Positions 1-64,000 of a stretch of 64,000 nucleotides of DNA are shown piece after piece. The position numbers were made by a program, and so were the translations under genes. The DNA is from Escherichia coli (GTDB lineage Bacteria > Pseudomonadota > Gammaproteobacteria > Enterobacterales > Enterobacteriaceae), in NCBI RefSeq assembly GCF_041886205.1, contig NZ_CP169029.1; one strand, given 5' to 3'. The notes under the pieces were generated by a model that saw nothing but the letters and a program-made list of their open reading frames with translations, was not told the origin of the DNA and ran no database searches. Every line of letters begins with the position of its first letter. Positions within the stretch are counted from its first letter, which is position 1.

Positions 1-575
1 CCAAAACAGCACAGCAGCACATCGCCCGGCTGTGCCGCTGACAACGGCACCTGATACAGCCCCGTCGCCTCCAGATTGCGTTTCACCCACGAAGCATGGC
101 CGCCATTGTCACCAAGAAAATCCCCGCCCTGCGACATAGCGATGGAAAGAGCAGGTATTGATTCGTAGTACGCCAGCATTTCAGAAAGGATCGCATCCAG
201 TTTCCTTATCGGAAAATAGGCCTGGTCATAGTTGCGATCCACCCGAAACTGGAACTCGTGATAATCATCATCGAGCTGAATGAAGTATTTACACCCGACC
301 AGTTTTGCCAGGTCGAAACAGGCATTACGGGCGTAAAAAATTGAGCGGCGGTCACAGAAATTATCGGCTTCGTCAAAACGACTGGCGATATCGGCTTTGG
401 AAAACACCAGCACCTGTTCACCAAATTCAGCCATGTACTGATGCCGTGTCTTATCTTCATCATCAACAACGATAAAAATTTTCCCGGTATAGCCAGCACG
501 ACGCAACGTCCGGTAAGTCAGAACTTTGTCCGGTCGCCCGTGAGTCAGAATAAAGGCGCAAAAATCATCACGCAT
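1..575 (-). CDS. Hypothetical protein, N-terminal ~191 aa only (gene continues past window start); weak GT-A-like motif pattern
   Basis: Own translation of the minus strand from ATG at 573-575: MRDDFCAFILTHGRPDKVL...IFIVVDDEDK...YFIQLDDDY. Start overlaps the stop of the upstream ParB-like gene (ATGCGTGA). Not in the ORF track because there is no stop inside the window. Confidence 0.5.
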   Translation of the reverse strand, partial: MRDDFCAFILTHGRPDKVLTYRTLRRAGYTGKIFIVVDDEDKTRHQYMAEFGEQVLVFSKADIASRFDEADNFCDRRSIFYARNACFDLAKLVGCKYFIQLDDDYHEFQFRVDRNYDQAYFPIRKLDAILSEMLAYYESIPALSIAMSQGGDFLGDNGGHASWVKRNLEATGLYQVPLSAAQPGDVLLCCF

Positions 576-1359
576 ATTCCTCCTCCTCACCACCATGCAT
601 GATCTCCACCATGCGCTGCGTCATCCGGACAAATCCATTTTCAATAGCCTGCTGATAATCAATGATCACCAGCGCCGACTCCTCGAAAAAACACTGAATT
701 TCAGCGGGGGCGTGAGCGTAATAGTCCGCAATTCTGCTGAAATTAAACACCGTGTGACGTTCTGCCGCACACAGGAGGAATTTCTCAATATCAGGCTCAA
801 GGGAAGCCAAACGTATCCGGCTGATCAGCTCCTGCGTTTTCGTATCGTCGTACAGTTCACTGATATCCGGTTTACCGCCCGACGGCTCATAAACAGGCGT
901 ATCAATTTTCGTCGTATACGGCTCCTCCTCATTTCCTGTACCGGGCAAAACATCCGTCAACAGTTCATCAATTTCTGTCGGGATGAAGCCTGTCAGGGAG
1001 ACATCAAAATCAGCATTGATTAGGTCCGACAGCTCCATCCGCAACAGATCTTCATCCCAGCCAGCATTCATCGGCAGGCGATTATCTGCCAGGCGGTACG
1101 CCTTTTTCTGCTCATCCGTCAGGCCAGACAGAACAATGACCGGAACAGAATCCATTTTGAGCATTTCAGCCGCCATAACACGACCGTGACCCGCAATAAT
1201 TTCGCCCTTTTCGTCAATCAGCACCGGATTAGTCCAGCCGAATTGCTTAATACTTTCTACCAGTTGTGCCACCTGCTCAGGGCTGTGCGTCCTGGCGTTG
1301 TGCGCATACGGTGACAATTCTTGTAATGGGCGATAGACTATCTTTAATTTCTCGCTCAT
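568..1359 (-). CDS. ParB-like nuclease domain (ParB/Srx fold) protein, 263 aa
   Basis: N-terminal ~100 aa resemble the ParB N-terminal domain (…AGHGRVMAA…); C-terminal 150 aa unrecognised. Good RBS (AAGGATG) before ATG. Position after trkG mirrors the Rac-prophage arrangement. Confidence 0.6.
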   Translation of the reverse strand: MSEKLKIVYRPLQELSPYAHNARTHSPEQVAQLVESIKQFGWTNPVLIDEKGEIIAGHGRVMAAEMLKMDSVPVIVLSGLTDEQKKAYRLADNRLPMNAGWDEDLLRMELSDLINADFDVSLTGFIPTEIDELLTDVLPGTGNEEEPYTTKIDTPVYEPSGGKPDISELYDDTKTQELISRIRLASLEPDIEKFLLCAAERHTVFNFSRIADYYAHAPAEIQCFFEESALVIIDYQQAIENGFVRMTQRMVEIMHGGEEEEYA

Positions 1360-1496
1360 ACATCCTTGCTTTATGAATAAAACGCACCCCAGCAGCCAGT
1401 GCTACTGGGGGCGGAGGTGTTGCTGGTAAAGTTAGGTATTGGATCAATGAGTGAGTCAACATAATATTAAACTCACAATTATAAATCAGCCATATA

Positions 1497-2954
1497 TTAG
1501 GAGCGCCAAAAAAAACCTGAAAACAAAATAATAACAGGATAAATTTCAAGGCGACCAAGAATCATAGCTATGCACATTAAATATTTTGCAATGTCATTAA
1601 GCACTCCGAATGACGATGCAGTAGCCCCAAAACCTAATCCCATATTATTAATACATGCAGCCACTGTTGCAAATGATGTAAGAAAATCATATCCCATACC
1701 ATTTAACACCAGTATAAAAAACACCGTGAAGAGAGTATAAAGAAAAAAGAAACTCCATACAGACCTCATTACACGATCTGTAACTATCTTCCCTCCTACA
1801 TTTACACTCAACAACGCTCTGGGATGAGAAAGCTGATTTATCTCGTGTTTGCTTTGTTTGAAAAGTATAAGAAATCGAAGTGACTTAATTCCACCACAAG
1901 TTGAACCTATACATCCCCCAAAGAAACTTGACAACAGCAAAAACACTATCGTGTGCGTGGGCCAGCTTGCATAATCCTGCATAGCTAAACCATTATCAGT
2001 GAGCATGGAGCTGGCAAGAAAAAACGAATGAATAAAACTTCCATGCAAGTCATACATACCTATATGCCAGACCTGGAAAGAGGTAACAATGATCACCCCT
2101 AAGGCTATTAACAGAAAGAAACGAAGTTCAATATCTCTGATTAAAGGTTTTATCGTTTTCCTGCTAATAACAATATACCAAAGAGTGAAGTTGAAAGCCG
2201 ATAGCAGGGAAAAAGAACCAGCCACCAGCTCAACCAAATAGTTATTAAAATATCCGATACTCTCGCTATGAGTTGAGAAACCACCAAGCGAAACTGTGGA
2301 AATCCCGTGACAAATAGCATCAAACAAAGGCATTCCTGCAAGTCTATAACAGACAATACAAGCAATACCTAATAAAGAATAAGTTATCCACAGTGTCCGT
2401 GACGTATCGGCCAGGCGGGGAGTGAGTTTGTCATCCTTAAATGGCCCCGGCATTTCTGACTGATAAAGCTTTGCACCACCAATACCCAATAATGGCAATA
2501 CAGCAACCGCCAGAACAATAACTCCTAAACCACCTATAAAATTTAACTGTGACCGATAGTACAAATATGCCCGAGGTAATGAACTAACATCATCAATTAC
2601 AGTTGCTCCTGTTGTTGTTATTCCAGAAACCCCTTCAAACAGAGCATCAATGAACGTTAAATTAAGTTCTGAGTCAATCCATAAAGGGAATGCACTAATA
2701 ACAGAAAACAAAATCCAAAACATTACAATTATAATAAACCCATCACGGGTACGTAATTGAATGCCAGATTTCTTAGTTGTATACCACGCTCCGCCACCAA
2801 TGCAAAAAAATATAACGAAAGTTATAAAGAAAACGAACAGGCTTTTTTCTTTATAAAACAATGCTACAACCATTGGTGGCAACATTGAAAGACTATAGAG
2901 CCAAACCAGGAACCCACACATATGAGTAACAACTCTTACATGAGATGTATTCAT
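1497..2954 (-). CDS. trkG: TrkG/TrkH-family potassium uptake membrane protein (prophage-borne)
   Basis: Translation from MNTSHVRVVTHMCGF… gives 485 aa, multi-pass membrane protein with Trk-type motifs; AT-rich codon usage. The ORF track starts 6 codons upstream (2972). Confidence 0.85.
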   Translation of the reverse strand: MNTSHVRVVTHMCGFLVWLYSLSMLPPMVVALFYKEKSLFVFFITFVIFFCIGGGAWYTTKKSGIQLRTRDGFIIIVMFWILFSVISAFPLWIDSELNLTFIDALFEGVSGITTTGATVIDDVSSLPRAYLYYRSQLNFIGGLGVIVLAVAVLPLLGIGGAKLYQSEMPGPFKDDKLTPRLADTSRTLWITYSLLGIACIVCYRLAGMPLFDAICHGISTVSLGGFSTHSESIGYFNNYLVELVAGSFSLLSAFNFTLWYIVISRKTIKPLIRDIELRFFLLIALGVIIVTSFQVWHIGMYDLHGSFIHSFFLASSMLTDNGLAMQDYASWPTHTIVFLLLSSFFGGCIGSTCGGIKSLRFLILFKQSKHEINQLSHPRALLSVNVGGKIVTDRVMRSVWSFFFLYTLFTVFFILVLNGMGYDFLTSFATVAACINNMGLGFGATASSFGVLNDIAKYLMCIAMILGRLEIYPVIILFSGFFWRS

Positions 2955-3091
2955 ATCTAAATATTCTTTCAATTATAACCACCTTGCTGCAATATTATGA
3001 TTATACTGTATAAAATTTAACTCCTCTTAGATCTTACTTCACTGTTCCTTATGAAACAATCATCAAAATGAATCATATTGTAGTTAAGATT

Positions 3092-3556
3092 TTACTTTAA
3101 ACACTGTTCGGTTATGTATTGCTGAGCACCTTCAAGTTGGGCCTGCATCATTACCAGTCGTTCCCGGAGGGTGAAATAATCCCGTTCAGCGGTGTCTGCC
3201 AGTCGGGGGGAGGCTGCATTATCCACGCCGGAGGCGGTGGTGGCTTCACGCACTGACTGACAGACTGCTTTGATGTGCAACCGACGACGACCAGCGGCAA
3301 CATCATCACGCAGAGCATCATTTTCAGCTTTCGCATCAGCTAACTCCTTCGTGTATTTTGCATCGAGCGCAGCAACATCACGCTGACGCATCTGCATGTC
3401 AGTAATTGCCGCGTTCGCCAGCTTCAGTTCTCTGGCATTTTTGTCGCGCTGGGCTTTGTAGGTAATGGCGTTATCACGGTAATGATTAACAGCCCATGAC
3501 AGGCAGACGATGATGCAGATAACCAGAGCGGAGATAATCGCGGTTACTCTGTTCAT
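3092..3556 (-). CDS. Rz i-spanin (lysis protein)
   Basis: [51 protein letters not shown]… closely matches lambda-family Rz. ATG overlaps the endolysin-frame stop. Confidence 0.85.
3151..3336 (-). CDS. Rz1 o-spanin lipoprotein, embedded in Rz in the +1 frame
   Basis: …[42 protein letters not shown]… with lipobox and proline-rich segment typical of Rz1. Exact start uncertain. Confidence 0.75.
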
Positions 3557-3570
3557 TGCTGACCCCACAA

Positions 3571-4050
3571 ACAGATTTCACGCTCAATCTCACGACGAGT
3601 CATGAGACCTTTCCATTGCTTACCGCCAGCATATGTCCAGCGACGTAGCTGATCACATGCGCCTTTGATATCGCCCTAGTTTATTTTGCGAAGAAGCGTC
3701 GATGTTCTGAAATTGCCAGCACCCACGTTGTAAACGAATGAGTAAAGAGCGCCGCGCATTGTTTCCGGTATATCGACTTTGATGTACGGGTTAATTTGTC
3801 TGGCGACCGTGGCAAGGTCTTTATTCAGGAGGGCTTTGCATTCTGCTTTGGTATACGTTTTACCGGGAATGATGTCTTTTCCTGTATGCCCGTGACATAC
3901 AGTCCATACACCAACAATATCTTTGTATGGTATGTAGCTGACACCTTCCAGACCATCGTTACCACTTGGGCCAGTAATTAACACTGATGCTATAGCAATT
4001 GCTCCGCCACCAATAGCAGCAGCAACGGCTTTTCGTAATGATGGAGGCAT
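3571..4050 (-). pseudogene. SAR-type endolysin (phage-21/DLP12 RrrD-like lysozyme) interrupted by an in-frame amber codon
   Basis: ORF ends at TAG (3676-3678) after 124 aa. The same frame continues for 34 more codons ([40 protein letters not shown]) to a TGA overlapping the Rz start. Looks like a CAG-to-TAG change. Confidence 0.7.
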
Positions 4051-4265
4051 TATTCACCTCTCGCAGCCTTGCGCTTATCTTCTTTAATCTTGAAATAAAG
4101 GTTTGTCAGGTACGTCAGCAGGCCAAATACCAGGCTACCCAGCACACCTATTGCTGCCCACTGTGAGGGCGTGACTTTATCGAGCAGCTGTAAAAACCAG
4201 TAACCGGCACTACCTGCTGAGGTGCCATAGGCGACACCCGTTGTTAACTTATCCATGGATTTCAT
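4050..4265 (-). CDS. Class II holin / pinholin (S21-like)
   Basis: [71 protein letters not shown]; two closely spaced Met starts as in phage-21 S. ORF-track start at 4310 is probably too far upstream. Confidence 0.8.
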
Positions 4266-4385
4266 AACCCCACCTCGCAGACAAAGCGGGTGTAAATTGA
4301 GGGAATACAACGTATCGCAAAAAAGCAGAAACGTAACAGACTCGGAGTCAGTGAATAACTCAGGTATTGGGTTATCAGCTAATAT

Positions 4386-4426
4386 CGAGACTCAAAAAAT
4401 GGAAAAACCCGCTCGACGGCGGGTTT
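4386..4426 (-). terminator. Candidate rho-independent terminator on the minus strand just upstream of the holin (possible tR'-like element)
   Basis: Minus-strand hairpin AAACCCGCCGTCGAGCGGGTTT followed by TTCCATTTTTTGAG. Confidence 0.4.
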
Positions 4427-4852
4427 AAGCTGTGTGACGAAGTAACCACTCTTAACAGCATAACCAATTTTTTACGTACGTAAACCACTAAATGATATTT
4501 GCGAGAATGCTACCGAGTATTGAAAACACCACTACAAATACATAAGCAAATCTCAACAAATAACCAACAAATAATTTCCAGCGTTATTTTTAGCTGGTTT
4601 AAATTGAACCTTCAAATTATAGAGCACTTATAAATAACAGCCATTAATATAAATTGGCTAATAGATTTATTTTTATTCAGCCAAGAGCCATGAATAGGAT
4701 TCGATAGAAAAAGTTCAGATAAAAATAGAGATCTACTTCACAAATCAAATGAGAAACCAAAACTTACATCTTGAAATAATCACATTGATTAGATGAATAT
4801 TTATCGCGCAGTGACATCATTTTTTAATAATAGTTCAAAAAAAGGGCTCACG

Positions 4853-5935
4853 ATGAAAAAATTAACAGTGGCAATTTCTGCTGTAGCTGCATCAGTACTG
4901 ATGGCGATGTCTGCTCAGGCAGCTGAAATTTATAATAAAGACAGTAACAAGCTGGATCTGTACGGGAAAGTTAATGCTAAGCACTACTTCTCCTCTAATG
5001 ATGCAGATGATGGTGATACTACTTATGCCCGTCTTGGCTTCAAAGGTGAAACCCAAATCAACGATCAACTGACTGGTTTCGGTCAGTGGGAATATGAATT
5101 CAAAGGCAACCGCGCTGAATCTCAAGGTTCCTCCAAAGATAAAACCCGTCTTGCCTTCGCTGGCCTGAAATTCGGTGACTACGGCTCCATCGATTATGGC
5201 CGTAACTACGGTGTAGCATACGATATTGGTGCATGGACCGACGTTCTGCCAGAATTCGGTGGCGATACCTGGACCCAAACAGATGTATTCATGACTGGTC
5301 GCACCACAGGTGTTGCAACTTATCGTAACAATGACTTCTTTGGTCTGGTTGATGGTCTGAACTTTGCTGCTCAGTATCAGGGTAAAAATGACCGCACTGA
5401 CGTAACTGAAGCTAATGGTGATGGTTTCGGTTTCTCCACTACTTATGAGTATGAAGGATTCGGTGTAGGTGCAACCTATGCTAAATCTGACCGCACTAAT
5501 AATCAGGTTATCTACGGTAACAACAGCCTGAATGCATCTGGTCAAAATGCTGAAGTATGGGCAGCTGGTCTGAAATATGATGCGAACAACATCTATCTGG
5601 CTACCACCTATTCTGAAACCCAGAACATGACTGTTTTTGGTAATAACCATATTGCCAACAAAGCACAAAACTTCGAAGTAGTTGCACAATATCAGTTCGA
5701 CTTCGGTCTGCGTCCGTCCGTTGCTTACCTGCAATCTAAAGGAAAAGACTTGGGTGCGTGGGGTGATCAGGACCTGGTTGAATATATTGATGTAGGTGCA
5801 ACCTATTACTTCAACAAAAATATGTCCACTTTTGTTGATTACAAAATCAACCTGATTGATAAGAGCGATTTCACGAAAGCATCTGGCGTTGCTACCGATG
5901 ATATCGTTGCTGTAGGTATGGTTTACCAGTTCTAA
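4853..5935 (+). CDS. nmpC: Outer-membrane general porin of the OmpC/OmpF/NmpC (phage Lc) family; appears intact
   Basis: [23 protein letters not shown] signal peptide, C-terminal …VGMVYQF, typical porin composition. Sits between Q and S on the opposite strand, as in DLP12 and PA-2. Confidence 0.8.
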
Positions 5936-6072
5936 TTTGATTACTAAAAGATATGTTGCGGGAGGCTTTGCCTCCCCAACATATAAGTGGCTCCCTCAAG
6001 CCACTTCCTTTAGGAGCACAACCTTGCTTCTAACTATATAAACCTTCTGTTATATATTACCCTTTATTTTTG

Positions 6073-6100
6073 GGGGCGTCTCAACGCCCCATTTTTAATA
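6073..6100 (+). terminator. Rho-independent terminator downstream of the porin gene
   Basis: GGGGCGTCTCAACGCCCC hairpin followed by ATTTTTAATAATTTTT. A second long hairpin (ATGTTGCGGGAGGCTTTGCCTCCCCAACAT) lies at 5957-5988. Confidence 0.5.
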
Positions 6101-6123
6101 ATTTTTAGTAAACAATTGGCATA

Positions 6124-6507
6124 TTAATTAGAGTTATTAACAACGATATCCATCTCTAACCGGATATCTAATGCCATTAACATCCCTTCAATTATGCCCT
6201 CAGCCTTCTGTAACCTTTTCCCGATATAACCATCAGAGCAGCAATGCTTACCTGCCAGTGACATGAATGTCATACCGACTACATAATAATCTACTAATAA
6301 ATCGTGCAAATCGCTGTTGTTCTTTTTCAGACGGGCCATGCACCCGCAAATAATCATCGCGTCATCGTCACAACATTGCGGGCGAGATTTTACTTTTGAA
6401 GTAATTAATCCCTTAAAACCGGCGGCAATGGACGACCAGGTCACATCTTCATGATTATTAGCCGCCCACGCTCCCCAACGCTCAAGAACCATCTGAATAT
6501 CACGCAT
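6124..6507 (-). CDS. quuD: Q-type late-gene antiterminator (DLP12 QuuD-like)
   Basis: [34 protein letters not shown]…[16 protein letters not shown]…; the ORF track extends 5 codons upstream. Confidence 0.8.
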
Positions 6508-6592
6508 CAACTTACTCCACAAAAATCAGACCAGAACGCCAATTACAAGCAAAAATCAACGAAACAGTATTAGTTGATTGTTATCTCTGACT

Positions 6593-6730
6593 TCATACTC
6601 CTGCTCCTGTCAGGGTTTTGGCGTAATTCTTCAGTATTCGGTAATCGGTCAAAACAGAACCGGGGAAACGATATAAGCGCAGACGCCCCCAGCGGTGGCG
6701 AAGACGTTCTGCCATATAAAACTCAAACAT
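6593..6730 (-). CDS. ylcG: Small nin-region ORF (YlcG-like, 45 aa)
   Basis: Own translation [48 protein letters not shown] overlaps the rusA stop (TGATG). Below the ORF-track size cut-off. Confidence 0.5.
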   Translation of the reverse strand: MFEFYMAERLRHRWGRLRLYRFPGSVLTDYRILKNYAKTLTGAGV

Positions 6731-7092
6731 CATTCATTCCCCATTTCGGTGATGGTCAGTTCCAGCCTCCCACCTTTGGTAACAGGCATCTTCACAACGC
6801 GGTAATCAACGACCTGAGCATCATCCAGCCAGAAACCTGCTTTAGTGAGTGCGTCAAAAGCGGCTTTTTGCAGATTATCCAGGTCACGGCGACGGCGATC
6901 CGGCATGTGGCACTCAATGCGGATTTTCACAGGCATAGCCAAGCCGATATCCAGCATTGCGTTTTTAATGATTCGGGCGACGTTATCGCGGTATGCCTGC
7001 CCCTCTGCGCTGACGTGCGTGCGCCCGCGATTATGGCGGTAATAGCGATTATTGCTCGGAGGCCAGGGTAATGTGATGCTGTAGGTATTCAC
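6730..7092 (-). CDS. rusA: RusA Holliday-junction resolvase
   Basis: [108 protein letters not shown]… 120 aa. Confidence 0.9.
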
Positions 7093-7379
7093 GCCTTAAT
7101 AACCCCCTCTTTCAGCCAGATAACCTGTGTTCTCGCCATACCTTCCAGCGCGCATTCTTTTGCATATGCAGCATCGACAAAATGTGTGCGGCGGTCGATT
7201 TCGTCGTGGCAGGCAGAACATGCAATGGTGGCAATCAGGTCTGGCGGTTTGGTACCGGTGCCGCACAATCCAGTCAGCCGGATATGTGCCAGTACAGACG
7301 TTTCAGGGTTACCATTACATACGCCAGGGATTCTTACCTGGCATTCCCGACTACGCGCTGCTTTTCTCAAATCAGCCAT
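7089..7379 (-). CDS. ybcO: Nin-region protein YbcO-like (96 aa)
   Basis: [67 protein letters not shown]…; ORF track starts further upstream at 7418. Confidence 0.75.
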
Positions 7380-7542
7380 GATTCCTCCTTGCTGCCAGTC
7401 GCAACCATTTTTTATCAACCAGGCTGGCGGTATATCCGAGCAGTGTTGGTATTTCGGAAGGTTTCAGCTCCGGTTTACGCTTACGACGATTTGGTACTCT
7501 GTAGATGTGTCCGTTCATGACACGAATAAGCGGTGTAGCCAT
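7372..7542 (-). CDS. ninE: NinE-like protein (56 aa)
   Basis: Own translation [56 protein letters not shown]; start overlaps ybcN stop, stop overlaps ybcO start. Confidence 0.75.
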   Translation of the reverse strand: MATPLIRVMNGHIYRVPNRRKRKPELKPSEIPTLLGYTASLVDKKWLRLAARRNHG

Positions 7543-7951
7543 TACGCCTCCTGCTTGTCACGGAGCTGCTGGAACTCGCAGCTCTGCGGAATAGTCAGAT
7601 GGCAGCCAATATTCACCGCCCAGGCTTCAACCTTACACAGGAAGACATACATCTCTCCGGTATCAAGATCGGAGGTATGGCGTAACGACTGGATAGTGGT
7701 GATATCACCGGTTACGACATCAACCAGGTCTTTGGTTTCATAACCGAGATATGTGTGTTTGAGAGCATCTTTTACCCAAGCTGGAGTGGCGAACGTTTTA
7801 CCCCTGCTGATGAGGTATTCACTGATTTCGCTGTACCACATGTGGCTGAGTGCATTCTGGGAAAGACTGCGTTTCTCACGCCACGGTTTAAGCACCATGA
7901 ACCGCCCCGGGAATCCTGGAGACTAAACTTCCTGAGAAAGAGGTAAACAGG

Positions 7952-8274
7952 ATGACTAAAAATACTCGTTTTTCCCCCGAAGTCCGTCAACGGGCAGTCC
8001 GTATGGTTCTGGAAAGTCAGAGCGAATATGACTCACAATGGGCGACAATTTGTTCCATTGCTCCAAAGATTGGCTGTACGCCGGAGACTCTGCGTGTCTG
8101 GGTTCGCCAGCATGAGCGGGATACCGGGGGCGGTGATGGAGGGCTCACCACCGCTGAACGTCAGCGTCTGAAAGAGCTGGAACGTGAAAATCGTGAACTG
8201 CGCCGCAGTAACGATATCCTTCGCCAGGCTTCCGCTTATTTTGCGAAGGCGGAGTTCGACCGCCTCTGGAAAAA

Positions 8275-8278
<4 letters not shown>
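7952..8278 (+). CDS. IS3-family transposase OrfA (HTH + leucine zipper)
   Basis: [60 protein letters not shown]…. Confidence 0.85.
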
Positions 8279-9166
<888 letters not shown>

Positions 9167-9270
9167 GTTCACAGATAAAACACTCTCCAGGAAACCCGGG
9201 GCGGTTCACCATGCGAAAGCATTTGCCCTCCTCCAGATAAGGCTGGATCTGCCGACCGATAGCGGTGAAG

Positions 9271-9558
9271 TTACCGCGATGTAATTTTATGCCGTCTTGT
9301 GGGAGGTTCACGCTTCACCTCCGCAGAGGCCAAACGCTGGATGCAAAAAATCGCAGGTGCATTTCTGCATCTGTGAATGGAGAAGATAGGTTGGTTTGTA
9401 TGTGCGCATAACCCCAAATCTTCATACGTTACGGTATCAAGGTAATAATCACTATTTACCTTTAGCCATTCAGTAATAAGCCTTCTCTGGCGGTTTAATG
9501 AATCACCAGACATCTGACCTGGTGATGAAAATCGCATATATGCTATGGCTTTTTTCAT
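9271..9558 (-). pseudogene. 5' fragment of a serine recombinase / resolvase gene (DLP12 YbcK-like)
   Basis: First ~50 aa (MKKAIAYMRFSSPGQMSGDSLNRQRRLITEWL…) look like a resolvase catalytic N-terminus; the rest is non-homologous and overlaps the ybcN start, implying a deletion junction. Confidence 0.5.
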
Positions 9559-9813
9559 GGTGACACCTGCTAAAGTATGCTTTTATAAACCTTAGTGGTG
9601 AGATATGATTTTTGTTTAATTTTTATTTAAAAAGACAATTAAGGTCACATTATCTTGAATATACAACAATAATCGCATTGCAATTTTCTTACACCATAAT
9701 CCTGAAAGCACAAAAGAATGAATAAAAACTAAAGACATTAACAAAAAGCATAAAACGAGGCCCATATAAATATACGAACCTCCATATTTTAGTCGTTTAA
9801 AAACAAATTATTT

Positions 9814-10146
9814 TTAATGTGGTGTGCTTCGTGACAATAAATTAATAACCAACACACCGGCACAAATCAACATCATGCCTATAATGGCTGGCAGGTCCAA
9901 CCGTTGGCCGAAAAATCCCCATGATAGTAAGCTAATCAGGACAATACCGACTCCTGACCAGATAGCATAAGCAATCCCTGTAGGAATATAAGCCAGCGTC
10001 TGAGCTAATAACCAGAATGATGCACAATAACAAATAATTGTACCAACAGATGGCCATAACCGTGTAAAACCTTCTGAAAACTTCATTAAGGTTGTACCAA
10101 TGACCTCTGCAAGTATTGCACCACCAAGATAAATATAAGGATTCAT
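9814..10146 (-). CDS. emrE: Small multidrug resistance efflux protein EmrE (110 aa)
   Basis: MNPYIYLGGAILAEVIGTTLMKFSEGFTRLWPSVGTIICYCASFWLLAQTLAYIPTGIAYAIWSGVGIVLISLLSWGFFGQRLDLPAIIGMMLICAGVLVINLLSRSTPH; the ORF track starts 18 codons upstream. Confidence 0.9.
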   Translation of the reverse strand: MNPYIYLGGAILAEVIGTTLMKFSEGFTRLWPSVGTIICYCASFWLLAQTLAYIPTGIAYAIWSGVGIVLISLLSWGFFGQRLDLPAIIGMMLICAGVLVINLLSRSTPH

Positions 10147-10213
10147 AGCATATTCTTTCCTGTTCAAACTGGAGAGAATTGTACTACAGTTTGAACTCAA
10201 CTCACCTGTTTCA

Positions 10214-10516
10214 TCATTGTGTACCCATTGATGTTCTTTTATATACCCTCAATACCCGTTTCATCGCGGCACTCTGGCGACACTCCTTAAAAATCAAATT
10301 CGTGCTCACCTTTCCTTCCCATTCTTCTCTGGTAGCGAACCGATAATACACCGTTCGCCAGACCTTACCATCAACGACCAGGATTCCTGCCCGCGCCATT
10401 TTAGCCGCAGCCTGATTTATGCTGGTTACCGTTGCGCCTGTTACCGCGGCAACGTCCTGCGCACAGAATTTCTTATGAGTCCCCAGGTAATGAATAATTG
10501 CCTCTTTGCCCGTCAT
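10214..10516 (-). CDS. ren: Lambda Ren-like protein
   Basis: MTGKEAIIHYLGTHKKFCAQDVAAVTGATVTSINQAAAKMARAGILVVDGKVWRTVYYRFATREEWEGKVSTNLIFKECRQSAAMKRVL…. Confidence 0.8.
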   Translation of the reverse strand: MTGKEAIIHYLGTHKKFCAQDVAAVTGATVTSINQAAAKMARAGILVVDGKVWRTVYYRFATREEWEGKVSTNLIFKECRQSAAMKRVLRVYKRTSMGTQ

Positions 10517-10901
10517 ACCCTTGCTCCTTTCAGCCCAAACTTAGCTTTGATTTCTGCGATCTTCGCCAGAGCCTGTGCACGATTTAGAGGTCTACCGCCC
10601 ATGACAGGAAGTTGTTTTACTGGTTCAGGTATAGCCTCACCACGGTTAATTCGCGCGGTCATACAGGCCAGTTCATCGGCAGCCTTGCGCCGTAATTCCG
10701 CGTCAGTCAACGCATTGGCCCGCATGTTCTGGTAGCCAGGCTCGCCGGGAAAGTTGCCAGTAACTGGCTGAACACACCATTGATGATCTGCGCTACCAGC
10801 TGTACCTGCGGCTTTTCGTCGTACTGTTCCGGCATGTTATTGGCGATCCGACGCATCTGCTCACGGTCAAAGTTAACCATCTGTGCGGCGATGTTTTTCA
10901 T
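10513..10901 (-). pseudogene. P: Replication protein P with an internal out-of-frame deletion
   Basis: N-terminal fragment MKNIAAQMVNFDREQMRRIANNMPEQYDEKPQVQ…ATFPASLA (10707-10901) and C-terminal fragment …YQNMRANALTDAELRRKAADEL…AKFGLKGARV (10513-10725) lie in different frames, joined near 10730. Confidence 0.75.
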
Positions 10902-11425
10902 AAATCCACCCCATAAATCCAGTCAGTGTTTGTCAGGTCGAGTTTTGATTTTCCGGCTGTCACGCCAGCCTGTTGCTTGTTACGGTTGATTTCGAGTTGG
11001 GTCCACTTGTCGCGGAGTTTGGCCGGACATAGCACGTTACCGGACCAGAAGTTGTCCTGGCATGCCCAGCGGAACAGCACGCACATGTCGCGGTGGTTAC
11101 GTCCGTCACGTTCACGCATCAGGCGGATATCGTTAGCCCACCCTGCAAAATTCGGTTTTCTGGCTGATGGCGCGATGGTCTTCACCATGTCAAACATCCA
11201 CTCTGCGGCGGTCAGGTCTTCTGCTGTCCCCCACTTGCTGCCGCTCTGAATTGCAGCATCCGGTTTCACCACAGGAAGATCGTTTTCTGGCTGGTCAGAG
11301 GATTCGTCAGAATTCTCGGACGAAAAAGGTTTTATATTGTCTTTTGTTAGTTTGTCTTTTGTGTTTACCTGATTCGGGTAAACGCCTTTAATCGAACAAG
11401 ACCCGTTAGTAACTATCGACATCAT
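10898..11425 (-). pseudogene. O: C-terminal remnant of replication initiator O; N-terminal domain and ori are absent
   Basis: …KDNIKPFSSENSDESSDQPENDLPVVKPDAAIQSGSKWGTAEDLTAAEWMFDMVKTIAPSARKPNFAGWANDIRLMRERDGRNHRDMCVLFRWACQDNFWSGNVL… matches the lambda O C-terminal domain. Upstream sequence is from the left arm (ea22 3' end), so the gene is truncated at a deletion junction. Confidence 0.75.
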
Positions 11426-11716
11426 TACGCATCGCTATTACGGGGTTGGAGGTCAATGGGTTCAGGATGCAGGTGAGTATCTGCATATGATGTCTGACGC
11501 TGGCATTCGCATCAAAGGAGAGTGAGATCGGTTTTGTAAAAGATAACGCTTGTGAAAATGCTGAATTTCGCGTCGTCTTCACAGCGATGCCAGAGTCTGT
11601 AGTGTCAGATGATGACCGTACTCAAACATCGGGTTGAGTATTATCTTACTGTTTCTTTACATAAACATTGCTGATACCGTTTAGCTGAAACGACATACAT
11701 TGCAAGGAGTTTATAA

Positions 11717-11998
11717 ATGAGTATCAATGAGTTAGAGTCTGAGCAAAAAGATTGGGCGTTATCAATGTTGTGCAGATCCGGTGTCTTGTCTCCATGCAGA
11801 CATCACGAAGGTGTTTATGTAGATGAAGGTATAGATATAGAGTCGGCATACAAATATTCCATGAAGGTTTATAAGTCTAATGAAGACAAATCCCCATTCT
11901 GCAATGTGCGAGAAATGACTGATACCGTGCAAAATTATTATCACGAGTACGGTGGAAACGATACTTGCCCTCTCTGTACAAAACATATAGATGATTAA
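11717..11998 (+). CDS. ea8.5: Lambda Ea8.5 protein (93 aa)
   Basis: MSINELESEQKDWALSMLCRSGVLSPCRHHEGVYVDEGIDIESAYKYSMKVYKSNEDKSPFCNVREMTDTVQNYYHEYGGNDTCPLCTKHIDD; correct spacing relative to xis/int. Confidence 0.85.
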   Translation: MSINELESEQKDWALSMLCRSGVLSPCRHHEGVYVDEGIDIESAYKYSMKVYKSNEDKSPFCNVREMTDTVQNYYHEYGGNDTCPLCTKHIDD

Positions 11999-12293
11999 AC
12001 CCAATATTACATAACAATCCTCGCACTCGCGGGGATTTATTTTATCTGAACTCGCTACGGCGGGTTTTGTTTTATGGAGATGATAAATGCACTTCCGAGT
12101 CACAGGAGAATGGAATGGAGAGCCATTCAACAGAGTTATCGAAGCGGAGAACATCAACGACTGCTACGACCACTGGATGATATGGGCGCAGATAGCACAT
12201 GCAGACATAACCAATATTCGAATTGAAGAACTGAAAGAACACCAAGCCGCCTGATGGCGGTTTTTTCTTGCGTGTAATTGCGGAGACTTTGCG

Positions 12294-12512
12294 ATGTACT
12301 TGACACTTCAGGAGTGGAACGCTCGCCAGCGACGCCCAAGAAGCCTTGAAACAGTTCGTCGATGGGTGCGCGAATGCAAGATATTCCCTCCTCCGGTTAA
12401 GGATGGAAGAGAATATCTGTTCCACGAATCAGCGGTAAAGGTTGACTTAAATCGACCAGTAACAGGTAGCCTTTTGAAGAGGATCAGAAATGGGAAGAAG
12501 GCGAAGTCATGA
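12294..12512 (+). CDS. xis: Excisionase Xis (72 aa)
   Basis: MYLTLQEWNARQRRPRSLETVRRWVRECKIFPPPVKDGREYLFHESAVKVDLNRPVTGSLLKRIRNGKKAKS; overlaps the int start as in lambda. Confidence 0.95.
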   Translation: MYLTLQEWNARQRRPRSLETVRRWVRECKIFPPPVKDGREYLFHESAVKVDLNRPVTGSLLKRIRNGKKAKS

Positions 12513-13560
12513 GCGCCGGGATTTACCCCCTAACCTTTATATAAGAAACAATGGATATTACTGCTACAGGGACCCAAGGACGGGTAAAGAGTTTGGATTA
12601 GGCAGAGACAGGCGAATCGCAATCACTGAAGCCATACAGGCCAACATTGAGTTATTTTCAGGACACAAACACAAGCCTCTGACAGCGAGAATCAACAGTG
12701 ATAATTCCGTTACGTTACATTCATGGCTTGATCGCTACGAAAAAATCCTGGCCAGCAGAGGAATCAAGCAGAAGACACTCATAAATTACATGAGCAAAAT
12801 TAAAGCAATAAGGAGGGGGCTGCCTGATGCTCCACTTGAAGACATCACCACAAAAGAAATTGCGGCAATGCTCAATGGATACATAGACGAGGGCAAGGCG
12901 GCGTCAGCCAACTTAATCAGATCAACACTGAGCGATGCATTCCGAGAGGCAATAGCTGAAGGCCATATAACAACAAACCCTGTCGCTGCCACTCGCGCAG
13001 CAAAATCAGAGGTAAGGAGATCAAGACTTACGGCTGACGAATACCTGAAAATTTATCAAGCAGCAGAATCATCACCATGTTGGCTCAGACTTGCAATGGA
13101 ACTGGCTGTTGTTACCGGGCAACGAGTTGGTGATTTATGCGAAATGAAGTGGTCTGATATCGTAGATGGATATCTTTATGTCGAGCAAAGCAAAACAGGC
13201 GTAAAAATTGCCATCCCAACAACATTGCATGTTGATGCTCTCGGGATATCAATGAAGGAAACACTTGATAAATGCAAAGAGATTCTTGGCGGAGAAACCA
13301 TAATTGCATCTACTCGTCGTGAACCGCTTTCATCCGGCACAGTATCAAGGTATTTTATGCGCGCACGAAAAGCATCAGGTCTTTCCTTCGAAGGGGATCC
13401 GCCTACCTTTCACGAGTTGCGCAGTTTGTCTGCAAGACTCTATGAGAAGCAGATAAGCGATAAGTTTGCTCAACATCTTCTCGGGCATAAGTCGGACACC
13501 ATGGCATCACAGTATCGTGATGACAGAGGCAGGGAGTGGGACAAAATTGAAATCAAATAA
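12490..13560 (+). CDS. int: Lambda-type tyrosine integrase Int (356 aa), apparently intact
   Basis: MGRRRSHERRDLPPNLYIRNNGYYCYRDPRTGKEFGLGRDRRIAITEAIQANIELFSGHKHKPL… with C-terminal …HELRSLSARLYEKQISDKFAQHLLGHKSDTMASQYRDDRGREWDKIEIK. Confidence 0.95.
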   Translation: MGRRRSHERRDLPPNLYIRNNGYYCYRDPRTGKEFGLGRDRRIAITEAIQANIELFSGHKHKPLTARINSDNSVTLHSWLDRYEKILASRGIKQKTLINYMSKIKAIRRGLPDAPLEDITTKEIAAMLNGYIDEGKAASANLIRSTLSDAFREAIAEGHITTNPVAATRAAKSEVRRSRLTADEYLKIYQAAESSPCWLRLAMELAVVTGQRVGDLCEMKWSDIVDGYLYVEQSKTGVKIAIPTTLHVDALGISMKETLDKCKEILGGETIIASTRREPLSSGTVSRYFMRARKASGLSFEGDPPTFHELRSLSARLYEKQISDKFAQHLLGHKSDTMASQYRDDRGREWDKIEIK

Positions 13561-13660
13561 TGATTTTATTTTGACTGATAGTGACCTGTTCGTTGCAACA
13601 AATTGATAAGCAATGCTTTTTTATAATGCCAACTTAGTATAAAAAAGCAGGCTTCAACGG
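13561..13660. other. attL prophage-host junction: phage P' arm (13561-13633), 15-bp core (13634-13648), bacterial arm
   Basis: …GTTGCAACAAATTGATAAGCAATGCTTTTTTATAATGCCAAC TTAGTATAAAAAAGC AGGCTTCA…; the sequence left of the core is the lambda attP arm, the sequence right of it runs into the ybhC upstream region. Confidence 0.9.
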
Positions 13661-13694
13661 ATTCATTTTTCTATTTCATAGCCCGGAGCAACCT

Positions 13695-14978
13695 GTGAAT
13701 ACATTTTCAGTTTCCCGTCTGGCGCTGGCATTGGCTTTTGGCGTGACGCTGACCGCCTGTAGCTCAACCCCGCCCGATCAACGTCCTTCTGATCAAACCG
13801 CGCCTGGTACCTCTTCTCGCCCGATTCTGTCGGCAAAAGAAGCGCAGAATTTCGATGCTCAACACTATTTTGCATCCCTGACACCAGGTGCTGCAGCGTG
13901 GAATCCTTCCCCGATTACCCTGCCTGCGCAACCTGACTTTGTTGTCGGCCCGGCGGGCACTCAAGGTGTAACGCATACCACGATTCAGGCGGCGGTAGAT
14001 GCGGCAATTATCAAGCGTACCAACAAGCGCCAGTATATTGCCGTGATGCCTGGTGAGTATCAGGGAACGGTATATGTCCCTGCCGCTCCGGGTGGAATTA
14101 CTCTGTACGGTACAGGTGAAAAACCGATTGATGTGAAGATTGGGCTTTCCCTTGATGGTGGCATGAGCCCTGCCGACTGGCGTCACGACGTCAACCCGCG
14201 CGGCAAATATATGCCAGGTAAACCAGCGTGGTATATGTACGATAGCTGCCAGAGCAAACGCAGCGACAGTATCGGTGTTCTCTGCTCTGCGGTCTTCTGG
14301 TCACAAAACAATGGCCTGCAACTGCAAAATCTGACCATCGAAAACACGCTGGGCGATAGCGTAGATGCAGGTAACCATCCGGCGGTGGCACTGCGTACTG
14401 ATGGTGACCAGGTACAGATTAACAACGTTAACATTCTCGGTCGTCAGAACACCTTCTTTGTCACCAACAGCGGTGTGCAGAACCGTCTGGAAACGAATCG
14501 TCAGCCGCGTACGCTGGTGACCAACAGCTACATTGAAGGGGATGTGGATATCGTTTCTGGTCGCGGCGCAGTGGTGTTCGATAACACCGAATTCCGCGTG
14601 GTGAACTCACGTACTCAGCAAGAAGCGTATGTGTTTGCACCGGCTACGCTGTCCAACATTTACTACGGTTTCCTCGCCGTAAACAGCCGTTTCAATGCTT
14701 TCGGTGATGGTGTGGCGCAACTGGGCCGCTCGCTGGATGTTGATGCCAATACCAACGGTCAGGTGGTGATCCGTGATAGCGCCATCAACGAAGGTTTTAA
14801 CACGGCTAAACCGTGGGCCGATGCGGTGATCTCTAATCGTCCGTTTGCGGGTAATACCGGCAGCGTAGATGATAACGACGAAATACAGCGCAATCTGAAT
14901 GACACTAACTACAACCGCATGTGGGAATACAATAACCGCGGCGTGGGCAGCAAAGTGGTTGCAGAGGCGAAGAAGTAA
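13695..14978 (+). CDS. ybhC: Outer-membrane lipoprotein YbhC (pectinesterase-like acyl-CoA thioesterase family)
   Basis: Lipoprotein signal (…LTLTACSS), 427 aa. Confidence 0.85.
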   Translation: MNTFSVSRLALALAFGVTLTACSSTPPDQRPSDQTAPGTSSRPILSAKEAQNFDAQHYFASLTPGAAAWNPSPITLPAQPDFVVGPAGTQGVTHTTIQAAVDAAIIKRTNKRQYIAVMPGEYQGTVYVPAAPGGITLYGTGEKPIDVKIGLSLDGGMSPADWRHDVNPRGKYMPGKPAWYMYDSCQSKRSDSIGVLCSAVFWSQNNGLQLQNLTIENTLGDSVDAGNHPAVALRTDGDQVQINNVNILGRQNTFFVTNSGVQNRLETNRQPRTLVTNSYIEGDVDIVSGRGAVVFDNTEFRVVNSRTQQEAYVFAPATLSNIYYGFLAVNSRFNAFGDGVAQLGRSLDVDANTNGQVVIRDSAINEGFNTAKPWADAVISNRPFAGNTGSVDDNDEIQRNLNDTNYNRMWEYNNRGVGSKVVAEAKK

Positions 14979-14993
14979 GAGCTATTAACTATT

Positions 14994-15112
<119 letters not shown>

Positions 15113-15118
15113 CGCTTT

Positions 15119-17380
15119 TTACATCTGACGGTTTTTATTGAAGTTAATCAAACTACCCGCCTTGATAATCTCGCGCTCTTCAGCAGTCAGACTTTCCATA
15201 TAGAGCGTAATCTCCGTTACCGGCGCATCTTCATGGATCACATAACCTTTAAACGTCGTACCCGGATTATCCAGCGCCGCTTTAATGCCAGGGATGTAAA
15301 TGTAATCCCCCACTTCAAAGGTTGGCGCTTCCGCCATCTGCAGCGGTAACATCCCCCAGTTGATGACGTTAGAACGGTAGCGTTTAGTCGCGTACTCCTC
15401 GGCAATATTCGCCAGACCGCCAATCACACGCTGGCAGCTCGCCGCCTGTTCACGCGCAGAACCATCGCCTGGTTTCACCGCATAGACCATGCTGCCAATT
15501 TCAGTTTGCAGCGGATCAATATGCTCCTGACCAGCAATCTGCTTAATGCGCGCAAACACCTCTGTCAGCTCGCTGACATTCCCCGCCAGACGCTGATTTT
15601 CCAGCTCAGCAGTCGCTTTACTTCTGCCAACATAACCGGGATCGCGGCGAGACAGGGTAAACTCCGCCAGACCAATCGGATTTGAACGATAAGAAGAGGT
15701 TTCACCGGAAGGAATCAGTTCGTCGGTGGTGGTCACTTCGTCGAGGATCTTCGAGCACACTTTGAGGACGATATTGTCAGTCAGCGCACCCAATTCCGGC
15801 CAGTCTTTAATGTTCGGTCCGTAAATCAGCGGTTGCTGAGTTGCCCCTTTCACAAAGCCCTGATAAACACGGTTTTTATACGGCGTTACATCGAAGGCGT
15901 ACTCCGGCACGTTGTCCCAGCAATCAAGTTCGCTGGCAGAAGTTAAATAGCCACCGTTTGCCGCAGTCGCAGCGATAGAACGAGCGTCCATCAACGCCAC
16001 CGCTGACATCTGCCCATTGGCTGGCTTAGAGCCTTCGCGATTCGGGAAGTTACGCGTGGTGTGGCGAATACTCAAACCGTTGTTGATTGGCGTATCGCCC
16101 GCGCCAAAGCATGGGCCGCAGAACGCGGTTCTGATGATTGCGCCTGCGCCAATCAAATCTGCTACCACACCTTTTTTGGCGAGATCCATAAACACCGGCT
16201 GTGATGACGGGTAAACCGCTAACGAGAAGGTGTCATTGCCACAGGATTGACCGCGCAGTGCGTTCGCCGCCGCGATGACGTTTTCGTAGTTACCGCCAGA
16301 ACAGCCCGCGATAATCCCCTGCTGCACTTTCAGGCGACCATTTTCTACTTTATCCAGCAGCGAGAGTTTGGCTTTACCGTGCGCCACGCGTTCGGACTCA
16401 ATTTCAATCTCACGCAGAATGTCGATCAGGTTCTGGTTCAGTGTGTCGATTTCATACACGTTGCTCGGATGGAACGGCAGCGCAATCATTGGTTTGATGG
16501 CGCTTAAATCAACGCTGATGCAACCATCGTAGTACGCCATCGGTTGTGGATTAAGCTGGCAATAATCCTGGCCGCGACCGTGCAGCGCCAGCCAGTTATG
16601 CACTTCTTCATCGGTTTGCCAGACAGAACTTAAACAGGTCGTTTCAGTGGTCATAACGTCAACGCTGTTACGGAAATCGGTAGAGAGCGCAGCAACACCG
16701 GGTCCTACGAATTCCATCACTTTGTTTTTGACGTAGCCGTTTTTGAACACGGCACCGATGATAGCCAGCGCCACATCCTGCGGCCCCACATACGGCGCTG
16801 GTTTTCCGGTCAGATGCACCGCAACCACGCCCGGATAGTCGATATCCCAGGTGTCATTCAGCAGCTGTTTTACCAACTCACCGCCGCCCTCACCGACTGC
16901 CATTGTCCCTAATGCACCGTAACGGGTGTGGCTGTCTGACCCGAGGATCATTTTGCCGCCGCCTGCCATCATCTCACGCATATATTGATGGATGACCGCA
17001 ATGTGCGGAGGCACAAAAATACCGCCATAACGCTGAGCCGCCGATAAACCAAAAACATGGTCATCACCGTTAATGGTGCCACCGACGGCGCAAAGTGAGT
17101 TATGGCAGTTGGTCAGCACATACGGCAGCGGGAAACGTTCCATACCGGACGCTTTAGCGGTCTGTACAATACCAACAAAGGTAATATCGTGAGAGGCTAA
17201 TGAATCAAACTTAATTTTAAGTTTATCCATATTTCCGGACGTATTATGAGAAGAGAGAATAGACCAGGCAATAGTGCCTTTTTGGGCTTCTTCTTTTTTA
17301 ATTTGGCCGGTGAAATGTTCTTCGGCAATTATTTCGTTATTACTGGCGAGAAACACGCCTTTTTCAGATAACTTGATCAT
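15119..17380 (-). CDS. ybhJ: Aconitase-family putative hydratase YbhJ
   Basis: 753-aa product starting [18 protein letters not shown]…; the ORF track begins 8 codons upstream. Confidence 0.8.
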
Positions 17381-17429
17381 TAAATGCTCCAGATATCTGC
17401 GCACCGTGAAGTGCGCAGAAAGATAATAA

Positions 17430-17560
17430 ATGGATATACTCTAAATAATTCGAGTTGCAGGAAGGCGACAAGCGAGTGAATCCCCAGGAGCTTACATAAG
17501 TAAGTGACTGGGGTGAGCGAACGCAGACGCAGCACATGCAACTTGAAGTATGACGAGTAT
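17430..17560. repeat. ERIC/IRU element between ybhI and ybhJ
   Basis: Contains GTGAATCCCCAGGAGCTTACAT and AAGTAAGTGACTGGGGTGAGCG, the classic ERIC core segments. Confidence 0.85.
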
Positions 17561-17562
17561 AT

Positions 17563-18996
17563 TTACAGCATGTTCCAGCCGATCAGCATATTCCACCACC
17601 ATACGCCGAGGGTGATATGCACCAGGAAGGTTAATATCGTCAGTACCGCACCGACCAACCACCAGGATTTAATATCGTTGTAACCCACGCCAAAGATGAC
17701 CGGACCTGCCGCGCCGCCATAATGAGTAACCATGCCGCCATAGGAGTTGGAGAACAACAGTGCCAGCGCGGTTAACATTAACGGTGCGCCGGAGACGTTC
17801 GCCAGCATGGCAAATACCGGTAACATAGCAACGATATAGGCACTACCGGAAGCGAAGAAATAACGCACGATGATGCTGAGGAAAATAATAACGAAGAAAG
17901 CAACGTTACCGTGACCATCAAATGCCAGGTTATTTTTAAAGACTTCAGCTAACCATTCGAAAAATTTAACTTTCGATAATAAGGAGCTTAAGCCGATAAT
18001 ACCGCCGTACCAGATTAAGGTATTCCAGCCGCCTTTATTTTTAACCACGTCTTCCCAGGTAACGATACCCAGCAGCAGCATGGTCGCCATAACAACGATT
18101 GCCACAGTGGATTCATCAACCCCCAGAGACTTACTGAAAATCCAGCCCAGTAGCGCCAGCACAAAGACACCGAGCAGCATTTTTTCGCGGATTTTCATCG
18201 GTCCCAGTTCGGCAAGGCCCGCTTTGGCGATGGTTTTGTTATCCACCTTCTTAATTTCTGGCGGATACATGGTATAAATCACCAGCGGGGTGACCAGCAG
18301 CATAATGATGCCCGGCAATCCGGCGGCCAGTGCCCATCCACCCCAGCTAATTTGCAGGTGCAGAATGTCGTTGATCATTTTCAGCGCCAGAATGTTCCCC
18401 GCCATTGCGGTAAAGAACATATAGCTGGTGGTTTTGGTGACCATGTAAATGGACATCATCAGGTAATGTCCGACACGACGCGGACTTTTTTCCGGTTCGG
18501 ACCCCAAAGCCACCGCCACGCTGTTGATGATCGGTAACACAATGCCGCCCGCACGCGCGGTGTTAGACGGTGTTGCCGGAGCCAGTACCAGATCGAGGAA
18601 TACCGTAACGTAACCCAGACCCAGCGTGGTGTTACCGATTTTACCAATCAGCAGATAGGCAATACGTTTACCTAAACCGGTGGTCACAAATGCGGCGCTT
18701 AAGGTAAACGCCGAGAACACCAGCCAGGTAGTACCTGAAGAGTAACCGCTTAATACGGCGGTGGTCTTAAACGCACCGTCGGATAAGTTACCGACCACCA
18801 CCATTGAGGCAGCAACGGCAATTAACAGTACGACAGGTTCCGGGAAAGGCTTGATAACCAGACCCACAATGGCCGCCAGGTAAATACCAAAAAGCACCCA
18901 CGCCAGTTCGCTTAATCCTGCCGGAGCTGGCATAAAACCAATAATACATGGGATCGCTAATATCAGAATTAGCTTCCATAACGATTTCTTATTCAT
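17563..18996 (-). CDS. ybhI: DASS-family anion (di/tricarboxylate-type) transporter YbhI
   Basis: 477-aa polytopic membrane protein. Confidence 0.8.
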   Translation of the reverse strand: MNKKSLWKLILILAIPCIIGFMPAPAGLSELAWVLFGIYLAAIVGLVIKPFPEPVVLLIAVAASMVVVGNLSDGAFKTTAVLSGYSSGTTWLVFSAFTLSAAFVTTGLGKRIAYLLIGKIGNTTLGLGYVTVFLDLVLAPATPSNTARAGGIVLPIINSVAVALGSEPEKSPRRVGHYLMMSIYMVTKTTSYMFFTAMAGNILALKMINDILHLQISWGGWALAAGLPGIIMLLVTPLVIYTMYPPEIKKVDNKTIAKAGLAELGPMKIREKMLLGVFVLALLGWIFSKSLGVDESTVAIVVMATMLLLGIVTWEDVVKNKGGWNTLIWYGGIIGLSSLLSKVKFFEWLAEVFKNNLAFDGHGNVAFFVIIFLSIIVRYFFASGSAYIVAMLPVFAMLANVSGAPLMLTALALLFSNSYGGMVTHYGGAAGPVIFGVGYNDIKSWWLVGAVLTILTFLVHITLGVWWWNMLIGWNML

Positions 18997-19071
18997 TTAA
19001 AATCCTGTTCTTTCTGTATGACTCATACAGAAGTCCTTTATTGATTGTCCGTATCCTGACAACGAATTTTT

Positions 19072-20124
19072 TCAGGGAAGATAAACTTCACCGGAAAATA
19101 TTTTTCTGGTTGTCCGAATAACAGATGCGCGTAACGTCGTGGCATCCTGACCTTCATTACTTAAATGAACGTCGAGCGCACCACTGGGGTGTTCAATATT
19201 GATATTGCCATATCCTACAGAAGGGACGATTTGTCGGGTGACGGTGCCTTCCAATGCACAACTACTGGAAATAGCAATAGCACCGGTTATCGCCAGCGCG
19301 CGATGGCAAGAATGCGGCATAAAATAACGCACATTAATTGCCCCGCCTTTCTGCGCTGGAGAAATAAGCACAGGTTTAGGGATAACCATATTACTGACAT
19401 CACCTAAGCCCATTGCTTTACCCGCTTGTAGCCGGATAGATTCAATGCGGGCTAATAATGCTTTGTCGGCATCCAGTTCCGCCGGTAATTCATAACCTGT
19501 TTTTCCCAGATATTCAGCCGGAATAATGACGACTGGCATCGCCATATCGATACAGGTCACCGGGACATCGTCAAAATAATCAATCTGATTATCAGTCGGG
19601 AAAACTTTTCCGGTTTTCGTTCCAGCGGCATTCAGGAAAGTGAGCGCAACCGGTGCGGCAGTACCCGGTACGCCGTCAATTCTGGCGCTACCCTCGTACT
19701 CGACAACACCATTTGGCGTTTGCACATCAGCTTCGATGAACGTACCCGTATTGACGTTGCGGATACGTACACGGGTAACTGGCGAAGTCGCTGCAATCAA
19801 ACCATTTTCAATGGCGAATGCCCCTACGCCAGACAGCATATTGCCGCAGTTAGGCGTGGTATCGACACGTTGCTCATGGACGATAACTTGAGCAAACAGA
19901 TAATCGACATCAGCACGCGGATCGCTGGAACGGCTAATAATGGCGACTTTACTGGTCAGTGGATTACCGCCGCCAATACCGTCAATTTCCAGATCGTTAC
20001 CGGAACCCATAATTGCCATCAATATTTTATCGCGCTGCGTTTGATCTTCGGGTAAATGTTCCGCTAACAGGAACGCGCCCCTCGAGGTTCCACCTCGCAT
20101 CATCACGCAGGGTATTTTTTTCAT
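19072..20124 (-). CDS. ybhH: PrpF/AcnD-accessory family isomerase-like protein YbhH
   Basis: 350 aa, MKKIPCVMMRGGTSRGAFL…. Confidence 0.8.
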   Translation of the reverse strand: MKKIPCVMMRGGTSRGAFLLAEHLPEDQTQRDKILMAIMGSGNDLEIDGIGGGNPLTSKVAIISRSSDPRADVDYLFAQVIVHEQRVDTTPNCGNMLSGVGAFAIENGLIAATSPVTRVRIRNVNTGTFIEADVQTPNGVVEYEGSARIDGVPGTAAPVALTFLNAAGTKTGKVFPTDNQIDYFDDVPVTCIDMAMPVVIIPAEYLGKTGYELPAELDADKALLARIESIRLQAGKAMGLGDVSNMVIPKPVLISPAQKGGAINVRYFMPHSCHRALAITGAIAISSSCALEGTVTRQIVPSVGYGNINIEHPSGALDVHLSNEGQDATTLRASVIRTTRKIFSGEVYLP

Positions 20125-20307
20125 AATAATGCCCTCAATTTAAAAACATAACTTATTGCGATATGGTTACATTAAGGACAAAGCATCTCTAATGACTTTA
20201 GCTCAACGATTAATAACTTTTTTTCATTAATTTAAGTTGGCTAAATGCAGTTAAAATTTTTAACGACCAGCCACCCAAAATCATCGCTTCCATTTTCCGG
20301 AGTAATA

Positions 20308-21261
20308 ATGAAGCATGAATTATCAAGTATGAAGGCATTTGTCATACTGGCAGAGTCCAGTTCATTTAACAATGCCGCTAAATTACTCAATATTACGCAA
20401 CCTGCATTAACGCGAAGAATAAAAAAGATGGAGGAAGATTTACATATTCAACTATTTGAGCGTACAACTCGCAAGGTTACGTTAACAAAAGCAGGAAAAA
20501 GGTTGCTCCCGGAGGCGCGGGAATTAATAAAGAAATTCGATGAAACGCTTTTTAATATTCGTGATATGAATGCTTATCATCGTGGTATGGTGACGTTAGC
20601 GTGTATTCCGACCGCAGTATTTTATTTTTTACCGCTGGCAATCGGTAAATTTAATGAGCTGTATCCCAATATTAAAGTGCGGATTCTGGAACAAGGCACG
20701 AATAATTGCATGGAATCGGTGCTGTGTAACGAATCAGACTTTGGCATAAACATGAACAACGTCACAAATTCATCCATTGATTTTACCCCACTGGTCAACG
20801 AGCCATTCGTGCTGGCCTGTCGGCGTGACCATCCATTGGCCAAAAAGCAGCTTGTAGAATGGCAGGAGTTAGTGGGTTACAAAATGATTGGCGTACGTTC
20901 CTCCAGCGGCAACCGATTGTTGATAGAACAACAGCTAGCCGACAAGCCCTGGAAGCTGGACTGGTTTTACGAAGTGCGTCATCTTTCGACGTCATTAGGA
21001 CTAGTGGAGGCAGGACTGGGGATTTCGGCGCTTCCTGGTCTGGCAATGCCCCATGCGCCCTATTCTTCGATTATTGGTATCCCACTGGTGGAACCCGTTA
21101 TACGTCGGACATTGGGGATTATTCGCCGCAAAGATGCCGTGCTTTCTCCGGCAGCTGAACGCTTTTTTGCCTTGCTGATTAATTTGTGGACTGACGATAA
21201 AGACAATTTGTGGACCAATATCGTCGAACGCCAGAGACATGCGTTACAGGAGATAGGTTAA
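20308..21261 (+). CDS. ybhD: LysR-family transcriptional regulator YbhD
   Basis: Start MKHELSSMKAFVILAESSSFNNAAKLLNITQPALTRRIKKMEEDL…, HTH plus LysR substrate domain; the ORF track begins 21 codons upstream. Confidence 0.8.
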   Translation: MKHELSSMKAFVILAESSSFNNAAKLLNITQPALTRRIKKMEEDLHIQLFERTTRKVTLTKAGKRLLPEARELIKKFDETLFNIRDMNAYHRGMVTLACIPTAVFYFLPLAIGKFNELYPNIKVRILEQGTNNCMESVLCNESDFGINMNNVTNSSIDFTPLVNEPFVLACRRDHPLAKKQLVEWQELVGYKMIGVRSSSGNRLLIEQQLADKPWKLDWFYEVRHLSTSLGLVEAGLGISALPGLAMPHAPYSSIIGIPLVEPVIRRTLGIIRRKDAVLSPAAERFFALLINLWTDDKDNLWTNIVERQRHALQEIG

Positions 21262-21301
21262 TACACCGGCGCAGGAGAGACTGCGCCGGTTAAATCAGCG
21301 G

Positions 21302-22333
<1,032 letters not shown>

Positions 22334-22451
22334 CTAAAATTAGTCGCTTTTGGCGGTGAATGCTGAATTAAAACGCAGAATTTTGTCCGATAGTGGTATC
22401 GGTGTACCATTCGCGCAGACGAAAATTCTTAACCTTAATCTGGAATACGCC

Positions 22452-23270
22452 ATGACCACACGCGTGATTGCTCTCGACTTAGACGGCACCTTATTGACCC
22501 CGAAAAAGACCCTGCTTCCTTCATCGATAGAAGCCCTGGCCCGCGCTCGCGAAGCAGGCTATCAATTAATCATCGTCACAGGTCGCCATCACGTCGCTAT
22601 TCATCCTTTTTATCAGGCGCTGGCGCTGGATACACCTGCTATTTGCTGTAATGGCACCTATTTGTATGATTATCATGCAAAAACCGTGCTGGAAGCGGAC
22701 CCAATGCCCGTTATTAAAGCCCTGCAACTCATTGAGATGCTGAATGAACACCACATTCACGGTCTGATGTATGTCGATGATGCAATGGTCTATGAGCACC
22801 CGACCGGGCATGTCATTCGCACATCTAACTGGGCGCAAACCCTGCCGCCGGAACAGCGTCCGACTTTCACACAAGTCGCTTCTCTGGCTGAAACGGCGCA
22901 ACAAGTTAACGCCGTATGGAAGTTCGCCCTGACGCACGATGACCTGCCGCAATTGCAGCATTTTGGTAAGCATGTCGAACATGAACTGGGACTGGAGTGT
23001 GAATGGTCCTGGCACGATCAGGTTGATATTGCACGCGGCGGCAACAGCAAAGGTAAACGTTTGACGAAATGGGTTGAGGCGCAAGGTTGGTCGATGGAAA
23101 ACGTCGTGGCATTCGGCGATAACTTTAATGATATCAGTATGCTGGAAGCCGCTGGTACAGGCGTGGCGATGGGCAACGCCGATGACGCGGTAAAAGCGCG
23201 CGCCAACATTGTGATTGGTGATAACACCACCGACAGCATTGCCCAATTCATTTATAGCCACCTGATTTAA
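22452..23270 (+). CDS. ybhA: HAD-family phosphatase YbhA (Cof-like)
   Basis: Start MTTRVIALDLDGTLLTPKK… (HAD motif I DxDGT), 272 aa; the ORF track begins far upstream at 22350. Confidence 0.85.
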   Translation: MTTRVIALDLDGTLLTPKKTLLPSSIEALARAREAGYQLIIVTGRHHVAIHPFYQALALDTPAICCNGTYLYDYHAKTVLEADPMPVIKALQLIEMLNEHHIHGLMYVDDAMVYEHPTGHVIRTSNWAQTLPPEQRPTFTQVASLAETAQQVNAVWKFALTHDDLPQLQHFGKHVEHELGLECEWSWHDQVDIARGGNSKGKRLTKWVEAQGWSMENVVAFGDNFNDISMLEAAGTGVAMGNADDAVKARANIVIGDNTTDSIAQFIYSHLI

Positions 23271-24329
23271 TCAGGCGGTTATCGACACACTTTTAATTTG
23301 CGCGTACAGCCACAGGCCAGGTTTGATCGCCAGTTCATCCCTGGCCCACGGGCTGATACGCGCCCACAGCGTTTTACCGCCGACTTCCAGTTCCACTTCC
23401 ACCTGGCCGTTGTCGTCATAACTATTAACAACTTTTGCCCGCAATACGTTACGAATGCTGGTTTGCTGCGGCGGTTGTAAAACCAGAGAAACATCGGAAG
23501 CCTGAATGCGGATACGTAGCGCAGCTTGCAGCGGTTCGTCCAGCTTATTGACCCACAAATGCTGATCGCCCAGCGCCAGCGCGGTCATCGCGTAATGCGG
23601 ATGATGCTCAAGCACCGTCACTTTCAGAATGCTACTTTGTTGCTCTTTCGGCAGCCACGGATTCATCACGCTACTGCCCCACACTTCCTCCAGCGCGCCA
23701 AAGGCTTTCACCTGACCGTTTTCCAGTACCATCACTCTGTCTGCCAGATGGAGGATCTCATCCAGCGAATGGCTGACATACAACATCGGAATGTTGATTT
23801 CCCGTGTCAGCCGTTGCAGATAAGGCAACAGTTCGCGTTTACGCGGAATATCCAGTGACGCCAGCGGTTCATCCAGCAACAGCAATTCCGGTGCTGTCAG
23901 CAAAGCCCGACCAATCGCCACGCGCTGTTTTTCGCCTCCGGACAGGCTGCCTGGTAAACGGTCAAGCAACGGTTCAATGCCTAAAAGCGCCACCAGCTTA
24001 TCGAACTGATCGACCATACTTTTCGACATGCCGTAGCGCAGATTGCCACGCACTTTGTAATGCGGGAACAGCCGCGCATCCTGAAAAACATAGCCAACGC
24101 GACGCTTTTCCGGCGTCAGGCAGATACCTTTTTCGGCATCATTTAGTACCCGCCCATTGAGGACAATCCGCCCTTTTTGCGGGCGCGTCAGTCCACTGAT
24201 GGCGTTAATCAGCGAAGTTTTTCCGGCACCGGAGACGCCAAAGATAGCAGTGATGCCATTGGCGGGCAGCGTTTCATTAATAGTCAGGCAATGGTTGCCC
24301 AACGTCTGGGAAAAATTCAGTTCCAGCAT
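23271..24329 (-). CDS. modC: Molybdate ABC transporter ATP-binding subunit
   Basis: Walker [13 protein letters not shown] signature LSGGEKQR, 352 aa. Confidence 0.9.
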
Positions 24330-24331
24330 GA

Positions 24332-25021
24332 TTAGCGCCCCGCCCGTTCACGGCTGATTCTGGCCAGCCATTCTGAAATCAACAGGGAGATCATCGCCAG
24401 CGCAATAGAAATAATGCACAGTCTCGCCGCTCCACTTTCCCCGCCGGGGGTCTGGATCAGGGTATACATGGCAGAAGGAATGGTTCGCGTTTCACCAGGA
24501 ATGTTCGACACAAAGGTGATGGTTGCACCAAACTCACCGAGAGAACGAGCAAAAGCCAGTACCGTACCAACAATAATTCCCGGTAAGGTCAGCGGTAACG
24601 TGATAGTAAAGAAAACGCGCCAGCGCCCGGCCCCCAGTGTTCTTGCGGCCTGTTCCAGTTTGACATCAACCCCTTCCAGCGCCAGACGAATTGCCCGCAC
24701 CATCAGCGGAAACGACATGACGGCGGCAGCGAGAACCGCGCCGCGCCAGCTAAAGGCGAAGGTAATACCAAACCAGTCATACAGACGTTCACCGATAAAT
24801 CCGCGCCGTCCCATCGAAACTAATAATAAGTAACCGACGACCACGGGCGGTAACACCAGCGGTAGATGCAGTACGCTGTCGAGCAGAGCTTTGCCCGGAA
24901 ACGTGCAACGCACCAGTAACCAGGCAAAAAAGATCCCAAACGGCAGGCTAAACAGCACAGCCAGGGAAGAAACTTTCAGGCTTAATAAAACTGCCTGCCA
25001 TTCTGGATCGGTCAGTATCAT
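24332..25021 (-). CDS. modB: Molybdate ABC transporter permease
   Basis: 229-aa membrane protein with permease EAA-type loop. Confidence 0.9.
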
Positions 25022-25794
25022 TACTTGATTGTAAATCCGTAACGTTTAAAGATTTCCGCTGCCTGCGGTCCCTTCAGATAATCATAAAATGCTTTCACTG
25101 TCGCATTGTTATGCCCTTCCACAACAGCAACCGGATATTCCACTTTTTTATGTGAATCTTCCGGGAAGGTGGCAACCACTTTTACCCCTTTGCTGGCAAC
25201 TGCGTCAGAACCGTAGACAATGCCCAGAGGCGCTTCGTTACGTTCGACCAGCGCCAGCGCCCCACGAACATCTTCCGCTGGGGCCAGTTTCGGAGAGAGC
25301 GTATCCCATGCGCCCAGTTTTTGCAGTGCTTCTTTTGCATAAATGCCAGCGGGAACATGTTCCGGATCGCCAACCGCCAGGCGACCGCCATTCAGCAGTG
25401 AAGTCCAGTTGGTTTTGCTGTCGATGGTGAAATCTTTCTGCACGCTGGCTTTCGGTGCTACAACGACCAGGCTATTGCCGAGCAGTGTCTGACGCGTAGC
25501 TGTATCGATCGCTTTTTTATCAACCGCATAATCCATCCATTTCTGATCGGCAGAAATAAACAGATCCGCAGGCGCACCCGCTTCAATCTGACGGGCGAGA
25601 GTAGATGACGAAGCGAAAGAAGAAACCACATCCACGCCTTTCTCTTTTTTAAACTGCGTAGCAATGTCCTGCATTGCGTTAGTCAGTGATGCGGCGGCGA
25701 ACACCGTGATTTTCCCTTCATCTGCCAGTGCATTGCCAGCAACAGCGAAAGAGAGTGCCGCCCCGGCAAACAAGTTCAACCATTTACGAGCCAT
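25021..25794 (-). CDS. modA: Periplasmic molybdate-binding protein
   Basis: 257 aa with signal peptide MARKWLNLFAGAALSFAVAGNALA. Confidence 0.9.
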   Translation of the reverse strand: MARKWLNLFAGAALSFAVAGNALADEGKITVFAAASLTNAMQDIATQFKKEKGVDVVSSFASSSTLARQIEAGAPADLFISADQKWMDYAVDKKAIDTATRQTLLGNSLVVVAPKASVQKDFTIDSKTNWTSLLNGGRLAVGDPEHVPAGIYAKEALQKLGAWDTLSPKLAPAEDVRGALALVERNEAPLGIVYGSDAVASKGVKVVATFPEDSHKKVEYPVAVVEGHNNATVKAFYDYLKGPQAAEIFKRYGFTIK

Positions 25795-25805
25795 TGGTAA
25801 CCCCT

Positions 25806-25837
25806 TAATGTAACGTTATGTAGGCGACAATATAACG
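25806..25837. promoter_or_regulatory. ModE operator upstream of modA
   Basis: Minus-strand sequence CGTTATATTGTCGCCTACATAACGTTACATTA, the palindromic ModE box. Confidence 0.6.
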
Positions 25838-25960
25838 ACTAACTCGGAATTTTCCCAGCAGTTATTGCTAACCTTTGTGAGGTAGATAAGAAAAAATATC
25901 GGCAGGAAAAGCAGGAAGTTGAGAAAAAGAAAATGCCCGACTAAGCGGGCATTCAGGGAA

Positions 25961-26128
<168 letters not shown>

Positions 26129-26238
26129 TCATGAGACTATTCTAACCGCTAAGCACAGAAAAGCACTCCCCTTTTGTGCGGTCAGCTTTGCGTGGCGTTC
26201 GTTTTCCGTCACAATAAGACTTTTGCCAGGACATTGTT

Positions 26239-27027
26239 ATGCAGGCCGAAATCCTTCTCACCCTTAAGCTCCAACAAAAATTATTCGCCGACCCGCGCCG
26301 CATTTCGCTACTAAAACACATTGCGCTTTCCGGTTCCATTAGCCAGGGAGCGAAAGATGCCGGTATTAGCTATAAAAGCGCCTGGGATGCCATTAACGAG
26401 ATGAATCAGTTAAGTGAGCATATTCTGGTCGAGCGCGCAACAGGCGGTAAAGGTGGCGGCGGCGCAGTACTGACCCGCTATGGTCAGCGACTGATTCAGC
26501 TCTATGACTTACTGGCGCAAATCCAGCAAAAAGCCTTTGATGTGTTAAGTGACGATGACGCCCTGCCGCTGAACAGCCTGCTGGCCGCGATCTCACGTTT
26601 TTCACTGCAAACCAGCGCCCGTAACCAGTGGTTCGGTACCATCACCGCCCGCGATCATGATGACGTTCAACAGCATGTTGATGTCTTACTGGCTGACGGA
26701 AAAACACGCCTGAAAGTCGCAATTACCGCACAAAGCGGCGCGCGTCTGGGGCTGGATGAAGGCAAAGAAGTGTTGATATTGCTAAAAGCGCCGTGGGTAG
26801 GTATTACTCAGGACGAGGCGGTCGCGCAAAACGCTGACAACCAATTACCGGGTATTATTAGTCATATTGAGCGCGGCGCAGAGCAGTGCGAAGTATTAAT
26901 GGCGCTACCCGACGGGCAAACACTGTGCGCCACAGTGCCGGTAAATGAAGCGACTTCTCTTCAGCAAGGACAGAATGTCACGGCCTACTTTAATGCCGAC
27001 AGCGTGATTATCGCCACGCTGTGCTAA
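26239..27027 (+). CDS. modE: Molybdate-responsive transcriptional regulator
   Basis: 262 aa, MQAEILLTLKLQQKLFADPRRISLLKHIALSGSISQGAKDAGISYKSAWDAINEMN…. Confidence 0.9.
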   Translation: MQAEILLTLKLQQKLFADPRRISLLKHIALSGSISQGAKDAGISYKSAWDAINEMNQLSEHILVERATGGKGGGGAVLTRYGQRLIQLYDLLAQIQQKAFDVLSDDDALPLNSLLAAISRFSLQTSARNQWFGTITARDHDDVQQHVDVLLADGKTRLKVAITAQSGARLGLDEGKEVLILLKAPWVGITQDEAVAQNADNQLPGIISHIERGAEQCEVLMALPDGQTLCATVPVNEATSLQQGQNVTAYFNADSVIIATLC

Positions 27028-27094
27028 GCGTGTTGACAATTTGTTATGAAACACGTATCCCTGTCAGTAATCGCTGCACAAAGTGGGATATAAA

Positions 27095-28567
27095 ATGTCA
27101 TCGTTGCAAATTTTGCAAGGCACGTTTCGTCTTAGCGACACAAAAACGCTGCAATTGCCTCAGCTAACGTTAAACGCGGGTGATAGTTGGGCGTTTGTCG
27201 GTTCGAATGGAAGCGGGAAATCGGCCCTGGCCCGCGCGCTGGCGGGGGAACTTCCGCTTTTGAAAGGTGAACGGCAAAGCCAGTTTTCCCACATCACTCG
27301 TCTCTCCTTCGAGCAATTGCAAAAACTCGTCAGCGACGAATGGCAGCGGAATAACACCGATATGCTCGGCCCTGGCGAAGATGACACCGGACGCACTACG
27401 GCTGAGATCATTCAGGATGAAGTAAAGGATGCACCGCGTTGCATGCAACTGGCGCAGCAGTTCGGTATTACCGCCCTCCTCGACCGACGCTTTAAATACC
27501 TTTCCACTGGCGAGACGCGAAAAACCCTGCTGTGTCAGGCGCTGATGTCGGAGCCTGACTTGTTGATTCTTGATGAGCCGTTCGATGGCCTGGATGTTGC
27601 CTCACGTCAGCAGCTGGCTGAGCGACTCGCCTCGTTACATCAGTCCGGTATTACTCTGGTACTGGTGCTCAATCGCTTCGATGAGATCCCGGAGTTTGTC
27701 CAGTTTGCTGGCGTGCTGGCGGATTGCACGTTAGCGGAAACTGGCGCTAAAGAGGAACTGCTCCAACAAGCACTCGTCGCGCAACTGGCGCATAGTGAAC
27801 AGCTTGAAGGTGTGCAACTGCCGGAGCCGGATGAACCTTCAGCACGTCACGCCTTACCCGCCAACGAACCGCGCATTGTGCTGAACAATGGCGTGGTTTC
27901 TTATAACGATCGCCCCATTCTTAATAACCTTAGCTGGCAGGTGAATCCAAGCGAACACTGGCAAATTGTCGGGCCAAATGGTGCAGGAAAATCGACGTTA
28001 TTAAGCCTGGTTACTGGCGATCATCCGCAAGGTTACAGCAACGATTTGACGCTTTTCGGACGACGTCGCGGCAGCGGCGAAACCATCTGGGATATCAAAA
28101 AGCATATCGGTTACGTCAGCAGTAGTTTGCATCTGGATTACCGGGTCAGCACTACCGTGCGTAATGTGATTCTTTCTGGCTATTTTGATTCGATTGGCAT
28201 TTATCAGGCCGTTTCGGATCGCCAGCAAAAACTGGTGCAGCAGTGGCTGGATATTCTCGGCATTGATAAACGCACGGCTGACGCTCCGTTCCATAGTCTT
28301 TCCTGGGGACAGCAGCGTCTGGCGCTGATTGTCCGCGCACTGGTGAAACATCCGACGTTGCTTATTCTCGATGAACCACTACAGGGGCTTGATCCGCTGA
28401 ATCGCCAGCTTATCCGCCGTTTTGTTGATGTGCTGATTAGCGAAGGTGAAACGCAATTGTTGTTTGTTTCGCACCACGCTGAAGATGCGCCTGCCTGTAT
28501 TACCCATCGTCTTGAGTTCGTGCCGGACGGTGGACTCTATCGCTATGTGCTGACAAAAATATATTGA
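27095..28567 (+). CDS. modF: ABC-type ATPase ModF (two ABC domains)
   Basis: Start MSSLQILQGTFRLSD…; two Walker A motifs (GSNGSGKS, GPNGAGKS); 490 aa. Confidence 0.85.
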   Translation: MSSLQILQGTFRLSDTKTLQLPQLTLNAGDSWAFVGSNGSGKSALARALAGELPLLKGERQSQFSHITRLSFEQLQKLVSDEWQRNNTDMLGPGEDDTGRTTAEIIQDEVKDAPRCMQLAQQFGITALLDRRFKYLSTGETRKTLLCQALMSEPDLLILDEPFDGLDVASRQQLAERLASLHQSGITLVLVLNRFDEIPEFVQFAGVLADCTLAETGAKEELLQQALVAQLAHSEQLEGVQLPEPDEPSARHALPANEPRIVLNNGVVSYNDRPILNNLSWQVNPSEHWQIVGPNGAGKSTLLSLVTGDHPQGYSNDLTLFGRRRGSGETIWDIKKHIGYVSSSLHLDYRVSTTVRNVILSGYFDSIGIYQAVSDRQQKLVQQWLDILGIDKRTADAPFHSLSWGQQRLALIVRALVKHPTLLILDEPLQGLDPLNRQLIRRFVDVLISEGETQLLFVSHHAEDAPACITHRLEFVPDGGLYRYVLTKIY

Positions 28568-28733
28568 GTCGGTAGTGCTGACCTTGCCGGAGGCGGCCTT
28601 AGCGCCCTCTCCGGCCAACGGTTCGACGCATGCAGGCATGAAACCGCGTCTTTTTTCAGATAAAAAGCGCAATCATTCATAAACCCTCTGTTTTATAATC
28701 ACTTAATCGCGCATAAAAAACGGCTAAATTCTT

Positions 28734-28749
28734 GTGTAAACGATTCCAC
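28734..28749. promoter_or_regulatory. gal operator OE (GalR/GalS site) within the gal P1/P2 promoter region
   Basis: GTGTAAACGATTCCAC followed by …TTTGTTATGCTATGGTTATTTCATACC (the -10 region). Confidence 0.85.
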
Positions 28750-28827
28750 TAATTTATTCCATGTCACACTTTTCGCATCTTTGTTATGCTATGGTTATTT
28801 CATACCATAAGCCTAATGGAGCGAATT

Positions 28828-29844
28828 ATGAGAGTTCTGGTTACCGGTGGTAGCGGTTACATTGGAAGTCATACCTGTGTGCAATTACTGCAAAACGGTC
28901 ATGATGTCATCATTCTTGATAACCTCTGTAACAGTAAGCGCAGCGTACTGCCTGTTCTCGAGCGTTTAGGCGGCAAACATCCAACGTTTGTTGAAGGCGA
29001 TATTCGTAACGAAGCGTTGATGACCGAGATCCTGCACGATCACGCTATCGACACCGTGATCCACTTCGCCGGGCTGAAAGCCGTGGGCGAATCGGTACAA
29101 AAACCGCTGGAATATTACGACAACAATGTCAACGGCACTCTGCGCCTGATTAGCGCCATGCGCGCCGCTAACGTCAAAAACTTTATTTTTAGCTCCTCCG
29201 CCACCGTTTATGGCGATCAGCCCAAAATTCCATACGTTGAAAGCTTCCCGACCGGCACACCGCAAAGCCCTTACGGCAAAAGCAAGCTGATGGTGGAACA
29301 GATCCTCACCGATCTGCAAAAAGCCCAGCCGGACTGGAGCATTGCCCTGCTGCGCTACTTCAACCCGGTTGGCGCGCATCCGTCGGGCGATATGGGCGAA
29401 GATCCGCAAGGCATTCCGAATAACCTGATGCCATACATCGCCCAGGTTGCTGTAGGCCGTCGCGACTCGCTGGCGATTTTTGGTAACGATTATCCGACCG
29501 AAGATGGTACTGGCGTACGCGATTACATCCACGTAATGGATCTGGCGGACGGTCACGTCGTGGCGATGGAAAAACTGGCGAACAAGCCAGGCGTACACAT
29601 CTACAACCTCGGCGCTGGCGTAGGCAGCAGCGTGCTGGACGTGGTTAATGCCTTCAGCAAAGCCTGCGGCAAACCGGTTAATTATCATTTTGCACCGCGT
29701 CGCGAGGGCGACCTTCCGGCCTACTGGGCGGACGCCAGCAAAGCCGACCGTGAACTGAACTGGCGCGTAACGCGCACACTCGATGAAATGGCGCAGGACA
29801 CCTGGCACTGGCAGTCACGCCATCCACAGGGATATCCCGATTAA
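28828..29844 (+). CDS. galE: UDP-glucose 4-epimerase
   Basis: MRVLVTGGSGYIGSHTCVQLLQNGHDVIILDNLCNSKRSVL…, 338 aa. Confidence 0.95.
   Translation: MRVLVTGGSGYIGSHTCVQLLQNGHDVIILDNLCNSKRSVLPVLERLGGKHPTFVEGDIRNEALMTEILHDHAIDTVIHFAGLKAVGESVQKPLEYYDNNVNGTLRLISAMRAANVKNFIFSSSATVYGDQPKIPYVESFPTGTPQSPYGKSKLMVEQILTDLQKAQPDWSIALLRYFNPVGAHPSGDMGEDPQGIPNNLMPYIAQVAVGRRDSLAIFGNDYPTEDGTGVRDYIHVMDLADGHVVAMEKLANKPGVHIYNLGAGVGSSVLDVVNAFSKACGKPVNYHFAPRREGDLPAYWADASKADRELNWRVTRTLDEMAQDTWHWQSRHPQGYPD
28847..28862. promoter_or_regulatory. gal operator OI inside the galE coding start
   Basis: GTGGTAGCGGTTACAT, about 113 bp from OE. Confidence 0.85.
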
Positions 29845-29853
29845 GGAACGACC

Positions 29854-30900
29854 ATGACGCAATTTAATCCCGTTGATCATCCACATCGCCGCTACAACCC
29901 GCTCACCGGGCAATGGATTCTGGTTTCACCGCACCGCGCTAAGCGCCCCTGGCAGGGGGCGCAGGAAACGCCAGCCAAACAGGTGTTACCTGCGCACGAT
30001 CCAGATTGCTTCCTCTGCGCAGGTAATGTGCGGGTGACAGGCGATAAAAACCCCGATTACACCGGGACTTACGTTTTCACTAATGACTTTGCGGCTTTGA
30101 TGTCTGACACGCCAGATGCGCCAGAAAGTCACGATCCGCTGATGCGTTGCCAGAGCGCGCGCGGCACCAGCCGGGTGATCTGCTTTTCACCGGATCACAG
30201 TAAAACGCTGCCAGAGCTCAGCGTTGCAGCATTGACGGAAATCGTCAAAACCTGGCAGGAGCAAACCGCAGAACTGGGGAAAACGTACCCATGGGTGCAG
30301 GTTTTTGAAAACAAAGGCGCGGCGATGGGCTGCTCTAACCCGCATCCGCACGGTCAGATTTGGGCAAATAGCTTCCTGCCTAACGAAGCTGAGCGCGAAG
30401 ACCGCCTGCAAAAAGAATATTTTGCCGAACAGAAATCACCAATGCTGGTGGATTATGTTCAGCGCGAGCTGGCAGACGGTAGCCGTACCGTTGTCGAAAC
30501 CGAACACTGGTTAGCCGTCGTGCCTTACTGGGCTGCCTGGCCGTTCGAAACGCTACTGCTGCCCAAAGCCCACGTTTTACGGATCACCGATTTGACCGAC
30601 GCCCAGCGCAGCGATCTGGCGCTGGCGTTGAAAAAGCTGACCAGTCGTTATGACAACCTCTTCCAGTGCTCCTTCCCCTACTCTATGGGCTGGCACGGCG
30701 CGCCATTTAATGGCGAAGAGAATCAACACTGGCAGCTGCACGCGCACTTTTATCCGCCTCTGCTGCGCTCCGCCACCGTACGTAAATTTATGGTTGGTTA
30801 TGAAATGCTGGCAGAGACCCAGCGAGACCTGACCGCAGAACAGGCAGCAGAGCGTTTGCGCGCAGTCAGCGATATCCATTTTCGCGAATCCGGAGTGTAA
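29854..30900 (+). CDS. galT: Galactose-1-phosphate uridylyltransferase
   Basis: 348 aa, HIT-like motifs (…[16 protein letters not shown]…). Confidence 0.95.
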
Positions 30901-30903
30901 GAA

Positions 30904-32052
30904 ATGAGTCTGAAAGAAAAAACACAATCTCTGTTTGCCAACGCATTTGGTTACCCTGCCACTCACACCATTCAGGCGCCTGGCCGCGTGAATTTGATTG
31001 GTGAACACACCGACTACAACGACGGTTTCGTTCTGCCCTGCGCGATTGATTATCAAACCGTGATCAGTTGTGCACCACGCGATGACCGTAAAGTTCGCGT
31101 GATGGCAGCCGATTATGAAAATCAGCTCGACGAGTTTTCCCTCGATGCGCCCATTGTCGCACATGAAAACTATCAATGGGCTAACTACGTTCGTGGCGTG
31201 GTGAAACATCTGCAACTGCGTAACAACAGCTTCGGCGGCGTGGACATGGTGATCAGCGGCAATGTGCCGCAGGGTGCCGGGTTAAGTTCTTCCGCTTCAC
31301 TGGAAGTCGCGGTCGGAACCGTATTGCAGCAGCTTTATCATCTGCCGCTGGACGGCGCACAAATCGCGCTTAACGGTCAGGAAGCAGAAAACCAGTTTGT
31401 AGGCTGTAACTGCGGGATCATGGATCAGCTAATTTCCGCGCTCGGCAAGAAAGATCATGCCTTGCTGATCGATTGCCGCTCACTGGGGACCAAAGCAGTT
31501 TCCATGCCCAAAGGTGTGGCTGTCGTCATCATCAACAGTAACTTCAAACGTACCCTGGTTGGCAGCGAATACAACACCCGTCGTGAACAGTGCGAAACCG
31601 GTGCGCGTTTCTTCCAGCAGCCAGCCCTGCGTGATGTCACCATTGAAGAGTTCAACGCTGTTGCGCATGAACTGGACCCGATCGTGGCAAAACGCGTGCG
31701 TCATATACTGACTGAAAACGCCCGCACCGTTGAAGCTGCCAGCGCGCTGGAGCAAGGCGACCTGAAACGTATGGGCGAGTTGATGGCGGAGTCTCATGCC
31801 TCTATGCGCGATGATTTCGAAATCACCGTGCCGCAAATTGACACTCTGGTAGAAATCGTCAAAGCTGTGATTGGCGACAAAGGTGGCGTACGCATGACCG
31901 GCGGCGGATTTGGCGGCTGTATCGTCGCGCTAATCCCGGAAGAGCTGGTGCCTGCCGTACAGCAAGCTGTCGCTGAACAATATGAAGAAAAAACAGGTAT
32001 TAAAGAGACTTTTTACGTTTGTAAACCATCACAAGGAGCAGGACAGTGCTGA
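30904..32052 (+). CDS. galK: Galactokinase
   Basis: 382 aa, GHMP kinase motifs ([16 protein letters not shown], …[11 protein letters not shown]…). Confidence 0.95.
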
Positions 32053-33086
32053 ACGAAACTCCCGCACTGGCACCCGATGGTCAGCCGTACCGACTGTTAA
32101 CTTTGCGTAACAACGCAGGGATGGTAGTCACGCTGATGGACTGGGGTGCGACTTTACTTTCCGCCCGTATTCCGCTTTCCGATGGCAGCGTCCGCGAGGC
32201 GCTGCTCGGCTGTGCCAGCCCGGAATGCTATCAGGATCAGGCCGCGTTTCTGGGGGCCTCTATTGGTCGTTATGCCAACCGTATCGCCAATAGCCGTTAT
32301 ACCTTTGACGGTGAAACCGTGACGCTTTCGCCAAGTCAGGGCGTTAACCAGCTGCACGGCGGGCCGGAAGGGTTCGACAAACGTCGCTGGCAGATTGTGA
32401 ACCAGAACGATCGTCAGGTGCTGTTTGCCCTGAGTTCAGATGATGGTGATCAGGGCTTCCCGGGTAATCTCGGCGCGACGGTGCAATATCGTCTGACCGA
32501 CGATAACCGTATCTCCATTACTTATCGCGCCACAGTTGATAAACCTTGCCCGGTGAATATGACTAATCACGTCTATTTCAATCTTGACGGCGAGCACTCT
32601 GACGTGCGCAATCACAAGTTGCAGATTCTGGCGGACGAATATCTGCCGGTTGATGAAGGCGGCATTCCGCACGACGGCCTGAAATCTGTCGCCGGAACGT
32701 CTTTTGATTTCCGCAGCGCCAAAATCATCGCCAGTGAGTTTCTTGCCGACGACGATCAGCGCAAAGTGAAAGGTTACGATCACGCATTCTTGTTACAGGC
32801 CAAAGGCGATGGCAAGAAAGTGGCGGCGCATGTCTGGTCAGCAGATGAAAAATTGCAGCTGAAGGTCTACACCACCGCTCCGGCTCTGCAATTCTACTCC
32901 GGCAACTTCCTCGGCGGCACACCGTCGCGGGGAACCGAACCTTACGCCGACTGGCAAGGGCTGGCTCTGGAAAGCGAGTTTCTACCGGACAGCCCGAACC
33001 ACCCTGAATGGCCGCAACCGGACTGCTTCCTGCGTCCTGGCGAAGAGTATTCCAGCCTGACGGAATATCAGTTTATTGCTGAGTAA
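32046..33086 (+). CDS. galM: Aldose 1-epimerase (galactose mutarotase)
   Basis: 346 aa, overlaps the galK stop. Confidence 0.95.
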
Positions 33087-33091
33087 TGTTA

Positions 33092-33118
33092 AGCCCTCGT
33101 CATGAGGGCTTTATCTCA
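33092..33118 (+). terminator. Rho-independent terminator after galM
   Basis: AGCCCTCGTCATGAGGGCT hairpin followed by TTATCTCATATTG. Confidence 0.6.
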
Positions 33119-33287
33119 TATTGTTCAAATCACCAGCAAACACCGACATATTTGCAACTCAATATTCACAACAACCTTACACTGCGCCACTATTTTCGCT
33201 ATGGTTATGCGTAAGCATTGCTGTTGCTTCGTCGCGGCAATATAATGAGAATTATTATCATTAAAAGATGATTTGAGGAGTAAGTAT

Positions 33288-34040
33288 ATGGCTGTAACTA
33301 AGCTGGTTCTGGTTCGTCATGGCGAAAGTCAGTGGAACAAAGAAAACCGTTTCACCGGTTGGTACGACGTGGATCTGTCTGAGAAAGGCGTAAGCGAAGC
33401 AAAAGCAGCAGGTAAGCTGCTGAAAGAGGAAGGTTACAGCTTTGACTTTGCTTACACTTCTGTGCTGAAACGCGCTATCCATACCCTGTGGAATGTGCTG
33501 GACGAACTGGATCAGGCATGGCTGCCCGTTGAGAAATCCTGGAAACTGAACGAACGTCACTACGGTGCGTTGCAGGGTCTGAACAAAGCGGAAACTGCTG
33601 AAAAGTATGGCGACGAGCAGGTGAAACAGTGGCGTCGTGGTTTTGCAGTGACTCCGCCGGAACTGACTAAAGATGATGAGCGTTATCCGGGTCACGATCC
33701 GCGTTACGCGAAACTGAGCGAGAAAGAACTGCCGCTGACGGAAAGCCTGGCGCTGACCATTGACCGCGTGATCCCTTACTGGAATGAAACTATTCTGCCG
33801 CGTATGAAGAGCGGTGAGCGCGTGATCATCGCTGCACACGGTAACTCTTTACGTGCGCTGGTGAAATATCTTGATAACATGAGCGAAGAAGAGATTCTTG
33901 AGCTTAATATCCCGACTGGCGTGCCGCTGGTGTATGAGTTCGACGAGAATTTCAAACCGCTGAAACGCTATTATCTGGGTAATGCTGACGAGATCGCAGC
34001 GAAAGCAGCGGCGGTTGCAAACCAGGGTAAAGCGAAGTAA
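33288..34040 (+). CDS. gpmA: 2,3-bisphosphoglycerate-dependent phosphoglycerate mutase
   Basis: [34 protein letters not shown]… 250 aa; the ORF track begins 5 codons upstream. Confidence 0.95.
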
Positions 34041-34063
34041 ACGTCATTCGTTTAAAATGAGAA

Positions 34064-34092
34064 AGCCGACTGCAAGTGAGTCGGCTTTTTTG
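34064..34092 (+). terminator. Rho-independent terminator after gpmA
   Basis: AGCCGACTGCAAGTGAGTCGGCTTTTTTG. Confidence 0.8.
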
Positions 34093-34113
34093 TTGCTAAC
34101 AATGGAGCACATT

Positions 34114-34190
34114 GCCTGATGCGACGCTGCGCGACTTATCAGGCCTGTGGTGATTCATCGGATACGCCACTCTGACGGCGCATCCGACAA
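34114..34190. repeat. REP element(s) between gpmA and aroG
   Basis: GCCTGATGCGACGCTGCGCGACTTATCAGGCCTG… …GACGGCGCATCCGACA. Confidence 0.75.
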
Positions 34191-34197
34191 TTAAACC

Positions 34198-35250
34198 TTA
34201 CCCGCGACGCGCTTTTACTGCATTCGCCAGTTGACGTAACAGAGCATCGGTATCTTCCCAGCCGATGCAGGCATCGGTGATGCTCTTACCGTAGGCCAGC
34301 GGCTCCCCGCTCTCGAGGCTCTGATTGCCTTCCACCAGATGGCTTTCCACCATCACGCCAATAATGGCCTTTTCGCCACCGGCAATCTGCTGGCAAACGT
34401 CAGCACAAACATCCATCTGCTTTTTGAATTGTTTGGACGAGTTAGCATGGCTGAAATCGATCATCACCTGTGCTGGCAGGCCTGCTTTGTTCAGCCCTTC
34501 TTTCACTTCAGCAACGTGCTTCGCGCTGTAGTTAGGCTCTTTACCGCCGCGCAGAATGATATGGCAATCGCCGTTACCGCTGGTATTCACAATCGCCGAA
34601 TGCCCCCATTTCGTTACGGACAGGAAGCAGTGCGGCGCACCGGCGGCATTAATGGCATCGATAGCCACTTTAATCGTACCGTCGGTGCCATTTTTGAAGC
34701 CGACCGGACAAGAAAGCCCTGATGCCAGTTCGCGGTGCACCTGCGATTCGGTGGTACGTGCGCCAATTGCGCCCCAGCTCATCAGGTCAGCGAGATATTG
34801 TGGGGTGATCATATCGAGAAACTCACCTGCCGCTGGCAGACCGCTGTCGTTAATATCAAGCAGCAATTTACGGGCTATACGCAGACCGTCGTTGATCTGG
34901 AAGCTATTATCCATATGCGGATCGTTAATCAGCCCTTTCCAGCCCACCGTGGTACGCGGCTTTTCAAAATAGACGCGCATTACGATTTCCAGCTCATCTT
35001 TCAGCTCTTCACGCAGCGCCAGCAAGCGAGTGGCATACTCTTTTGCCGCGACAGGATCATGAATTGAGCATGGGCCAATCACAACCAACAGGCGATCATC
35101 ATTACCTTTCAGGATCTTATGGATCGCTTTTCGGGCATGGGCAACCGTATTCGCGGCATTTTCAGTAGCGGGGAATTTTTCCAGCAATGCGACAGGAGGA
35201 AGTAACTCTTTGATTTCTTTGATGCGTAAATCGTCGTTCTGATAATTCAT
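34198..35250 (-). CDS. aroG: Phe-sensitive DAHP synthase (3-deoxy-7-phosphoheptulonate synthase)
   Basis: 350 aa, MNYQNDDLRIKEIKELLPPVALLEKFPATENAANTVAHARKAIHKILKGNDDRLLVVIGPCSIHDP…. Confidence 0.95.
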   Translation of the reverse strand: MNYQNDDLRIKEIKELLPPVALLEKFPATENAANTVAHARKAIHKILKGNDDRLLVVIGPCSIHDPVAAKEYATRLLALREELKDELEIVMRVYFEKPRTTVGWKGLINDPHMDNSFQINDGLRIARKLLLDINDSGLPAAGEFLDMITPQYLADLMSWGAIGARTTESQVHRELASGLSCPVGFKNGTDGTIKVAIDAINAAGAPHCFLSVTKWGHSAIVNTSGNGDCHIILRGGKEPNYSAKHVAEVKEGLNKAGLPAQVMIDFSHANSSKQFKKQMDVCADVCQQIAGGEKAIIGVMVESHLVEGNQSLESGEPLAYGKSITDACIGWEDTDALLRQLANAVKARRG

Positions 35251-35320
35251 GTCTGTTCCAGTGTTGCCATACTTATCTTAGTGAATGCAATACTTCCAAT
35301 CTATATCTTCCGTCAGAATG

Positions 35321-35338
35321 TGTAAACGGGGTTTTACA
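35321..35338. promoter_or_regulatory. TyrR box upstream of aroG
   Basis: TGTAAACGGGGTTTTACA (TGTAAA-N6-TTTACA), about 70 bp upstream of the aroG start. Confidence 0.75.
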
Positions 35339-35565
35339 CTATGAACGGATTAATCCTGGAATTAGCAAGAAAAACGCCAGATTGTCGCGAAAAACGAGAT
35401 CTCTCCTACAATTTCTAACTGTAACTCCTTTGTTTGTTAATTATTTCAAGATTCTCTGCTGCGTTTCATAACCTGGCTGAAATCTTAAACCAATGCCTTA
35501 TATTCACCTGCAAATGCACTGTTGGAAGAGGTTATCCGACATAACGACCATAACAGGAGCATCCT

Positions 35566-35946
35566 ATGAAAATGACAAAACTGGCCACATTATTTCTGAC
35601 TGCCACTCTAAGCCTTGCCAGCGGTGCCGCACTGGCTGCCGATAGCGGAGCGCAAACTAATAACGGCCAGGCAAACGCCGCAGCTGATGCGGGCCAGGTA
35701 GCCCCTGACGCCCGTGAAAATGTCGCGCCAAATAACGTCGACAATAACGGGGTAAATACCGGTTCTGGCGGCACAATGCTGCATTCGGATGGTTCTTCAA
35801 TGAACAATGACGGAATGACCAAAGATGAAGAGCACAAGAACACCATGTGCAAAGATGGTCGCTGTCCGGATATCAATAAAAAGGTACAAACCGGTGATGG
35901 CATCAATAATGATGTCGATACCAAAACCGACGGTACCACGCAGTAA
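35566..35946 (+). CDS. ybgS: Secreted protein YbgS
   Basis: 126 aa, signal peptide [24 protein letters not shown], low-complexity N/D/G-rich mature part. Confidence 0.8.
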
Positions 35947-36059
35947 CCCTGCAAAATAGCCAATAATGGGAGAGCGGAGTCTCTCCCTTTTAATTTTTCA
36001 CTTCTAAAAGCAGTATGATGTCATAAAGTTAAGTGAGAATAATTAAGGGATGACTCGTC

Positions 36060-36995
36060 ATGGCGCACTCACACACGTCCTCACACCTGCCAGAAGATAA
36101 TAATGCTCGTCGCTTGTTGTATGCTTTCGGCGTGACTGCCGGGTTTATGCTGGTAGAAGTCGTTGGTGGTTTTCTTTCTGGTTCTCTGGCATTGCTGGCC
36201 GATGCGGGTCATATGTTGACCGATACTGCCGCCCTGCTTTTCGCCCTACTCGCCGTGCAATTTTCACGTCGTCCTCCCACCATTCGCCACACTTTCGGTT
36301 GGCTAAGACTGACCACGCTCGCGGCGTTTGTGAATGCCATAGCCCTCGTGGTAATTACCATTTTGATTGTCTGGGAGGCGATAGAACGCTTCCGCACGCC
36401 GCGTCCGGTCGAGGGCGGCATGATGATGGCAATTGCCGTGGCTGGGTTGCTGGCAAATATACTTTCTTTCTGGTTACTTCATCACGGCAGCGAAGAGAAA
36501 AACCTCAACGTACGAGCAGCGGCACTGCATGTGCTCGGGGACCTGCTGGGTTCGGTTGGGGCTATTATTGCCGCGTTGATTATTATCTGGACTGGCTGGA
36601 CACCTGCTGACCCCATTCTCTCGATACTGGTGTCGCTTCTGGTTCTGCGTAGCGCGTGGCGACTGTTGAAAGATAGCGTGAATGAATTACTTGAAGGTGC
36701 ACCGGTATCGCTGGATATCGCTGAACTGAAGCGTCGTATGTGCCGGGAAATCCCGGAAGTCCGCAATGTGCACCATGTACATGTATGGATGGTAGGCGAG
36801 AAGCCGGTGATGACGTTGCATGTGCAGGTGATCCCGCCACACGATCACGATGCCTTGTTGGATCAGATCCAACACTACCTGATGGATCACTATCAGATTG
36901 AGCACGCCACCATTCAGATGGAATATCAACCTTGTCATGGGCCAGACTGCCACCTGAATGAAGGGGTGTCTGGCCATTCACATCATCACCATTAA
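36060..36995 (+). CDS. zitB: Cation-diffusion-facilitator zinc efflux transporter
   Basis: 311 aa, His-rich termini (MAHSHTSSH…, …GHSHHHH), CDF membrane domain. Confidence 0.9.
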
Positions 36996-37711
36996 TGGGA
37001 CAGCGCGCGTGAGCCTCTTTCACGTGCGCTGTTGATCCACATCCGGCTGCCGTTGAGCGCAATAAAGGTCAGGATGATGTACTCCAGAGACATGGCGTAA
37101 ACGCCCTGAAGTGCAAAAATAACGACGCTAATCACGTTAATAATCACCCACAACAGCCAGTTTTCCACATACTTACGCGTCATCAGAATCATTGCCACGA
37201 TAGATAACACCATCATGCATGAATCCCAGAACGGGAAAGCGTCCGGTTGCAGTTCAGGCATCACAACCTGTAATCCTAATGCTTGCATGATCATGACTGC
37301 CACGCGGGTCAAAAATGCAAACACCGGATTGATAAATACCGTCATCAGACCAATCGAAACAACGCAAACCGCCAACCAGCTGAGTGCCTTCGGCAATGGC
37401 AACCAGCGAATTTTCAACTCCGCCTCGTTCTGACTGGTTTGTCGCGACCACGCATACCAACCGTAAATATTCGCGGCAAAGAAAAACACCTGTAATAGCA
37501 GGCTGGCATACAGCTGAATCTGAAAGAAAATAATGCCAAACAAGGTGACGTTGATCAGGCCAAAGAAGTAGTTGCTGATCTTCTCCAGACTGGCAAGGCC
37601 AATACACAGCAACCCGGCGATCGTGCCTACCGCTTCGATCCATGAGAGATCATAACCGCCTGCCCCTATTGGTATATGTACCAGGATATTCTGCACACTA
37701 AAAAAATCCAT
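36992..37711 (-). CDS. pnuC: Nicotinamide riboside transporter
   Basis: 239-aa membrane protein downstream of nadA. Confidence 0.9.
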
Positions 37712-37748
37712 CTTTCCCCCAAAGCGTAACGTTACGCCTTATTATTCG

Positions 37749-38792
37749 TTATCCACGTAGTGTAGCCGCAAAATCCAGCATACGATTGAGCGGCACCAGC
37801 GCCCTCTCTCGCAGCCTTTCATCAACATGAACCTCGTGATTGCTTCCTTCCTGTTCTAATGCCTCTGCGATGGCCTGAAGGCCATTCATGGCCATCCACG
37901 GACAATGCGCGCAGCTGCGGCAGGTTGCACCCTCACCTGCGGTTGGTGCTTCCAGTAACTCTTTATCTGGCACCGCCTGCTGCATTTTGTAGAAAATACC
38001 CCGATCGGTTGCCACAATAAGCCTCTGATGTGGCAATGTTTTCGCAGCAGCGATCAGTTGACTGGTGGAACCGACCGCATCCGCCATATCGACAATAGCT
38101 TGTGGTGATTCTGGATGCACCAGTATGGCAGCATCCGGGTATTCTTCTTGCAAGCGGGTTAACGCCTGAGTCTTAAATTCATCATGCACAATACAGGCAC
38201 CCTGCCAGCATAGAATGTCTCCACCCGTCTGTTTTTGCACGTAACGCCCCAGATGTTTGTCGGGTGCCCAGATGATTTTTTCACCCAAACTATCAAGATG
38301 ATCAATAAGTTCGACGGCAATGCTTGAAGTTACCACCCAATCTGCGCGCGCTTTTACCGCAGCAGAAGTGTTGGCGTAGACGACGACAGTACGATCGGGA
38401 TGGGCATCGCAAAATGCGTTAAATTCTTCAACAGGGCAGCCGAGATCCAGTGAACATTCAGCCTGAAGTGTCGGCATCAGAATTGTTTTTTCCGGACTGA
38501 GAATTTTGGCGGTTTCTCCCATAAATCTCACCCCAGCGACTAACAAAGTAGAAGCGGGATGCTTTGCACCGAAGCGCGCCATTTCCAGAGAATCAGAAAT
38601 ACAGCCACCGGTTTCTTCTGCCAGTTGTTGAATTTCGGGATCGGTATAGTAGTGGGCAACCATCACCGCATTACGTTCTTTTAGCAGACGTTTTATCTTC
38701 TCGCGGTAATACGCTTTTTCATCAATGCTTAACGGCGTCGGCTTCGGGGGGAAAGGATAAATCGCCGTGTCTGGATCAAACATTACGCTCAT
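37749..38792 (-). CDS. nadA: Quinolinate synthase A
   Basis: 347 aa, [18 protein letters not shown]…; Fe-S cysteine ligands. Confidence 0.95.
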
Positions 38793-38864
38793 CTTACCAT
38801 CTCGTTTTACAGGCTTAACGTTAAAACCGACATTAGCGTAATATTCGCTGTTATCGGTGTAATT

Positions 38865-38882
38865 TGTTTTATATGCTAAACA
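38865..38882. promoter_or_regulatory. NadR (NAD box) operator upstream of nadA-pnuC
   Basis: TGTTTTATATGCTAAACA (TGTTTA-like inverted repeat), about 75 bp upstream of the nadA start. Confidence 0.7.
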
Positions 38883-39061
38883 AGATAGTCGAATGGTGGG
38901 GAAAAGTCACTCGAATTACGTATGAGATGCCGAATGCCACACTTTGCGTCTTATTCCTCCGACGTAAAGTTGTTTACGCAGCAAGCGCGGAGTATGTCAT
39001 CAGGGTCAAGAATTGAAATTGAGAGATGCCTGAATAGCAAAAAAGCGCCTTTAGGGCGCTT

Positions 39062-39137
39062 TTTTACATTGGTGGGTCGTGCAGGATTCGAACCTGCGAC
39101 CAATTGATTAAAAGTCAACTGCTCTACCAACTGAGCT
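39062..39137 (-). tRNA. lysQ: tRNA-Lys (UUU)
   Basis: Reverse complement is GGGTCGTTAGCTCAGTTGGTAGAGCAGTTGACTTTTAATCAATTGGTCGCAGGTTCGAATCCTGCACGACCCACCA; gene name assigned by position in the operon. Confidence 0.95.
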
Positions 39138-39170
39138 AACGACCCCTTGCGGGATTATGCTGCTTTAATC

Positions 39171-39243
39171 ATTCAGGATGGTGGGTCGTGCAGGATGACT
39201 GGACTTCGTCTCGCCCTTCGGGCCGTTGCTAACGCAACGTTAT
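39171..39243. repeat. Inter-tRNA spacer repeat that starts with the 3' 17 nt of tRNA-Lys (copy 1 of 3)
   Basis: TGGTGGGTCGTGCAGGATGACTGGACTTCGTCTCGCCCTTCGGGCCGTTGCTAACGCAACGTTATCCTTCACG. Confidence 0.8.
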
Positions 39244-39269
39244 CCTTCACGTTCTCTACCAGTAACCAC

Positions 39270-39345
39270 CTTTAAATTGGTGGGTCGTGCAGGATTCGAA
39301 CCTGCGACCAATTGATTAAAAGTCAACTGCTCTACCAACTGAGCT
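39270..39345 (-). tRNA. lysZ: tRNA-Lys (UUU)
   Basis: Identical 76-nt tRNA-Lys sequence. Confidence 0.95.
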
Positions 39346-39403
39346 AACGACCCATATGGGTGTTACCTGAAAGATTTCTACTCGGAACCAATCTTTAAAA
39401 TTG

Positions 39404-39464
39404 GTGGCTCGTGCAGGATGACTCGCTTCGCTCGCCCTACGGGCCGTTGCTGGCGTAACGTTAT
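39404..39464. repeat. Inter-tRNA spacer repeat (copy 2 of 3, diverged)
   Basis: TGGTGGCTCGTGCAGGATGACTCGCTTCGCTCGCCCTACGGGCCGTTGCTGGCGTAACGTTATCCTTCACG. Confidence 0.8.
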
Positions 39465-39491
39465 CCTTCACGCTTAACATCTGAGTTTGAT

Positions 39492-39567
39492 GTTAAAACT
39501 GGTGGGTCGTGCAGGATTCGAACCTGCGACCAATTGATTAAAAGTCAACTGCTCTACCAACTGAGCT
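39492..39567 (-). tRNA. lysY: tRNA-Lys (UUU)
   Basis: Identical 76-nt tRNA-Lys sequence. Confidence 0.95.
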
Positions 39568-39570
39568 AAC

Positions 39571-39646
39571 GACCCGAGTGGTGGGTGATGACGGGATCGA
39601 ACCGCCGACCCCCTCCTTGTAAGGGAGGTGCTCTCCCAGCTGAGCT
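39571..39646 (-). tRNA. valZ: tRNA-Val (UAC)
   Basis: Reverse complement is GGGTGATTAGCTCAGCTGGGAGAGCACCTCCCTTACAAGGAGGGGGTCGGCGGTTCGATCCCGTCATCACCCACCA. Confidence 0.95.
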
Positions 39647-39697
39647 AATCACCCGATACTGCGCTGGATACTACAAACTACTTCCACCGAACCCACC

Positions 39698-39773
39698 GTA
39701 ATTAGTGGTGGGTCGTGCAGGATTCGAACCTGCGACCAATTGATTAAAAGTCAACTGCTCTACCAACTGAGCT
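39698..39773 (-). tRNA. lysW: tRNA-Lys (UUU)
   Basis: Identical 76-nt tRNA-Lys sequence. Confidence 0.95.
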
Positions 39774-39775
39774 AA

Positions 39776-39851
39776 CGACCCGGTGGTGGGTGATGACGGG
39801 ATCGAACCGCCGACCCCCTCCTTGTAAGGGAGGTGCTCTCCCAGCTGAGCT
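39776..39851 (-). tRNA. valT: tRNA-Val (UAC)
   Basis: Identical 76-nt tRNA-Val sequence. Confidence 0.95.
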
Positions 39852-39886
39852 AATCACCCAATACTACGCTGGATACTACAACTAAC

Positions 39887-39959
39887 TATGTTAGTGGTGG
39901 GTCGTGCAGGATGACTCGACTTCGTCTCGCCCTTCGGGCCGTTGCTGATGCAACGTTAT
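39887..39959. repeat. Inter-tRNA spacer repeat (copy 3 of 3)
   Basis: TGGTGGGTCGTGCAGGATGACTCGACTTCGTCTCGCCCTTCGGGCCGTTGCTGATGCAACGTTATCCTTCACG. Confidence 0.8.
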
Positions 39960-39986
39960 CCTTCACGTTTTACTACCGCTTCCACC

Positions 39987-40062
39987 TTAGCGATTGGTGG
40001 GTCGTGCAGGATTCGAACCTGCGACCAATTGATTAAAAGTCAACTGCTCTACCAACTGAGCT
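39987..40062 (-). tRNA. lysT: tRNA-Lys (UUU), promoter-proximal gene of the operon
   Basis: Identical 76-nt tRNA-Lys sequence; operon promoter expected at 40063-40200. Confidence 0.95.
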
Positions 40063-40234
40063 AACGACCCACTTTTTCGTTGCTTTCGGTTTGTTTGATA
40101 TCCCGTGGCAACGGCGGCATATATTACTGATTTCAGACTTGAGCGCAACAAAAATTTCGATGCAGATCACTCAACTGCTTATGATTCGCACGACACGACC
40201 AGAAATAATGCGACTTCTGGTCGTGTGTTATGCA

Positions 40235-41026
40235 TTACATCGCGTTCAGACGTTTTTGTGCCTGTTTAGCGCCATCAGTACCAGGGTATTTACTGATAAC
40301 CTGCTGGTATACGGCTTTCGCTTTTGCGGTGTCACCTTTGTCCTGCATGATGACGCCGACTTTAAACATCGCATCAGCAGCCTTTGGTGACTTCGGATAG
40401 TTTTTCACTACCGAAGCAAAATAGTACGCCGCATCATCTTTTTTACCCTTGTTGTAGTTTAACTGACCCAGCCAATAATTGGCGTTTGGCAGGTAAGTTG
40501 AATCAGGGTAATTTTTGATGAAATTCTGAAATGCCACCATTGCGTCATCCTGGCGGGATTTATCCTGCACCAGCGCAATAGCTGCATTGTAATCCGTGTT
40601 TGCATCGCCGCTTTTCACCGGCGCGCCAGCATTCGCAGTACCAGCATCAGCTGTCGGCGTCGTTGATGCCGCCGCACCGCTTTGATCGCTGCTGGTTGAT
40701 TGCGCCGCTGCACCACCGCTGCTGAGGCTGTCGATCTGCAACAGGATCTGCTTTTGCCGCTCCACGACCTGATTCAGTTGATACTGATTTTCCTGAATCT
40801 GACCACGCAGGGAATCAATATCGGATTGATTATCAGAAAGTTGTTGCTGGAGTTGGGTTAAAAGCTGGCTGTGAGCATTAGAAATACGCTCAAGTTGAGT
40901 GACGCGGTCTTCGACCGAGCCTGAGCCGACACTACTGATTGGTGCCTGAGCAAAAGCGGCCCAGGGGGCCGCTATACCAACCAGTAACGACAGACTCAAT
41001 AGTTGATGTCTGAAGTTACTGCTCAT
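40235..41026 (-). CDS. cpoB: Cell-division coordinator CpoB (YbgF), TPR periplasmic protein
   Basis: 263 aa, signal peptide, coiled-coil Q-rich segment and TPR-like C-terminus. Confidence 0.9.
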   Translation of the reverse strand: MSSNFRHQLLSLSLLVGIAAPWAAFAQAPISSVGSGSVEDRVTQLERISNAHSQLLTQLQQQLSDNQSDIDSLRGQIQENQYQLNQVVERQKQILLQIDSLSSGGAAAQSTSSDQSGAAASTTPTADAGTANAGAPVKSGDANTDYNAAIALVQDKSRQDDAMVAFQNFIKNYPDSTYLPNANYWLGQLNYNKGKKDDAAYYFASVVKNYPKSPKAADAMFKVGVIMQDKGDTAKAKAVYQQVISKYPGTDGAKQAQKRLNAM

Positions 41027-41035
41027 GCAATTCTC

Positions 41036-41581
<546 letters not shown>

Positions 41582-41591
41582 TTAATTATTA

Positions 41592-42884
41592 TCACAGATA
41601 CGGCGACCAGGCAGGGAATTTGACCTGTCCATCAGTTGCCGGAAGACGCGCTTTGAAACGCCCATCTGTAGAAACCAAATTCAGCACGGATCCCATCCCC
41701 TGAGAAGAGCTGTAGATTACCATAGTGCCGTTAGGTGCCAGACTTGGCGTTTCATCCAGGAACGTGGACGACAGAACTTGTACGCCTCCCGTTGCCAGAT
41801 CTTGTTTGGCAATGTGCTGCTGCCCACCATTGGAGCTGACCATTACCATAAATTTACCGTCGCTGCTGACATCCGCATCCTGGTTCTGCGAACCTTCCCA
41901 GGTAATACGTTGTGGCGCACCGCCGTTGATATTCACTTTATAAACCTGCGGACGACCGGCCTGGTCAGAAGTAAATGCCAGGTTCTGGCTATCCGGGAAC
42001 CAGGTCGGTTCGGTATTGTTACTGCGACCATCAGTCACCTGGCGGATCTGACCAGAAGCCAAATCCATTACGTACAGGTTCAGACTACCGGTTTTCGACA
42101 AGGCGAATGCCAGTTTGCTGCCGTCTGGCGAGAATGCAGGTGCACCGTTGTGACGCGGGAATGAAGCCACCTGACGTACAGCGCCATTTGCCAGCGTCTG
42201 AATAACCAGCGCGGAACGACCGCTTTCGAAGGTCACATAAGCCAGTTTAGAACCGTCTGGTGACCACGCCGGAGACATCAGCGGCTGCGGTGAACGGTGA
42301 ACGACAAACTGGTTGTAACCGTCATAGTCAGATACGCGCAGTTCATACGGGAACTGACCGCCGTTGGTCTGAACAACGTAGGCAATACGAGTACGGAACG
42401 CACCTTTAATGCCGGTCAGTTTTTCAAACACTTCATCACTGGCGGTATGACCAGCATAACGCAGCCACTGCTTGTTCACTTTGTACGAGTTCTGAGCAAG
42501 TACAGTACCCGGTGCGCCGCCAGTGTCAACAAGTTGATAAGCAACATTGTAAGAACCATCCGGATTCGGAGTGACCTGACCGACAACTACAGCGTCAATG
42601 CCCAGTGCGGACCATGCAGCTGGTTGTACTTCCTGCGCACTACCCGGCTGCTGTGGCAGACGAGCGCGATCTAACGGATTAAATTTACCGCTGTTACGCA
42701 AGTCAGCAGCAACGATGCCGCCAATATCTTCAGGTGCCGCACCAGGCCCCGCCCACTGGAAAGGAACAACACCAATAGGACGACCGGAATCTACACCGCT
42801 GTCGATCACAATGCGGACTTCAGCATGCAGAACTGATGCCCACAGTATGAGAAAACCAAATGCTACTCGTAATGCCTGCTTCAT
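41592..42884 (-). CDS. tolB: Tol-Pal system periplasmic beta-propeller protein
   Basis: [30 protein letters not shown]…, 430 aa. Confidence 0.95.
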
Positions 42885-43016
42885 CATATCTCCCTTATCT
42901 GGACCGATGGCCCACGATAATTTAGCAGAATGTTAACAAACTAAAATACACAAAACTACCAGAACCCCGTGGCAACCGGTGCCTGATGTTGACCGTCCGA
43001 ACAGTCAACATCGCGA

Positions 43017-44282
43017 TTACGGTTTGAAGTCCAATGGCGCGTTTTTGAACACTTCATATACTGCCTGGCTTGGTGGTTTCGGGATCTTCGCAAGTTTAGC
43101 TGCTGCCAACGCAGCCTGACAAAGTGCGGGATCGCCACCTTCAGGTTTGATATCCAGTAACATACCATCGGGTGCCAGTTTTATGCGCAGCGTACAGGTT
43201 TTGCCTGCATAGGACGATGCGTCATAGAACTTACTTTCGATAGCAGATTTAATCTGCCCGGCATAGTTATTGATATCGGCCCCTGATGCGCCATTGTTTT
43301 TAGTATTACCACTCCCGGCAGGCGAAGCATTGTTCCCTTTCGCCCCTCCCCCCGTTTTCGGTGCATTCTTACCAGAGCTTAGCTCACCGAAAATATCATC
43401 TGCCTCTGCGGCCGCTTTTGCTGCAGCGGCTTTTTCAGCTGCAGCTTTTGCCGCTGCCGCTTTTTTGTCTGCGGCGGCTTTTTCTGCCGCTGCTTTCTTA
43501 TCAGCTGCTGCCTTTTCAGCAGCCGCTTTTTCTGCTGCTTTTTTGTCGGCTGCAGCTTTCTCTGCTGCCGCTTTCTTATCAGCTGCAGCCTTTTCAGCAG
43601 CCGCTTTCTTCTCAGCTTCTGCTTTGGCTTTTTCAGCAGCTTCAGTTGCCGCTTTCTTTCTTGCTTCAGCTGCAGCTGCTTCTGCCGCTTCCGCTTTCTT
43701 CTTCAGTGCCGCAGCGGCTGCCTCGGCTTTTTTCTGCGCTTCGGCTGCGGCTTTGGCGGCTTCTGCTTCTGCTTTTTTCTTTGCGTCTGCAGCCGCTTTC
43801 TTCGCTGCTTCTTCCGCAGCTTTAGCATCTGCTTCGGCCTTCATTTTAGCATCTGCCGCCGCTTTCGCTGCCGCCTCTTCAGCTTGCTTCTGCTTTAACT
43901 CGGCCTGTTTTGCGGCTTCTTCAGCCTGCTTTTTCTGCTCCTGAGCCGCTAACCGCTCTTTCTCAAGTTGCTTCAGGCGTTCCTGTTCAGCCGCTTGTTT
44001 CTCACGCAGTTCTTCAGCAGCCTGCTGTTCCTTCATCTTGCGCTGTTCATCAGAACGCTTCGCGCTTGATTCCTGGCTTTGCATGCGTTTGTACTGCTCA
44101 ACTACCGCACCTGAATCAACCATGACAGCGTCGATGGACGAACCACCGCCGCCTCCGGCTGAAGCTTCTATATTCTCATCGAACGAACTCCAGATCAGCG
44201 CCGCAAATAAGATGACATGCAGCACTGCTGAAATAATTATCGCCCGCTTGAGCTTGTCGTTTTGTTCGGTTGCCTTTGACAC
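43017..44282 (-). CDS. tolA: Tol-Pal system protein TolA
   Basis: N-terminal membrane anchor, long Ala/Lys/Glu-rich helical domain II, C-terminal domain; 421 aa. Confidence 0.95.
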   Translation of the reverse strand: MSKATEQNDKLKRAIIISAVLHVILFAALIWSSFDENIEASAGGGGGSSIDAVMVDSGAVVEQYKRMQSQESSAKRSDEQRKMKEQQAAEELREKQAAEQERLKQLEKERLAAQEQKKQAEEAAKQAELKQKQAEEAAAKAAADAKMKAEADAKAAEEAAKKAAADAKKKAEAEAAKAAAEAQKKAEAAAAALKKKAEAAEAAAAEARKKAATEAAEKAKAEAEKKAAAEKAAADKKAAAEKAAADKKAAEKAAAEKAAADKKAAAEKAAADKKAAAAKAAAEKAAAAKAAAEADDIFGELSSGKNAPKTGGGAKGNNASPAGSGNTKNNGASGADINNYAGQIKSAIESKFYDASSYAGKTCTLRIKLAPDGMLLDIKPEGGDPALCQAALAAAKLAKIPKPPSQAVYEVFKNAPLDFKP

Positions 44283-44346
44283 TCTCGGTTTCCAAAAACT
44301 GTTCGCCTGTTACCCGCTCTCTTTCAAGCAAGGGAAACGCAGATGT

Positions 44347-44775
44347 TTAGATAGGCTGCGTCATTAAACCAACCGATTTCACACCCGCACTATGTAACAA
44401 GTTCAGTGCTTTAATTATTTCATCGTAAGGCACATCTTTTGCGCCACCGATCAGAAAGACCGTTTTCGGGTTGGCCTTGAAACGGCTGGACACTTCCGCC
44501 ACCACCTGCTCTGGTGGTAAACGCTCCAGGCGATCTTTCTCAACCACCACGGTGTACTGACCAATACCAGACACTTCAACAATCACTGGCGGATTATCGT
44601 TACTGCTCACCGCCTGTGATTCAGTAGCGTCTGGCAGATCGACCTCCACGCTCTGGGTGATGATGGGCGCTGTCGCCATAAAGATCAGCAACAGCACCAG
44701 CAGTACGTCCAGCAACGGTACAATGTTGATTTCGGACTTGAGATCGCGACGACCTCGTCCACGCGCTCTGGCCAT
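44347..44775 (-). CDS. tolR: Tol-Pal system protein TolR (ExbD/TolR family)
   Basis: 142 aa, MARARGRGRRDLKSEINIVPLLDVLLVLLLIFMATAP…. Confidence 0.95.
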   Translation of the reverse strand: MARARGRGRRDLKSEINIVPLLDVLLVLLLIFMATAPIITQSVEVDLPDATESQAVSSNDNPPVIVEVSGIGQYTVVVEKDRLERLPPEQVVAEVSSRFKANPKTVFLIGGAKDVPYDEIIKALNLLHSAGVKSVGLMTQPI

Positions 44776-44778
44776 GGC

Positions 44779-45872
<1,094 letters not shown>

Positions 45873-46021
45873 TTTACATCCCGGTAATGCAACAAAAGTT
45901 AGAGCTTTTAAACGCTGCTACTATACGCGCGCGATTGAGGTTTGGGAATGAGGGCAAGTTAAGGGAGCGTAAAAATTTATGGGCCTGGAGCGGCCCATAA
46001 TTTTTTAAAGAGAATTCTGAT

Positions 46022-46315
46022 TTAAAAGAAGAAGAAAATCAGCCCGACAATGAGAACAATATCGGCAAGCAATGGGCAAAAAATCCCTTGCCAAAGAACC
46101 TTCTGCGGACGAAAGCCCACGCCGTGAATCACACCAGCACAGACGGCCCACATCAGCAATAAACCATGCCAGATTTCCAGTTCACTGGTCTTCGCGGCAA
46201 AACGAGATGGGTCCCAAAACATACATCCTGCTAACAGAAGCGCCATCACGAAGGAAAGCGCCCGCAGGGGGCGCTTGTCCATTACCGCATACAAAGTCGC
46301 GATAATCTTACTCAT
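46022..46315 (-). CDS. ybgE: Small membrane protein YbgE (cyd operon)
   Basis: 97 aa; start overlaps the cydX stop. Confidence 0.8.
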   Translation of the reverse strand: MSKIIATLYAVMDKRPLRALSFVMALLLAGCMFWDPSRFAAKTSELEIWHGLLLMWAVCAGVIHGVGFRPQKVLWQGIFCPLLADIVLIVGLIFFFF

Positions 46316-46428
46316 CAGATGTCTTCTTGACCGGCTTTGCCTGATTCGACGTGTTCAAGCGCCAGCGCGGTGATTACCCCAAACGAACAGGCAAGAAGCG
46401 TTCCCAGAATCCATGCGAAATACCACAT
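46315..46428 (-). CDS. cydX: Cytochrome bd-I small subunit CydX (37 aa)
   Basis: Own translation MWYFAWILGTLLACSFGVITALALEHVESGKAGQEDI; below the ORF-track size cut-off. Confidence 0.85.
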   Translation of the reverse strand: MWYFAWILGTLLACSFGVITALALEHVESGKAGQEDI

Positions 46429-46442
46429 TTTTAGCTCCTTAC

Positions 46443-47582
46443 TTAGTACAGAGAGTGGGTGTTACGTTCAATATCTTCTTTGGTGATACGACCGAACATT
46501 TTCCAGTAACACCAGGCGGTGTAGAGCAGAATGATCGGTACCAGAACCACCGCAACCCAGGTCATGACGTTAAGCGTCAGCTGGCTGGAAGTTGCATCCC
46601 ACATTGTCAGACTTGCGTTCATCATGGTGCTGGACGGCATCACAAACGGGAACATTGCGATACCGGCTGTCAGGATGATGCAGGCCAGCGTCAGGGAGGA
46701 GAACACAAACGCCCACGCGGCTTTATCCATACGTGCAGTCAGGATGGTCAGCAGCGGCAGAACCACACCCAGTGCCGGAATAGCCCACAGAATTGGCGTG
46801 TTGTTGAAGTTAACCAGCCATGCGCCAGCTTCACGAACCACTTCTTTATTCAGTGGGTTAGAGGCTGCGTAATGGTCCATTGTCGATTTCACGACATAAC
46901 CATCGATACCGTACATCACCCATACGCCAGCCAGTGCGAAACAGACCAGTGTCACCAGCGCAGCCACCTGAGCCGTTGCACGGGTACGCAGGTGCAGTTC
47001 GCCCACGGTACGCATTTGCAGATAGGTTGCGCCCTGAGTAATGATCATCCCTACGCTCACCACGCCTGCCAGCAGGCCGAACGGGTTAAGCAACTGGAAG
47101 AAGTTACCGGTGTAGTACAGACGCAGATATTCATCAACGTTGAACGGTACGCCCTGCAACAGGTTACCGAACGCTACACCAATTACCAGCGGCGGAACGA
47201 AGCTACCAATGAAGATGCCCCAGTCCCACATGTTACGCCAGCGGGTTTCTTCAATCTTGGAGCGGTAGTCAAAACCGACCGGACGGAAGAACAAAGACGC
47301 CAGCACGAGGATCATCGCCACATAGAAGCCGGAGAACGCAGCGGCATAGACCATCGGCCAGGCAGCAAAGAGTGCGCCGCCCGCGGTGATCAGCCAAACC
47401 TGGTTACCGTCCCAGTGTGGTGCAATGGAGTTAATCATAATTCGACGCTCGGTGTCGTTACGACCGAGGAAACGGGTGAGCATGCCCACCCCCATGTCGA
47501 AACCGTCAGTGACTGCAAAACCAATCAGCAGAACGCCAACCAGCAGCCACCAGATAAAACGCAATACTTCATAATCGATCAT
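46443..47582 (-). CDS. cydB: Cytochrome bd-I ubiquinol oxidase subunit II
   Basis: 379 aa, MIDYEVLRFIWWLLVGVLLIGFAVTDGFDMGVG…. Confidence 0.95.
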   Translation of the reverse strand: MIDYEVLRFIWWLLVGVLLIGFAVTDGFDMGVGMLTRFLGRNDTERRIMINSIAPHWDGNQVWLITAGGALFAAWPMVYAAAFSGFYVAMILVLASLFFRPVGFDYRSKIEETRWRNMWDWGIFIGSFVPPLVIGVAFGNLLQGVPFNVDEYLRLYYTGNFFQLLNPFGLLAGVVSVGMIITQGATYLQMRTVGELHLRTRATAQVAALVTLVCFALAGVWVMYGIDGYVVKSTMDHYAASNPLNKEVVREAGAWLVNFNNTPILWAIPALGVVLPLLTILTARMDKAAWAFVFSSLTLACIILTAGIAMFPFVMPSSTMMNASLTMWDATSSQLTLNVMTWVAVVLVPIILLYTAWCYWKMFGRITKEDIERNTHSLY

Positions 47583-47597
47583 TTGACGACTCCTGTC

Positions 47598-49166
47598 TTA
47601 GCGTGCCGGCTGAGTAGTCGTGGAAGACTGCTCAAAGTGATAGCGACCGGTTTTCAGGCTGCTTGGGCCGAGGCGTGCAAACTTGAACATTAAGAACAAT
47701 TCTGCCACCAGGAACAGGGTATACAGGCCGCAAATCAGCACCATTGAGAAGATGAGATCGCCTGCGGTCAGTGACGAGTTCGCCACAGCTGTCGGCAGCA
47801 CTTCACCGATAGCCCACGGTTGGCGGCCATATTCAGCCACGAACCAGCCCGCTTCTACAGCAATCCACGGCAGCGGAATACCGTACAGCGCGGCGCGCAG
47901 AAGCCATTTTTTCTCGCCAATGCGGTTGCGGATGACACTCCAGAAAGAGAGCGCGATGATTGCCAGAAGCAGGAAGCCACACGCCACCATGATACGGAAC
48001 GCAAAGTACAGCGGCGCTACACGCGGGATGGAGTCTTTGGTTGCCTGTTGAATCTGCGCTTCAGTCGCATCAGCCACGTTTGGCGTATAGCGTTTCAGCA
48101 GCAGACCGTAACCGAGGTCTTTCTTCATGCTATTGAACTGGTCACGAACCGCCTGGTCGGTAGAACCAGAACGCAGTTGTTCGAGCAGAGAGTACGCCTT
48201 CATCCCGTTACGAATGCGTTCTTCATGCTGCACCATCAGCTCTTTCAGGCCGATAACCGGGGTATCCACGGAACGCGTTGCAATGATGCCCAGTGCGTAA
48301 GGGATCTGAATCGCAAATTTGTTCGTCTCCTCTTCCTGATCAGGAATGCCGAACAGAGTAAAGGCAGCAGGCGCAGGTTGCGTTTCCCACTCGGCTTCAA
48401 TAGCAGCCAGTTTGGTTTTCTGCACGTCGCCCATTTCGTAGCCGGATTCATCACCCAGAACAATAACAGACAGAACAGCAGCCATACCGAAGCTGGCAGC
48501 GATAGCAAAGGAGCGTTTAGCGAAGGCGAAGTCACGACCTTTCAGCATATACCATGCGCTGATACCGAGGATGAACATCGCGCCAGTCACATAACCAGAC
48601 GCTACAGTGTGAACGAATTTCACCTGAGCAACCGGGTTAAGCACCAGCTCGGAGAAGCTCACCATCTCCATACGCATAGTTTCAAAGTTGAAATCGGACG
48701 CGATTGGGTTTTGCATCCAGCCGTTCGCAACCAGAATCCACAGTGCGGACAGGTTTGAACCGAGCGCCACCAGCCAGGTGACACACATATGCTGAACTTT
48801 ACCCAGACGATCCCAACCGAAGAAGAACAGACCTACAAAGGTGGATTCGAGGAAGAAGGCCATCAGACCTTCGATTGCCAGCGGCGCACCGAAGATATCC
48901 CCTACATAGTGGGAATAGTAAGACCAGTTAGTCCCGAACTGGAACTCCATGGTCAGACCGGTAGCCACACCCAGAGCGAAGTTGATACCAAACAACTTGC
49001 CCCAGAACTTGGTCATATCTTTATAAATCTGTTTGCCGGAGAGGACGTAGACCGTTTCCATAATGGCCAGCAGGAACGCCATACCGAGCGTCAGTGGCAC
49101 AAAAAGGAAGTGGTACATCGCGGTCAAGGCAAACTGTAAGCGCGACAGTTCGACTATATCTAACAT
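47598..49166 (-). CDS. cydA: Cytochrome bd-I ubiquinol oxidase subunit I
   Basis: 522 aa, [41 protein letters not shown]…; the ORF track begins one codon upstream. Confidence 0.95.
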
Positions 49167-49503
49167 CATGACTCCTTGCTCATCGCATGAAGACTCCGAG
49201 AGTGAACCCCGTTAGAAAGGGTCACACGCATGCCCCAATACAAAATTATTTGCTCGCCTCTATCGTTGCCATTTCATCTAAAGAGGAAAAGACAATGATA
49301 AAAAAGTTACAAATATGTTAATGAATAAACCAAATTGATCCCGTAATTATATTACGCCGCAAAATCCTTACAATAAACAGGTTTTTATTGAGCAAATTTG
49401 CATTTTTCGACAGTGATCAATTTATAGCGAAATTGTCACGACCTCACCAATTTGATCTACGACAATTTATCGTGTTTTGCAGATTTATTTCAAGAATTAA
49501 AAA

Positions 49504-49517
49504 TTGATTTATATCAA
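49504..49517. promoter_or_regulatory. Candidate FNR/CRP-family site in the AT-rich cydAB control region
   Basis: TTGATTTATATCAA matches TTGAT-N4-ATCAA exactly; lies about 340 bp upstream of cydA. Confidence 0.45.
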
Positions 49518-49971
49518 AATCAACCAAATATGTTAATAATGTATAAACCATAGATCATTGGTAATTTTATTGTTAATTTATTGTGAAATATTTATGCAAC
49601 ACAATAATTACAATGAAAAAGTATAGATAAAAAACCAGTGTTTTATTTAACAGAACCGCCCTATCCACTTTTTATAATACCAATTGATTAGAGTAGCCAA
49701 TTTGTTGCTATTTCACATAACATATTTTTATCAAAGTTAATTGATTGTTGCCTTTATGAGCACCGACCGTATGCCCGTTATGTTATTGTTTCATTAGTAA
49801 TAATCACTTAAATGTATCGATGAAACAGGTATGACTTAGCGGGAGTGATTGTTTCTGAGTGAACAGAGACCACTTTCGCCTGATAAATGAAAAATGAGCG
49901 ATTTTTGCAAGTTAGTTTTTCTATAGCCGAGTACGCTCAGCGCCTCGCTTGATTACAATGAGGTTGCTGCT

Positions 49972-50916
49972 ATGAGTCCTGATAATATCAGTTCTGCTGT
50001 CAATCGCTTCTCAGGTTGGCCATCTAATGATCCTCTAAAAACAGATAAAGAATCAATGACATCACCCGTGACTGTGCAGGTAATAAAGATGATTGCCGCC
50101 ATCCTTGACCCACATCGGATAGTCGTTGGAATTGATACACTTTATACAACGCAGCGCGAAACATTTACCTCAGAGAGTCAACAGCTCATTGAATCAGCAT
50201 TGCAAACACTTCATGTGATGAATTTAAATAACCTGGAAACAAATCGCGATGAAGAAGGTCACTATCTGGCTTTTGAATATAACCTTGACACCTCTGACAG
50301 AATAACCGTTTCTGCTTATAATGAAAAAAATCTTGGCTGCTATGGCCAATGTCTTTTAATACAGGATGACGAAACAGACTTATTCAACCTGATAAAAATT
50401 AAAATTTTTGAAGCCAGGCATAATTATGTCGCTCAATTGATGAGCGATCCGGAATTTATGTTCAAATTCAGTTATAGCGCTCAACAAAATAGATTAGAAC
50501 CTCATCTTCTGGTTCCCGCTTATTTTCCTCTAAAAACAAACGAACCGGTTACGCAAGAGGATGTACTGTTACTTTATCGTTTCTTTAAAATGAATGATGA
50601 TTTTAATAAATTAACATCAGATGAATACATGAGTATCATGACACCTCTGATGAAGTGTGAGCGTAGCGTCCACGACCACAACAGGTATGTGACGGGCAAA
50701 GATACCCTTCTCCTGGACTATCCTCCTTCTGGTAACCAGATACATTTCCATGTTTTCCCTGACGAATCAGCAACACTAGTCCTTTATTTTTCAAACAATG
50801 ACCTTGAATGTTTCGTCTTTGAAAAAGATATTCCGAGCCAGTATCGCTTTTTCAAAATGTTTACCAATCTGGCACTGGTTATAGATCAGTTAACCGAAGC
50901 CAATAAAATACTTTAA
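49972..50916 (+). CDS. Hypothetical protein, 314 aa, no recognisable domain; AT-rich
   Basis: Long ORF with plausible RBS (GAGG) before ATG. Strongly AT-biased codon usage unlike flanking core genes, no signal peptide or TM segment visible. Confidence 0.55.
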   Translation: MSPDNISSAVNRFSGWPSNDPLKTDKESMTSPVTVQVIKMIAAILDPHRIVVGIDTLYTTQRETFTSESQQLIESALQTLHVMNLNNLETNRDEEGHYLAFEYNLDTSDRITVSAYNEKNLGCYGQCLLIQDDETDLFNLIKIKIFEARHNYVAQLMSDPEFMFKFSYSAQQNRLEPHLLVPAYFPLKTNEPVTQEDVLLLYRFFKMNDDFNKLTSDEYMSIMTPLMKCERSVHDHNRYVTGKDTLLLDYPPSGNQIHFHVFPDESATLVLYFSNNDLECFVFEKDIPSQYRFFKMFTNLALVIDQLTEANKIL

Positions 50917-50997
50917 TTTTCTATATATCCTCTGTGACAAATATTGCTTAACAATGCCCGGGGATTAATTTTTATTACTCACGGTAAGATTTAAATA

Positions 50998-51480
50998 ATG
51001 ATACCATCTCAGATCTCTTTCAATACTCTTCCTGTCAATGCAACATACGCTTCAGAGACAACAGTTGACACACAAAAATTCTCTGAAATCCTCTACTCAG
51101 CGGGGTGTTCCCTAAAGGATCTGGCTTATCTGAACAGATGTCTGGCATCATTACACCCAACTATCGCCAAAAACATTTATGAAACAGAAAATCTCAGCGA
51201 TCAAAAATTACTGCATATTGATTGCCGTAGTACAAATGAAATCAAGATAAATATCTTTTTTGGTCAGCAACGAGAAGGATTAATTGAAATTAGTTCTGAC
51301 ACAGTTATTTTTTCGATACTGTCTTCATTGATTGACTCCGCCATTTCTAAATTTCAACACCAAATCCCGTTAACGGTTCAGTTAATCCTGAACTATTGTA
51401 TGAGGATTATACTGATTAAATCCACCCTGTCGCGAAAAATGGCCTACGTTATTGCCAGACGTAATAAAACCTTTGATTAA
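50998..51480 (+). CDS. Hypothetical protein, 160 aa, no recognisable domain; AT-rich
   Basis: Co-directional with the preceding ORF, 81-bp spacer, similar AT-rich composition. Confidence 0.5.
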   Translation: MIPSQISFNTLPVNATYASETTVDTQKFSEILYSAGCSLKDLAYLNRCLASLHPTIAKNIYETENLSDQKLLHIDCRSTNEIKINIFFGQQREGLIEISSDTVIFSILSSLIDSAISKFQHQIPLTVQLILNYCMRIILIKSTLSRKMAYVIARRNKTFD

Positions 51481-51966
51481 CGTTACTCATACTGGTAGCA
51501 CCTTCATGTACCTCTCTTTTTTACGAAAAATCAAAAGAGCTAACGAAGGTCATAATTCGCATGAATCATTAATCATTTGTTATTTTCAACATTATTTTTA
51601 TATTAAGCAGAAATGAATTGCAGTGAAATTCGACTTAAATTTTATGAAATGCATTTACTCATGGCTAAACCCATATCACCAAAATGCAAATTAGAAGTAG
51701 ATCACAATTATCTCAATACATCAAATCAAGTTAATTTTAAAAATTTAACATTCATGACATTAGTTGACATAACATACTGAATTAACATGGAAATTTAAAA
51801 CCACACGTTAAACAATCATTTCCCGAAAGACATTTTGAAAATAGATCAATTGCAACATTACGGTCAGATAAAGACACTCCTGTGATATTAAACCTACGCC
51901 GTTATGAACGGCCATAAATACGACGTGTGTAACTTATTTTACTCTCTGTCTTACAAAGGATTACCC

Positions 51967-52416
51967 ATGAAGAAAACAACACTTGTGATTGGCGTTATTG
52001 GCGCGGACTGCCATGCAGTAGGCAATAAAGTTCTGGACCGCGTTTTTAGCAACCACGACTTCAGAGTCATTAATCTGGGCGTAATGGTCAGCCAGGACGA
52101 ATATATTGATGCTGCCATTGAAACTGGCGCTGACGCGATTGTCGTCTCCTCTATCTATGGGCATGGCGATATCGACTGTCTGGGCATGCGCGAACGCTGC
52201 ATCGAGCGTGGACTGGGGGACATCCTCCTCTATGTGGGCGGTAACCTGGTGGTCGGAAAACATGACTTCGCTGACGTGGAAACCAAGTTCAAAGAGATGG
52301 GATTTGATCGCGTCTTTGCCCCAAGTCATGACTTAGAAGATGTTTGTCAGCTGATGGCCCACGATATCAACCAACGTCATGACGTTGATACTCGCATTCT
52401 TGAAGAGGCAATCTGA
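51967..52416 (+). CDS. Glutamate mutase sigma (S) subunit, B12-binding domain (methylaspartate mutase small subunit)
   Basis: [27 protein letters not shown]… carries the cobalamin-binding DxHxxG-type motif (…DCHAVGNK…); about 149 aa. The ORF track begins upstream at 51904. Confidence 0.85.
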
Positions 52417-53804
52417 TGCAAATCGTCTCTGTCGATATTGGATCGACGTGGACCAAAGCAGCCCTCTTCACCCGGGAGGGGGACGCGTTAACGTTGGTTA
52501 ACCACGTACTGACCCCAACCACCACCCATCATCTGGCGAAGGGGTTTTTCTCCAGCCTGAACCAGGTGTTAAACGTAGATAATGCCCTCCCCCTGTTAAA
52601 CAGCGGTGAGGTTGCATTGAAGTATTCCTCCTCTGCCAAAGGTGGGCTGGCGGTTGCCGCAATGGGATTAGTGCCTTCTATCACCCTGGAAACCGCGAAA
52701 GTAACTGCTCACTCAGCGGGTGCTAAAATTGCGCAATATTATGCCTACAAGCTGAACCGCCGTGATATCCAGGCACTGGAAGAAACGCAGCCCGATATTC
52801 TCTTGTTCACCGGCGGCACCGACGGCGGAGAAGAAAGCTACGGACTGAATAACGCCCGTGTGCTGGCAGAATCCAAACTCGACTGCGCCATTATTTATGC
52901 CGGAAACCGGGATATTCAGGACGAGGTGCAGGAGATCCTCGGGCATAAAGACCTGACCATCGTCGACAACGTTCTGCCCGATCTTGACCATCCGAACCCT
53001 TTAGCTGCACGCCAGGCTATCTGCGACATATTCCTTAAACGCATCGTTAAAGGGAAAGGGCTGGATGTCATTGTTGATAAAACAGGCGAAGAACCAATGC
53101 CGACACCATGGACGGTCTTTGAACTGGTTAAGGCAATCAGTAACGTCGATCACAGCTGGAAAGAGTTCATGCTGATCGACATGGGCGGCGCAACCACCGA
53201 TGTTTATTCCGCCTGTGCCAACACGCTCTCGCCCGACACCGTTTTACACGGCGTACCGGAACCCTTCGTAAAACGGACGGTGGAAGGCGATCTGGGAATG
53301 CGCGTCTCGGCAGTGGTGGTTGGTGAAAGTGCGAAAGAGTTAGTCAATGTGAATTTTGCTCAGCAACCCGCACAGCTGGACGCTTTTTATCATTATCTCC
53401 GTCATTTAGTCGCTCATCCCGACTACTTACCCGCAAATGCAGAAGAGAAATATTTCGATACCGTCCTGGCCGGACTGTGTGTGGGTTATGCCACCGAAAG
53501 ACATGCGGGCACCAAAAAAGAGGTCTGCACCTGCGTCGGCAATGTCGATTTACAGATGGGACGCGACCTGACAACCGTGCGTAAAGTCGTGGGATCCGGC
53601 GGATGGCTCTCGCGTGCCAGTCAGTTCGATATGCATCACTGGTTGAAATACCGCGAGTTAAACGACGACGGTAAACGCATTCTCTTACCGACCGAATTTG
53701 AATATTACCGCGATTCCCGGGGGCTATTACCACTGCTGGCAAACGTCGCCAGAGTCGATCCTCTGGCCGCCGCGCGCACCAGTATTCAATGCTTAACCCT
53801 ATAA
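52416..53804 (+). CDS. Glutamate mutase accessory protein (GlmL/MutL-like, actin-fold ATPase)
   Basis: 462 aa, [18 protein letters not shown]…; placed between the S and E subunit genes as in clostridial operons. Confidence 0.75.
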   Translation: MQIVSVDIGSTWTKAALFTREGDALTLVNHVLTPTTTHHLAKGFFSSLNQVLNVDNALPLLNSGEVALKYSSSAKGGLAVAAMGLVPSITLETAKVTAHSAGAKIAQYYAYKLNRRDIQALEETQPDILLFTGGTDGGEESYGLNNARVLAESKLDCAIIYAGNRDIQDEVQEILGHKDLTIVDNVLPDLDHPNPLAARQAICDIFLKRIVKGKGLDVIVDKTGEEPMPTPWTVFELVKAISNVDHSWKEFMLIDMGGATTDVYSACANTLSPDTVLHGVPEPFVKRTVEGDLGMRVSAVVVGESAKELVNVNFAQQPAQLDAFYHYLRHLVAHPDYLPANAEEKYFDTVLAGLCVGYATERHAGTKKEVCTCVGNVDLQMGRDLTTVRKVVGSGGWLSRASQFDMHHWLKYRELNDDGKRILLPTEFEYYRDSRGLLPLLANVARVDPLAAARTSIQCLTL

Positions 53805-53822
53805 CAATTAAGGCTGCAATCA

Positions 53823-55268
53823 ATGGAACTTCGAAATAAGAAATTAACCCATGACGAATTCATGACCGAGCGGCAACAGGTACTGAAAACCTGGGAAACC
53901 GGCAAGGATGTTGAAAACTTTGAAGATGGCGTTAAATACCAACAAACCATCCCTGAGCATAAACGCTTCTCTCTTGCGCTGCTGAAAGCAGACAAGGAAG
54001 GTAAAACCCTTAGCCAACCGCGCGCAGGTGTGGCGCTGATGGACGAACACATCGAACTACTGAAAACACTACAAGAAGAGTGCGATCTGCTGCCAAGCAC
54101 CATCGATGCATATACCCGTCTGAATCGGTACGAAGAAGCGGCTGTAGGGATTAAAAAATCCATCGAAGCCGGAACCTCTAAACTGAACGGTTTACCGGTA
54201 GTTAACCACGGCGTCGCAGCTTGCCGTCGCCTCACCGAAACCCTGCAAAAACCGCTACAGATCCGCCACGGCACGCCAGATGCGCGTCTGCTGGCTGAAA
54301 TCTCGATGTCCAGCGGCTTTACCAGTTACGAAGGCGGCGGCATTTCCTACAACATTCCGTATGCCAAACGCGTAACGCTGGAAAAATCGATCCGCGACTG
54401 GCAGTACTGCGACCGTTTAATGGGGATGTACGAAGAACACGGGATCCGCATCAACCGCGAACCATTTGGCCCACTAACGGGTACGCTGATCCCGCCGTTT
54501 ATCTCGCACTCTATCGCCATAATCGAAGGATTGCTGGCACTGGAACAGGGTGTGAAATCTATCACCGTTGGTTATGGCCAGGTCGGCAGCCTGACGCAGG
54601 ATGTTGCGGCGATCCAGTCTCTGCGTGAACTTGCACACGAATATTTTCAGAGCTATGGCTATACCGACTATGAATTGAGTACCGTGTTTCACCAGTGGAT
54701 GGGCGGCTTTCCGGAAGACGAATCGAAAGCGTTCGCTATTATCTCCTGGGGCGCAGCCGTCGCGGGGATGTCTGGTGCCACCAAAGTCATCACCAAAAGT
54801 CCGCACGAAGCCTGGGGCATCCCGACTGCCGCTGCCAACATTCAAGGGCTAAAAGCCTCCCGCCAGATGCTCAACATGGTCAATGAGCAGAAATTCCCGC
54901 CGTGCCCTGCGGTTGAACTGGAAATTGAACTGATTAAGAGCGAGGTTCGCGCGGTACTGAATAAAGTGTTTGAACTGGGTAATGGTGATATTGCGCGCGG
55001 TACGGTGCTGGCATTTGAAGCGGGCGTACTGGATGTGCCGTTTGCGCCAGCCGCCTGCAACGCGGGCAAAATTCTTCCGGTCCGTGACAACACCGGCGCG
55101 ATACGCGTACTGGAAGCCGGAGCCGTTCCATTGCCAAAAGATATTCTCGACCTCCACCACGATTACGTTGCGGAACGCGCACGCTTTGAAGGACGCCAAC
55201 CGACATTCCAGATGGTTGTAGATGACATCAATGCTGTATCCCACAGTAAATTAATAGGAAGACCATAA
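53823..55268 (+). CDS. Glutamate mutase epsilon (E) subunit (methylaspartate mutase large subunit)
   Basis: 481 aa; TIM-barrel mutase E-subunit-like sequence immediately after S and L. Confidence 0.85.
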   Translation: MELRNKKLTHDEFMTERQQVLKTWETGKDVENFEDGVKYQQTIPEHKRFSLALLKADKEGKTLSQPRAGVALMDEHIELLKTLQEECDLLPSTIDAYTRLNRYEEAAVGIKKSIEAGTSKLNGLPVVNHGVAACRRLTETLQKPLQIRHGTPDARLLAEISMSSGFTSYEGGGISYNIPYAKRVTLEKSIRDWQYCDRLMGMYEEHGIRINREPFGPLTGTLIPPFISHSIAIIEGLLALEQGVKSITVGYGQVGSLTQDVAAIQSLRELAHEYFQSYGYTDYELSTVFHQWMGGFPEDESKAFAIISWGAAVAGMSGATKVITKSPHEAWGIPTAAANIQGLKASRQMLNMVNEQKFPPCPAVELEIELIKSEVRAVLNKVFELGNGDIARGTVLAFEAGVLDVPFAPAACNAGKILPVRDNTGAIRVLEAGAVPLPKDILDLHHDYVAERARFEGRQPTFQMVVDDINAVSHSKLIGRP

Positions 55269-56509
55269 TGAAAATAAAACAGGCTCTGTTCACCGCTGGC
55301 TACTCCTCATTCTATTTCGATGACCAGCAGGCGATAAAAAACGGAGCGGGTCATGACGGCTTTTTTTATACCGGGGAGCCGGTAACACAGGGGTTTAACG
55401 CCGTTCGTCAGGCCGGGGAGTGCGTATCGGTACAGTTGATTCTGGAAAACGGCGCGGTCGCCGTAGGTGACTGTGCTACCGTACAGTATTCCGGGGCAGG
55501 TGGTCGCGATCCACTGTTCCTCGCAGAGCACTTTATTCCGTTCCTCAACGATCATATCAAGCCATTACTGGTAGGCCGCGATGTGGATGCTTTCCTGCCG
55601 AATGCCCGTTTCTTCGACAAATTGCGTATTGACGGCAACTTGCTGCATACCGCCGTGCGCTACGGATTATCACAGGCGCTGCTTGATGCTACCGCGCTGG
55701 CAACCGGCCGTCTGAAAACTGAAGTGGTCTGTGATGAATGGCAGTTGCCACGCGTGGCGGAATCCATTCCATTATTTGGTCAGAGCGGCGACGATCGATA
55801 TATCGCCGTCGATAAGATGATCCTTAAAGGCATCGACGTGCTGCCCCATGCGCTGATTAATAACGTCGAGGAGAAGCTGGGCTTTAAAGGTGAAAAACTG
55901 CGCGAATATGTCCGCTGGCTGTCGGATCGCATTCTGAGCAAGCGCACCAGCGCACGCTACCACCCTACCCTGCACATCGATGTATACGGCACTATCGGTC
56001 TGATCTTCGATATGGATCCGCTTCGCTGTGCGCAATACATCGCCAGCCTGGAAACAGAAGCGCAAGGCCTGCCGCTCTACATTGAAGGGCCGGTCGATGC
56101 CGGTAACAAGCCCGATCAAATTCGCCTGCTGACCGCGATTACCAAAGAGCTGACGCGCCTCGGTTCTGGCGTGAAAATTGTGGCCGATGAATGGTGTAAC
56201 ACTTACCAGGATATTGTTGATTTCACCGATGCCGCCAGTTGCCACATGGTGCAAATCAAAACCCCGGATCTGGGCAGTATTCACAACATCGTCGATGCGG
56301 TTCTTTACTGCAACAGCCACAGCATGGAAGCATACCAGGGCGGCACCTGCAATGAAACTGATGTCAGTGCCCGCACCTGTGTCCACGTCGCCCTAGCCGC
56401 TCGCCCTATGCGTATGCTGGTAAAACCAGGGATGGGCTTTGACGAAGGCCTCGATATCGTCTTCAACGAAATGAATCGTACTATCGCGCTGTTGCAGGCT
56501 AAGGATTAA
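55268..56509 (+). CDS. mal: 3-methylaspartate ammonia-lyase (enolase superfamily)
   Basis: 413 aa, MKIKQALFTAGYSSFYFDDQQAIKNGAGHDGFFYTGEPVT…; start overlaps the mutase E stop (TAATG). Confidence 0.85.
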   Translation: MKIKQALFTAGYSSFYFDDQQAIKNGAGHDGFFYTGEPVTQGFNAVRQAGECVSVQLILENGAVAVGDCATVQYSGAGGRDPLFLAEHFIPFLNDHIKPLLVGRDVDAFLPNARFFDKLRIDGNLLHTAVRYGLSQALLDATALATGRLKTEVVCDEWQLPRVAESIPLFGQSGDDRYIAVDKMILKGIDVLPHALINNVEEKLGFKGEKLREYVRWLSDRILSKRTSARYHPTLHIDVYGTIGLIFDMDPLRCAQYIASLETEAQGLPLYIEGPVDAGNKPDQIRLLTAITKELTRLGSGVKIVADEWCNTYQDIVDFTDAASCHMVQIKTPDLGSIHNIVDAVLYCNSHSMEAYQGGTCNETDVSARTCVHVALAARPMRMLVKPGMGFDEGLDIVFNEMNRTIALLQAKD

Positions 56510-56512
56510 CAA

Positions 56513-57883
56513 ATGGCTCGTTCTTTTAAAGTCTTATCGCCAACGGCAATCCTCGGGTATGGATTCCCGGAAGAGAGCTTCCGCAAAGCGATGGCAGAAT
56601 CGCCTGATCTGATCGCCGTTGATGCAGGCTCTTCCGATCCTGGCCCCCACTACCTCGGAGCGGGCAAACCGTTTACCGATCGCGCAGGGGTCAAGCGCGA
56701 TCTGCGCTATATGATCACCGCAGGCGTGCAAAATAATATACCGGTGGTGATCGGAACGGCCGGCGGTTCTGGTGCCGCACCACACCTGGAGTGGTGCCGA
56801 GAAATAATTCATGAGATTGCCCGGGAAGAGCTCCTCTCGTTCTCGATGGCACTGATCCCGGCAGACGTTGACAAAGCCATCGTCCACCAGGCGCTGGATA
56901 ACGGCAAAATCACGGCGCTGGATTTTGTCCCGCCGTTAACCCACGACGCGATTGACGAAAGTACGTATATCGTCGCGCAAATGGGCATCGAACCCTTCCA
57001 GCGGGCGCTGAAAGAAGGCGCGCAAGTGGTGCTGGGCGGGCGCGCTTACGACCCGGCCTGCTTTGCTGCGCTCCCGATCATGCAAGGCTTTGATGAAGGT
57101 CTGGCGCTGCATTGTGGGAAAATCCTTGAATGCGCGGCAATCGCCGCAACGCCCGGCTCAGGCTCTGACTGTGCGATGGGCATCATTGATGACAACGGCT
57201 TTACGCTGAAGACATTTAATCCGAAGCGTAAATTTACCGAAACGTCAGCAGCTGCACACACACTGTATGAGAAATCCGATCCCTACTTCCTGCCAGGACC
57301 TGGCGGCGTGTTGAACCTGAAAGGCTGCACATTTAAAGCAGTCAATGACGGCGAAGTGTACGTCAGCGGTTCCAAGCATGAAGAAACGCCGTATGCCCTG
57401 AAACTGGAAGGTGCGCGACGGGTGGGCTTCCGCTGTCTGACCATCGCCGGAACGCGCGACCCGATCATGATCGCCGGGATCGATAAAATCATCGATGAAG
57501 TCAAAACCAGCGTTTCGCGTAACCTGTCGCTAGACGATGACAGCATTCGCATCAATTTCCACCTGTACGGCAAAAACGGGGTGATGGGCGACCATGAACC
57601 GATGCAAACTGCCGGGCATGAGCTGGGGATTGTCCTTGATGTAGTTGCACCGACCCAGGAAATTGCCAATAGTGTTTGCTCGCTGGTGCGCTCTACCATG
57701 CTGCACTACGGCTATGAAAACCGCATCGCTACCGCAGGCAACCTGGCGTTCCCGTTCTCTCCTTCTGATATCCAGGGCGGGCCGGTATACGAATTTTCCA
57801 TATATCACCTGATTGAAGCCAACGACGCTCTGCGTTTTGATTTCCATATTGAACAGGTGACGCCAGAAGGAGTTCAGGCATGA
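56513..57883 (+). CDS. Uncharacterised protein, 456 aa, resembling the AtuA-like (DUF1446) family
   Basis: Family assignment by remembered similarity only; in-operon position right after mal with a 3-bp gap. Confidence 0.6.
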   Translation: MARSFKVLSPTAILGYGFPEESFRKAMAESPDLIAVDAGSSDPGPHYLGAGKPFTDRAGVKRDLRYMITAGVQNNIPVVIGTAGGSGAAPHLEWCREIIHEIAREELLSFSMALIPADVDKAIVHQALDNGKITALDFVPPLTHDAIDESTYIVAQMGIEPFQRALKEGAQVVLGGRAYDPACFAALPIMQGFDEGLALHCGKILECAAIAATPGSGSDCAMGIIDDNGFTLKTFNPKRKFTETSAAAHTLYEKSDPYFLPGPGGVLNLKGCTFKAVNDGEVYVSGSKHEETPYALKLEGARRVGFRCLTIAGTRDPIMIAGIDKIIDEVKTSVSRNLSLDDDSIRINFHLYGKNGVMGDHEPMQTAGHELGIVLDVVAPTQEIANSVCSLVRSTMLHYGYENRIATAGNLAFPFSPSDIQGGPVYEFSIYHLIEANDALRFDFHIEQVTPEGVQA

Positions 57884-58197
57884 AACAGTCAATTGTCTCA
57901 CTGGCGCAAGTCATTCGTTCGAAAAATGCCGGACCTTACGAACTGGTTTTAGATATTTTATTTAAAACTAAAGAAAACTATGAGCGAGTTAAATCATCAG
58001 GGCAATTAACCCCAGAACTGATTGCGCGCTTATATCATGTTGAACCTGACTTTATTCATCGTATTGTCTGGTTTGATCCTTCTAACGCAGTAAAAATCGT
58101 CATGCCACGAGATATTATCTCCGGGAATGTAGGTGACAATGATGTCTATGGTGCACAGCAACATGCACCTTTATTAAATATGAGTTTCGATTTGTAA
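57880..58197 (+). CDS. Uncharacterised small protein, 105 aa (DUF4387-like), translationally coupled to the preceding gene
   Basis: ATG overlaps the upstream stop (ATGA); this small partner commonly accompanies the AtuA-like family. Confidence 0.6.
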   Translation: MKQSIVSLAQVIRSKNAGPYELVLDILFKTKENYERVKSSGQLTPELIARLYHVEPDFIHRIVWFDPSNAVKIVMPRDIISGNVGDNDVYGAQQHAPLLNMSFDL

Positions 58198-58280
58198 AAA
58201 TCCGAACACTTTTAGCCAACTGACATCCCGTCACTTATTGCAGTTCAACACTTCAGCTATTTGTAAGGTTGTAATAGCAG

Positions 58281-58330
58281 GTAGATGCCTGAATCTCTAT
58301 TCAGGCATCTACTTCTCCTGATTCTGATTT
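58281..58330 (+). terminator. Rho-independent terminator after the mutase/lyase genes
   Basis: Perfect 14-bp stem GTAGATGCCTGAAT-CTCT-ATTCAGGCATCTAC followed by TTCTCCTGATTCTGATTT. Confidence 0.75.
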
Positions 58331-58336
58331 ATCGCC

Positions 58337-59638
58337 GTGCACCTGATGGAGGAAAAAATGAAGAAAATAAGTTTAACCACGATGATTCTTTTGGCGCTGG
58401 TACTTGGAATGATTATCGGCGTAGTGCTCAATAACACTGCTTCACCGGAAACAGCAAAACTCTATGCGCAAGAAATATCGATATTCACGACGATTTTCTT
58501 ACGACTGATAAAAATGATTATCGCTCCGCTAGTGGTTTCTACCCTGGTGGTAGGTATTGCTAAAATGGGCGATGCCAAAGCCCTTGGCCGTATTTTTTCT
58601 AAAACACTCTTTTTATTTATTTGCGCCTCATTGCTATCAATTGCCTTAGGCTTGATAACGGTAAATTTCTTCATGCCAGGTACAGGAATTAATTTTGTTG
58701 CACACGGTGCCGAAACCACTGGAGTGGTCGCGTCAGAACCCTTCACGCTAAAAGTATTTATTTCGCATGCTTTCCCCACCAGCATTGTCGATGCCATGGC
58801 GCACAATGAAATTTTGCAAATCGTGGTGTTCTCAATTTTCCTCGGCTGTAGCCTGACGGCGATTGGCGAGAAAGGCAGCGCCATCGTTCACGCCTTAGAT
58901 TCGCTGGCACATGCCATGTTAAAGCTCACTGGCTACGTCATGCTCTTCGCTCCCCTGACCGTATTCGCCGCTATTTCAGCATTGATTGCTGAACGAGGAC
59001 TGGCAGTTATGGTGAGCGCCGGGATCTTTATGGGTGAATTTTATTTCACCATGTTATTACTTTGGGTGCTGCTTATCGGTCTGGCCATCGTTTATGTCGG
59101 CCCCTGCATCAGACGCCTGACCCGCGCCCTTTCGGAACCCGCCCTGCTGGCATTTACCACATCCAGTTCTGAAGCGGCTTTTCCGGGAACGCTTGAAAAA
59201 CTGGAGCAATTTGGCGTTTCCCCCAAAATTGCCAGCTTTGTCTTACCCATTGGCTACTCATTTAATCTCGTTGGATCAATGGCCTACTGCTCCTTCGCCA
59301 CCGTTTTCATCGCCCAGGCCTGCAATATCCATTTATCCATCGGTGAGCAAATCACCATGCTGTTGATCCTGATGTTGACCTCGAAAGGAATGGCTGGCGT
59401 ACCACGCGCCTCAATGGTGGTTATCGCCGCCACGCTCAACCAGTTCAATATTCCGGAAGCGGGGCTGATCTTGCTGATGGGCGTTGATCCGTTCCTTGAT
59501 ATGGGGCGTTCCGCGACAAACGTCATGAGCAACGCAATGGGCGCTGCGATGGTGAGTCGGTGGGAAGGCGAACATTTCGGCGAGGGCTGTCGGGGTAAAG
59601 CATTAAAATCCAATGAATCGAACGTTGCTCTGCCCTGA
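58337..59638 (+). CDS. Dicarboxylate/amino acid:cation symporter (DAACS, GltP/DctA-like)
   Basis: 433-aa polytopic membrane protein with DAACS-like motifs (…LTSKGMAGVPRASMVVIAATL…). True start may be the downstream MKKISL (58358). Confidence 0.8.
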   Translation: MHLMEEKMKKISLTTMILLALVLGMIIGVVLNNTASPETAKLYAQEISIFTTIFLRLIKMIIAPLVVSTLVVGIAKMGDAKALGRIFSKTLFLFICASLLSIALGLITVNFFMPGTGINFVAHGAETTGVVASEPFTLKVFISHAFPTSIVDAMAHNEILQIVVFSIFLGCSLTAIGEKGSAIVHALDSLAHAMLKLTGYVMLFAPLTVFAAISALIAERGLAVMVSAGIFMGEFYFTMLLLWVLLIGLAIVYVGPCIRRLTRALSEPALLAFTTSSSEAAFPGTLEKLEQFGVSPKIASFVLPIGYSFNLVGSMAYCSFATVFIAQACNIHLSIGEQITMLLILMLTSKGMAGVPRASMVVIAATLNQFNIPEAGLILLMGVDPFLDMGRSATNVMSNAMGAAMVSRWEGEHFGEGCRGKALKSNESNVALP

Positions 59639-59745
59639 GGGGGATCTTAAGCAATCAGAAGCCAATGACTACGTATTTTTATAAGCCGGATCATGAAGTT
59701 AGACGGCAATTAAGTAACACTAACGTTTAAGGTGAAAAGTGAAAT

Positions 59746-61398
59746 ATGTCCAAACCTTTTATCTGGCAAGAACCGTTTCTACAAAATAAAGACGGTACAG
59801 AATATACATTAATTAGCGATCAACATATTACAGTAACGGAATTAGACGGCGAAGAAGTGATAAAAATCGCTCCTGAAGCATTAACGCTGCTTGCCCGGCA
59901 GGCATTTTATGAAGCCTCTTTTTTCTTACGTTCCGCTCATTTGCAACAGGTCGCCAGCATTCTTAACGATCCGCAGGCCAGTAGTAATGATAAATACGTT
60001 GCGTTGCAGTTATTACGTAATGCTGAAGTCTCAGCAAAAGGGGTATTACCCAACTGTCAGGATACCGGCACCGCAACTATTGTTGCCAGTAAAGGGCAAC
60101 AGATATGGACCGGAGGTAACGACGCCGAAGCCTTAAGCAAAGGCATTTACACCACTTTTCAGGAAAATAATCTGCGCTTTTCACAAAATGCGCCGCTGGA
60201 TATGTATACCGAAGTCAATACGCAAACCAATCTCCCGGCGCAGATTGATATCAGCGCTGTCGCTGGTAATGAGTACCATTTTCTCTGTGTTAATAAAGGG
60301 GGCGGCTCTGCCAATAAAGCCGCGCTTTATCAGGAAACCAAATCCTTATTGCAACCAGAAAAACTGACCGCATTTTTAATCGAAAAAATGAAATCGCTGG
60401 GCACCGCTGCCTGCCCGTCTTATCACATCGCCTTTGTCGTCGGAGGGCTTTCAGCCGATCAAACCTTAAAAGTTGCCAAGCTGGCTTCTACGAAATATTT
60501 CGACAATTTGCCCACCAGCGGAAACGAGCAGGGACAAGCATTCCGTGATATTGAGCTGGAAAAAGCGTTGCTCGAGGCCAGTCAGCAATTTGGTATTGGT
60601 GCGCAATTTGGGGGTAAATATTTCGCTCATGATATTCGCGTCATTCGTCTGCCGCGTCACGGTGGCTCTTGCCCGATAGCTATGGCGCTCTCCTGTTCAG
60701 CCGATCGCAATATCAAAGCAAAAATTAACAAACACGGTATCTGGCTGGAAAAACTCGAACACAATCCGGGGCAATATATTCCAGCCTCACTGCGGGAAGA
60801 AAATCACGCGCAACATGTACAACTGGATCTAAACCGTCCGTTGCGTGACGTGATGCAGGATCTCGCCAGATTACCGGTAGGCACCCGCGTGTCGTTAAGT
60901 GGTCCCATCGTAGTGGCGCGCGATATCGCCCACGCCAAAATAAAAGCGCGGCTGGATAGCGGCGAACCGATGCCGGATTACCTGAAGCATCATATTGTCT
61001 ATTACGCTGGCCCGGCGAAAACACCGGAGAACATGGCCTGCGGTTCACTGGGTCCAACCACGGGCGGTCGAATGGACGGTTATGTCGATACCTTCCAGGC
61101 GGCTGGCGGCAGTCTGGTGATGTTATCGAAAGGTAACCGCAGCCAGCAGGTCACCGATGCCTGTCACAAACATGGCGGCTTCAATCTGGGAAGTATTGGC
61201 GGTGCAGCTGCGTTACTGGCGCAAGAATATGTCAAAAGTCTGCGTTGCCTGGAATACCCGGAGCTGGGTATGGAAGCGGTGTGGATGATGGAAGTGGAAA
61301 ATCTGCCCGCATTCATCCTGGTAGATGATAAAGGCAATAATTTCTTTAGTCAGTTTGAGCAGCAACACCGCTGCGCCAGTTGCCCTGCGGGACATTAA
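59746..61398 (+). CDS. Class I (Fe-S) fumarate hydratase paralogue, candidate mesaconase
   Basis: 550 aa, collinear with FumA/FumB (…[11 protein letters not shown]…, …[11 protein letters not shown]…, …[16 protein letters not shown]…) but clearly diverged. Confidence 0.85.
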
Positions 61399-61407
61399 GG
61401 AAAATGA

Positions 61408-62010
61408 ATGGAAGCGCGAATTTCAACTGAACGGCATGTGCAGCGCCAACAGAAATTGAAGGAACAGGTCGATACGCGCGTCGCGGCGGCGATAGAGAAA
61501 AAAGGGATCTTGATTGTTTTCACCGGCAACGGCAAAGGGAAATCCACTGCCGCGTTTGGTACTGTGACGCGCGCGGTGGGTCATGGCAAAACGGTGGGGG
61601 TTGCGCAGTACATCAAGGGGCAATGGGACAACGGCGAATACAACCTTCTCCAGCCGCTGGGGGTTGAGTTTCATATTATGGGAACCGGTTTTACCTGGGA
61701 GACACAGAACCGGCAAGCGGATATCGACGCGGCGAAAGAGGTCTGGTCGGAAAGCAAACGGATGCTGGCTGACAAGCGTTACGACTTAGTGGTGCTTGAT
61801 GAGCTGACCTATATGCTGGCTTACCATTATCTGGATACCGAAGAAGTGATCGCTTCTCTGCAAAACCGCCCGGCACAACAAAGTGTCATTGTCACCGGAC
61901 GCGGTTGCCACAGTCAGATATTAAAAATGGCGGATACGGTAAGCGAAATCCGTCCCGTCAAACATGCTTTTGATAACGGCATTCAGGCCCAGCCGGGTAT
62001 CGACTGGTAA
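61408..62010 (+). CDS. Cob(I)yrinic acid a,c-diamide / corrinoid adenosyltransferase paralogue (BtuR/CobO family)
   Basis: 200 aa, …ILIVFTGNGKGKSTAAFG… P-loop, collinear with BtuR. Confidence 0.85.
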   Translation: MEARISTERHVQRQQKLKEQVDTRVAAAIEKKGILIVFTGNGKGKSTAAFGTVTRAVGHGKTVGVAQYIKGQWDNGEYNLLQPLGVEFHIMGTGFTWETQNRQADIDAAKEVWSESKRMLADKRYDLVVLDELTYMLAYHYLDTEEVIASLQNRPAQQSVIVTGRGCHSQILKMADTVSEIRPVKHAFDNGIQAQPGIDW

Positions 62011-62013
62011 TAA

Positions 62014-62046
62014 CTGCGCCTGGCATCCCGCCAGGCGCAGGTTTTA
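62014..62046. terminator. Hairpin between convergent genes (likely bidirectional terminator)
   Basis: CTGCGCCTGGC-ATCCC-GCCAGGCGCAG followed by GTTTTAC. Confidence 0.6.
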
Positions 62047-62949
62047 CATCTCCTGCGGTACGACCGATTTCACCAGCAACCATTCACGAAATTGCTGCAA
62101 GTGCGGTGAGTCAGACTTCTCTTCCTGCCACGTCATAATAAAACGATTACCGGTACGAATAGGCACATCACAGGGGATCACCATATCGCCACTATCCAAA
62201 TCATGTTGAATAGCGAACCGTGGTAACAGCGCCACGCCGAGATTAGAGCGCACGGCGGCAATCAGCATTGAAAGCAAATCGAAACGTGGTCCGTTGTTGA
62301 CCAGCGGACTGCTAACGCCAGATAAAGCAAACCACTCTTCCCAGCCAGTAATACGGGTGCTTTGATGCAGAAGTGGTAACTCAGTAAGCAGTTCTGCCAC
62401 TGACAGTTTTTGATCGGACATTGCAAGCAAACTGCCACTGCATACCGGCAAAATCTCCTCTTCAAAGAGATATTCTACTTCCGCCCAGGGCGCGCAAAAA
62501 TTTTCGCGCATAATGACAGCATCGTACTCCCGATTAAGAAAATCGCCGTTATTAGCTAAAGAATGAATATTAACAATAATATCGGGATGTAACTTTGTGA
62601 ATTCATGTAAATTTGGGATTAACCAGTGGGTACTAAAAGTAGGATTAACGGCAAGTTCAATAACCTGAACCGTAGGCTGCCAGGTCATAATGGTATTGGT
62701 ATCGCGTTCCAGCTTATTTAATGTTTCTTTTACTATCCCCAGGTAATACTTCCCTGCATCATTAAGAAAAATGCGTTTTTTAGAGTGTGAAAATAATGGA
62801 GTATGTAAAAATTCCTCCAGCGCACTTACTTGTCTGAATACAGCACTTTGGGTTAACGCTAACTCCTCTGCCGCTCTGGTATAACTTTCATGACGTGCGA
62901 CGACCTCAAAAGTCACCAGCAGTTCCGTTTTAGGTATTTTCCCTCGCAT
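62044..62949 (-). CDS. LysR-family transcriptional regulator
   Basis: 301 aa, N-terminal HTH (…VTFEVVARHESYTRAAEELALTQSAVFRQVSALEE…). Confidence 0.85.
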   Translation of the reverse strand: MRGKIPKTELLVTFEVVARHESYTRAAEELALTQSAVFRQVSALEEFLHTPLFSHSKKRIFLNDAGKYYLGIVKETLNKLERDTNTIMTWQPTVQVIELAVNPTFSTHWLIPNLHEFTKLHPDIIVNIHSLANNGDFLNREYDAVIMRENFCAPWAEVEYLFEEEILPVCSGSLLAMSDQKLSVAELLTELPLLHQSTRITGWEEWFALSGVSSPLVNNGPRFDLLSMLIAAVRSNLGVALLPRFAIQHDLDSGDMVIPCDVPIRTGNRFIMTWQEEKSDSPHLQQFREWLLVKSVVPQEM

Positions 62950-63159
62950 AATGCCTTCCGTGAAAAAAATAACAATTCAAAAATTATTTTATAAAAAACA
63001 GTAGCACTAATGAATATCATAATTCAAATAAACAAACCAGTCAGCTATATGTCCAACCAGAAAAATAAAGTGACAATAATCCTAAAACAGTAATTTCACC
63101 TCAGTTATCCACATGCAATACTTTAAAAATATTATTGCAAGAATATTATTCATATACAT

Positions 63160-63295
63160 GAATATACTCTAAATAAGTCGAGTTGCAGGAAGGGAACAAA
63201 TAATGAATCTCCAGAAGATTACATAAGTAAGTGACCTGGGTGAGCGAACATCGATGCAGCACATGCAACTTGAATTATGACAAGTATACAATGAT
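63160..63295. repeat. ERIC/IRU element (second copy in window)
   Basis: …GAGTTGCAGGAAGGGAAC…ACATAAGTAAGTGACCTGGGTGAGCGAAC…GCAGCACATGCAACTTGAA…, about 85% identical to the copy at 17430-17560. Confidence 0.8.
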
Positions 63296-63539
63296 AAATT
63301 TAGATACCCTATGTTATATATTATCTATGTCCGGTTAAATTGAATGAGTCATGGCCTTAAAAGACTTCGCAAAAGATTATTTCTCTTTAACAATAAGCCA
63401 GATTTACCACTTGTAAAAATTGCTATCGCCACATACACTACGCGCGTTTTCTTTCCCTTTTGCTGGCTGCTGACCGGAAAGACAAAATTACCCTCGCAAT
63501 ACAGGGGGGTGTTTAACGTCTATATTTCAGGATAGCGTT

Positions 63540-64000
63540 ATGCATCATCTTTCAAGGTTTGATAAAGCCTTTCTGCGCAAAGGGATCCAACTTTCCCGCG
63601 CCAACAATATTGTTTCATTATCTCGTCCATCAGGTGCCAGTGCCCGCGTACTGTTGCCGGACGAACTGCCACTGGAAGAAAAAGCAGTGACACAACTGCT
63701 TGATTTTGCAGAAGTGAAGCTACCAGACCATCCAGGTTATGTACGCCAGACGTGCGCGACGCCAGATTTTCACCCCGGCAATGGCGTCCCCGTTGGCGCG
63801 GTGGTGGCCTCAACGCCGGATTTAGTCATTCCCGCCGCCATCGGCACCGATATTTCTTGCGGCATGCGGCTGCTAACGACTGGATTAACACTTGAACAAG
63901 CCGAAGCGCATAAAGACGTCATCACTCAGCGGTTAACGCAAGTGCTACTGCAAAATGAGCGCGATGTTCCGTTATCCGCACAGGCGTTCACCGCGCTTTT
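63540..64000 (+). CDS. RtcB-family RNA ligase paralogue, N-terminal part (gene runs past window end)
   Basis: Own translation MHHLSRFDKAFLRKGIQLSRANN…TPDFHPGNGVPVGAVVASTPDLVIPAAIGTDISCGMRLL… contains the RtcB metal-site motifs (PDxH…G, IGxDIxCGM). Confidence 0.7.
   Translation, partial: MHHLSRFDKAFLRKGIQLSRANNIVSLSRPSGASARVLLPDELPLEEKAVTQLLDFAEVKLPDHPGYVRQTCATPDFHPGNGVPVGAVVASTPDLVIPAAIGTDISCGMRLLTTGLTLEQAEAHKDVITQRLTQVLLQNERDVPLSAQAFTAL

What the first reader, a model, noticed from the sequence alone, without database searches (positions are those of the whole stretch)
10898..11525. Deletion junction joining the left arm (ea22 3' end) directly to the O C-terminal domain
Plus-strand reading into 11525 ends with a stop exactly where the ea22 stop should fall by lambda spacing from ea8.5, while the minus strand from 11425 downward encodes only the C-terminal domain of O. 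The two arms are therefore fused somewhere between about 11370 and 11525. The ea22 coordinates come from my recollection of the lambda map, which matched int, xis and ea8.5 exactly.
Basis: inference. Interest (0 to 1): 0.4.

Follow-up and report, generated by a model that had tools for sequence, protein, structure and literature searches.

The report
Deletion scar in a dead prophage
This is the scar of an 8-9 kb deletion inside a decayed lambda-like prophage of E. coli, which joined the tail end of gene ea22 to the back half of the replication gene O; it is an ordinary product of prophage decay.

Summary

- **Lambda side.** Window 11388-13648 is collinear with lambda 29984-27724 (99.2% identity, no gaps). 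This stretch holds the last 45 codons of ea22, with its stop at 11523-11525, then ea8.5, xis, int and the attL core.
- **O side.** Window 10898-11390 (minus strand) is the C-terminal 163 codons of a replication protein O. It is not lambda's own allele. It matches the O of phage Lambda_4C10 (98.5% DNA identity), whose origin has five 20-nt iterons.
- **Junction.** The two arms meet at 11388-11390, sharing only TTA. One iteron and the AT-rich box survive. No insertion sequence lies at the junction.
- **What is missing.** The O DNA-binding domain, four iterons, cII, cro, cI, N, kil, the red genes and most of ea22.
- **Further decay.** P next door has a 311-bp out-of-frame deletion.
- **Distribution.** The same scar occurs in strain wlxctx60 and in 18 public contigs, so it is inherited and not an assembly artefact.
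- **Context.** Other E. coli strains carry comparable central deletions at the same attachment site, mostly bounded by insertion sequences.

Verdict: a non-functional decay scar of low interest.

The parts
10898..11390 (-). O' : C-terminal 163 codons plus stop of a Lambda_4C10-type replication initiator O. The N-terminal iteron-binding domain is absent.
   Evidence: 98.5% DNA identity to 4C10 38608-37951 and 94.9% to lambda 39750-39119. Protein is 99% identical to 4C10 O residues 175-339. No Pfam Phage_rep_O hit. PGAP calls it an incomplete O pseudogene in wlxctx60.
11323..11363 (.). Retained AT-rich box of the phage replication origin, inside O'.
   Evidence: Collinear with the 4C10 ori and with the lambda AT-rich region next to iteron 4. 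Lambda homology ends at 11364 = lambda 39119. A 15-nt direct repeat lies at 11332-11361.
11364..11383 (.). The single surviving ori iteron, TTTACCTGATTCGGGTAAAC, out of five in the intact phage.
   Evidence: the repeat finder reports an inverted repeat at 11363-11383 in the window and five 20-nt copies in Lambda_4C10 at L005 2132-2246.
11388..11390 (.). Deletion junction: TTA shared by both parents. 11387-11390 (TTTA) are the first 4 nt of iteron 2.
   Evidence: Three-way comparison of window, 4C10 ori and lambda ea22. The O parent matches through 11390 and the ea22 parent matches from 11388.
11388..11525 (+). ea22' : last 45 codons plus stop of lambda ea22. It has no start codon, and an in-frame TAA at 11379-11381 closes the frame upstream.
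   Evidence: Identical to lambda 29984-29847. 45/45 aa match Ea22 residues 138-182. The frame was read directly from the sequence.
11391..11425 (-). Fortuitous 12-codon leader (MMSIVTNGSCSI) of the chimeric 175-aa ORF, read from the antisense of ea22'.
   Evidence: ORF list. The alignment to O starts only at ORF residue 11-13. No sigma-70-like promoter was found in 10800-12100.
10513..10901 (-). P' : helicase-loader gene P with a 311-bp out-of-frame internal deletion. The junction is at 10733/10734, with TA shared.
   Evidence: Lambda 39751-40061 and 4C10 38609-38919 are missing. PGAP marks it 'frameshifted' in wlxctx60. P is intact in strain 573.
10214..10516 (-). ren (intact, 100 aa).
   Evidence: ORF list. 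Annotated 'protein ren' in wlxctx60.
11717..11998 (+). ea8.5 (intact).
   Evidence: Pfam Lambda_ea8_5, E = 1e-48. Collinear with lambda 29655-29374.
12294..13560 (+). xis (12294-12512) and int (12490-13560), both intact.
   Evidence: Collinear with lambda 29078-27812. Annotated as excisionase and integrase in wlxctx60.
13634..13648 (-). attL core GCTTTTTTATACTAA, the prophage/chromosome boundary next to ybhC.
   Evidence: Exact match, unique in the window. Lambda homology ends at 27724 = window 13648.

Best explanation
The feature is a non-functional scar.

**What the sequence shows.** A lambdoid prophage sits at the lambda attachment site beside ybhC. Its left arm is lambda-type (int, xis, ea8.5, ea22). 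Its replication and nin/late arm is Lambda_4C10/DLP12-type (O, P, ren, emrE, ybcK ... rusA, quuD, porin, essD, rrrD). One internal deletion of about 8-9 kb runs from codon 137 of ea22 to the 4th nucleotide of the second ori iteron inside gene O. It removed most of ea22, the red/gam/kil/cIII genes, N, the immunity region, cro, cII, the O DNA-binding domain and four of five iterons. The two ends share only TTA, and no insertion-sequence end lies at the joint.

**What is inferred.** The event was illegitimate, homology-independent recombination, either replication slippage/template switching or break-and-join at a 3-bp microhomology. The deletion was tolerated, and probably favoured, because it removes repressor control together with everything that would kill the host once control is lost: pL/pR transcription, kil, and O/ori-dependent in-situ replication. 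What remains (O', P' with a second deletion, ea22') is dead DNA. It has been inherited vertically in one E. coli lineage.
For: - The two arms align to their parents without gaps and meet at 11388-11390.
- The O N-terminal domain is absent, while the intact 4C10 O has it at residues 51-145.
- One iteron remains of five.
- ea22' has no start codon and its frame is closed upstream.
- No promoter-like site lies in 10800-12100.
- P next door has its own 311-bp frameshifting deletion.
- An undeleted relative at the same chromosomal site, strain AR_0369, carries O-cII-cro-cI-N-cIII-kil-gam-bet-exo-TraR-ea22 between the two points, about 7.9 kb. The lambda equivalent is about 9.1 kb.
- The junction is identical in wlxctx60 and in 8 of 8 fetched contigs out of the 18 that carry the chimeric ORF.
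- Comparable central deletions occur at the same att site in other strains and in DLP12 of K-12.
- Unrepressed replication from a non-excisable lambda fragment is lethal, and survivors carry O/P/ori lesions (PMC6022878, read).
Against: - The exact parent (lambda-type ea22 together with 4C10-type O in one prophage) was not found, so the deletion size is an estimate from relatives.
- The mechanism is inferred from the junction sequence only. A 3-bp microhomology is weak evidence.
- The selective argument is inference, and neutral loss is equally compatible with the data.
- Strain 573 has the same O-side endpoint joined to a different partner. A single simple deletion does not explain that.
Confidence: 0.93

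Rival explanations
1. An insertion sequence made the deletion (IS-mediated adjacent deletion), and the IS was later lost or replaced, leaving a clean joint.
For: In related strains the same region is bounded by IS ends that abut a truncated O: IS1A, IS1B and an IS629-like element. Strain 573 has an IS2 fragment joined to O' at the very same nucleotide.
Against: There is no IS end, fragment or target-site duplication at 11380-11400 in the window. Clean loss of an IS that leaves 138 bp of ea22 in register with lambda is not a known outcome of IS1 or IS2 activity (own knowledge). No intermediate with a full IS2 beside ea22' exists among 5,426 complete genomes.
Confidence: 0.04
2. The chimeric 175-aa ORF is a domesticated O C-terminal domain. 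That domain is the part that contacts P, so when expressed it could act as a decoy against incoming lambdoid phages.
For: The ORF is open, starts with ATG, is 99% identical to the O C-terminal domain, and is kept unchanged in 18 contigs. The O C-terminal part is the P-interacting part (own knowledge of lambda biology; O-P interaction is the theme of PMC6022878).
Against: No promoter-like site and no Shine-Dalgarno sequence lie upstream. The start codon is an accident of antisense ea22. Neighbouring P is frameshifted. Identity across contigs is explained by recent common descent. PGAP treats the ORF as a pseudogene. In other strains O' is cut at different points by IS elements with no preserved frame.
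Confidence: 0.03
3. It is not a deletion but the natural mosaic boundary of a working phage that has a short O, or it is an assembly artefact.
For: Lambdoid phages are mosaics, and O proteins vary in length: 299 aa in lambda and 339 aa in 4C10.
Against: No phage record among 50,697 covers the junction. All 69 metagenome copies of this ori segment continue into iteron 2. The element lacks repressor, N, cro, the O DNA-binding domain and most of its origin. The junction recurs in independent assemblies from different sequencing runs.
Confidence: 0.005

Closest known systems
Cryptic prophage DLP12 of E. coli K-12 (exoD' | peaD' junction, then renD-emrE-ylcJ-ybcK)
   Same: It has the same right-arm gene set (ren, emrE, ylcJ, ybcK, ybcN, ninE, ybcO, rusA, ylcG, quuD, porin, essD, rrrD, rzpD). 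It has the same kind of central deletion, which joins a left-arm remnant to a remnant of the replication module. Window 9403-10734 is 95-97% identical to K-12 568034-569057 and 566466-566774.
   Different: DLP12 sits at argU with its own integrase, whereas this element sits at lambda attB with lambda-type int/xis. The DLP12 joint is exo'|P', so O is entirely gone; here the joint is ea22'|O' and one iteron remains. DLP12 ren is split by IS3, and here ren is intact.
IS-bounded truncations of O in attB-lambda prophage remnants of other E. coli strains (NCTC11121, Res13-Lact-EB12-05, ET245, C325, MMC-J-0105, 573)
   Same: They share the chromosomal site, the int-xis arm and the loss of the early/immunity region. 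In most of them the right endpoint lies in O, within about 90 bp of the AT-rich box and iterons.
   Different: Those joints carry an IS end (IS1A, IS1B, IS629-like) or an IS2 fragment. The window's joint is IS-free with 3-bp microhomology. Several of them have lambda-type rather than 4C10-type O.
Laboratory lambda ori and O deletion mutants selected as survivors of replicative killing (r/ori95, 96, 98; RK- ilr mutants)
   Same: These are small deletions and insertions in the iteron/AT-rich part of O that abolish origin function and let a host with a trapped prophage survive (PMC6022878).
   Different: They are small lesions made under a designed selection in lambda itself. Here the deletion is 8-9 kb, natural, and in a different iteron type, and the selective history is only inferred.
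Phage Lambda_4C10 (LR595861, Bievrevirus), the intact model for the O-P-ren-emrE arm
   Same: 98.5% identity over O'/P and 97% over P-ren-emrE-ybcK', with identical iteron and AT-rich sequence up to the breakpoint.
   Different: It is a complete phage with a 339-aa O, five iterons, its own immunity region and a different integrase. It has no lambda-type ea22/ea8.5.

Membership tests
Lambda-type replication initiator O with its internal origin | N-terminal iteron-binding domain (Pfam Phage_rep_O, PF04492) | tested here: not met
   No Pfam hit in the 175-aa ORF. The intact 4C10 O hits PF04492 at residues 51-145, E = 9e-34.
Lambda-type replication initiator O with its internal origin | C-terminal (P-interacting) part of O | tested here: met
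   163/165 identical to 4C10 O residues 175-339. 87% identical to lambda O residues 132-299.
Lambda-type replication initiator O with its internal origin | Array of four or more iterons next to an AT-rich box | tested here: not met
   One iteron (11364-11383) plus 4 nt of the next. The AT-rich box is retained. The intact phage has five iterons.
Ea22 (ead/Ea22-like protein gene) | Complete reading frame with a start codon | tested here: not met
   Only residues 138-182 of 182 are present. An in-frame TAA at 11379-11381 lies just upstream of the joint (sequence).
Defective (cryptic) lambdoid prophage, DLP12-like | Integrated at an att site with an integrase, but lacking genes essential for lytic growth | tested here: met
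   attL core at 13634-13648. int and xis are intact. There is no repressor, N, cro or O N-terminus. P is frameshifted. The late region is reduced to fragments in the near-identical wlxctx60 annotation.
Defective (cryptic) lambdoid prophage, DLP12-like | DLP12 itself: located at argU with intD | tested here: not met
   The element lies between ybhC and the bio side, at lambda attB, with lambda-type int.
IS-mediated adjacent deletion | A terminal inverted repeat of an IS abutting the novel joint | tested here: not met
   The joint reads ...GGGTAAACGCCTTTAATCGAACAAG..., with both sides accounted for by O and ea22. The nearest IS is at 7898-9207.
Microhomology-associated illegitimate deletion | Both parents readable up to the joint, with a few shared bases and no inserted DNA | tested here: met
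   TTA is shared. There are no filler bases.

The most novel reading that the evidence does not exclude
The accidental 175-aa ORF (12 antisense-ea22 codons fused to the O C-terminal domain) is expressed. It protects the host by titrating the P protein of incoming lambdoid phages, making it a domesticated replication-decoy defence. A milder alternative is that the 4th nucleotide of iteron 2 of this origin type is a deletion hot spot, because strain 573 has an unrelated partner joined at exactly the same base.
Probability: 0.03. Interest if true: 0.5.

Novelty: already known. Interest (0 to 1): 0.1.

Why it matters
It matters little beyond bookkeeping. It fixes to the base where this prophage remnant lost its early region, and it shows that the remnant cannot replicate or be induced. 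It also corrects the assumption that the parent was lambda itself: the replication arm is 4C10/DLP12-type. The comparative picture has modest value as an illustration. Many E. coli strains have independently lost the same central block at lambda attB, with right-hand endpoints that often lie in or near the origin inside O. This shows how lysogens disarm prophages while keeping int/xis and cargo genes such as emrE.

Tried and rejected
1. **Hot-spot test.** I scanned metagenome contigs for the iteron-1/spacer 27-mer followed by anything other than iteron 2. None was found. With the plain 27-mer, 69 of 69 copies continue into iteron 2. This gives no independent support for a breakpoint hot spot, but no deleted copies were sampled either.
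2. **Search for an intermediate.** I looked for a full IS2 inserted just after the ea22 stop beside ea22'. Among 5,426 complete genomes none exists. The three apparent full-length hits have IS2 elsewhere; MB53, for example, has it between ea8.5 and xis.
3. **Order of events.** I tried to decide whether the window junction and the strain 573 junction share descent. The O'/P arm differs at 16 of 658 positions and the int arm at 8 of 2170. The late regions carry different scars. The result is inconclusive.
4. **Int-mediated deletion.** The joint has no resemblance to the att core and is not anchored at att. Rejected.
5. **Promoter scan for the chimeric ORF.** Nothing was found.
6. **Exact parent.** I looked for a parent combining lambda-type ea22 with 4C10-type O. 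None was found. 4C10 lacks lambda ea22/ea8.5, and AR_0369 has lambda-type O.
7. **Literature.** Searches for a description of this attB-lambda remnant returned nothing specific.

Full report
**Where the window comes from.** Window 9500-13700 is 100% identical to the chromosome of E. coli strain wlxctx60 (NZ_AP045833). Over 1-16000 the two differ by five substitutions and one extra 1,310-bp insertion sequence in the window. The region is a heavily decayed lambdoid prophage at the lambda attachment site. Lambda homology ends at the att core (window 13634-13648, exact GCTTTTTTATACTAA), followed by ybhC, ybhJ and onward.

**Checking the observation.**
- BLASTN against lambda NC_001416 aligns window 11388-13648 with lambda 29984-27724 at 99.25% and with no gaps.
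- The 45 codons at 11388-11522 are identical to Ea22 residues 138-182.
- On the minus strand, ORF 10898-11425 (175 aa) aligns with lambda O residues 132-299 at 87%.
- This ORF has no Pfam Phage_rep_O domain. The intact O of a related phage has that domain at residues 51-145.

**The exact joint.**
- Lambda homology on the O side stops at window 11364, which corresponds to lambda 39119, the edge of lambda iteron 4. Homology to phage Lambda_4C10 (LR595861, Bievrevirus) continues to 11390 at 98.5%.
- In 4C10 the origin has five 20-nt iterons, TTTACCTGATTCGGGTAAAC.
- The window keeps the AT-rich box (11323-11363), the first iteron (11364-11383), the 3-nt spacer, and TTTA, the first four bases of iteron 2.
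- Laying the three sequences side by side, the O parent matches through 11390 and the ea22 parent matches from 11388. The joint is therefore TTA at 11388-11390, with no filler and no IS end.
- The first 12 codons of the 175-aa ORF (11391-11425) are the antisense of ea22 and not O.
- On the plus strand the ea22 frame is closed by TAA at 11379-11381, and no start codon remains.

**What was lost.**
- An undeleted relative at the same site, strain AR_0369, has ren-P-O-cII-cro-cI-N-cIII-kil-gam-bet-exo-orf60a-orf63-TraR-ea22-ea8.5-xis-int-ybhC in the same order. In that genome the two breakpoints are about 7.9 kb apart. In lambda they are about 9.1 kb apart (29985 to about 39090).
- The exact parent, combining lambda-type ea22 with 4C10-type O, was not found, so the size is an estimate.
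- The right arm (O-P-ren-emrE-ylcJ-ybcK ... ybcN-ninE-ybcO-rusA-ylcG-quuD-porin-essD-rrrD-rzpD) is the gene set of DLP12 in K-12. It is also the gene set of the live phage Lambda_4C10.

**Is anything left that works?**
- No sigma-70-like promoter is found in 10800-12100, and no Shine-Dalgarno sequence precedes the ATG at 11425.
- P, immediately downstream, has a separate 311-bp out-of-frame deletion at 10733/10734. It is intact in strain 573.
- With one iteron, no O DNA-binding domain and no P, the origin cannot fire. With no cI, cro, N, pL or pR there is nothing to induce.
- int, xis, ea8.5, ren and emrE remain open.

**Is it real and inherited?**
- The 201-bp junction query is fully covered in one of 5,426 complete genomes, wlxctx60, and in no phage record.
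- The exact 175-aa chimeric protein is on record from NCBI, ENA and Logan assemblies. Eighteen contigs carry it.
- All eight fetched contigs contain the identical 61-mer across the joint and the P-deletion joint, in the same ybhC-int-...-emrE-...-rusA context.
- It is a stable scar of one lineage. The IS in ybcN is private to the window's strain.

**Context: a recurrent pattern.** Other strains show other central deletions at the same att site.

| Strain | Joint |
|---|---|
| NCTC11121, NCTC9966 | O' \| IS1A \| orf55' |
| Res13-Lact-EB12-05 | O' \| IS1A |
| ET245 | O' \| IS1B \| TraR |
| C325 | O' \| IS629-like |
| MMC-J-0105 | near-full O \| IS629-like \| ea8.5 |
| BS74R-D and the IAL strains | ren' \| orf60a, no IS |
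| MB53 | Q \| IS1A \| TraR |
| K-12 DLP12 | exoD' \| peaD' (P') |

Most right-hand endpoints fall in O, close to the AT-rich box and iterons.

A plausible reason is the following; it is inference, not shown here. A deletion that removes the repressor is survivable only if it also removes or disables pL/pR-driven killing functions and O/ori-dependent in-situ replication. Hayes and colleagues describe that replication as lethal 'replicative killing', and its survivors carry O, P or ori lesions (PMC6022878). The known preference of IS1 for AT-rich targets (own knowledge) may add to the clustering.

**Mechanism.** What is shown is a clean joint with 3 bp of shared sequence and no IS. What is inferred is illegitimate recombination at a microhomology, by slippage/template switching or by break-and-join. 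The breakpoint lies at the start of a palindromic iteron (inverted arms at 11363-11383 and the next copy), a kind of site where such events are known to occur (own knowledge). This is not evidence on its own.

**One thing not explained.** Strain 573 has O' ending at the same base (...GGGTAAACGCCTTTA). There it is joined to the internal part of IS2 (right 715 bp), whose outer end abuts the base 5 bp past the ea22 stop.
- IS2 has patchy similarity to iteron 1 plus spacer at that point (CGGGTAAtCGtCgggTA). This may explain where that joint formed.
- Either the 573 form derives from a window-type ancestor, or the two events hit the same base independently.
- Tests were inconclusive. No intermediate exists. 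There is no hot-spot signal in 69 metagenome copies. Divergence is unequal on the two arms, and the late-region scars differ.

**Verdict.** It is an ordinary prophage-decay scar. The truncated O is already flagged as a pseudogene in RefSeq. Interest is low.

Noticed in passing
window 10733-10734 (within 10513-10901, minus strand): Gene P has its own 311-bp out-of-frame internal deletion (lambda 39751-40061 and 4C10 38609-38919 are missing), with TA shared at the joint. The same deletion is present in every contig that carries the main junction.
   Followed up: yes
window 9403-9411: A third deletion joint lies here. About 3.1 kb (4C10 40252-43362: most of ybcK and neighbouring genes) is missing, with a 9-bp imperfect microhomology TGCGCaTAA. 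Only a 95-aa ybcK N-terminal remnant is left.
   Followed up: partly
window 7898-9207: A 1,310-bp IS3-family element (IS629/IS1203-like by my recollection of its orfA and ends) is inserted in ybcN with a 3-bp target duplication, CCA. It is absent from wlxctx60 and from all contigs that carry the junction, so it is private to the window's strain.
   Followed up: partly
L003 5190-5215 (E. coli strain 573), equivalent to window 11376-11391: O' ends at exactly the same nucleotide as in the window, but it is joined to an internal IS2 fragment instead of ea22'. Each junction type is unique among 5,426 complete genomes. Whether this reflects common descent plus IS2 remodelling or a recurrent breakpoint was not resolved.
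   Followed up: partly
L004, L008-L012, L089 (attB-lambda region of other E. coli strains): At least eight different central deletions of lambdoid prophages occur at the same attachment site. Most are bounded by IS1A, IS1B or IS629-like ends that abut a truncated O near the origin. Two are IS-free: ren'|orf60a, and the one in the window.
   Followed up: partly
L014 39508-39840 (phage Lambda_4C10): The multidrug efflux gene emrE and the whole 'DLP12-type' right arm (ybcK, ybcN, ninE, ybcO, rusA, Q, porin, holin, lysozyme) are carried by a complete, isolated phage. emrE in K-12 DLP12 and in this window is therefore phage cargo from a living lineage.
   Followed up: no
window about 1497-2954, mapped from the wlxctx60 annotation L001 5312-6769: trkG and a ynaK fragment, which I recall as genes of the Rac prophage in K-12, sit between the lysis genes and tail-gene fragments. 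The late region of this remnant is therefore itself a patchwork of at least two prophage types.
   Followed up: no
L007 (NZ_CP025268, labelled K-12 MG1655, Boston): This 'MG1655' record carries a partial lambda prophage at attB: int-xis-ea8.5-ea22-...-exo-bet-gam-kil-cIII. It looks like a recombineering strain rather than wild-type MG1655.
   Followed up: no

Follow-up and report, generated by a model that had tools for sequence, protein, structure and literature searches.

Two ERIC elements (IRU, RU-1), and exactly two, were found in the window, which is the whole stretch of 64,000 nucleotides of Escherichia coli DNA that was analyzed. The explanation that best accounts for them, with a probability that we put at roughly 0.87, is that both are MITEs of this family. 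Copy 1, between ybhI and ybhJ, is an intact element that is almost fixed in the species, and copy 2, between a LysR-family and an RtcB-family gene, would be an old and dispensable passenger of a replaced intergenic spacer that played no part in the acquisition of the surrounding accessory island. Both elements are of an already known kind, copy 2 being at most a previously unremarked member of it, and they have little importance beyond their correct annotation. The new information consists of the exact boundaries of both copies, of a naturally occurring empty site by which the TA target of copy 1 is confirmed, and of a modular map of the cydA-sucD interval, in which the ERIC-bearing spacer marks one minority configuration (150/5426 genomes).

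Identity and Boundaries of the Two Elements

ERIC is a non-autonomous element (MITE) of the Enterobacteriaceae, an imperfect palindrome of about 127 bp that targets TA and of which shorter and longer variants are known. It is a textbook repeat and the basis of ERIC-PCR typing. The family is reportedly known since 1990-91, from the work of Sharples and Lloyd in 1990 and of Hulton and coworkers in 1991, and Wilson and Sharp are said to have treated it later, in 2006. We know of no transposase for ERIC.

The window is reversed in orientation with respect to K-12. The region 16400-18600 was 100% identical to the E. coli strains 6EVA and wlxctx60, and the region 60000-64000 was 100% identical to wlxctx60. 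The RefSeq annotation of these identical genomes confirmed the genes flanking both elements and their intergenic position, as given in a preliminary description of this DNA, and the refined ends of the two elements (Table 1) fell within about 5 bp of the coordinates proposed there.

Table 1. Coordinates of the two ERIC elements and of the surrounding features in the window.
Feature	Position	Length	Strand or orientation	Remarks
ybhJ ATG	17380-17378		-	Read from the sequence
ybhI-ybhJ intercistronic gap	17381-17562	182 bp	-	Hosts ERIC copy 1
ERIC copy 1	17435-17561	127 bp	+ (consensus orientation)	Termini TATACTC...GAGTATA; TA on both sides
ybhI stop codon	17565-17563		-	Read from the sequence
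Accessory region relative to K-12	about 49543 to beyond the window end (extracted locus 9544-25613)			Starts 376 bp upstream of cydA
Neighbors of copy 2	LysR-family ATG 62949 (-); RtcB-family ATG 63540 (+)		Divergent	RefSeq annotation
LysR-RtcB spacer	62968-63431	464 bp		AT-rich; copy 2 in the middle
ERIC copy 2	63163-63288	126 bp	+ (consensus orientation)	Termini TATACTC...AAGTATA; TA on both sides

Formal alignment to the ERIC consensus had been suggested as a check. The references used were the E. coli consensus of Wilson & Sharp 2006 and the Salmonella copy SeRU-1, both printed in Table 1a of Delihas 2007 (PMC2759123) and taken as they are quoted in that table. Copy 1 was identical to the quoted E. 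coli consensus at 113/127 positions (89%) and to SeRU-1 at 119/127 (94%); the corresponding values for copy 2 were 98/127 (77%) and 101/127 (80%). The two elements had been presented as diverged, and this wording holds for copy 2, whereas copy 1 is near canonical. Unlike the E. coli consensus in the form that this table gives, both copies have "Salmonella-like" outer arms (TATACTC.../...GCAGCACATGCAAC).

The two copies were 85.8% identical to each other over 127 bp. The 20-nt ERIC core, which both had been said to share, had two occurrences in the window, one exact and one with 2 mismatches, versus 0 in 100 shuffles, and no third copy was found in the window when both copies were used as BLAST queries at word size 7. 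Both copies have the length, the conserved core, the imperfect palindrome, the TATAC...GTATA termini and the TA flanks of the family. The hairpin of ERIC was fully present in copy 1 and partly in copy 2. Both are intergenic, as ERICs are, and multiple dispersed copies per genome were also observed: the BLAST-detectable places matched by ERIC-containing queries had a median of 5-6 and a maximum of 11 per E. coli genome. The earlier expectation that both would be ordinary repeats was borne out.

The sites of the primers ERIC1R and ERIC2 were perfect in copy 1 and had 4 and 2 mismatches, respectively, in copy 2, so that the latter would prime poorly in ERIC-PCR. The sequences used, which we take to be those of the standard primers, agreed with the published consensus at 22/22 positions.

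Copy 1 Is a Nearly Fixed Element of the ybhI-ybhJ Gap

Copy 1 is a core-genome ERIC that is nearly fixed in E. coli. It is made up of 125 bp of element proper plus a duplicated TA (17435-17436 and 17560-17561), begins 1 nt past the stop codon of ybhI (anion permease in the RefSeq annotation) and ends 54 nt short of the start of ybhJ (hydratase). K-12 carries it too, in an intercistronic gap that is annotated with the identical length of 182 bp (ybhI ends at 803320 and ybhJ starts at 803503) and that is identical to the window at 180/182 positions. Of 5426 complete E. coli genomes, at least 5315 had the copy 1 region intact.

A 50-nt query that matches only the uninterrupted ybhI-ybhJ junction was run on the same 5426 genomes, and a single empty allele was obtained (1/5426), in strain GF4-3 (NZ_CP053258.1; positions about 1515-1535 of the extracted locus, equivalent to 17426-17570 of the window). 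The junction reads ...GAAGGGA-TA-TTTACAG..., the 125-bp element and one TA being precisely absent and a single TA being left. This precise empty site confirms the boundaries of copy 1 and the duplication of its TA target. Two substitutions were located at 6 bp or less from the joint and none in the other approximately 155 aligned bases, and the flanking genes of GF4-3 are ordinary E. coli genes, 97.3-98.7% identical to those of the window, as in K-12. The allele could be the product of a precise excision or an ancestral allele that was retained.

A longer element was also considered, given that the left flanks of the two copies match at 7/9 positions (ATAAATGGA versus ATACATGAA). This candidate was rejected because the left-flank bases remain in the empty site of GF4-3; they belong to the target and not to ERIC.

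When folded as RNA, the + strand of copy 1 gave the canonical long hairpin, with -52.9 kcal/mol (z = -7.7), and the - strand, which is the mRNA sense, gave -43.2 kcal/mol (z = -6.2). Since copy 1 is located between same-strand genes 182 bp apart, co-transcription of ybhI and ybhJ is plausible, and such a message, read from the - strand, would contain the reverse complement of copy 1. The element was inserted at a TA 1 nt past the ybhI stop codon and would be transcribed within the ybhI-ybhJ message, where its RNA hairpin could, by analogy, alter the stability or the processing of the upstream versus the downstream part.

The analogy is with the ERICs of Yersinia (De Gregorio et al., 2005), which, according to the reviews PMC10969869, PMC2229807, and PMC3184786, act on transcript levels by way of an RNase E site in an orientation-dependent manner. 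In the same reviews, the effect on mRNA is reported for Yersinia ERICs adjacent to a stop codon. Copy 1 is like these elements in that it adjoins a stop codon (1 nt), lies between same-strand genes and can be folded as RNA in both orientations, a likeness of position alone. The RNase E-site effect on the decay of upstream mRNA is an observation made in Yersinia, and it would apply to E. coli ERICs by analogy only.

Rfam holds no ERIC family. Copy 1 aligned with the whole model (1-129 of 129) of the Rfam family V_AS5 (RF02818, Vibrio antisense RNA AS5) at 17434-17557 of the window, with 46.9 bits and E = 2.9e-9. This score is below the gathering threshold of 96 bits, and copy 1 is not a member by the Rfam criterion; copy 2 had no match to the model. 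The alignment suggests that V_AS5 may have been built on transcribed Vibrio copies of ERIC. A weak partial match of copy 1 to the Rfam family isrH was obtained as well.

A perfect palindrome with an 8-bp stem, CTGCGCAC-cgtgaa-GTGCGCAG, was noticed at 17396-17417, between copy 1 and the ribosome-binding site of ybhJ. It is kept in K-12 and in GF4-3, and no U-tract follows it.

Copy 2 Lies Inside a Mosaic Island and Not at Its Edge

The preliminary description had placed copy 2 at the edge of the accessory island and had considered that it might be related to how the island was acquired. Comparison with other genomes did not support either idea. In K-12 the order is mngB, 846 bp, and cydA. The accessory content of the window comprises two hypothetical genes, a methylaspartate (glutamate fermentation) cluster, cobO, LysR, and RtcB, the last of which ends at the window-equivalent position 64937. 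The last approximately 530 bp of mngB were 70-87% identical between K-12 and the RtcB-bearing strains, which places the end of the variable region within mngB, past the end of the window. As the accessory region runs past copy 2 and through RtcB into mngB, copy 2 is internal to the island, whose edges lie about 13.6 kb away on the cydA side and about 1.8-2.3 kb away on the mngB side. Copy 2 stands at the joint of the methylaspartate module and the RtcB module, not on a breakpoint.

At least five configurations of the cydA-sucD interval were distinguished: K-12, without the island; the methylaspartate island with RtcB and mngRAB, as in the window; the methylaspartate island with RtcB remnants and without mngRAB, as in O157:H7; and a hut island with RtcB, either with or without mngRAB. 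As judged from these arrangements, the interval is a modular recombination hotspot.

The O157:H7 type (about 980 of 1133 matching genomes) has the methylaspartate island and LysR, and neither mngRAB nor an ERIC. Its LysR gene is followed by a different stretch of 449 bp, then by the RtcB remnants and then by sucD. In the hut type (about 150 genomes), the hut island stands beside RtcB, with or without mngRAB, and once again without an ERIC. Copy 2 was thus absent from the loci of K-12, O157:H7, and both hut types. The check that had been proposed, namely whether copy 2 is present in genomes lacking the island, showed that it is absent from the K-12-type genomes, and it is equally absent from the approximately 980 island-bearing genomes of the O157:H7 type. 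Since copy 2 is missing from about 980 genomes with the island and from about 150 with RtcB, it is needed by neither. It is unsuitable as a marker of the island boundary or as a sign of the arrival of the island.

An 8,843-bp deletion (54310-63152) was found in 6/150 of the genomes that carry the spacer of the window (A25 type, comprising A25, 2012C-4502, and four others). Lost with it are cobO, LysR, the left part of the spacer, and most of the methylaspartate cluster, and the truncated gene of methylaspartate mutase E is joined to a point 10 bp to the left of copy 2, which is followed by RtcB. No clear microhomology was visible at the junction of this deletion.

The Spacer Carrying Copy 2 Looks Like a Derived Replacement

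The 464-bp spacer between LysR and RtcB was present in 150/5426 genomes (144 full and 6 partial matches), all of them with the ERIC and with the same diagnostic substitutions, and was confined to the configuration formed by the methylaspartate island plus RtcB. Homology to the O157-type genomes ends at 62967 and homology to the hut-type genomes begins at 63432, that is, the ends of the spacer are 195 and 143 bp away from copy 2. No homology was detected by local alignment among the spacers of the window type, the O157 type, and the hut type (z = -0.1 to 1.8 versus shuffles). A 24-mer from the right flank, used to search for the source of the spacer, had an exact match neither in 100,044 species-representative genomes nor in metagenome contigs.

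Outside E. coli, the species-representative genomes were scanned with the LysR protein, and 38 loci were obtained. The O157-type spacer was common to E. whittamii and Escherichia sp. E1V33, and a diverged form of it was present in Escherichia sp. MOD1-EC7003, which has the order mngB-RtcB-spacer-LysR with an intact RtcB and no ERIC. Since the ERIC-free spacer is found in other Escherichia species, it looks ancestral in the genus. The 464-bp spacer looks like a derived replacement of this ancestral LysR-RtcB spacer, and from its distribution we infer that it was imported. The replacement, in about 150 E. coli genomes, would have carried copy 2 along as a passenger.

Dispersed ERIC copies were also found at loci of Citrobacter and Buttiauxella, at other places of the island: upstream of a fumarase gene in Citrobacter sp. 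MGH106, and 2.1 kb from LysR in Buttiauxella, the latter being a long ERIC variant with an insert of about 73 bp. Additionally, an ERIC derivative was located in Citrobacter amalonaticus S646 (positions 4797-4921 of the locus), 80 bp upstream of the orthologous LysR, its relative orientation being that of copy 2. The termini of this derivative are those of ERIC, its interior is related to the insert found in the "long" ERICs, and the corresponding site is an empty TA in four sister genomes. The derivative was thus inserted independently into AT-rich DNA upstream of LysR, of the kind that also surrounds copy 2. These ERICs at other sites of the island show ordinary MITE behavior, and such AT-rich intergenic DNA is targeted repeatedly.

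The RtcB of the window is a stand-alone RtcB paralogue of 465 aa. A stretch of 108 bp (63432-63539) accompanies it in every configuration, 93-98% identical, including that of another Escherichia species, and probably contains RtcB's own promoter or leader. An ORF of 63 aa (63344-63535) that overlaps this stretch and abuts RtcB was rejected as a gene and is probably spurious, because it is interrupted by a stop codon in the hut-type allele and by a length change of 1 nt in another allele.

Copy 2 Gives the Picture of an Old and Little Constrained Element

Copy 2 differs from the usual ERICs in being unusually diverged (77% identity to the consensus as quoted in PMC2759123), AT-enriched and weakened in its central stem. 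Furthermore, it occupies a divergent promoter region, in contrast to the usual transcribed 3' or intercistronic position. Its GC content was 38%, and that of the surrounding spacer was 25-31%. There were 18 differences between copy 2 and copy 1, of which 13 were GC to AT and 3 AT to GC.

The fold of copy 2 had -28.5 kcal/mol (z = -2.7), with the outer stems intact. Pairing was scored on an alignment of seven ERIC sequences using the structure of copy 1; over the seven, 88.7% of the cells were paired, versus 25-38% when the partners were slid, and five pairs were changed on both sides. About 8 of the 41 canonical pairs were broken in copy 2, and three were compensated (33:94, 38:90, and 39:89, all GC to AU). 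These three pairs are a hint that some pairing may have been preserved, and they fit poorly with a purely neutral decay.

The diagnostic substitutions of copy 2 were common to five alleles from different lineages, so the wear of the element is older than the divergence of these alleles. Polymorphism among four alleles was 12/126 in copy 2 and 24/465 in the non-coding flanks (p = 0.09). A faster evolution of copy 2 had been indicated by one pairwise comparison, with 11 differences versus 10 in 338 bp of flanks, and was discarded, the contrast over four alleles not being significant at that p value.

No empty allele of copy 2 was found with a modeled empty-site query on the 5426 genomes, which matched filled sites only; the six partial matches were the A25-type deletion genomes, in which the ERIC is present. 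The exact 25-mer of the modeled empty junction was likewise absent from metagenome contigs. Taken together, the sequence features of copy 2 give the picture of an old ERIC that would have drifted toward its AT-rich surroundings under little or no constraint.

Alternative Roles of Copy 2

The preliminary description had also raised a possible relation of copy 2 to the expression of the island. Copy 2 could regulate the divergent LysR/RtcB region in cis, either as a structure in the 5'-UTR of RtcB or as the carrier of a promoter or operator that was recruited when the spacer was replaced, a role that we regard as quite unlikely. Its position between two divergent genes, with the ATG of LysR at a distance of 214 bp and that of RtcB at 252 bp, would suit such a function, and two weak sigma-70-like matches (63108-63149, + strand) would start transcripts just upstream of it. 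Nevertheless, the promoter-like matches numbered 5 versus 3.3 ± 1.6 in shuffles, and neither the promoter nor the terminator scan, whose counts did not exceed those of shuffled sequences, was informative. The intact outer stems and the three compensated inner pairs are compatible with a functional structure, but the energy of the hairpin is about halved with about 8/41 pairs broken, the polymorphism is at least equal to that of the flanks and no Rfam match was obtained for copy 2 at E ≤ 1. Copy 2 was kept in the six A25-type genomes, in which transcription that continues past the truncated methylaspartate operon would cross it into RtcB. Against this, RtcB is intact, with its own conserved 108-bp upstream region and no ERIC, in hut-type E. 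coli and in Escherichia sp. MOD1-EC7003, and LysR and the methylaspartate operon are intact without copy 2 in about 980 genomes. Copy 2 is dispensable for both LysR and RtcB.

The precise loss of copy 1 in GF4-3 with its two junction substitutions, the deletion endpoint 10 bp away from copy 2, and the three pairs compensated in copy 2 could also be read as signs that ERIC hairpins are still actively processed or selected in E. coli, through ongoing excision, hairpin-directed breakage, and structural selection. We give this reading a similarly low probability.

It is still less probable, and very unlikely in our estimation, that the hairpin of copy 2 stimulates breaks, deletions, or recombination at the hotspot and is in this way linked to the gain or the remodeling of the island. 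A role in plasticity has been proposed for ERIC-like repeats in Xenorhabdus (PMC3184786), and the cydA-sucD interval is strongly mosaic, with its five or more configurations. However, the main breakpoints between modules (62967/62968 and 63431/63432) are 195 and 143 bp off, and the outer edges of the island are kilobases away. The 8,843-bp deletion of the six genomes does stop 10 bp short of copy 2 on its left side, but this endpoint represents a single event, and no ERIC or ERIC fragment was found at the other end of the deletion, nor at the K-12, O157, or hut-type junctions. Moreover, most island variants have no ERIC, and these variants look ancestral in the genus.

Finally, a chance or low-complexity resemblance to ERIC, for which only the AT-richness around copy 2 would speak, is excluded by the match of the copies to each other at E = 2.6e-37, their full-length identity of 77-89% to the published consensus as quoted in PMC2759123, the core 20-mer that never appeared in shuffles, the canonical hairpin and the precise TA-flanked empty site of copy 1. 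Both features are ERIC copies.

Comparison With Other Small Repeats and Further Features of the Window

ERIC is described as a MITE with terminal inverted repeats and a TA duplication (PMC2229807, PMC3184786). The Correia/NEMIS, RUP, and REP/BIME elements resemble it as small non-autonomous repeats that form hairpins in transcripts, and TA is likewise found at the ends of Correia and RUP (PMC2229807, Table 1), but none of them has a sequence relationship to the two copies. REP elements, in addition, are GC-rich stem-loops of about 35 bp, in contrast to the full-length ERICs found here.

Matches at the gathering level of Rfam were obtained elsewhere in the window, at 8233-8349, 39073-40070, and 40997-41135. 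The first is an ALIL pseudoknot, which is the frameshift signal of the IS3 family, so an IS element is present in the window. The second corresponds to seven tRNA genes with three RtT-like repeats interspersed among them, and the third is the CpoB/ybgF RNA thermometer.

What the first reader, a model, noticed from the sequence alone, without database searches (positions are those of the whole stretch)
39171..39959. Three tRNA-Lys 3'-end-derived repeats in the spacers of the Lys/Val tRNA operon
Three spacers each contain a ~60-73 nt repeat that starts with the exact last 17 nt of tRNA-Lys (acceptor stem and T-arm side) and then diverges into a conserved GC-rich hairpin (GCCCTTCGGGC) and AACGTTATCCTTCACG. 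They look like partial tRNA duplications retained as spacer structure, perhaps processing signals.
Basis: seen in the sequence. Interest (0 to 1): 0.35.

Follow-up and report, generated by a model that had tools for sequence, protein, structure and literature searches.

The report
RtT-type tRNA-end mimics in lysT operon
The three repeats are real but already catalogued: they are shortened copies of the RtT spacer RNA family of enterobacterial tRNA operons, folded modules that end in a copy of the neighbouring tRNA's 3' end and whose function is still unknown.

Summary
The window is E. coli. Three spacers that follow a tRNA-Lys each carry a conserved module of about 75 nt. Each module ends, in transcript sense, with an 18-nt copy of the tRNA-Lys 3' end, not 17 nt, and one copy has a mismatch.

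Rfam calls all three RtT RNA (RF00391). They pass the threshold only because the real upstream tRNA fills the model's 5' half. One spacer scanned alone scores 40.1 against a cut-off of 45, as a 5'-truncated match. They are therefore a short form of a known family.

Comparison across Enterobacterales supports a four-way junction: a closing stem between a 5' arm and the pseudo-3' end, three hairpins, and a free ACCCACCA tail. Compensatory changes support the stems, and G-U pairs outnumber A-C about 4:1 on the transcribed strand.

The same core follows tRNA-Tyr, tRNA-Arg, tRNA-Pro and 5S rRNA genes, with both arms matched to the upstream RNA.

The most likely role is a mimic of a tRNA 3' end that is processed like a tRNA end. 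This is supported only for a Tyr-type copy. Individual copies are dispensable and polymorphic among E. coli strains.

The parts
39995..40070 (-). tRNA-Lys(UUU), first gene of the operon (lysT in K-12)
   Evidence: ARAGORN; Rfam tRNA 79.2 bits; K-12 annotation
39860..39994 (-). 135-nt Lys-to-Val spacer holding repeat copy a
   Evidence: Sequence
39895..39969 (-). Short-form RtT module, copy a. 5' arm 39958-39967, P2 39940-39955, P3 39929-39939, P4 39918-39926, pseudo-3' end 39895-39912 of which the tail is 39895-39902.
   Evidence: Rfam RtT 60.2 bits over 39895-40063; fold -27.7 kcal/mol, z -3.59; helix coordinates; pair counts
39784..39859 (-). tRNA-Val(UAC) (valT)
39706..39781 (-). tRNA-Lys(UUU) (lysW)
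39655..39705 (-). 51-nt Lys-to-Val spacer WITHOUT a repeat. K-12 has 149 nt here. The difference is exactly one 98-nt unit bounded by the 18-nt direct repeat.
   Evidence: sequence comparison; K-12 Rfam hit L001:1351-1517; population sample
39579..39654 (-). tRNA-Val(UAC) (valZ)
39500..39575 (-). tRNA-Lys(UUU) (lysY)
39354..39499 (-). 146-nt Lys-to-Lys spacer holding repeat copy b, preceded by an AU-rich 9-bp hairpin directly after the tRNA CCA
39402..39474 (-). Short-form RtT module, copy b, the weakest copy. It has an A-C mismatch in P2 (CGUUAC) and one mismatch in the pseudo-3' end. 5' arm 39463-39472, P2 39445-39460, P3 39434-39444, P4 39425-39431, pseudo-3' end 39402-39419.
   Evidence: Rfam 47.8 bits against 54.4 for the K-12 homologue; core fold z only -0.81
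39278..39353 (-). tRNA-Lys(UUU) (lysZ)
39146..39277 (-). 132-nt Lys-to-Lys spacer holding repeat copy c
39179..39253 (-). Short-form RtT module, copy c. 5' arm 39242-39251, P2 39224-39239, P3 39213-39223, P4 39202-39210, pseudo-3' end 39179-39196.
   Evidence: Rfam 56.7 bits in context. Spacer alone 40.1 bits, model positions 47-130, 5'-truncated. Fold z -3.51.
39070..39145 (-). tRNA-Lys(UUU), last gene (lysQ)
39034..39069 (-). Operon trailer with a GC hairpin and a U-run (AAAAAAGCGCCCUAAAGGCGCUUUUUUGCUAU). K-12 has a long-form RtT plus a second copy of this terminator here; the window has neither.
   Evidence: Sequence; K-12 Rfam hit L001:2184-2309; annotated 'RtT sRNA' in other E. coli records. 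The terminator is described by Agrawal et al. 2014. The simple scanner did not flag it.

Best explanation
The three repeats are short-form members of the RtT family of spacer RNAs found in tRNA operons.

Each is co-transcribed with the Lys and Val tRNAs and folds into a small four-way junction:
- A 10-bp closing stem P1. The 5' arm CGUGAAGGAU pairs with the first 10 nt of an 18-nt copy of the tRNA-Lys 3' end, with one A-G mismatch.
- Hairpin P2, CGUUGC/GCAACG.
- Hairpin P3, GCCC/GGGC.
- A short variable hairpin P4.
- A single-stranded tail, ACCCACCA.

The most likely mechanism is that this helix plus NCCA tail presents the processing machinery with the same 3' terminus as the upstream tRNA. 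The long spacer would then be cut a few nucleotides after the pseudo-CCA and trimmed back, as after a real tRNA. This would release a folded by-product of about 100 nt and leave only a 35-48 nt leader for RNase P to remove from the next tRNA.

What the released RNA does is unknown. Any single copy is dispensable. Copies are lost or gained precisely between the 18-nt direct repeats.

The short form derives from the roughly 115-125 nt long form by loss of about 42 nt between the 5' arm and P2.

What is shown: family homology, the structure, and co-transcription (the last from the literature on K-12). What is inferred: 3'-end formation at the Lys-type pseudo-CCA, and any function of the released RNA.
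For: Homology:
- RF00391 hits of 60.2, 56.7 and 47.8 bits.
- One spacer scanned alone gives E=5.8e-7 over model positions 47-130.
- K-12 tyrT RtT copies score 133-137 bits and share the core.

Structure:
- On 38 short-form sequences, 94.8% of cells are paired, against 28-49% when the partners are slid. 0 of 500 shuffles reach this.
- P1 has 4 pairs with changes on both sides. P4 pair 49-58 shows GC18, AU9, CG9, UA1, UG1.
- RNAalifold finds P1 independently in 40 long-form sequences. One pair there shows AU22, CG10, GC2.
- G-U pairs outnumber A-C 39 to 10 on the transcribed strand.

Arms track the upstream RNA:
- Lys CGTGAAGGAT/ATCCTGCACG, Tyr GGGGAAGGAT/ATCCTTCCCC, Arg GGGAGGAT/ATCCTCCC, Pro AGAGGAT/ATCCTCT.
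- Within the Arg type, L059 has AGGAGGAT/ATCCTCCT and L078 has GGGAAGAT/ATCTTCCT.
- In Citrobacter youngae (L117) two tRNA-Lys variants in one operon are each followed by a pseudo-end of their own variant.

3'-end mimicry:
- The annotated rttR ends exactly at a pseudo-CCA.
- The Term-seq table of Adams et al. 2021 (PMC7815308) lists a 3' end at K-12 position 1287359. That is 4 nt after the pseudo-CCA of the tyrT-tyrV spacer copy, the same offset as after tyrT itself.

Co-transcription: spacer probes detect the full-length lysT transcript (Agrawal et al. 2014, PMC4176162).

Expression of family members: Northern blots in Actinobacillus pleuropneumoniae (PMC4986893).
Against: - No 3' end is listed near the four Lys-type pseudo-CCA positions of K-12 in the same Term-seq tables. 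This is inconclusive, because the last 50 nt or so of the copies are near-identical and reads may map to several places.
- Agrawal et al. report few intermediates in wild type with the mature tRNA-Lys probe and describe no stable spacer RNA.
- The tail is 8 nt, not the 4-nt NCCA of a tRNA, so the mimicry is partial.
- Copy b in this window carries two substitutions that weaken the fold. Its core z-score is only -0.81.
- The lysW-valZ copy is absent here and in about half of a sample of E. coli genomes, so constraint on each copy is weak.
- The comparison set was collected with a pattern that fixes P3 and part of P2. Those helices therefore carry no independent covariation evidence.
Confidence: 0.55

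Rival explanations
1. These are neutral relics. The modules are leftovers of unequal recombination and duplication within a tandem tRNA array. Gene conversion with neighbouring tRNA genes keeps them similar, and they have no function of their own.
For: - Precise presence/absence between the 18-nt direct repeats. The window lacks two units that K-12 has.
- 32 of 60 sampled E. coli records have the repeat-less junction.
- Tandem arrays with 156-178 nt periods exist in Pantoea, Klebsiella and at tyrT.
- Copy b is decaying.
- An Erwinia strain comparison reports an RtT replaced by a tRNA (PMC7542023).
Against: - Compensatory changes in P1 and P4 across genera and across tRNA types.
- The excess of G-U over A-C pairs on the transcribed strand.
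- The same core is kept next to five different stable-RNA genes.
- A 10-nt arm is short for gene conversion.
Confidence: 0.2
2. This is a selfish DNA cassette aimed at the 3' ends of stable-RNA genes. A cassette made of the 3'-end copy, an optional terminator and the RtT body integrates at the T-loop by site-specific or hairpin-directed recombination. It restores the gene and leaves the original 3' end as the pseudo-end. Repeated integration builds arrays.
For: - The junction lies at the same T-loop position (58/59) in Lys, Tyr, Arg and Pro.
- The 5S-linked version duplicates the last 13 nt of 5S rRNA (AACTGCCAGGCAT) plus about 6 nt of downstream flank.
- K-12 has the order terminator, RtT, pseudo-end, second terminator after lysQ.
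- Arrays and strain polymorphism exist.
- From general knowledge: integrases often use tRNA T-loops as attachment sites (Williams 2002).
Against: - No recombinase is linked to the elements.
- They are essentially absent from phage records. They occur only in non-mobilizable 'plasmid' records, several of which are chromosome-sized.
- The 5' arm adapts to the target, which a fixed recombinase site would not do.
- G-U pairs point to structure in RNA rather than DNA.
- Homologous recombination between the direct repeats explains the arrays and the losses.
Confidence: 0.1
3. The released spacer RNA is a trans-acting regulator. It might modulate the stringent response as an uncharged-tRNA-end mimic, or act through its arm that is complementary to the tRNA.
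For: Bösl & Kersten 1991 proposed a stringent-response effect for rtT, as cited; the paper itself could not be read. RtT RNAs are detected by Northern blot in A. pleuropneumoniae. They are differentially expressed in Klebsiella.
Against: No target or phenotype is known for any Lys-type copy. The arm is sequestered in P1. No stable species is reported in lysT-operon Northern blots or in the Term-seq tables.
Confidence: 0.1
4. The repeats encode a small arginine-rich peptide similar to Tpr, the 'protamine-like protein' annotated inside rttR.
For: Sense-strand ORFs of 25 and 26 aa in copies c and a (MKDNVA.ATARRARRS.VILHDPP). tpr is annotated within the Tyr-type repeat in K-12.
Against: Unit lengths are 73, 74, 75, 76 and 77 nt, so the frame is not kept. 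Copy b reads in a different frame. Arg-type units lack the GTG start.
Confidence: 0.03

Closest known systems
RtT RNA (Rfam RF00391; rttR of the E. coli tyrT-tyrV operon, Bösl & Kersten 1991)
   Same: - Lies in a tRNA operon directly after a tRNA.
- Shares the core AACGUUGC-loop-GCAACG-GCCCGAAGGGCGAG followed by a variable hairpin.
- Ends in a copy of the upstream tRNA's 3' end from the T-loop to CCA.
- Has a 5' arm complementary to that copy.
- Occurs in multiple copies.

   Different: - The Lys copies in the window lack about 42 nt of the model, the GAUGAGAACC...GGUUCGA...CGAGCG-loop-CGAGA part.
- Alone, one spacer scores 40.1, below the cut-off of 45.
- The arms are tRNA-Lys-specific, with one A-G mismatch.
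- The units are interspersed between functional tRNA genes rather than forming a tandem array after the last gene.
Functional by-products of tRNA operon spacers (3'ETS-leuZ and related; Lalaouna et al. 2015, recalled from general knowledge, not checked here)
   Same: RNA released from the transcribed spacers of a tRNA precursor during normal processing.
   Different: Those act as Hfq-bound sponges that pair with sRNAs. No pairing partner, Hfq link or 3'-end mimicry is known or shown for the lysT spacers.
tRNA-like structures processed by tRNA enzymes (for example mascRNA, viral TLS, the YrlA tRNA-like domain; general knowledge)
   Same: A helix with an NCCA-type 3' end that imitates the acceptor/T-arm region of a tRNA.
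   Different: ARAGORN and the Rfam tRNA model do not call these modules as tRNAs. The tail is 8 nt. The three inner hairpins have 3-4 nt loops, and there is no anticodon-like arm.
attL/attR duplications left by elements integrated in tRNA genes (T-loop sublocation; Williams 2002, general knowledge)
   Same: A direct repeat of the tRNA 3' part, starting in the T-loop, downstream of an intact tRNA gene.
   Different: Only about 80 nt lies between the repeats, with no integrase or cargo. A conserved structured core with an arm that adapts to the target is not a feature of att sites. The elements are not found on phages.

Membership tests
RtT RNA (RF00391) | Covariance-model score at or above the curated gathering score (45 bits) | tested here: inconclusive
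   In genomic context the scores are 60.2, 56.7 and 47.8 bits. However, the model's 5' half is aligned onto the real upstream tRNA-Lys, with a 43-44 nt insert. Spacer c scanned alone scores 40.1 bits, E=5.8e-7, model positions 47-130, flagged as 5'-truncated.
RtT RNA (RF00391) | Conserved core, model positions about 62-112 (P2, P3 and the variable hairpin) | tested here: met
   Alignments. The core is shared with K-12 tyrT copies and with 78 units from other genera.
RtT RNA (RF00391) | 3' terminus is a copy of the adjacent tRNA's 3' end (T-loop to CCA) | tested here: met
   18 nt, exact in copies a and c and with 1 mismatch in copy b.
RtT RNA (RF00391) | Outer stem between a 5' arm and the pseudo-3' end | tested here: met
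   CGUGAAGGAU pairs with AUCCUGCACG at 9 of 10 positions. Covariation across tRNA types.
RtT RNA (RF00391) | Full-length architecture including the T-arm-like 5' domain (model positions about 24-61) | tested here: not met
   Absent from all three copies. The 5' arm abuts P2 directly (GGAU-AACGUUGC).
RtT RNA (RF00391) | Released from the tRNA precursor as a discrete RNA | not testable with these tools
   Family-level support only: a Term-seq 3' end 4 nt after a Tyr-type pseudo-CCA and the rttR annotation. Nothing is listed at the Lys-type sites, and multi-mapping of reads is a caveat.
tRNA gene or pseudogene | Cloverleaf recognisable by tRNA models, or detectable homology to the tRNA 5' half | tested here: not met
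   No ARAGORN or RF00005 call on the modules. Local alignment of the spacer 5' parts to the tRNA-Lys 5' half gives p=0.56, 0.12 and 0.04 against shuffles.
Intrinsic terminator | GC hairpin followed by a U-run on the transcribed strand | tested here: not met
   Terminator-like matches at P2 are on the plus (antisense) strand only, and their number is near the shuffle expectation (3 against 1.5 +/- 1.1).
Phage- or plasmid-borne mobile element | Presence on phage or mobilizable plasmid records | tested here: not met
   4 records in the phage collection. Three carry Salmonella enterica genome names and are 0.5-0.7 Mb long, so they look like chromosomal contigs. One is an unannotated 7.4-kb record. 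There are 22 plasmid records, all non-mobilizable, several of them chromosome-sized.

The most novel reading that the evidence does not exclude
RtT-type modules may be a general, modular mimic of the 3' ends of stable RNAs. A conserved three-hairpin core is flanked by two arms, and the arms are re-tailored to whichever stable RNA lies upstream: tRNA-Lys, tRNA-Tyr, tRNA-Arg, tRNA-Pro and even 5S rRNA. The pairing is maintained by compensatory change on the transcribed strand.

This would imply either a dedicated, still unidentified role in 3' maturation or quality control of stable RNAs, or a selfish element that homes to stable-RNA gene ends.

The Arg(ACG) short form and the 5S-linked form are not captured by RF00391 at its threshold. 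I found no description of them in the papers searched.
Probability: 0.3. Interest if true: 0.55.

Novelty: already known. Interest (0 to 1): 0.25.

Why it matters
For this window it matters little. The repeats belong to a family that Rfam-based pipelines already label. Klebsiella annotations list four 'RtT RNA' features of 166-170 nt, and RefSeq labels long-form copies 'RtT sRNA'.

The wider point is that RtT has had no established function since 1991. The pattern seen here gives a concrete, testable hypothesis: a constant core with arms that co-vary with the upstream tRNA or 5S rRNA suggests 3'-end mimicry that feeds into the tRNA and 5S end-maturation machinery.

A practical warning for annotators follows too. 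The RF00391 hits in Lys operons overlap real tRNA genes and misplace the element's 5' boundary.

Tried and rejected
- **Degenerate whole tRNA-Lys pseudogenes.** Alignment of the spacer 5' parts to the tRNA 5' half is not significant (p=0.56, 0.12, 0.04). Left as unsupported.
- **Peptide coding.** ORFs of 25-26 aa exist in two copies, but the frame is not conserved. Rejected.
- **Terminator function.** Only antisense-strand matches, at chance level. Rejected.
- **Phage or plasmid origin.** Not found.
- **Counting the lysW-valZ presence/absence polymorphism with junction queries.** The summary counts were confounded because the tool joins separate pieces. Only the 60-row spread sample could be read: 32 rows show a single 70-nt piece, which is the repeat-less form. 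17 rows show two pieces. 11 rows are unresolved, and some of these have K-12 names or coordinates, a genome known to carry the repeat. The figure of 1408 of 5426 genomes is not interpretable.
- **Term-seq look-up for Lys-type 3' ends.** Nothing is listed. This is inconclusive because the copies are near-identical.
- **Literature.** Bösl & Kersten 1991 is not held. A search for RtT phrases returned only Rett-syndrome papers. The BIME similarity mentioned by Naville & Gautheret may reflect a REP-like sequence seen next to the tyrT repeats rather than the RtT core; this was not tested.
- **Sampling limits.** It was seeded on P3 and part of P2, so the taxonomic range and the conservation of those helices are biased.

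Full report
**Locus.** The window matches many E. coli chromosomes at 100% over 38900-40200, for example strain C. ARAGORN finds seven tRNA genes on the minus strand between 39070 and 40070. They lie between cpoB and nadA. [quoted passage not shown] In transcript order the window reads:
- Lys, 135-nt spacer, Val
- 2 nt, Lys, 51-nt spacer, Val
- 3 nt, Lys, 146-nt spacer, Lys
- 132-nt spacer, Lys, then a hairpin and U-run trailer.

**Observation.** The 18-mer ATCCTGCACGACCCACCA is tRNA-Lys from the T-loop to CCA. It occurs eight times in the window: at five tRNA ends and at three extra sites, 39179, 39402 (one mismatch) and 39895. None is expected by chance. The three long spacers share a unit of about 75 nt.
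- The shared block is 18 nt, not 17.
- One copy is not exact.
- In the transcript the repeats end with the tRNA piece rather than starting with it.
- The third unit extends beyond the stated end coordinate.

**Identity.** Rfam's RtT model (RF00391, cut-off 45) hits all three units at 60.2, 56.7 and 47.8 bits. The alignments show that real homology covers model positions of about 62-130. The model's 5' half is laid over the genuine upstream tRNA-Lys, with a 43-44 nt insert. Spacer c scanned alone scores 40.1 bits as a 5'-truncated match to positions 47-130.

The reference RtT copies at K-12 tyrT score 133-137 bits. The window copies are therefore a shortened variant of a known family. Aligning them against 40 long-form elements shows that they lack about 42 nt between the 5' arm and the first hairpin.

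**Structure.** Single-sequence folds give a four-way junction:
- P1 is a closing stem. CGUGAAGGAU pairs with the first 10 nt of the pseudo-3' end, with one A-G mismatch.
- P2 is CGUUGC/GCAACG.
- P3 is GCCC/GGGC.
- P4 is a short hairpin.
- The tail ACCCACCA stays free.

The core z-scores are -3.6 and -3.5 for copies a and c, but only -0.8 for copy b.

On 38 short-form sequences from E. coli, Citrobacter, Enterobacter, Pluralibacter, Phytobacter, Pseudescherichia, Hafnia and others, 94.8% of cells are paired. With the partners slid, the figure is 28-49%, and 0 of 500 shuffles reach the observed value. P1 has four pairs with changes on both sides. One P4 pair shows five pair types.

RNAalifold recovers P1 independently on the long forms, again with covariation. 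G-U pairs outnumber A-C 39 to 10 on the transcribed strand, which favours RNA over DNA structure.

One caveat applies. The sequences were collected with a pattern that fixes P3 and half of P2, so only P1 and P4 are informative.

**Wider pattern.** In the scanned genomes the same core lies downstream of tRNA-Lys(UUU), tRNA-Tyr(GUA), tRNA-Arg(ACG), tRNA-Pro(UGG/CGG) and tRNA-Arg(CCG). In nearly all cases an exact 18-19 nt copy of the 3' end of the upstream tRNA follows 12-18 nt after the scanned core motif.

The 5' arm changes with the tRNA type, and also within a type when the tRNA T-stem changes. In Citrobacter youngae, two tRNA-Lys variants in one operon are each followed by their own variant of the pseudo-end.

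A further version follows 5S rRNA genes. It ends in AACTGCCAGGCAT and has a GGCAGTT arm. It occurs in Pseudocitrobacter, Siccibacter, Superficieibacter, Phytobacter and an E. coli genome. This version and the Arg(ACG) short form are not called by RF00391 at its threshold.

**Dynamics.** K-12 has five RtT hits at this locus. The window lacks two of them:
- The lysW-valZ unit. The 51-nt spacer equals K-12's 149-nt spacer minus one unit, apart from a single base difference in the retained part. The missing unit is bounded by the 18-nt repeat.
- A long-form unit after lysQ that carries a duplicated terminator.

In a 60-row spread sample of E. coli genomes, 32 rows show the repeat-less junction. 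The module is essentially absent from phage records. It occurs only in non-mobilizable 'plasmid' records, several of which are chromosome-sized.

**Mechanism.**
- *Shown in the literature:* the spacers are part of the polycistronic lysT transcript. RNase P separates the tRNAs, with help from RNase E cuts in the spacers. The authors do not mention the repeats (Agrawal et al. 2014).
- *Family-level evidence for end mimicry:* rttR is annotated to end exactly at a pseudo-CCA. The Term-seq table of Adams et al. 2021 lists a 3' end 4 nt after the pseudo-CCA of the tyrT-tyrV spacer copy, the same offset as after tyrT itself.
- *Inferred:* the Lys-type modules are processed in the same way.

Their sites are not in those Term-seq tables. 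Multi-mapping of near-identical copies is a likely reason, but low abundance cannot be excluded. The function of the product is unknown.

**Verdict.** This is a real, structured and conserved feature that belongs to an already catalogued family. The interest of the finding as submitted is low. The more general question raised along the way is why a constant core acquires arms matched to each neighbouring stable RNA. That question remains open and can be tested.

Noticed in passing
L084:297-449 (Pseudocitrobacter faecalis); also L014, L098 (E. coli), L102, L112, L114, L115: The RtT-like core also follows 5S rRNA genes. It ends in a copy of the 5S 3' end (AACTGCCAGGCAT plus about 6 nt of flank) and has a complementary GGCAGTT arm. 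In L084 it lies before tRNA-Thr(GGU); in L114 and L115 it lies before tRNA-Asp. RF00391 does not call it at its gathering score in L084, where the spacer is held in full.
   Followed up: partly
L010, L015, L059, L097 (E. coli) and others: tRNA-Arg(ACG) operons carry a short-form module with arms matched to tRNA-Arg (GGGAGGAU/AUCCUCCC, 19-nt pseudo-end). In L010, the one such locus scanned, RF00391 gives no hit at threshold. L059 and L078 show compensatory arm changes that follow T-stem changes in the tRNA.
   Followed up: partly
window 39655-39705 and 39034-39069, compared with L001:1420-1568 and L001:2154-2345: Relative to K-12, this strain lacks two RtT units. Each is missing exactly between direct repeats: 18 nt in one case, and 18 nt plus the 36-nt terminator trailer in the other. 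RefSeq annotates the K-12-type long form as 'RtT sRNA'. It is found at 80% coverage or more in 3075 of 5426 E. coli genomes, and a second copy elsewhere in the genome is possible.
   Followed up: partly
window 39402-39474: Copy b differs from its K-12 counterpart by two substitutions that both weaken the fold: P2 CGUUGC to CGUUAC, and pseudo-end ACGACCC to ACGAGCC. The Rfam score is 47.8 here against 54.4 in K-12.
   Followed up: partly
window 39173-39250 and 39886-39966, minus strand: Arginine-rich ORFs of 25-26 aa starting with GTG lie inside copies c and a. They recall tpr, which is annotated inside rttR. The reading frame is not conserved among units.
   Followed up: yes
window 39224-39239, 39445-39460, 39940-39955, plus strand: On the antisense strand, P2 followed by TTATCCTT matches the simple terminator pattern in all three copies. 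The count is close to the chance expectation.
   Followed up: no
window 8233-8349, plus strand: Rfam ALIL pseudoknot (RF01497, 120.2 bits). I recall this as the frameshift element of IS3-family insertion sequences, which would mean an IS copy lies in the window.
   Followed up: no
window 40997-41135, minus strand: Rfam CpoB/ybgF intercistronic RNA thermometer (RF02782, 142.2 bits), upstream of the tRNA operon as in K-12.
   Followed up: no
L081:~9700-9760 and L082:~1050-1200 (Pectobacterium zantedeschiae): The P2-P3 core occurs without any tRNA-derived end. It is embedded in a different repeat (…CATAAAAAAACG(T/C)…GGGAACGTTTTTCAACGTTG…). It may be another derivative of the module.
   Followed up: no
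L033:1321-2501 (Pantoea sp. IMH): At the syntenic locus downstream of the cpoB thermometer, the Lys operon carries seven long-form RtT hits of 70-86 bits. They lie between and after three tRNA-Lys genes, and the last three form a 156-nt tandem array that includes terminator copies.
   Followed up: partly
Supplement of PMC7815308, K-12 position 1286692, minus strand: A 3' end is listed about 18 nt after the last tyrT-locus repeat. It appears in the paper's second supplementary table, which I took to be its Rho-dependent (bicyclomycin) set. If so, transcription reads through all the RtT repeats there.
   Followed up: no

Follow-up and report, generated by a model that had tools for sequence, protein, structure and literature searches.

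The window, by which we mean the whole stretch of 64,000 nucleotides that was analysed, is a piece of Escherichia coli chromosome, and its positions 49200–51900 are 100% identical to the corresponding sequence of strains ET201, XJ5.2, and others. Two genes reading in the same direction, here called ORF1 and ORF2, lie in this segment between the cytochrome bd oxidase genes and glmS. The order is cydB-cydA on the minus strand, an 802-nt spacer, ORF1, an 81-nt gap, ORF2, a 486-nt spacer, and glmS, and the individual features are as follows.

47598–49169, minus strand: cydA, with cydB also on the minus strand
49170–49542, no strand: part of the control region proximal to cydAB that is shared with K-12, with 49542 as the limit of K-12 homology
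49543–49971, no strand: distal AT-rich spacer 5' of ORF1, absent from K-12
49972–50916, plus strand: ORF1, 314 aa, predicted soluble acidic orphan protein, pI 4.8
50917–50997, no strand: gap between ORF1 and ORF2, 81 nt, without a terminator-like site
50998–51480, plus strand: ORF2, 160 aa here through a frameshift, the intact form being an acidic orphan protein of 140 aa with pI 4.7
51369, plus strand: site of the 1-nt deletion in ORF2 (GG to G), from alignment with strain 14EC033
51481–51966, no strand: AT-rich spacer before glmS, GC 0.31, in which the glm operon promoter is presumed to lie

On the 3' side of glmS follow glmL, glmE, and genes for methylaspartate ammonia-lyase, an AtuA-family protein, a DUF4387 protein, and a symporter. 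After the symporter gene come a class I fumarate hydratase gene, cobO, a frameshifted LysR gene, and an RtcB gene; mngBAR and sucDCBA lie beyond the window. A first reading made from the letters alone (hereafter the sequence-only reading) had placed two co-directional ORFs between cydA and glmS, at the edge of an accessory block, and the coordinates, strand, and position of the pair were confirmed. Its description of the ORFs as AT-rich and flanked by long AT-rich spacers also stood, with a GC content of 0.37–0.38 for the ORFs and 0.31–0.33 for the spacers versus 0.53 for cydA. In full, GC is 0.381 for ORF1 (GC3 0.356), 0.369 for ORF2 (GC3 0.366), 0.332 for the 802-nt spacer, and 0.309 for the 486-nt spacer, compared with 0.529 for cydA (GC3 0.62), 0.526–0.528 for glmL and glmE, and 0.489 for the whole window. 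The block formed by the two ORFs and their spacers contains the lowest-GC 1-kb segments of the entire 64 kb, and the base composition of the pair is well below that of the host genome, as is characteristic of xenogeneic islands.

At this composition approximately 0.066 stops per codon are expected by calculation, and an open run then has a chance of about 4e-10 if it spans 314 codons and about 7e-5 if it spans 140. In the remaining two forward frames there are 29 and 36 stops across ORF1 and 6 and 16 across ORF2. ORF1 was compared with its orthologue in Escherichia albertii, to which it aligns without an indel over 945 nt at 77% nucleotide and 65% amino acid identity. This comparison gave a dN/dS of 0.41 (bootstrap 0.28–0.55), versus 0.78 and 0.91 in the control frames. 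For intact ORF2 alleles the median dN/dS was 0.20 (range 0.13–0.25). The control frames of both ORFs gave values of 0.6–5, dN/dS being significantly below 1 solely in the annotated frames, and third codon positions carry an excess of differences. Judged by dN/dS and the third-position excess, each ORF encodes a protein, as the definition of an orphan gene requires, and we regard both as real protein-coding genes under purifying selection that appears relaxed in ORF1 (~0.4) and tighter in ORF2 (~0.2). Constraint within ORF1 is strongest over the first 90 residues, with a dN/dS of 0.26 versus 0.42–0.47 elsewhere and 73–83% identity to E. albertii. The constraint on ORF1 as a whole is weak, because its nucleotide identity to the E. 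albertii gene (77.2%) is no better than that of the adjacent spacer (76.6%).

The sequence-only reading had given ORF2 as 160 aa. An ORF of this length is indeed present, but it is a frameshifted allele of a native gene of 140 codons. A single G is missing from the window at position 51369, changing cccggtt to cccgtt and shifting the frame at about codon 123. This deletion exchanges the last 18 residues of the 140-aa form (...NPVNGSVNPEILYEDYTD) and prolongs the frame to 51480. In most E. coli, ORF2 has 140 residues and ends in YEDYTD, and PGAP labels the gene as frameshifted in the identical genome of ET201. In E. albertii, ORF2 is reduced to a stub closed after 23 codons, and in O145 strain RM8988-C1 a different 1-nt deletion leads to a stop at codon 39, with ORF1 intact in both cases. 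Together with the window, ORF2 has thus been disrupted independently at least three times with ORF1 intact. Because ORF1 is found intact without ORF2 in several lineages, ORF1 appears to be the functional core of the pair, and ORF2 is, as far as these alleles indicate, dispensable and eroding, in the window as elsewhere. Damage is not confined to ORF2: the E. albertii type strain has a frameshift in ORF1, and ERIC-like insertions break both genes in Escherichia sp. MOD1-EC7003.

Such damage raises the question of whether the genes are functionless relics in slow decay. This reading would account for the repeated breakage of ORF2, the pseudogenes of the E. albertii type strain and MOD1-EC7003, the lack of the pair in ~79% of E. 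coli, and a nucleotide conservation of ORF1 equal to that of its flanking spacers. It does not account for a dN/dS clearly below 1 that is confined to the coding frame. Nor does it account for an ORF1 of exactly 314 codons that is intact in all 14 sampled E. coli-type loci, with 12 of the 15 E. albertii cluster members listed also having 314 aa, despite a stop-prone AT-rich sequence. We consider this explanation unlikely.

The distribution of the pair was examined across 5426 complete E. coli genomes, of which 1135 carry it at 95.4–100% identity to the window, with all copies chromosomal except for one on a record labelled as a plasmid. Carriers include O157:H7, O55:H7, O145, O127:H6 (a derivative of the EPEC strain E2348/69), and many isolates from human blood and gut; K-12 and CFT073 lack the pair. 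An orthologue of ORF1 with 65% amino acid identity occupies the same cydA-adjacent site in E. albertii, and ORF1 also adjoins cydA in MOD1-EC7003, a member of a cryptic Escherichia lineage. Among E. coli lineages dS is 0.03–0.06 for ORF1, equal to the 0.04 of cydA; in the comparison with E. albertii, ORF1 has 0.53 and cydA 0.28, a gap that plausibly reflects a weakly expressed ORF1 and a highly expressed cydA. The same-site orthologues and the cydA-like dS within E. coli indicate that the locus is old and vertically inherited, which contradicts the proposal of the sequence-only reading that the pair was recently acquired. By these comparisons the locus has been fixed beside cydA since before the split of E. 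coli and E. albertii, and ~79% of sequenced E. coli have lost it along with the adjoining glm block.

The sucD-cydA interval is a hotspot in which strains carry one of at least four different contents. Positions 49170–49542 are 98–99% identical to other pair-carrying E. coli, 94.9% to E. albertii, and ~80% to K-12, and positions 49543–49971 match O157:H7 and O127:H6 at 98% identity and E. albertii at 77%. In K-12, only the first 372 nt upstream of cydA are shared, at ~80% identity, and the 474 nt between these and mngB are unrelated; a tblastn search of this mngB-cydA spacer found no remnants of ORF1 or ORF2. CFT073 keeps window-type sequence to ~49807, 165 nt short of the ORF1 start, and then diverges; remnants of the two ORFs were not found there either, the spacer upstream of ORF1 alone surviving.

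The position of the pair upstream of glmS and in the same direction might suggest that it serves the methylaspartate (glutamate mutase) pathway encoded next to it, in an accessory or regulatory role, and the numbers of carriers match. The glm genes were found in 1135 E. coli genomes (1122 at at least 80% coverage), and the identical counts of 1135 for the pair and for glmL-glmE imply that the whole block is present or absent together within E. coli. This association breaks down elsewhere. E. albertii carries ORF1 without the glm genes or mngRAB, and the E2348/69 derivative retains both ORFs intact, glmL and the genes beyond it having been lost next to ISEc13. In MOD1-EC7003 the glm genes have a dS of 0.72–0.81 relative to the window, compared with 0.12 for cydA, and ORF1 and the second spacer are 90–92% identical, a divergence contrast that points to separate histories for the pair and the glm genes. 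Furthermore, a 486-nt spacer separates ORF2 from glmS, and no homologue of either ORF was found outside Escherichia, whether in glm-carrying organisms or in others. A role in this pathway is therefore judged very improbable.

The sequence-only reading could not place either protein in a family and called for profile searches, and these agreed: no credible match was obtained for either protein in Pfam, NCBIfam, PADLOC, PHROGs, or PDB sequence profiles, and exhaustive HMMER and fold searches likewise revealed no confident homology to a characterised family. The top Pfam match, from searches with both proteins and with an ORF1 alignment, was Intu_longin_2 at an E-value of 0.15, and NCBIfam, PADLOC, and PHROGs yielded no match below an E-value of 0.05. 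A word-indexed search of 5.8 billion proteins returned five ORF1 clusters, the farthest at 65% identity, and relatives of ORF2 solely from E. coli and Shigella. When 1.84 billion representatives were searched exhaustively with phmmer, 14 matches were obtained, all of them fragments of ORF1 with at least 75% identity; that no full-length ORF1 representative was returned is odd and suggests that this library is imperfect for the ORF1 cluster. Two matches labelled Collinsella and Citrobacter are contigs of metagenome-assembled genomes with 93–94% identity and are probably mis-binned E. coli DNA. A tblastn search of phages and plasmids gave nothing real; three matches to plasmids are to records of 0.73–4.9 Mb, which are probably chromosomal sequence filed as plasmid. 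All relatives carry the database names "hypothetical" or "uncharacterized". Profile-profile comparison detected no relation between ORF1 and ORF2, no internal repeat was found in ORF1, and no Rfam family matched positions 49100–52100, the spacer before glmS included. Homologues were thus detected in Escherichia and Shigella alone, and the pair appears, on these searches, to have the narrow taxonomic range of orphan genes. The suggestion that the locus holds something undescribed is borne out to the extent that the pair is genuine, restricted to Escherichia, and matches no family, and no publication naming ORF1 or ORF2 was found under guessed old locus tags or RefSeq WP accessions.

Both proteins are acidic (pI 4.8 for ORF1 and 4.7 for ORF2) and lack a hydrophobic segment, signal peptide, or transmembrane segment. 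Structure prediction and Foldseek comparison, also called for by the sequence-only reading, were run, and they produced poor models and fold matches at the level of noise. AlphaFold2 on shallow alignments gave a pLDDT of 50.5 for ORF1, modelled as a 66-residue disordered N-terminus followed by two alpha-beta4-alpha modules, and of 38.3 for ORF2, modelled as two helices, three strands, and one long helix. Given this low confidence, the description of either product as a soluble alpha/beta protein should be taken as indicative. Foldseek searches of AFDB50 returned self-matches and two uncharacterised Shigella dysenteriae proteins with TM scores of 0.16–0.18, too low to be trusted. The PUR-alpha/Whirly fold, with its beta4-alpha repeats, was among the known systems considered for comparison. 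A stretch of sequence, GNQIHFHVFPDE, resembles cupin motif 1; a cupin was rejected, as the spacing is wrong and the second motif is absent. A DNA mimic was also rejected, a pI of 4.7–4.8 being ordinary among cytoplasmic proteins. The biochemical activity of the pair cannot be read from the sequence or from the current models.

The sequence-only reading had offered toxin/immunity, effector/chaperone, and defence modules as candidate roles, and none of these gained positive support, with no family match and with ORF2 lost where ORF1 is intact. Like type II toxin-antitoxin and polymorphic toxin-immunity pairs, ORF1 and ORF2 are adjacent, co-directional genes of unequal size, one large and one small, in AT-rich DNA at a variable chromosomal hotspot. 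Unlike such pairs, they encode no toxin or antitoxin domain, are separated by 81 nt with no overlap, have lost the small partner in some lineages, and reside at a non-mobile locus. No PADLOC family was detected, and neither Pfam nor NCBIfam contributed a toxin, antitoxin, or immunity domain. The neighbours (cydAB and the glm operon) are metabolic and form no defence island, and descent has been vertical across the history of the genus. The disruption or alteration of ORF2 in three independent lineages with intact ORF1 argues against ORF2 as the antidote to an ORF1 toxin. This last evidence concerns only that polarity, and the reverse arrangement, in which ORF2 would be the toxin and ORF1 a retained immunity protein, may be considered. 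Overall, a toxin/immunity, toxin/antitoxin, or anti-phage defence module is highly unlikely.

The leading alternative for the biochemical activity, with some circumstantial backing, is that ORF1 is a type III secretion substrate, of the LEE system or of an ancestral ETT2 system, with ORF2 as an accessory protein or second substrate. The N-terminal 25 residues of both proteins consist of 48–52% Ser, Thr, Asn, Gln, and Pro, compared with 29–31% in the remainder. The ORF1 model shows disorder up to residue 66, and the first 90 residues of the protein, its best conserved part (dN/dS 0.26), would fit a secretion signal with a region for chaperone binding behind it. The AT-rich composition, lineage restriction, and elevated dN/dS are typical of effectors, and E. 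albertii, like all the carriers among EHEC and EPEC, has LEE. The pair resembles a type III effector with a class I chaperone, such as Tir and CesT, in that a small acidic protein of ~15 kDa accompanies a larger one whose N-terminus is polar, conserved, and apparently disordered, both encoded by AT-rich, lineage-restricted genes. It differs in that no effector or CesT match was found by sequence or fold, effector and chaperone families in Pfam and NCBIfam included, and in that the small gene is the downstream one and has often disappeared where the large gene is kept, which weakens an obligate effector-chaperone relation. The genes also lie outside any prophage or effector exchange locus. Intact copies of ORF1 are, moreover, present in isolates from human blood and gut and in genomes of 4.6 Mb, such as that of the frog isolate ET201 (4.68 Mb), hosts that presumably have no working type III secretion system. 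Polar N-termini are common among proteins encoded by AT-rich DNA, and a composition of this kind can arise from AT-rich genes. We therefore regard secretion of ORF1 as rather improbable. A bolder version, in which ORF1 founds a new family and fold kept for the whole history of the genus as an ancestral ETT2 or LEE substrate, with its N-terminal 90 residues as a secretion and chaperone-binding signal and ORF2 as an optional helper, seems more doubtful still.

The interpretation that we favor, with moderate confidence, is that ORF1 and ORF2 are an Escherichia-restricted orphan pair encoding acidic soluble proteins at an old, vertically inherited, and often lost locus. The nearest comparison is with the ORFans found in AT-rich, H-NS-targeted enterobacterial DNA. 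Like these, the pair is confined to one genus, has a GC content 12–13 points below that of the genome, is patchily distributed and dispensable, and adjoins cydAB, a region under known H-NS control. Unlike these, it was not recently transferred and is still AT-rich after long vertical descent, and H-NS binding is inferred. H-NS-like motifs occur at 3.6 per kb at the locus versus 1.2 per kb elsewhere, a difference that mainly reflects AT content. From its composition, the pair may be silenced by H-NS.

In K-12, the cydAB region is controlled by H-NS, ArcA, and FNR, with an interplay between H-NS and ArcA, according to Govantes et al. 2000 as cited in PMC3708157. In the window a perfect FNR box, TTGATTTATATCAA, is located at 49504–49517, and a GAGG Shine-Dalgarno-like motif lies 8 nt upstream of the ORF1 ATG. 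Promoter and terminator scans at the locus gave hits at chance level, none of them convincing. ORF1 and ORF2 are probably co-transcribed, and would form a small operon that diverges from cydAB out of the same AT-rich region of ~800 bp. The most economical regulatory model, which we put forward tentatively, is that of an H-NS-silenced bicistronic unit expressed under oxygen limitation. On this model, routine cultures grown with air would show no expression of the pair, which would be switched on, if ever, when oxygen is limiting; both proteins would act inside the cell, with the conserved first 90 residues of ORF1 perhaps serving as an interaction module.

Hypothetical AT-rich orphan genes are common in enterobacterial genomes, and the pair is ordinary in kind and fairly well delimited. 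If functional, ORF1 would belong to the small set of proteins confined to Escherichia, kept since before the split from E. albertii and optional in E. coli. Cytochrome bd oxidase matters in gut colonisation, and ORF1 has its control region in common with the cytochrome bd operon and sits in the sucD-cydA hotspot, which makes the locus a tractable one in which to study the persistence and silencing of orphan genes.

Between sucD and cydA lies a replacement hotspot, for which at least four alternative contents are seen in the window and in three other loci compared at this position (L004, L005 and L018). In the window, this interval holds the pair of AT-rich orphan genes, ORF1 (49972-50916, 314 aa) and ORF2 (50998-51480), situated between cydA and glmS, the first gene of the glm island (glmS, glmL, glmE and further metabolic genes).

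Contents of the sucD-cydA interval
K-12: mngRAB
Window: mngRAB, RtcB, the glm island and the ORF1-ORF2 pair
CFT073: a TPR-repeat pseudogene and 1.3 kb of DNA with 31% GC
E. albertii: ORF1 and a 258-aa protein without Pfam hits

Sequence comparison of the cydAB-proximal control region (49170-49542) revealed sharply differing alleles among strains. The window-type region is shared at 98-99% identity across pair-carrying E. coli, and the window is 94.9% identical to E. albertii and ~91% identical to CFT073 over this stretch. Identity to K-12 is only ~80%, despite a cydA coding sequence that is 97-99% identical. Judging from the 3176 genomes that fall in the 60-80% band, the divergent, K-12-like allele appears to be that of most sequenced E. 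coli.

Comparison of the window's glm genes (51904-55268) with those of Escherichia sp. MOD1-EC7003 (locus L016, 9878-13242) gave dS values of 0.72-0.81, whereas the flanking cydA has a dS of 0.12 and the spacer preceding glmS is 92% identical. This disparity suggests that the glm operon was replaced or separately acquired. In the same strain, the homologues of both ORF1 and ORF2 are broken by ERIC/IRU-like repeat insertions (L016 8117-9318), which read, when translated, as ...HTSSCMCCDCVRSPQSLTYVSSWGF.... In a derivative of E2348/69 (locus L011, 5516-7385), an ISEc13 insertion adjoins glmS; this site lacks the remainder of the glm island as well as a portion of mngA, and retains ORF1 and ORF2 intact.

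When the low-confidence AlphaFold2 model of ORF1 was searched against AFDB50 with Foldseek, two uncharacterised Shigella dysenteriae proteins scored above background, A0A2X2IDP3 (344 aa, E = 4e-5) and Q32BP1 (479 aa, E = 2e-3), with TM-scores of only 0.16-0.18. These matches could be an artefact of the low-confidence model or could represent very remote paralogues.

At its far end, the glm island carries a LysR-family gene (~62045-62949) that is annotated as frameshifted in ET201, an identical genome, and that is separated from an RtcB-family gene by a spacer of ~590 nt with ~36% GC (62949-63538). Elsewhere in the window, ybhC and ybhJ flank a frameshifted transposase gene of IS621, which is IS110-like (~14199-15178), and REP-like repeats near 15.0 kb match K-12 sequences near sucB.

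Follow-up and report, generated by a model that had tools for sequence, protein, structure and literature searches.

A very probably complete and intact gene cluster for the methylaspartate pathway of glutamate catabolism in Escherichia coli, with predicted citramalate lyase genes

We sought to determine whether the gene cluster at positions 51967-62949 of a 64,000-nucleotide stretch of Escherichia coli DNA (the window) encodes the whole of a B12-dependent route for glutamate fermentation, given that a preliminary description of the stretch had seen no citramalate lyase in it. Judging from homology, we consider it very probable that the cluster carries the enterobacterial methylaspartate (mesaconate) pathway for glutamate catabolism, complete and intact. 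The cluster is not new, being the 'FumD cluster' of E. coli O157:H7 (Kronen and Berg, 2015; PMC4682846), and the GltP-like transporter, CobA-type adenosyltransferase and LysR regulator of Figure 5 in that paper are all present here. Every enzyme in it is identified by homology, and the pathway presumably operates in E. coli itself. Genes were called with NCBIfam models at their curated cut-offs. GlmS, GlmL, GlmE, methylaspartate ammonia-lyase (MAL), a FumD-type fumarase and CobO all scored above equivalog cut-offs, which confirmed the earlier mutase and lyase calls and bore out the B12-dependent methylaspartate pathway as the content of the locus. The eight genes named in the preliminary description (glmS, glmL, glmE, mal, symporter, fumarase, adenosyltransferase and LysR regulator) were all present and intact on the strands it gave, and its ends were exact, 51967 being the glmS ATG and 62949 the start of the LysR gene on the minus strand. 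As a list of the operon it was incomplete, since two ORFs at 56513-57883 and 57880-58197 had been left out.

The cluster begins on the plus strand with the genes assigned to glutamate mutase. The glmS gene (51967-52416, 149 aa) would encode the B12-binding subunit S of glutamate (methylaspartate) mutase, with 252.7 bits against NF002612 (cut-off 110) and 245.7 bits against TIGR01501. It matched C. cochlearium GlmS (1I9C) at E = 1.4e-49 and keeps the DxHxxG cobalamin motif, which aligns with D14/H16/G19 of 1I9C. The product of glmL (mutL; 52416-53804, plus strand, 462 aa) is predicted to be the accessory/reactivating protein of the mutase (TIGR01319, 896.6 bits; NF040745, 510.5 bits at a cut-off of 475), and that of glmE (53823-55268, plus strand, 481 aa) the catalytic subunit E (TIGR01503, 863.4 bits, cut-off 390). 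GlmE matched 6H9E_B and 1CCW_B over its full length (E = 5.5e-190) and keeps the motifs QPRAG, AYTR, RHGTPD and EGGGISYN. The mal gene (55268-56509, plus strand, 413 aa) adjoins the mutase genes, its start codon overlapping the glmE stop, and scored 542 bits against the 3-methylaspartate ammonia-lyase model TIGR01502 (cut-off 286). Its product matched PDB 1KKO over its full length at E = 8.4e-269, with the stretches containing QIKTPDLG, HIDVYG, YIEGP and VADEWC conserved. Identity to the O157:H7 Sakai proteins was 148/149 residues for GlmS (ECs0764), 461/462 for GlmL (ECs0763), 479/481 for GlmE (ECs0762) and 410/413 for MAL (ECs0761). From glmS to cmlB the genes are packed tightly, neighbours overlapping or standing no more than 18 bp apart.

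Further downstream on the plus strand lie the genes assigned to transport, mesaconate hydration and cofactor supply. The symporter gene (58358-59638, 426 aa; 424/426 residues identical to ECs0758) belongs to the dicarboxylate/amino acid:cation symporter (DAACS) family. It scored 313 bits against the DctA model and about 304 bits against GltP, both below the curated cut-offs, so its substrate is uncertain; Figure 5 of Kronen and Berg labels it GltP (PMC4682846), and it presumably imports glutamate or C4/C5-dicarboxylates. The extra class I (Fe-S) fumarase gene, fumD (59746-61398, 550 aa), had been proposed to supply mesaconate hydratase, and this assignment gained firm ground: its single-chain product is identical at 541 of 550 residues (98.4%) to ECs0757, which Kronen and Berg purified and characterised as a mesaconase preferring mesaconate (kcat/Km 2e6) over fumarate (7.5e5) (PMC4682846). 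FumD scored 1279 bits against NF011921 (cut-off 1060) and 921 and 919 bits against the FumA and FumB models, below the cut-offs of both, which marks it as a distinct paralogue. Its three cysteine motifs, CQDTG, AACP and SCSADR, are kept relative to Leishmania FH (5L2R). The cluster also has, as first described, a corrinoid adenosyltransferase gene of its own, cobO (61408-62010, 200 aa), whose predicted ATP:cob(I)alamin adenosyltransferase is identical to ECs0756 at 200/200 residues and scored 295.6 bits against NF004637 (cob(I)yrinic acid a,c-diamide adenosyltransferase; cut-off 185) and 246.6 bits against TIGR00708. We infer that the cluster depends on imported B12. The last gene (62044-62949, minus strand) encodes a LysR-family, GcvA-like transcriptional regulator of 301 aa, identical to ECs0755 at 298 residues and scoring 220 bits, below cut-off, against NF008352. 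It had been called divergent; it lies tail-to-tail with cobO and the operon and is divergent only from the neighbouring rtcB gene. Between the convergent cobO and LysR stop codons, a G+C-rich hairpin at 62014-62040, whose stem has 11 pairs (9 G-C), was the top terminator-like site in our scan, and by its match to the consensus it is likely a bidirectional terminator. A scan for Rfam elements in the cluster returned none, B12 riboswitches included; B12-responsive regulation is thus not evident.

We then considered where the cluster sits. It occupies a variable island of ~15.5 kb between cydA and mngB, in keeping with its earlier placement beside cydA. Homology to K-12 stops at window position 49542, and the left arm of the island (49543-51966, plus strand, AT-rich with 34-37% G+C) holds two orphan ORFs, at 49972-50916 (314 aa) and 50998-51480 (160 aa), and a glmS leader of ~490 bp. 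Neither ORF had a Pfam, NCBIfam or PADLOC match. In the right arm, the 5' part of an RtcB-family gene (63540-64000, plus strand, from the annotation of NZ_AP045833.1) is cut by the window end; its product is 465 aa in the complete genome, with NCBIfam matches below cut-offs, and mngB comes next, outside the window. In NZ_AP045833.1, which shares 99.97-100% identity with the window, the order is cydA, two orphan ORFs, cluster, rtcB, mngB-mngA-mngR, and the rtcB-mngB junction was found in 10/10 genomes with at least 99% identity to the window. The idea that the cluster had replaced the mng genes therefore does not hold for this lineage, which keeps rtcB-mngB-mngA-mngR past the window end. Alignment against K-12 showed that in this lineage the island stands between cydA and mngB where K-12 has 473 bp of unrelated sequence, and the mng genes are not replaced. 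True mngRAB replacement is the more common, O157-type (Sakai-type) arrangement, found in 836 genomes. The sucD-cydA interval as a whole occurs in at least five states.

The window matches O157:H7 Sakai/EDL933 (ECs0755-ECs0767) in gene content, order and orientation and in the orphan ORFs next to cydA, of which ECs0767 and ECs0766 are the Sakai counterparts. DNA identity to Sakai was 98.2% over 19,969 bp. Amino acid identity was 98-100% for the cluster proteins (ECs0755-0764) and 96-100% for the genes shared across ECs0755-0767, except ECs0766: RefSeq marks the second orphan ORF of the window lineage as frameshifted, and it differs from Sakai at the 3' end. Sakai lacks mngRAB and has rtcB only as remnants of 44 bp and 57 bp next to sucD, whereas the window lineage keeps both. 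Judging from these rtcB remnants, the O157-type replacement may be younger than the window-type or rtcB-containing arrangement.

If the cluster were silent in E. coli, a relic in decay that no longer serves any function, several of these observations would find a place. Neither expression nor activity was seen under any laboratory condition tried, and under the conditions tested E. coli O157:H7 ATCC 700728 did not grow anaerobically on glutamate and showed no methylaspartase activity (PMC4682846). The leader and both island arms have the 34-37% G+C that we would expect of silenced horizontally acquired DNA, the adjoining orphan ORF is frameshifted in the window lineage, and about 80% of genomes lack the cluster, which occurs in 1116 of the 5426 complete E. 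coli genomes (~20%). The genes themselves argue otherwise. A search for inactivating mutations, which might have undone the preliminary description, returned no internal stops and gene lengths equal to those of the O157 Sakai orthologues; none of the ten cluster genes is truncated, and their catalytic motifs are intact. Across these ten genes, dN/dS between the window and Sakai was 0.066 at a dS of 0.043, which between two distant lineages indicates strong, continued purifying selection. We regard a silent, functionless cluster as very unlikely.

The completeness of the pathway turns on the two overlooked ORFs. Overlapping by 4 bp and lying directly behind mal on the plus strand, with which they are translationally coupled, they are assigned as cmlA (56513-57883, 456 aa; PF07287, AtuA/DUF1446) and cmlB (57880-58197, 105 aa; PF14330, DUF4387), the predicted large and small subunits of citramalate lyase, the last enzyme of the pathway. 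CmlA matched the PDB entries 9ERQ_A/9EVF, 'Citramalate lyase, subunit A (cmlA)', at E = 1.6e-292 over residues 1-456 of 456, with 421/456 residues identical to 9ERQ chain A (92%). CmlB matched 9ERQ_B, 'Citramalate lyase, subunit B (cmlB)', over its full length at E = 5.2e-57, with 88/104 identical to chain B (85%). In Sakai the counterparts are ECs0760 (454/456 identical) and ECs0759 (105/105). The earlier statement that no citramalate lyase was visible is thus contradicted by two full-length matches, and with cmlA and cmlB present the cluster would be complete here. The lyase assignment draws on the names of the PDB deposits, the use of the enzyme in one preprint, and synteny. The window pair resembles Raoultella planticola CmlAB (9ERQ, 9EVF) in having two subunits of 456 and 105 aa with PF07287 and PF14330, the Raoultella origin of the deposited chains being taken from the preprint. 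The Raoultella orthologue splits citramalate into pyruvate and acetate (PDB titles; bioRxiv 10.64898/2026.01.16.699985), and FumA together with Cml gave mesaconate-dependent growth of an E. coli auxotroph (bioRxiv 10.64898/2026.01.16.699985). The order glmS-mutL-glmE-mal-AtuA-DUF4387 is kept at 62-66% identity in Ca. Rifleibacterium and one further genome, and no CitDEF genes lie within 10 kb of these distant loci.

A pathway that ends at (S)-citramalate, which was the belief in 2015, the DUF1446/DUF4387 pair having some other, for example AtuA-like, role, is very unlikely in our judgement. It would agree with the absence of citramalate lyase activity from O157:H7 extracts under the conditions tested (PMC4682846). 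The ORFs between 49 and 64 kb include neither a CitDEF-type (ACP-dependent) lyase nor a heterodimeric MesAB mesaconase, and the annotation of the near-identical genome shows none over the full length of the window. In addition, NCBIfam has no model for CmlA or CmlB, and in RefSeq their names go no further than 'AtuA family' and 'DUF4387'. The full-length identities to the deposited lyase subunits, the service of the orthologous Raoultella enzyme as citramalate lyase in vivo, and the coupling of cmlAB to mal with synteny kept across phyla all point the other way. The negative assays of 2015, moreover, used cells that did not express the cluster, since MAL activity was likewise absent. CmlA shares its Pfam family, PF07287, with Pseudomonas AtuA (acyclic terpene utilisation), which sits in a terpene/geranyl-CoA cluster. 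AtuA has that terpene setting and differs from CmlA in lacking any glm or mal context, so RefSeq's name for cmlA, 'acyclic terpene utilization AtuA family protein', is misleading. In Accumulibacter, one cmlAB homologue (68% identity) stands apart from any glm or mal genes, which counts against the reading of a complete methylaspartate pathway.

It is highly improbable that the symporter and FumD act with CmlAB mainly on exogenous C5-dicarboxylates (mesaconate, citramalate, methylaspartate) with the B12 branch as an optional feeder: the symporter is as DctA-like as GltP-like, gaps of 160 bp (cmlB/symporter) and 107 bp (symporter/fumD) make separate promoters possible, and FumA with Cml is enough for mesaconate growth of engineered E. 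coli, but fumD co-localises with glm and mal in all enterobacterial cases reported (PMC4682846), cmlAB is coupled to mal rather than to fumD, and the adenosyltransferase gene, 9 bp from fumD, is transcribed together with it.

Under the preferred reading of a complete methylaspartate pathway, the DAACS symporter would take up glutamate, which the adenosylcobalamin-dependent GlmS/GlmE would convert to (2S,3S)-3-methylaspartate. GlmL would maintain the mutase, and CobO would adenosylate scavenged corrinoid to give its cofactor. Methylaspartate ammonia-lyase would then release ammonia to form mesaconate, FumD would hydrate mesaconate to (S)-citramalate, and CmlAB would act last, giving pyruvate and acetate. 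Expression of the cluster is presumably governed by the LysR-type regulator encoded at its 3' end. Clostridia synthesize their own corrinoid. The cluster of C. tetanomorphum, C. tetani and C. cochlearium shares the chemistry from glutamate to pyruvate and acetate, and its GlmS, GlmL, GlmE and MAL are homologous to the window proteins. In clostridia the mesaconase is the heterodimer MesAB, the citramalate lyase is ACP-dependent and of the CitDEF type, and the regulator is a GntR protein (PMC4682846); the window has single-chain FumD, CmlAB and a LysR regulator in their stead, along with a dedicated adenosyltransferase. The haloarchaeal methylaspartate cycle serves acetate assimilation and converts mesaconate to mesaconyl-CoA without hydration by a mesaconase (PMC4682846); in contrast, the window cluster encodes no CoA-transferase.

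As an accessory trait carried by about one in five E. coli, the cluster is already known. We tentatively suggest, as one possibility, that it is a conditionally expressed trait dependent on cross-feeding, under the control of a LysR effector and a signal that relieves silencing. Conditional expression would explain why attempts to detect activity in the laboratory failed despite strong purifying selection. If this is true, gut glutamate would yield pyruvate, acetate and ammonia to about one fifth of E. coli lineages only while other microbes provide corrinoids.

The genes that the preliminary description had named in the B12-dependent methylaspartate (mesaconate) cluster were all recovered by open reading frame listing and NCBIfam scans, within the span that it had stated (51967-62949). 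On the plus strand these are glmS (51967-52416), glmL (52416-53804), glmE (53823-55268), the methylaspartate ammonia-lyase gene mal (55268-56509), a DAACS symporter gene (58358-59638), a class I fumarate hydratase gene (59746-61398) and the adenosyltransferase gene cobO (61408-62010), followed on the minus strand by a LysR-family regulator gene (62044-62949). The mutase subunits, ammonia-lyase, fumarase and adenosyltransferase scored above curated NCBI equivalog or subfamily cut-offs, and homology in this way shows their identities. The fumarase had been called a diverged member of class I, and this wording was accurate, since the protein passed model NF011921 (1279 bits, cut-off 1060) but fell below the cut-offs for FumA and FumB. 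In matches to solved structures, GlmS had the DxHxxG motif that ligates cobalamin, GlmE had conserved substrate-binding stretches, and the fumarase had all three cysteine motifs of its 4Fe-4S site. The ammonia-lyase matched PDB 1KKO over its full length (E = 8.4e-269), with the catalytic stretches intact.

Two further genes lie between those for the ammonia-lyase and the symporter. The first, cmlA (56513-57883), starts 3 bp past the ammonia-lyase stop and encodes a 456-aa protein named by RefSeq "acyclic terpene utilization AtuA family protein" (Pfam PF07287/DUF1446). The second, cmlB (57880-58197), overlaps it by 4 bp and encodes a 105-aa DUF4387 protein. NCBIfam holds no model for either. 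In a PDB sequence search, both matched entries 9ERQ/9EVF over their full length: CmlA matched "Citramalate lyase, subunit A (cmlA)" (E = 1.6e-292, 421/456 identical), so that a solved structure exists for a protein 92% identical to it, and CmlB matched "Citramalate lyase, subunit B (cmlB)" (E = 5.2e-57, 88/104 identical). The literature searched yielded no primary publication on CmlAB, only a 2026 preprint employing the two-subunit "Cml" (cmlAB) of Raoultella planticola, which the laboratory of Ivan Berg had given; there, Cml together with FumA supported growth of an E. coli acetyl-CoA auxotroph on mesaconate (bioRxiv 10.64898/2026.01.16.699985).

Genomic context supports the assignment independently, because the order regulator-glmS-mutL-glmE-mal-AtuA-DUF4387 is kept among distant homologues (62-66% identical) in Candidatus Rifleibacterium as well as on an unrelated contig of 5.46 Mb. 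A fumarase gene lies near both operons, and no CitDEF genes were found within 10 kb of either. Given the PDB matches, the use made of the enzyme in the preprint and this context, the earlier statement that no citramalate lyase was visible was wrong. Judged from its sequence, the window encodes a citramalate lyase and the predicted pathway there is complete. Directly after the DUF4387 gene, the Rifleibacterium operon (locus L006, 11712-12665) and that of the ENA contig (L007, 11677-12618) carry a conserved ORF of 313-317 aa that has no Pfam match and is missing from the E. coli cluster. Close homologues can also occur apart from the methylaspartate pathway: in Accumulibacter, a cmlAB-like pair (L005, 10001-11679; 68% identity to CmlA) is flanked by a glycoside hydrolase 77 gene and rpoC, and no glm, mal or fumarase gene lies close by.

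In the proposed pathway, GlmSE with adenosylcobalamin, supported by GlmL and CobO, would convert glutamate to methylaspartate, from which the ammonia-lyase would release mesaconate and ammonia. The fumarase, FumD, would hydrate mesaconate to (S)-citramalate, and CmlAB would cleave this to pyruvate and acetate. The FumD and Cml steps are predicted by analogy with activities shown for orthologues elsewhere, whereas the transporter's substrate, the regulator's target and operation in E. coli in vivo are what we infer. We hold it very probable that the cluster encodes this route in full, with pyruvate, acetate and ammonia as the products formed from glutamate.

The cluster itself is already known, through a 2015 publication and the lyase structures in the PDB. 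Kronen and Berg (PLoS One 2015, PMC4682846) described it in E. coli O157:H7 together with GltP, CobA, a LysR regulator and an unexplained DUF1446 gene, found it in 26.5% of E. coli strains and termed the fate of citramalate unclear. The strain that they tested did not grow on glutamate and had no detectable methylaspartase activity, as would be expected of a silent relic with no present function. The cluster proteins of the window share 98-100% identity with ECs0755-ECs0764 of O157:H7 Sakai (FumD 541/550), and at the DNA level identity is 98.2% across 19,969 bp. Between the two, the ten cluster genes gave dS 0.043, dN 0.0028 and dN/dS 0.066 (Nei-Gojobori); none has an internal stop, and each is as long as its Sakai orthologue. 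The cluster genes are under purifying selection and show no decay, and we regard a relic as improbable. That the pathway stops at citramalate, as the 2015 account left it, is slightly less probable again beside the CmlAB matches. The reading of the cluster as mainly a C5-dicarboxylate utilisation module is the least credible of the three.

The regulator had been described as divergent, which did not hold: the LysR gene faces cobO tail-to-tail and is divergent only from an RtcB-family gene (rtcB). An 11-pair G+C-rich hairpin (62014-62040) is common to cobO and the LysR gene. No Rfam family, the cobalamin riboswitch included, matched 47000-64000 at E values up to 1, and on this result neither that riboswitch nor any other known RNA element appears to control the cluster. 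A promoter scan returned 21 sigma-70-like sites, fewer than the 24.9 in shuffled controls, and we therefore claim no promoter. Since E. coli cannot make the corrin ring de novo, the pathway would depend on imported corrinoid, a dependence with which the cluster's own adenosyltransferase is consistent.

The preliminary description had also proposed that the cluster replaced the mng genes, and here the answer differs between lineages. The genome of E. coli wlxctx60 (NZ_AP045833.1) is 99.97% identical to the window over its full length, the sole difference being a 1.3 kb IS element, and runs cydA, a 314-aa orphan gene, a frameshifted orphan, the cluster, LysR, the RtcB-family gene, mngB, mngA and mngR. 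By this order the mng operon is retained, starting about 1.1 kb past the window end. Replacement thus fits the commonest E. coli arrangement, a Sakai-type sucD-LysR junction lacking mngRAB (836 of 5426 complete genomes), and not the window lineage, whose rtcB-mngB junction occurs in 132. At least 80% of window 49000-64000 is carried by 1116 of the 5426. Other complete genomes have a sucD-rtcB-LysR arrangement, and in some a TPR protein gene stands instead of both cluster and mng. Among complete E. coli genomes, the sucD-cydA interval (loci L001, L002, L003, L004 and L009) has at least five states: mngRAB only (K-12); mngRAB, rtcB and cluster (window); rtcB and cluster; cluster only (O157 Sakai); and the TPR-protein gene only. 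Beside sucD, Sakai still has two remnants, of 44 bp and 57 bp, from the 3' end of rtcB, which suggests that its arrangement derived from one containing rtcB.

Homology to K-12 ends on the cydA side at window 49542 and begins again precisely at the stop codon of mngB, so that the mngB-cydA gap is 473 bp of unrelated sequence in K-12 and about 15.5 kb in the window lineage. Sensitive blastn found no homology to the K-12 spacer within the island, and the island showed no sign of target duplication or a simple insertion scar, and no integrase, tRNA or flanking repeat. Its arms are AT-rich (34-37% G+C, against 50-56% in the cluster). In the window lineage the mng operon is 95.6% identical to that of K-12 overall, but identity to the common allele drops to about 85% in the 3' 620 bp of mngB, which suggests a recombination boundary.

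Between cydA and glmS, the 34-37% G+C DNA holds two orphan ORFs, 49972-50916 (314 aa) and 50998-51480 (160 aa), conserved in Sakai as ECs0767 and ECs0766. Neither matched PADLOC, NCBIfam or Pfam, and they can therefore be placed neither in the pathway nor in a defence system. The first has a dN/dS of 0.48, much higher than the cluster genes; the second has a 3'-end frameshift by comparison with Sakai, and RefSeq classes it as a pseudogene. The RtcB-family gene (63540-64000, running on past the window end to about 64937; L001 20541-21938) stands alone, occurs in some cluster-bearing E. coli genomes and encodes a 465-aa protein that fell below the NCBIfam RtcB cut-offs, aligned well in its C-terminal half only and drew nothing from PADLOC. 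At the far end of the window, about 1-13000 (L008 36345-49951), a degraded lambdoid prophage adjoins ybhC. In the near-identical genome's annotation it comprises integrase, excisionase, partial O, ren, rusA, quuD, lysis genes and partial tail genes, with emrE, an ompC-like porin gene and trkG as cargo. Inside it lies the IS3-family insertion missing from NZ_AP045833.1 (7898-9208; 25-nt terminal inverted repeats, TGAACCGCCCCGGGAATCCTGGAGA), which we take to be IS629/IS1203-like; its transposase orfB is apparently broken into two ORFs (129 aa and 163 aa).

The value of these findings is corrective, and they hold nothing beyond the existing literature or the PDB; that the sucD-cydA interval varies among five states adds a minor point of description. 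The RefSeq names "AtuA family" and "DUF4387" mask a citramalate lyase, as do the older Sakai labels "methylaspartate ammonia-lyase" and "acyl-CoA synthetase", and CmlAB would close a pathway that was declared open-ended in 2015. What use E. coli makes of the cluster in the gut is a modest physiological question. On paper, island-bearing E. coli could turn glutamate into pyruvate, acetate and ammonia by a full, redox-neutral pathway, one needing scavenged B12.
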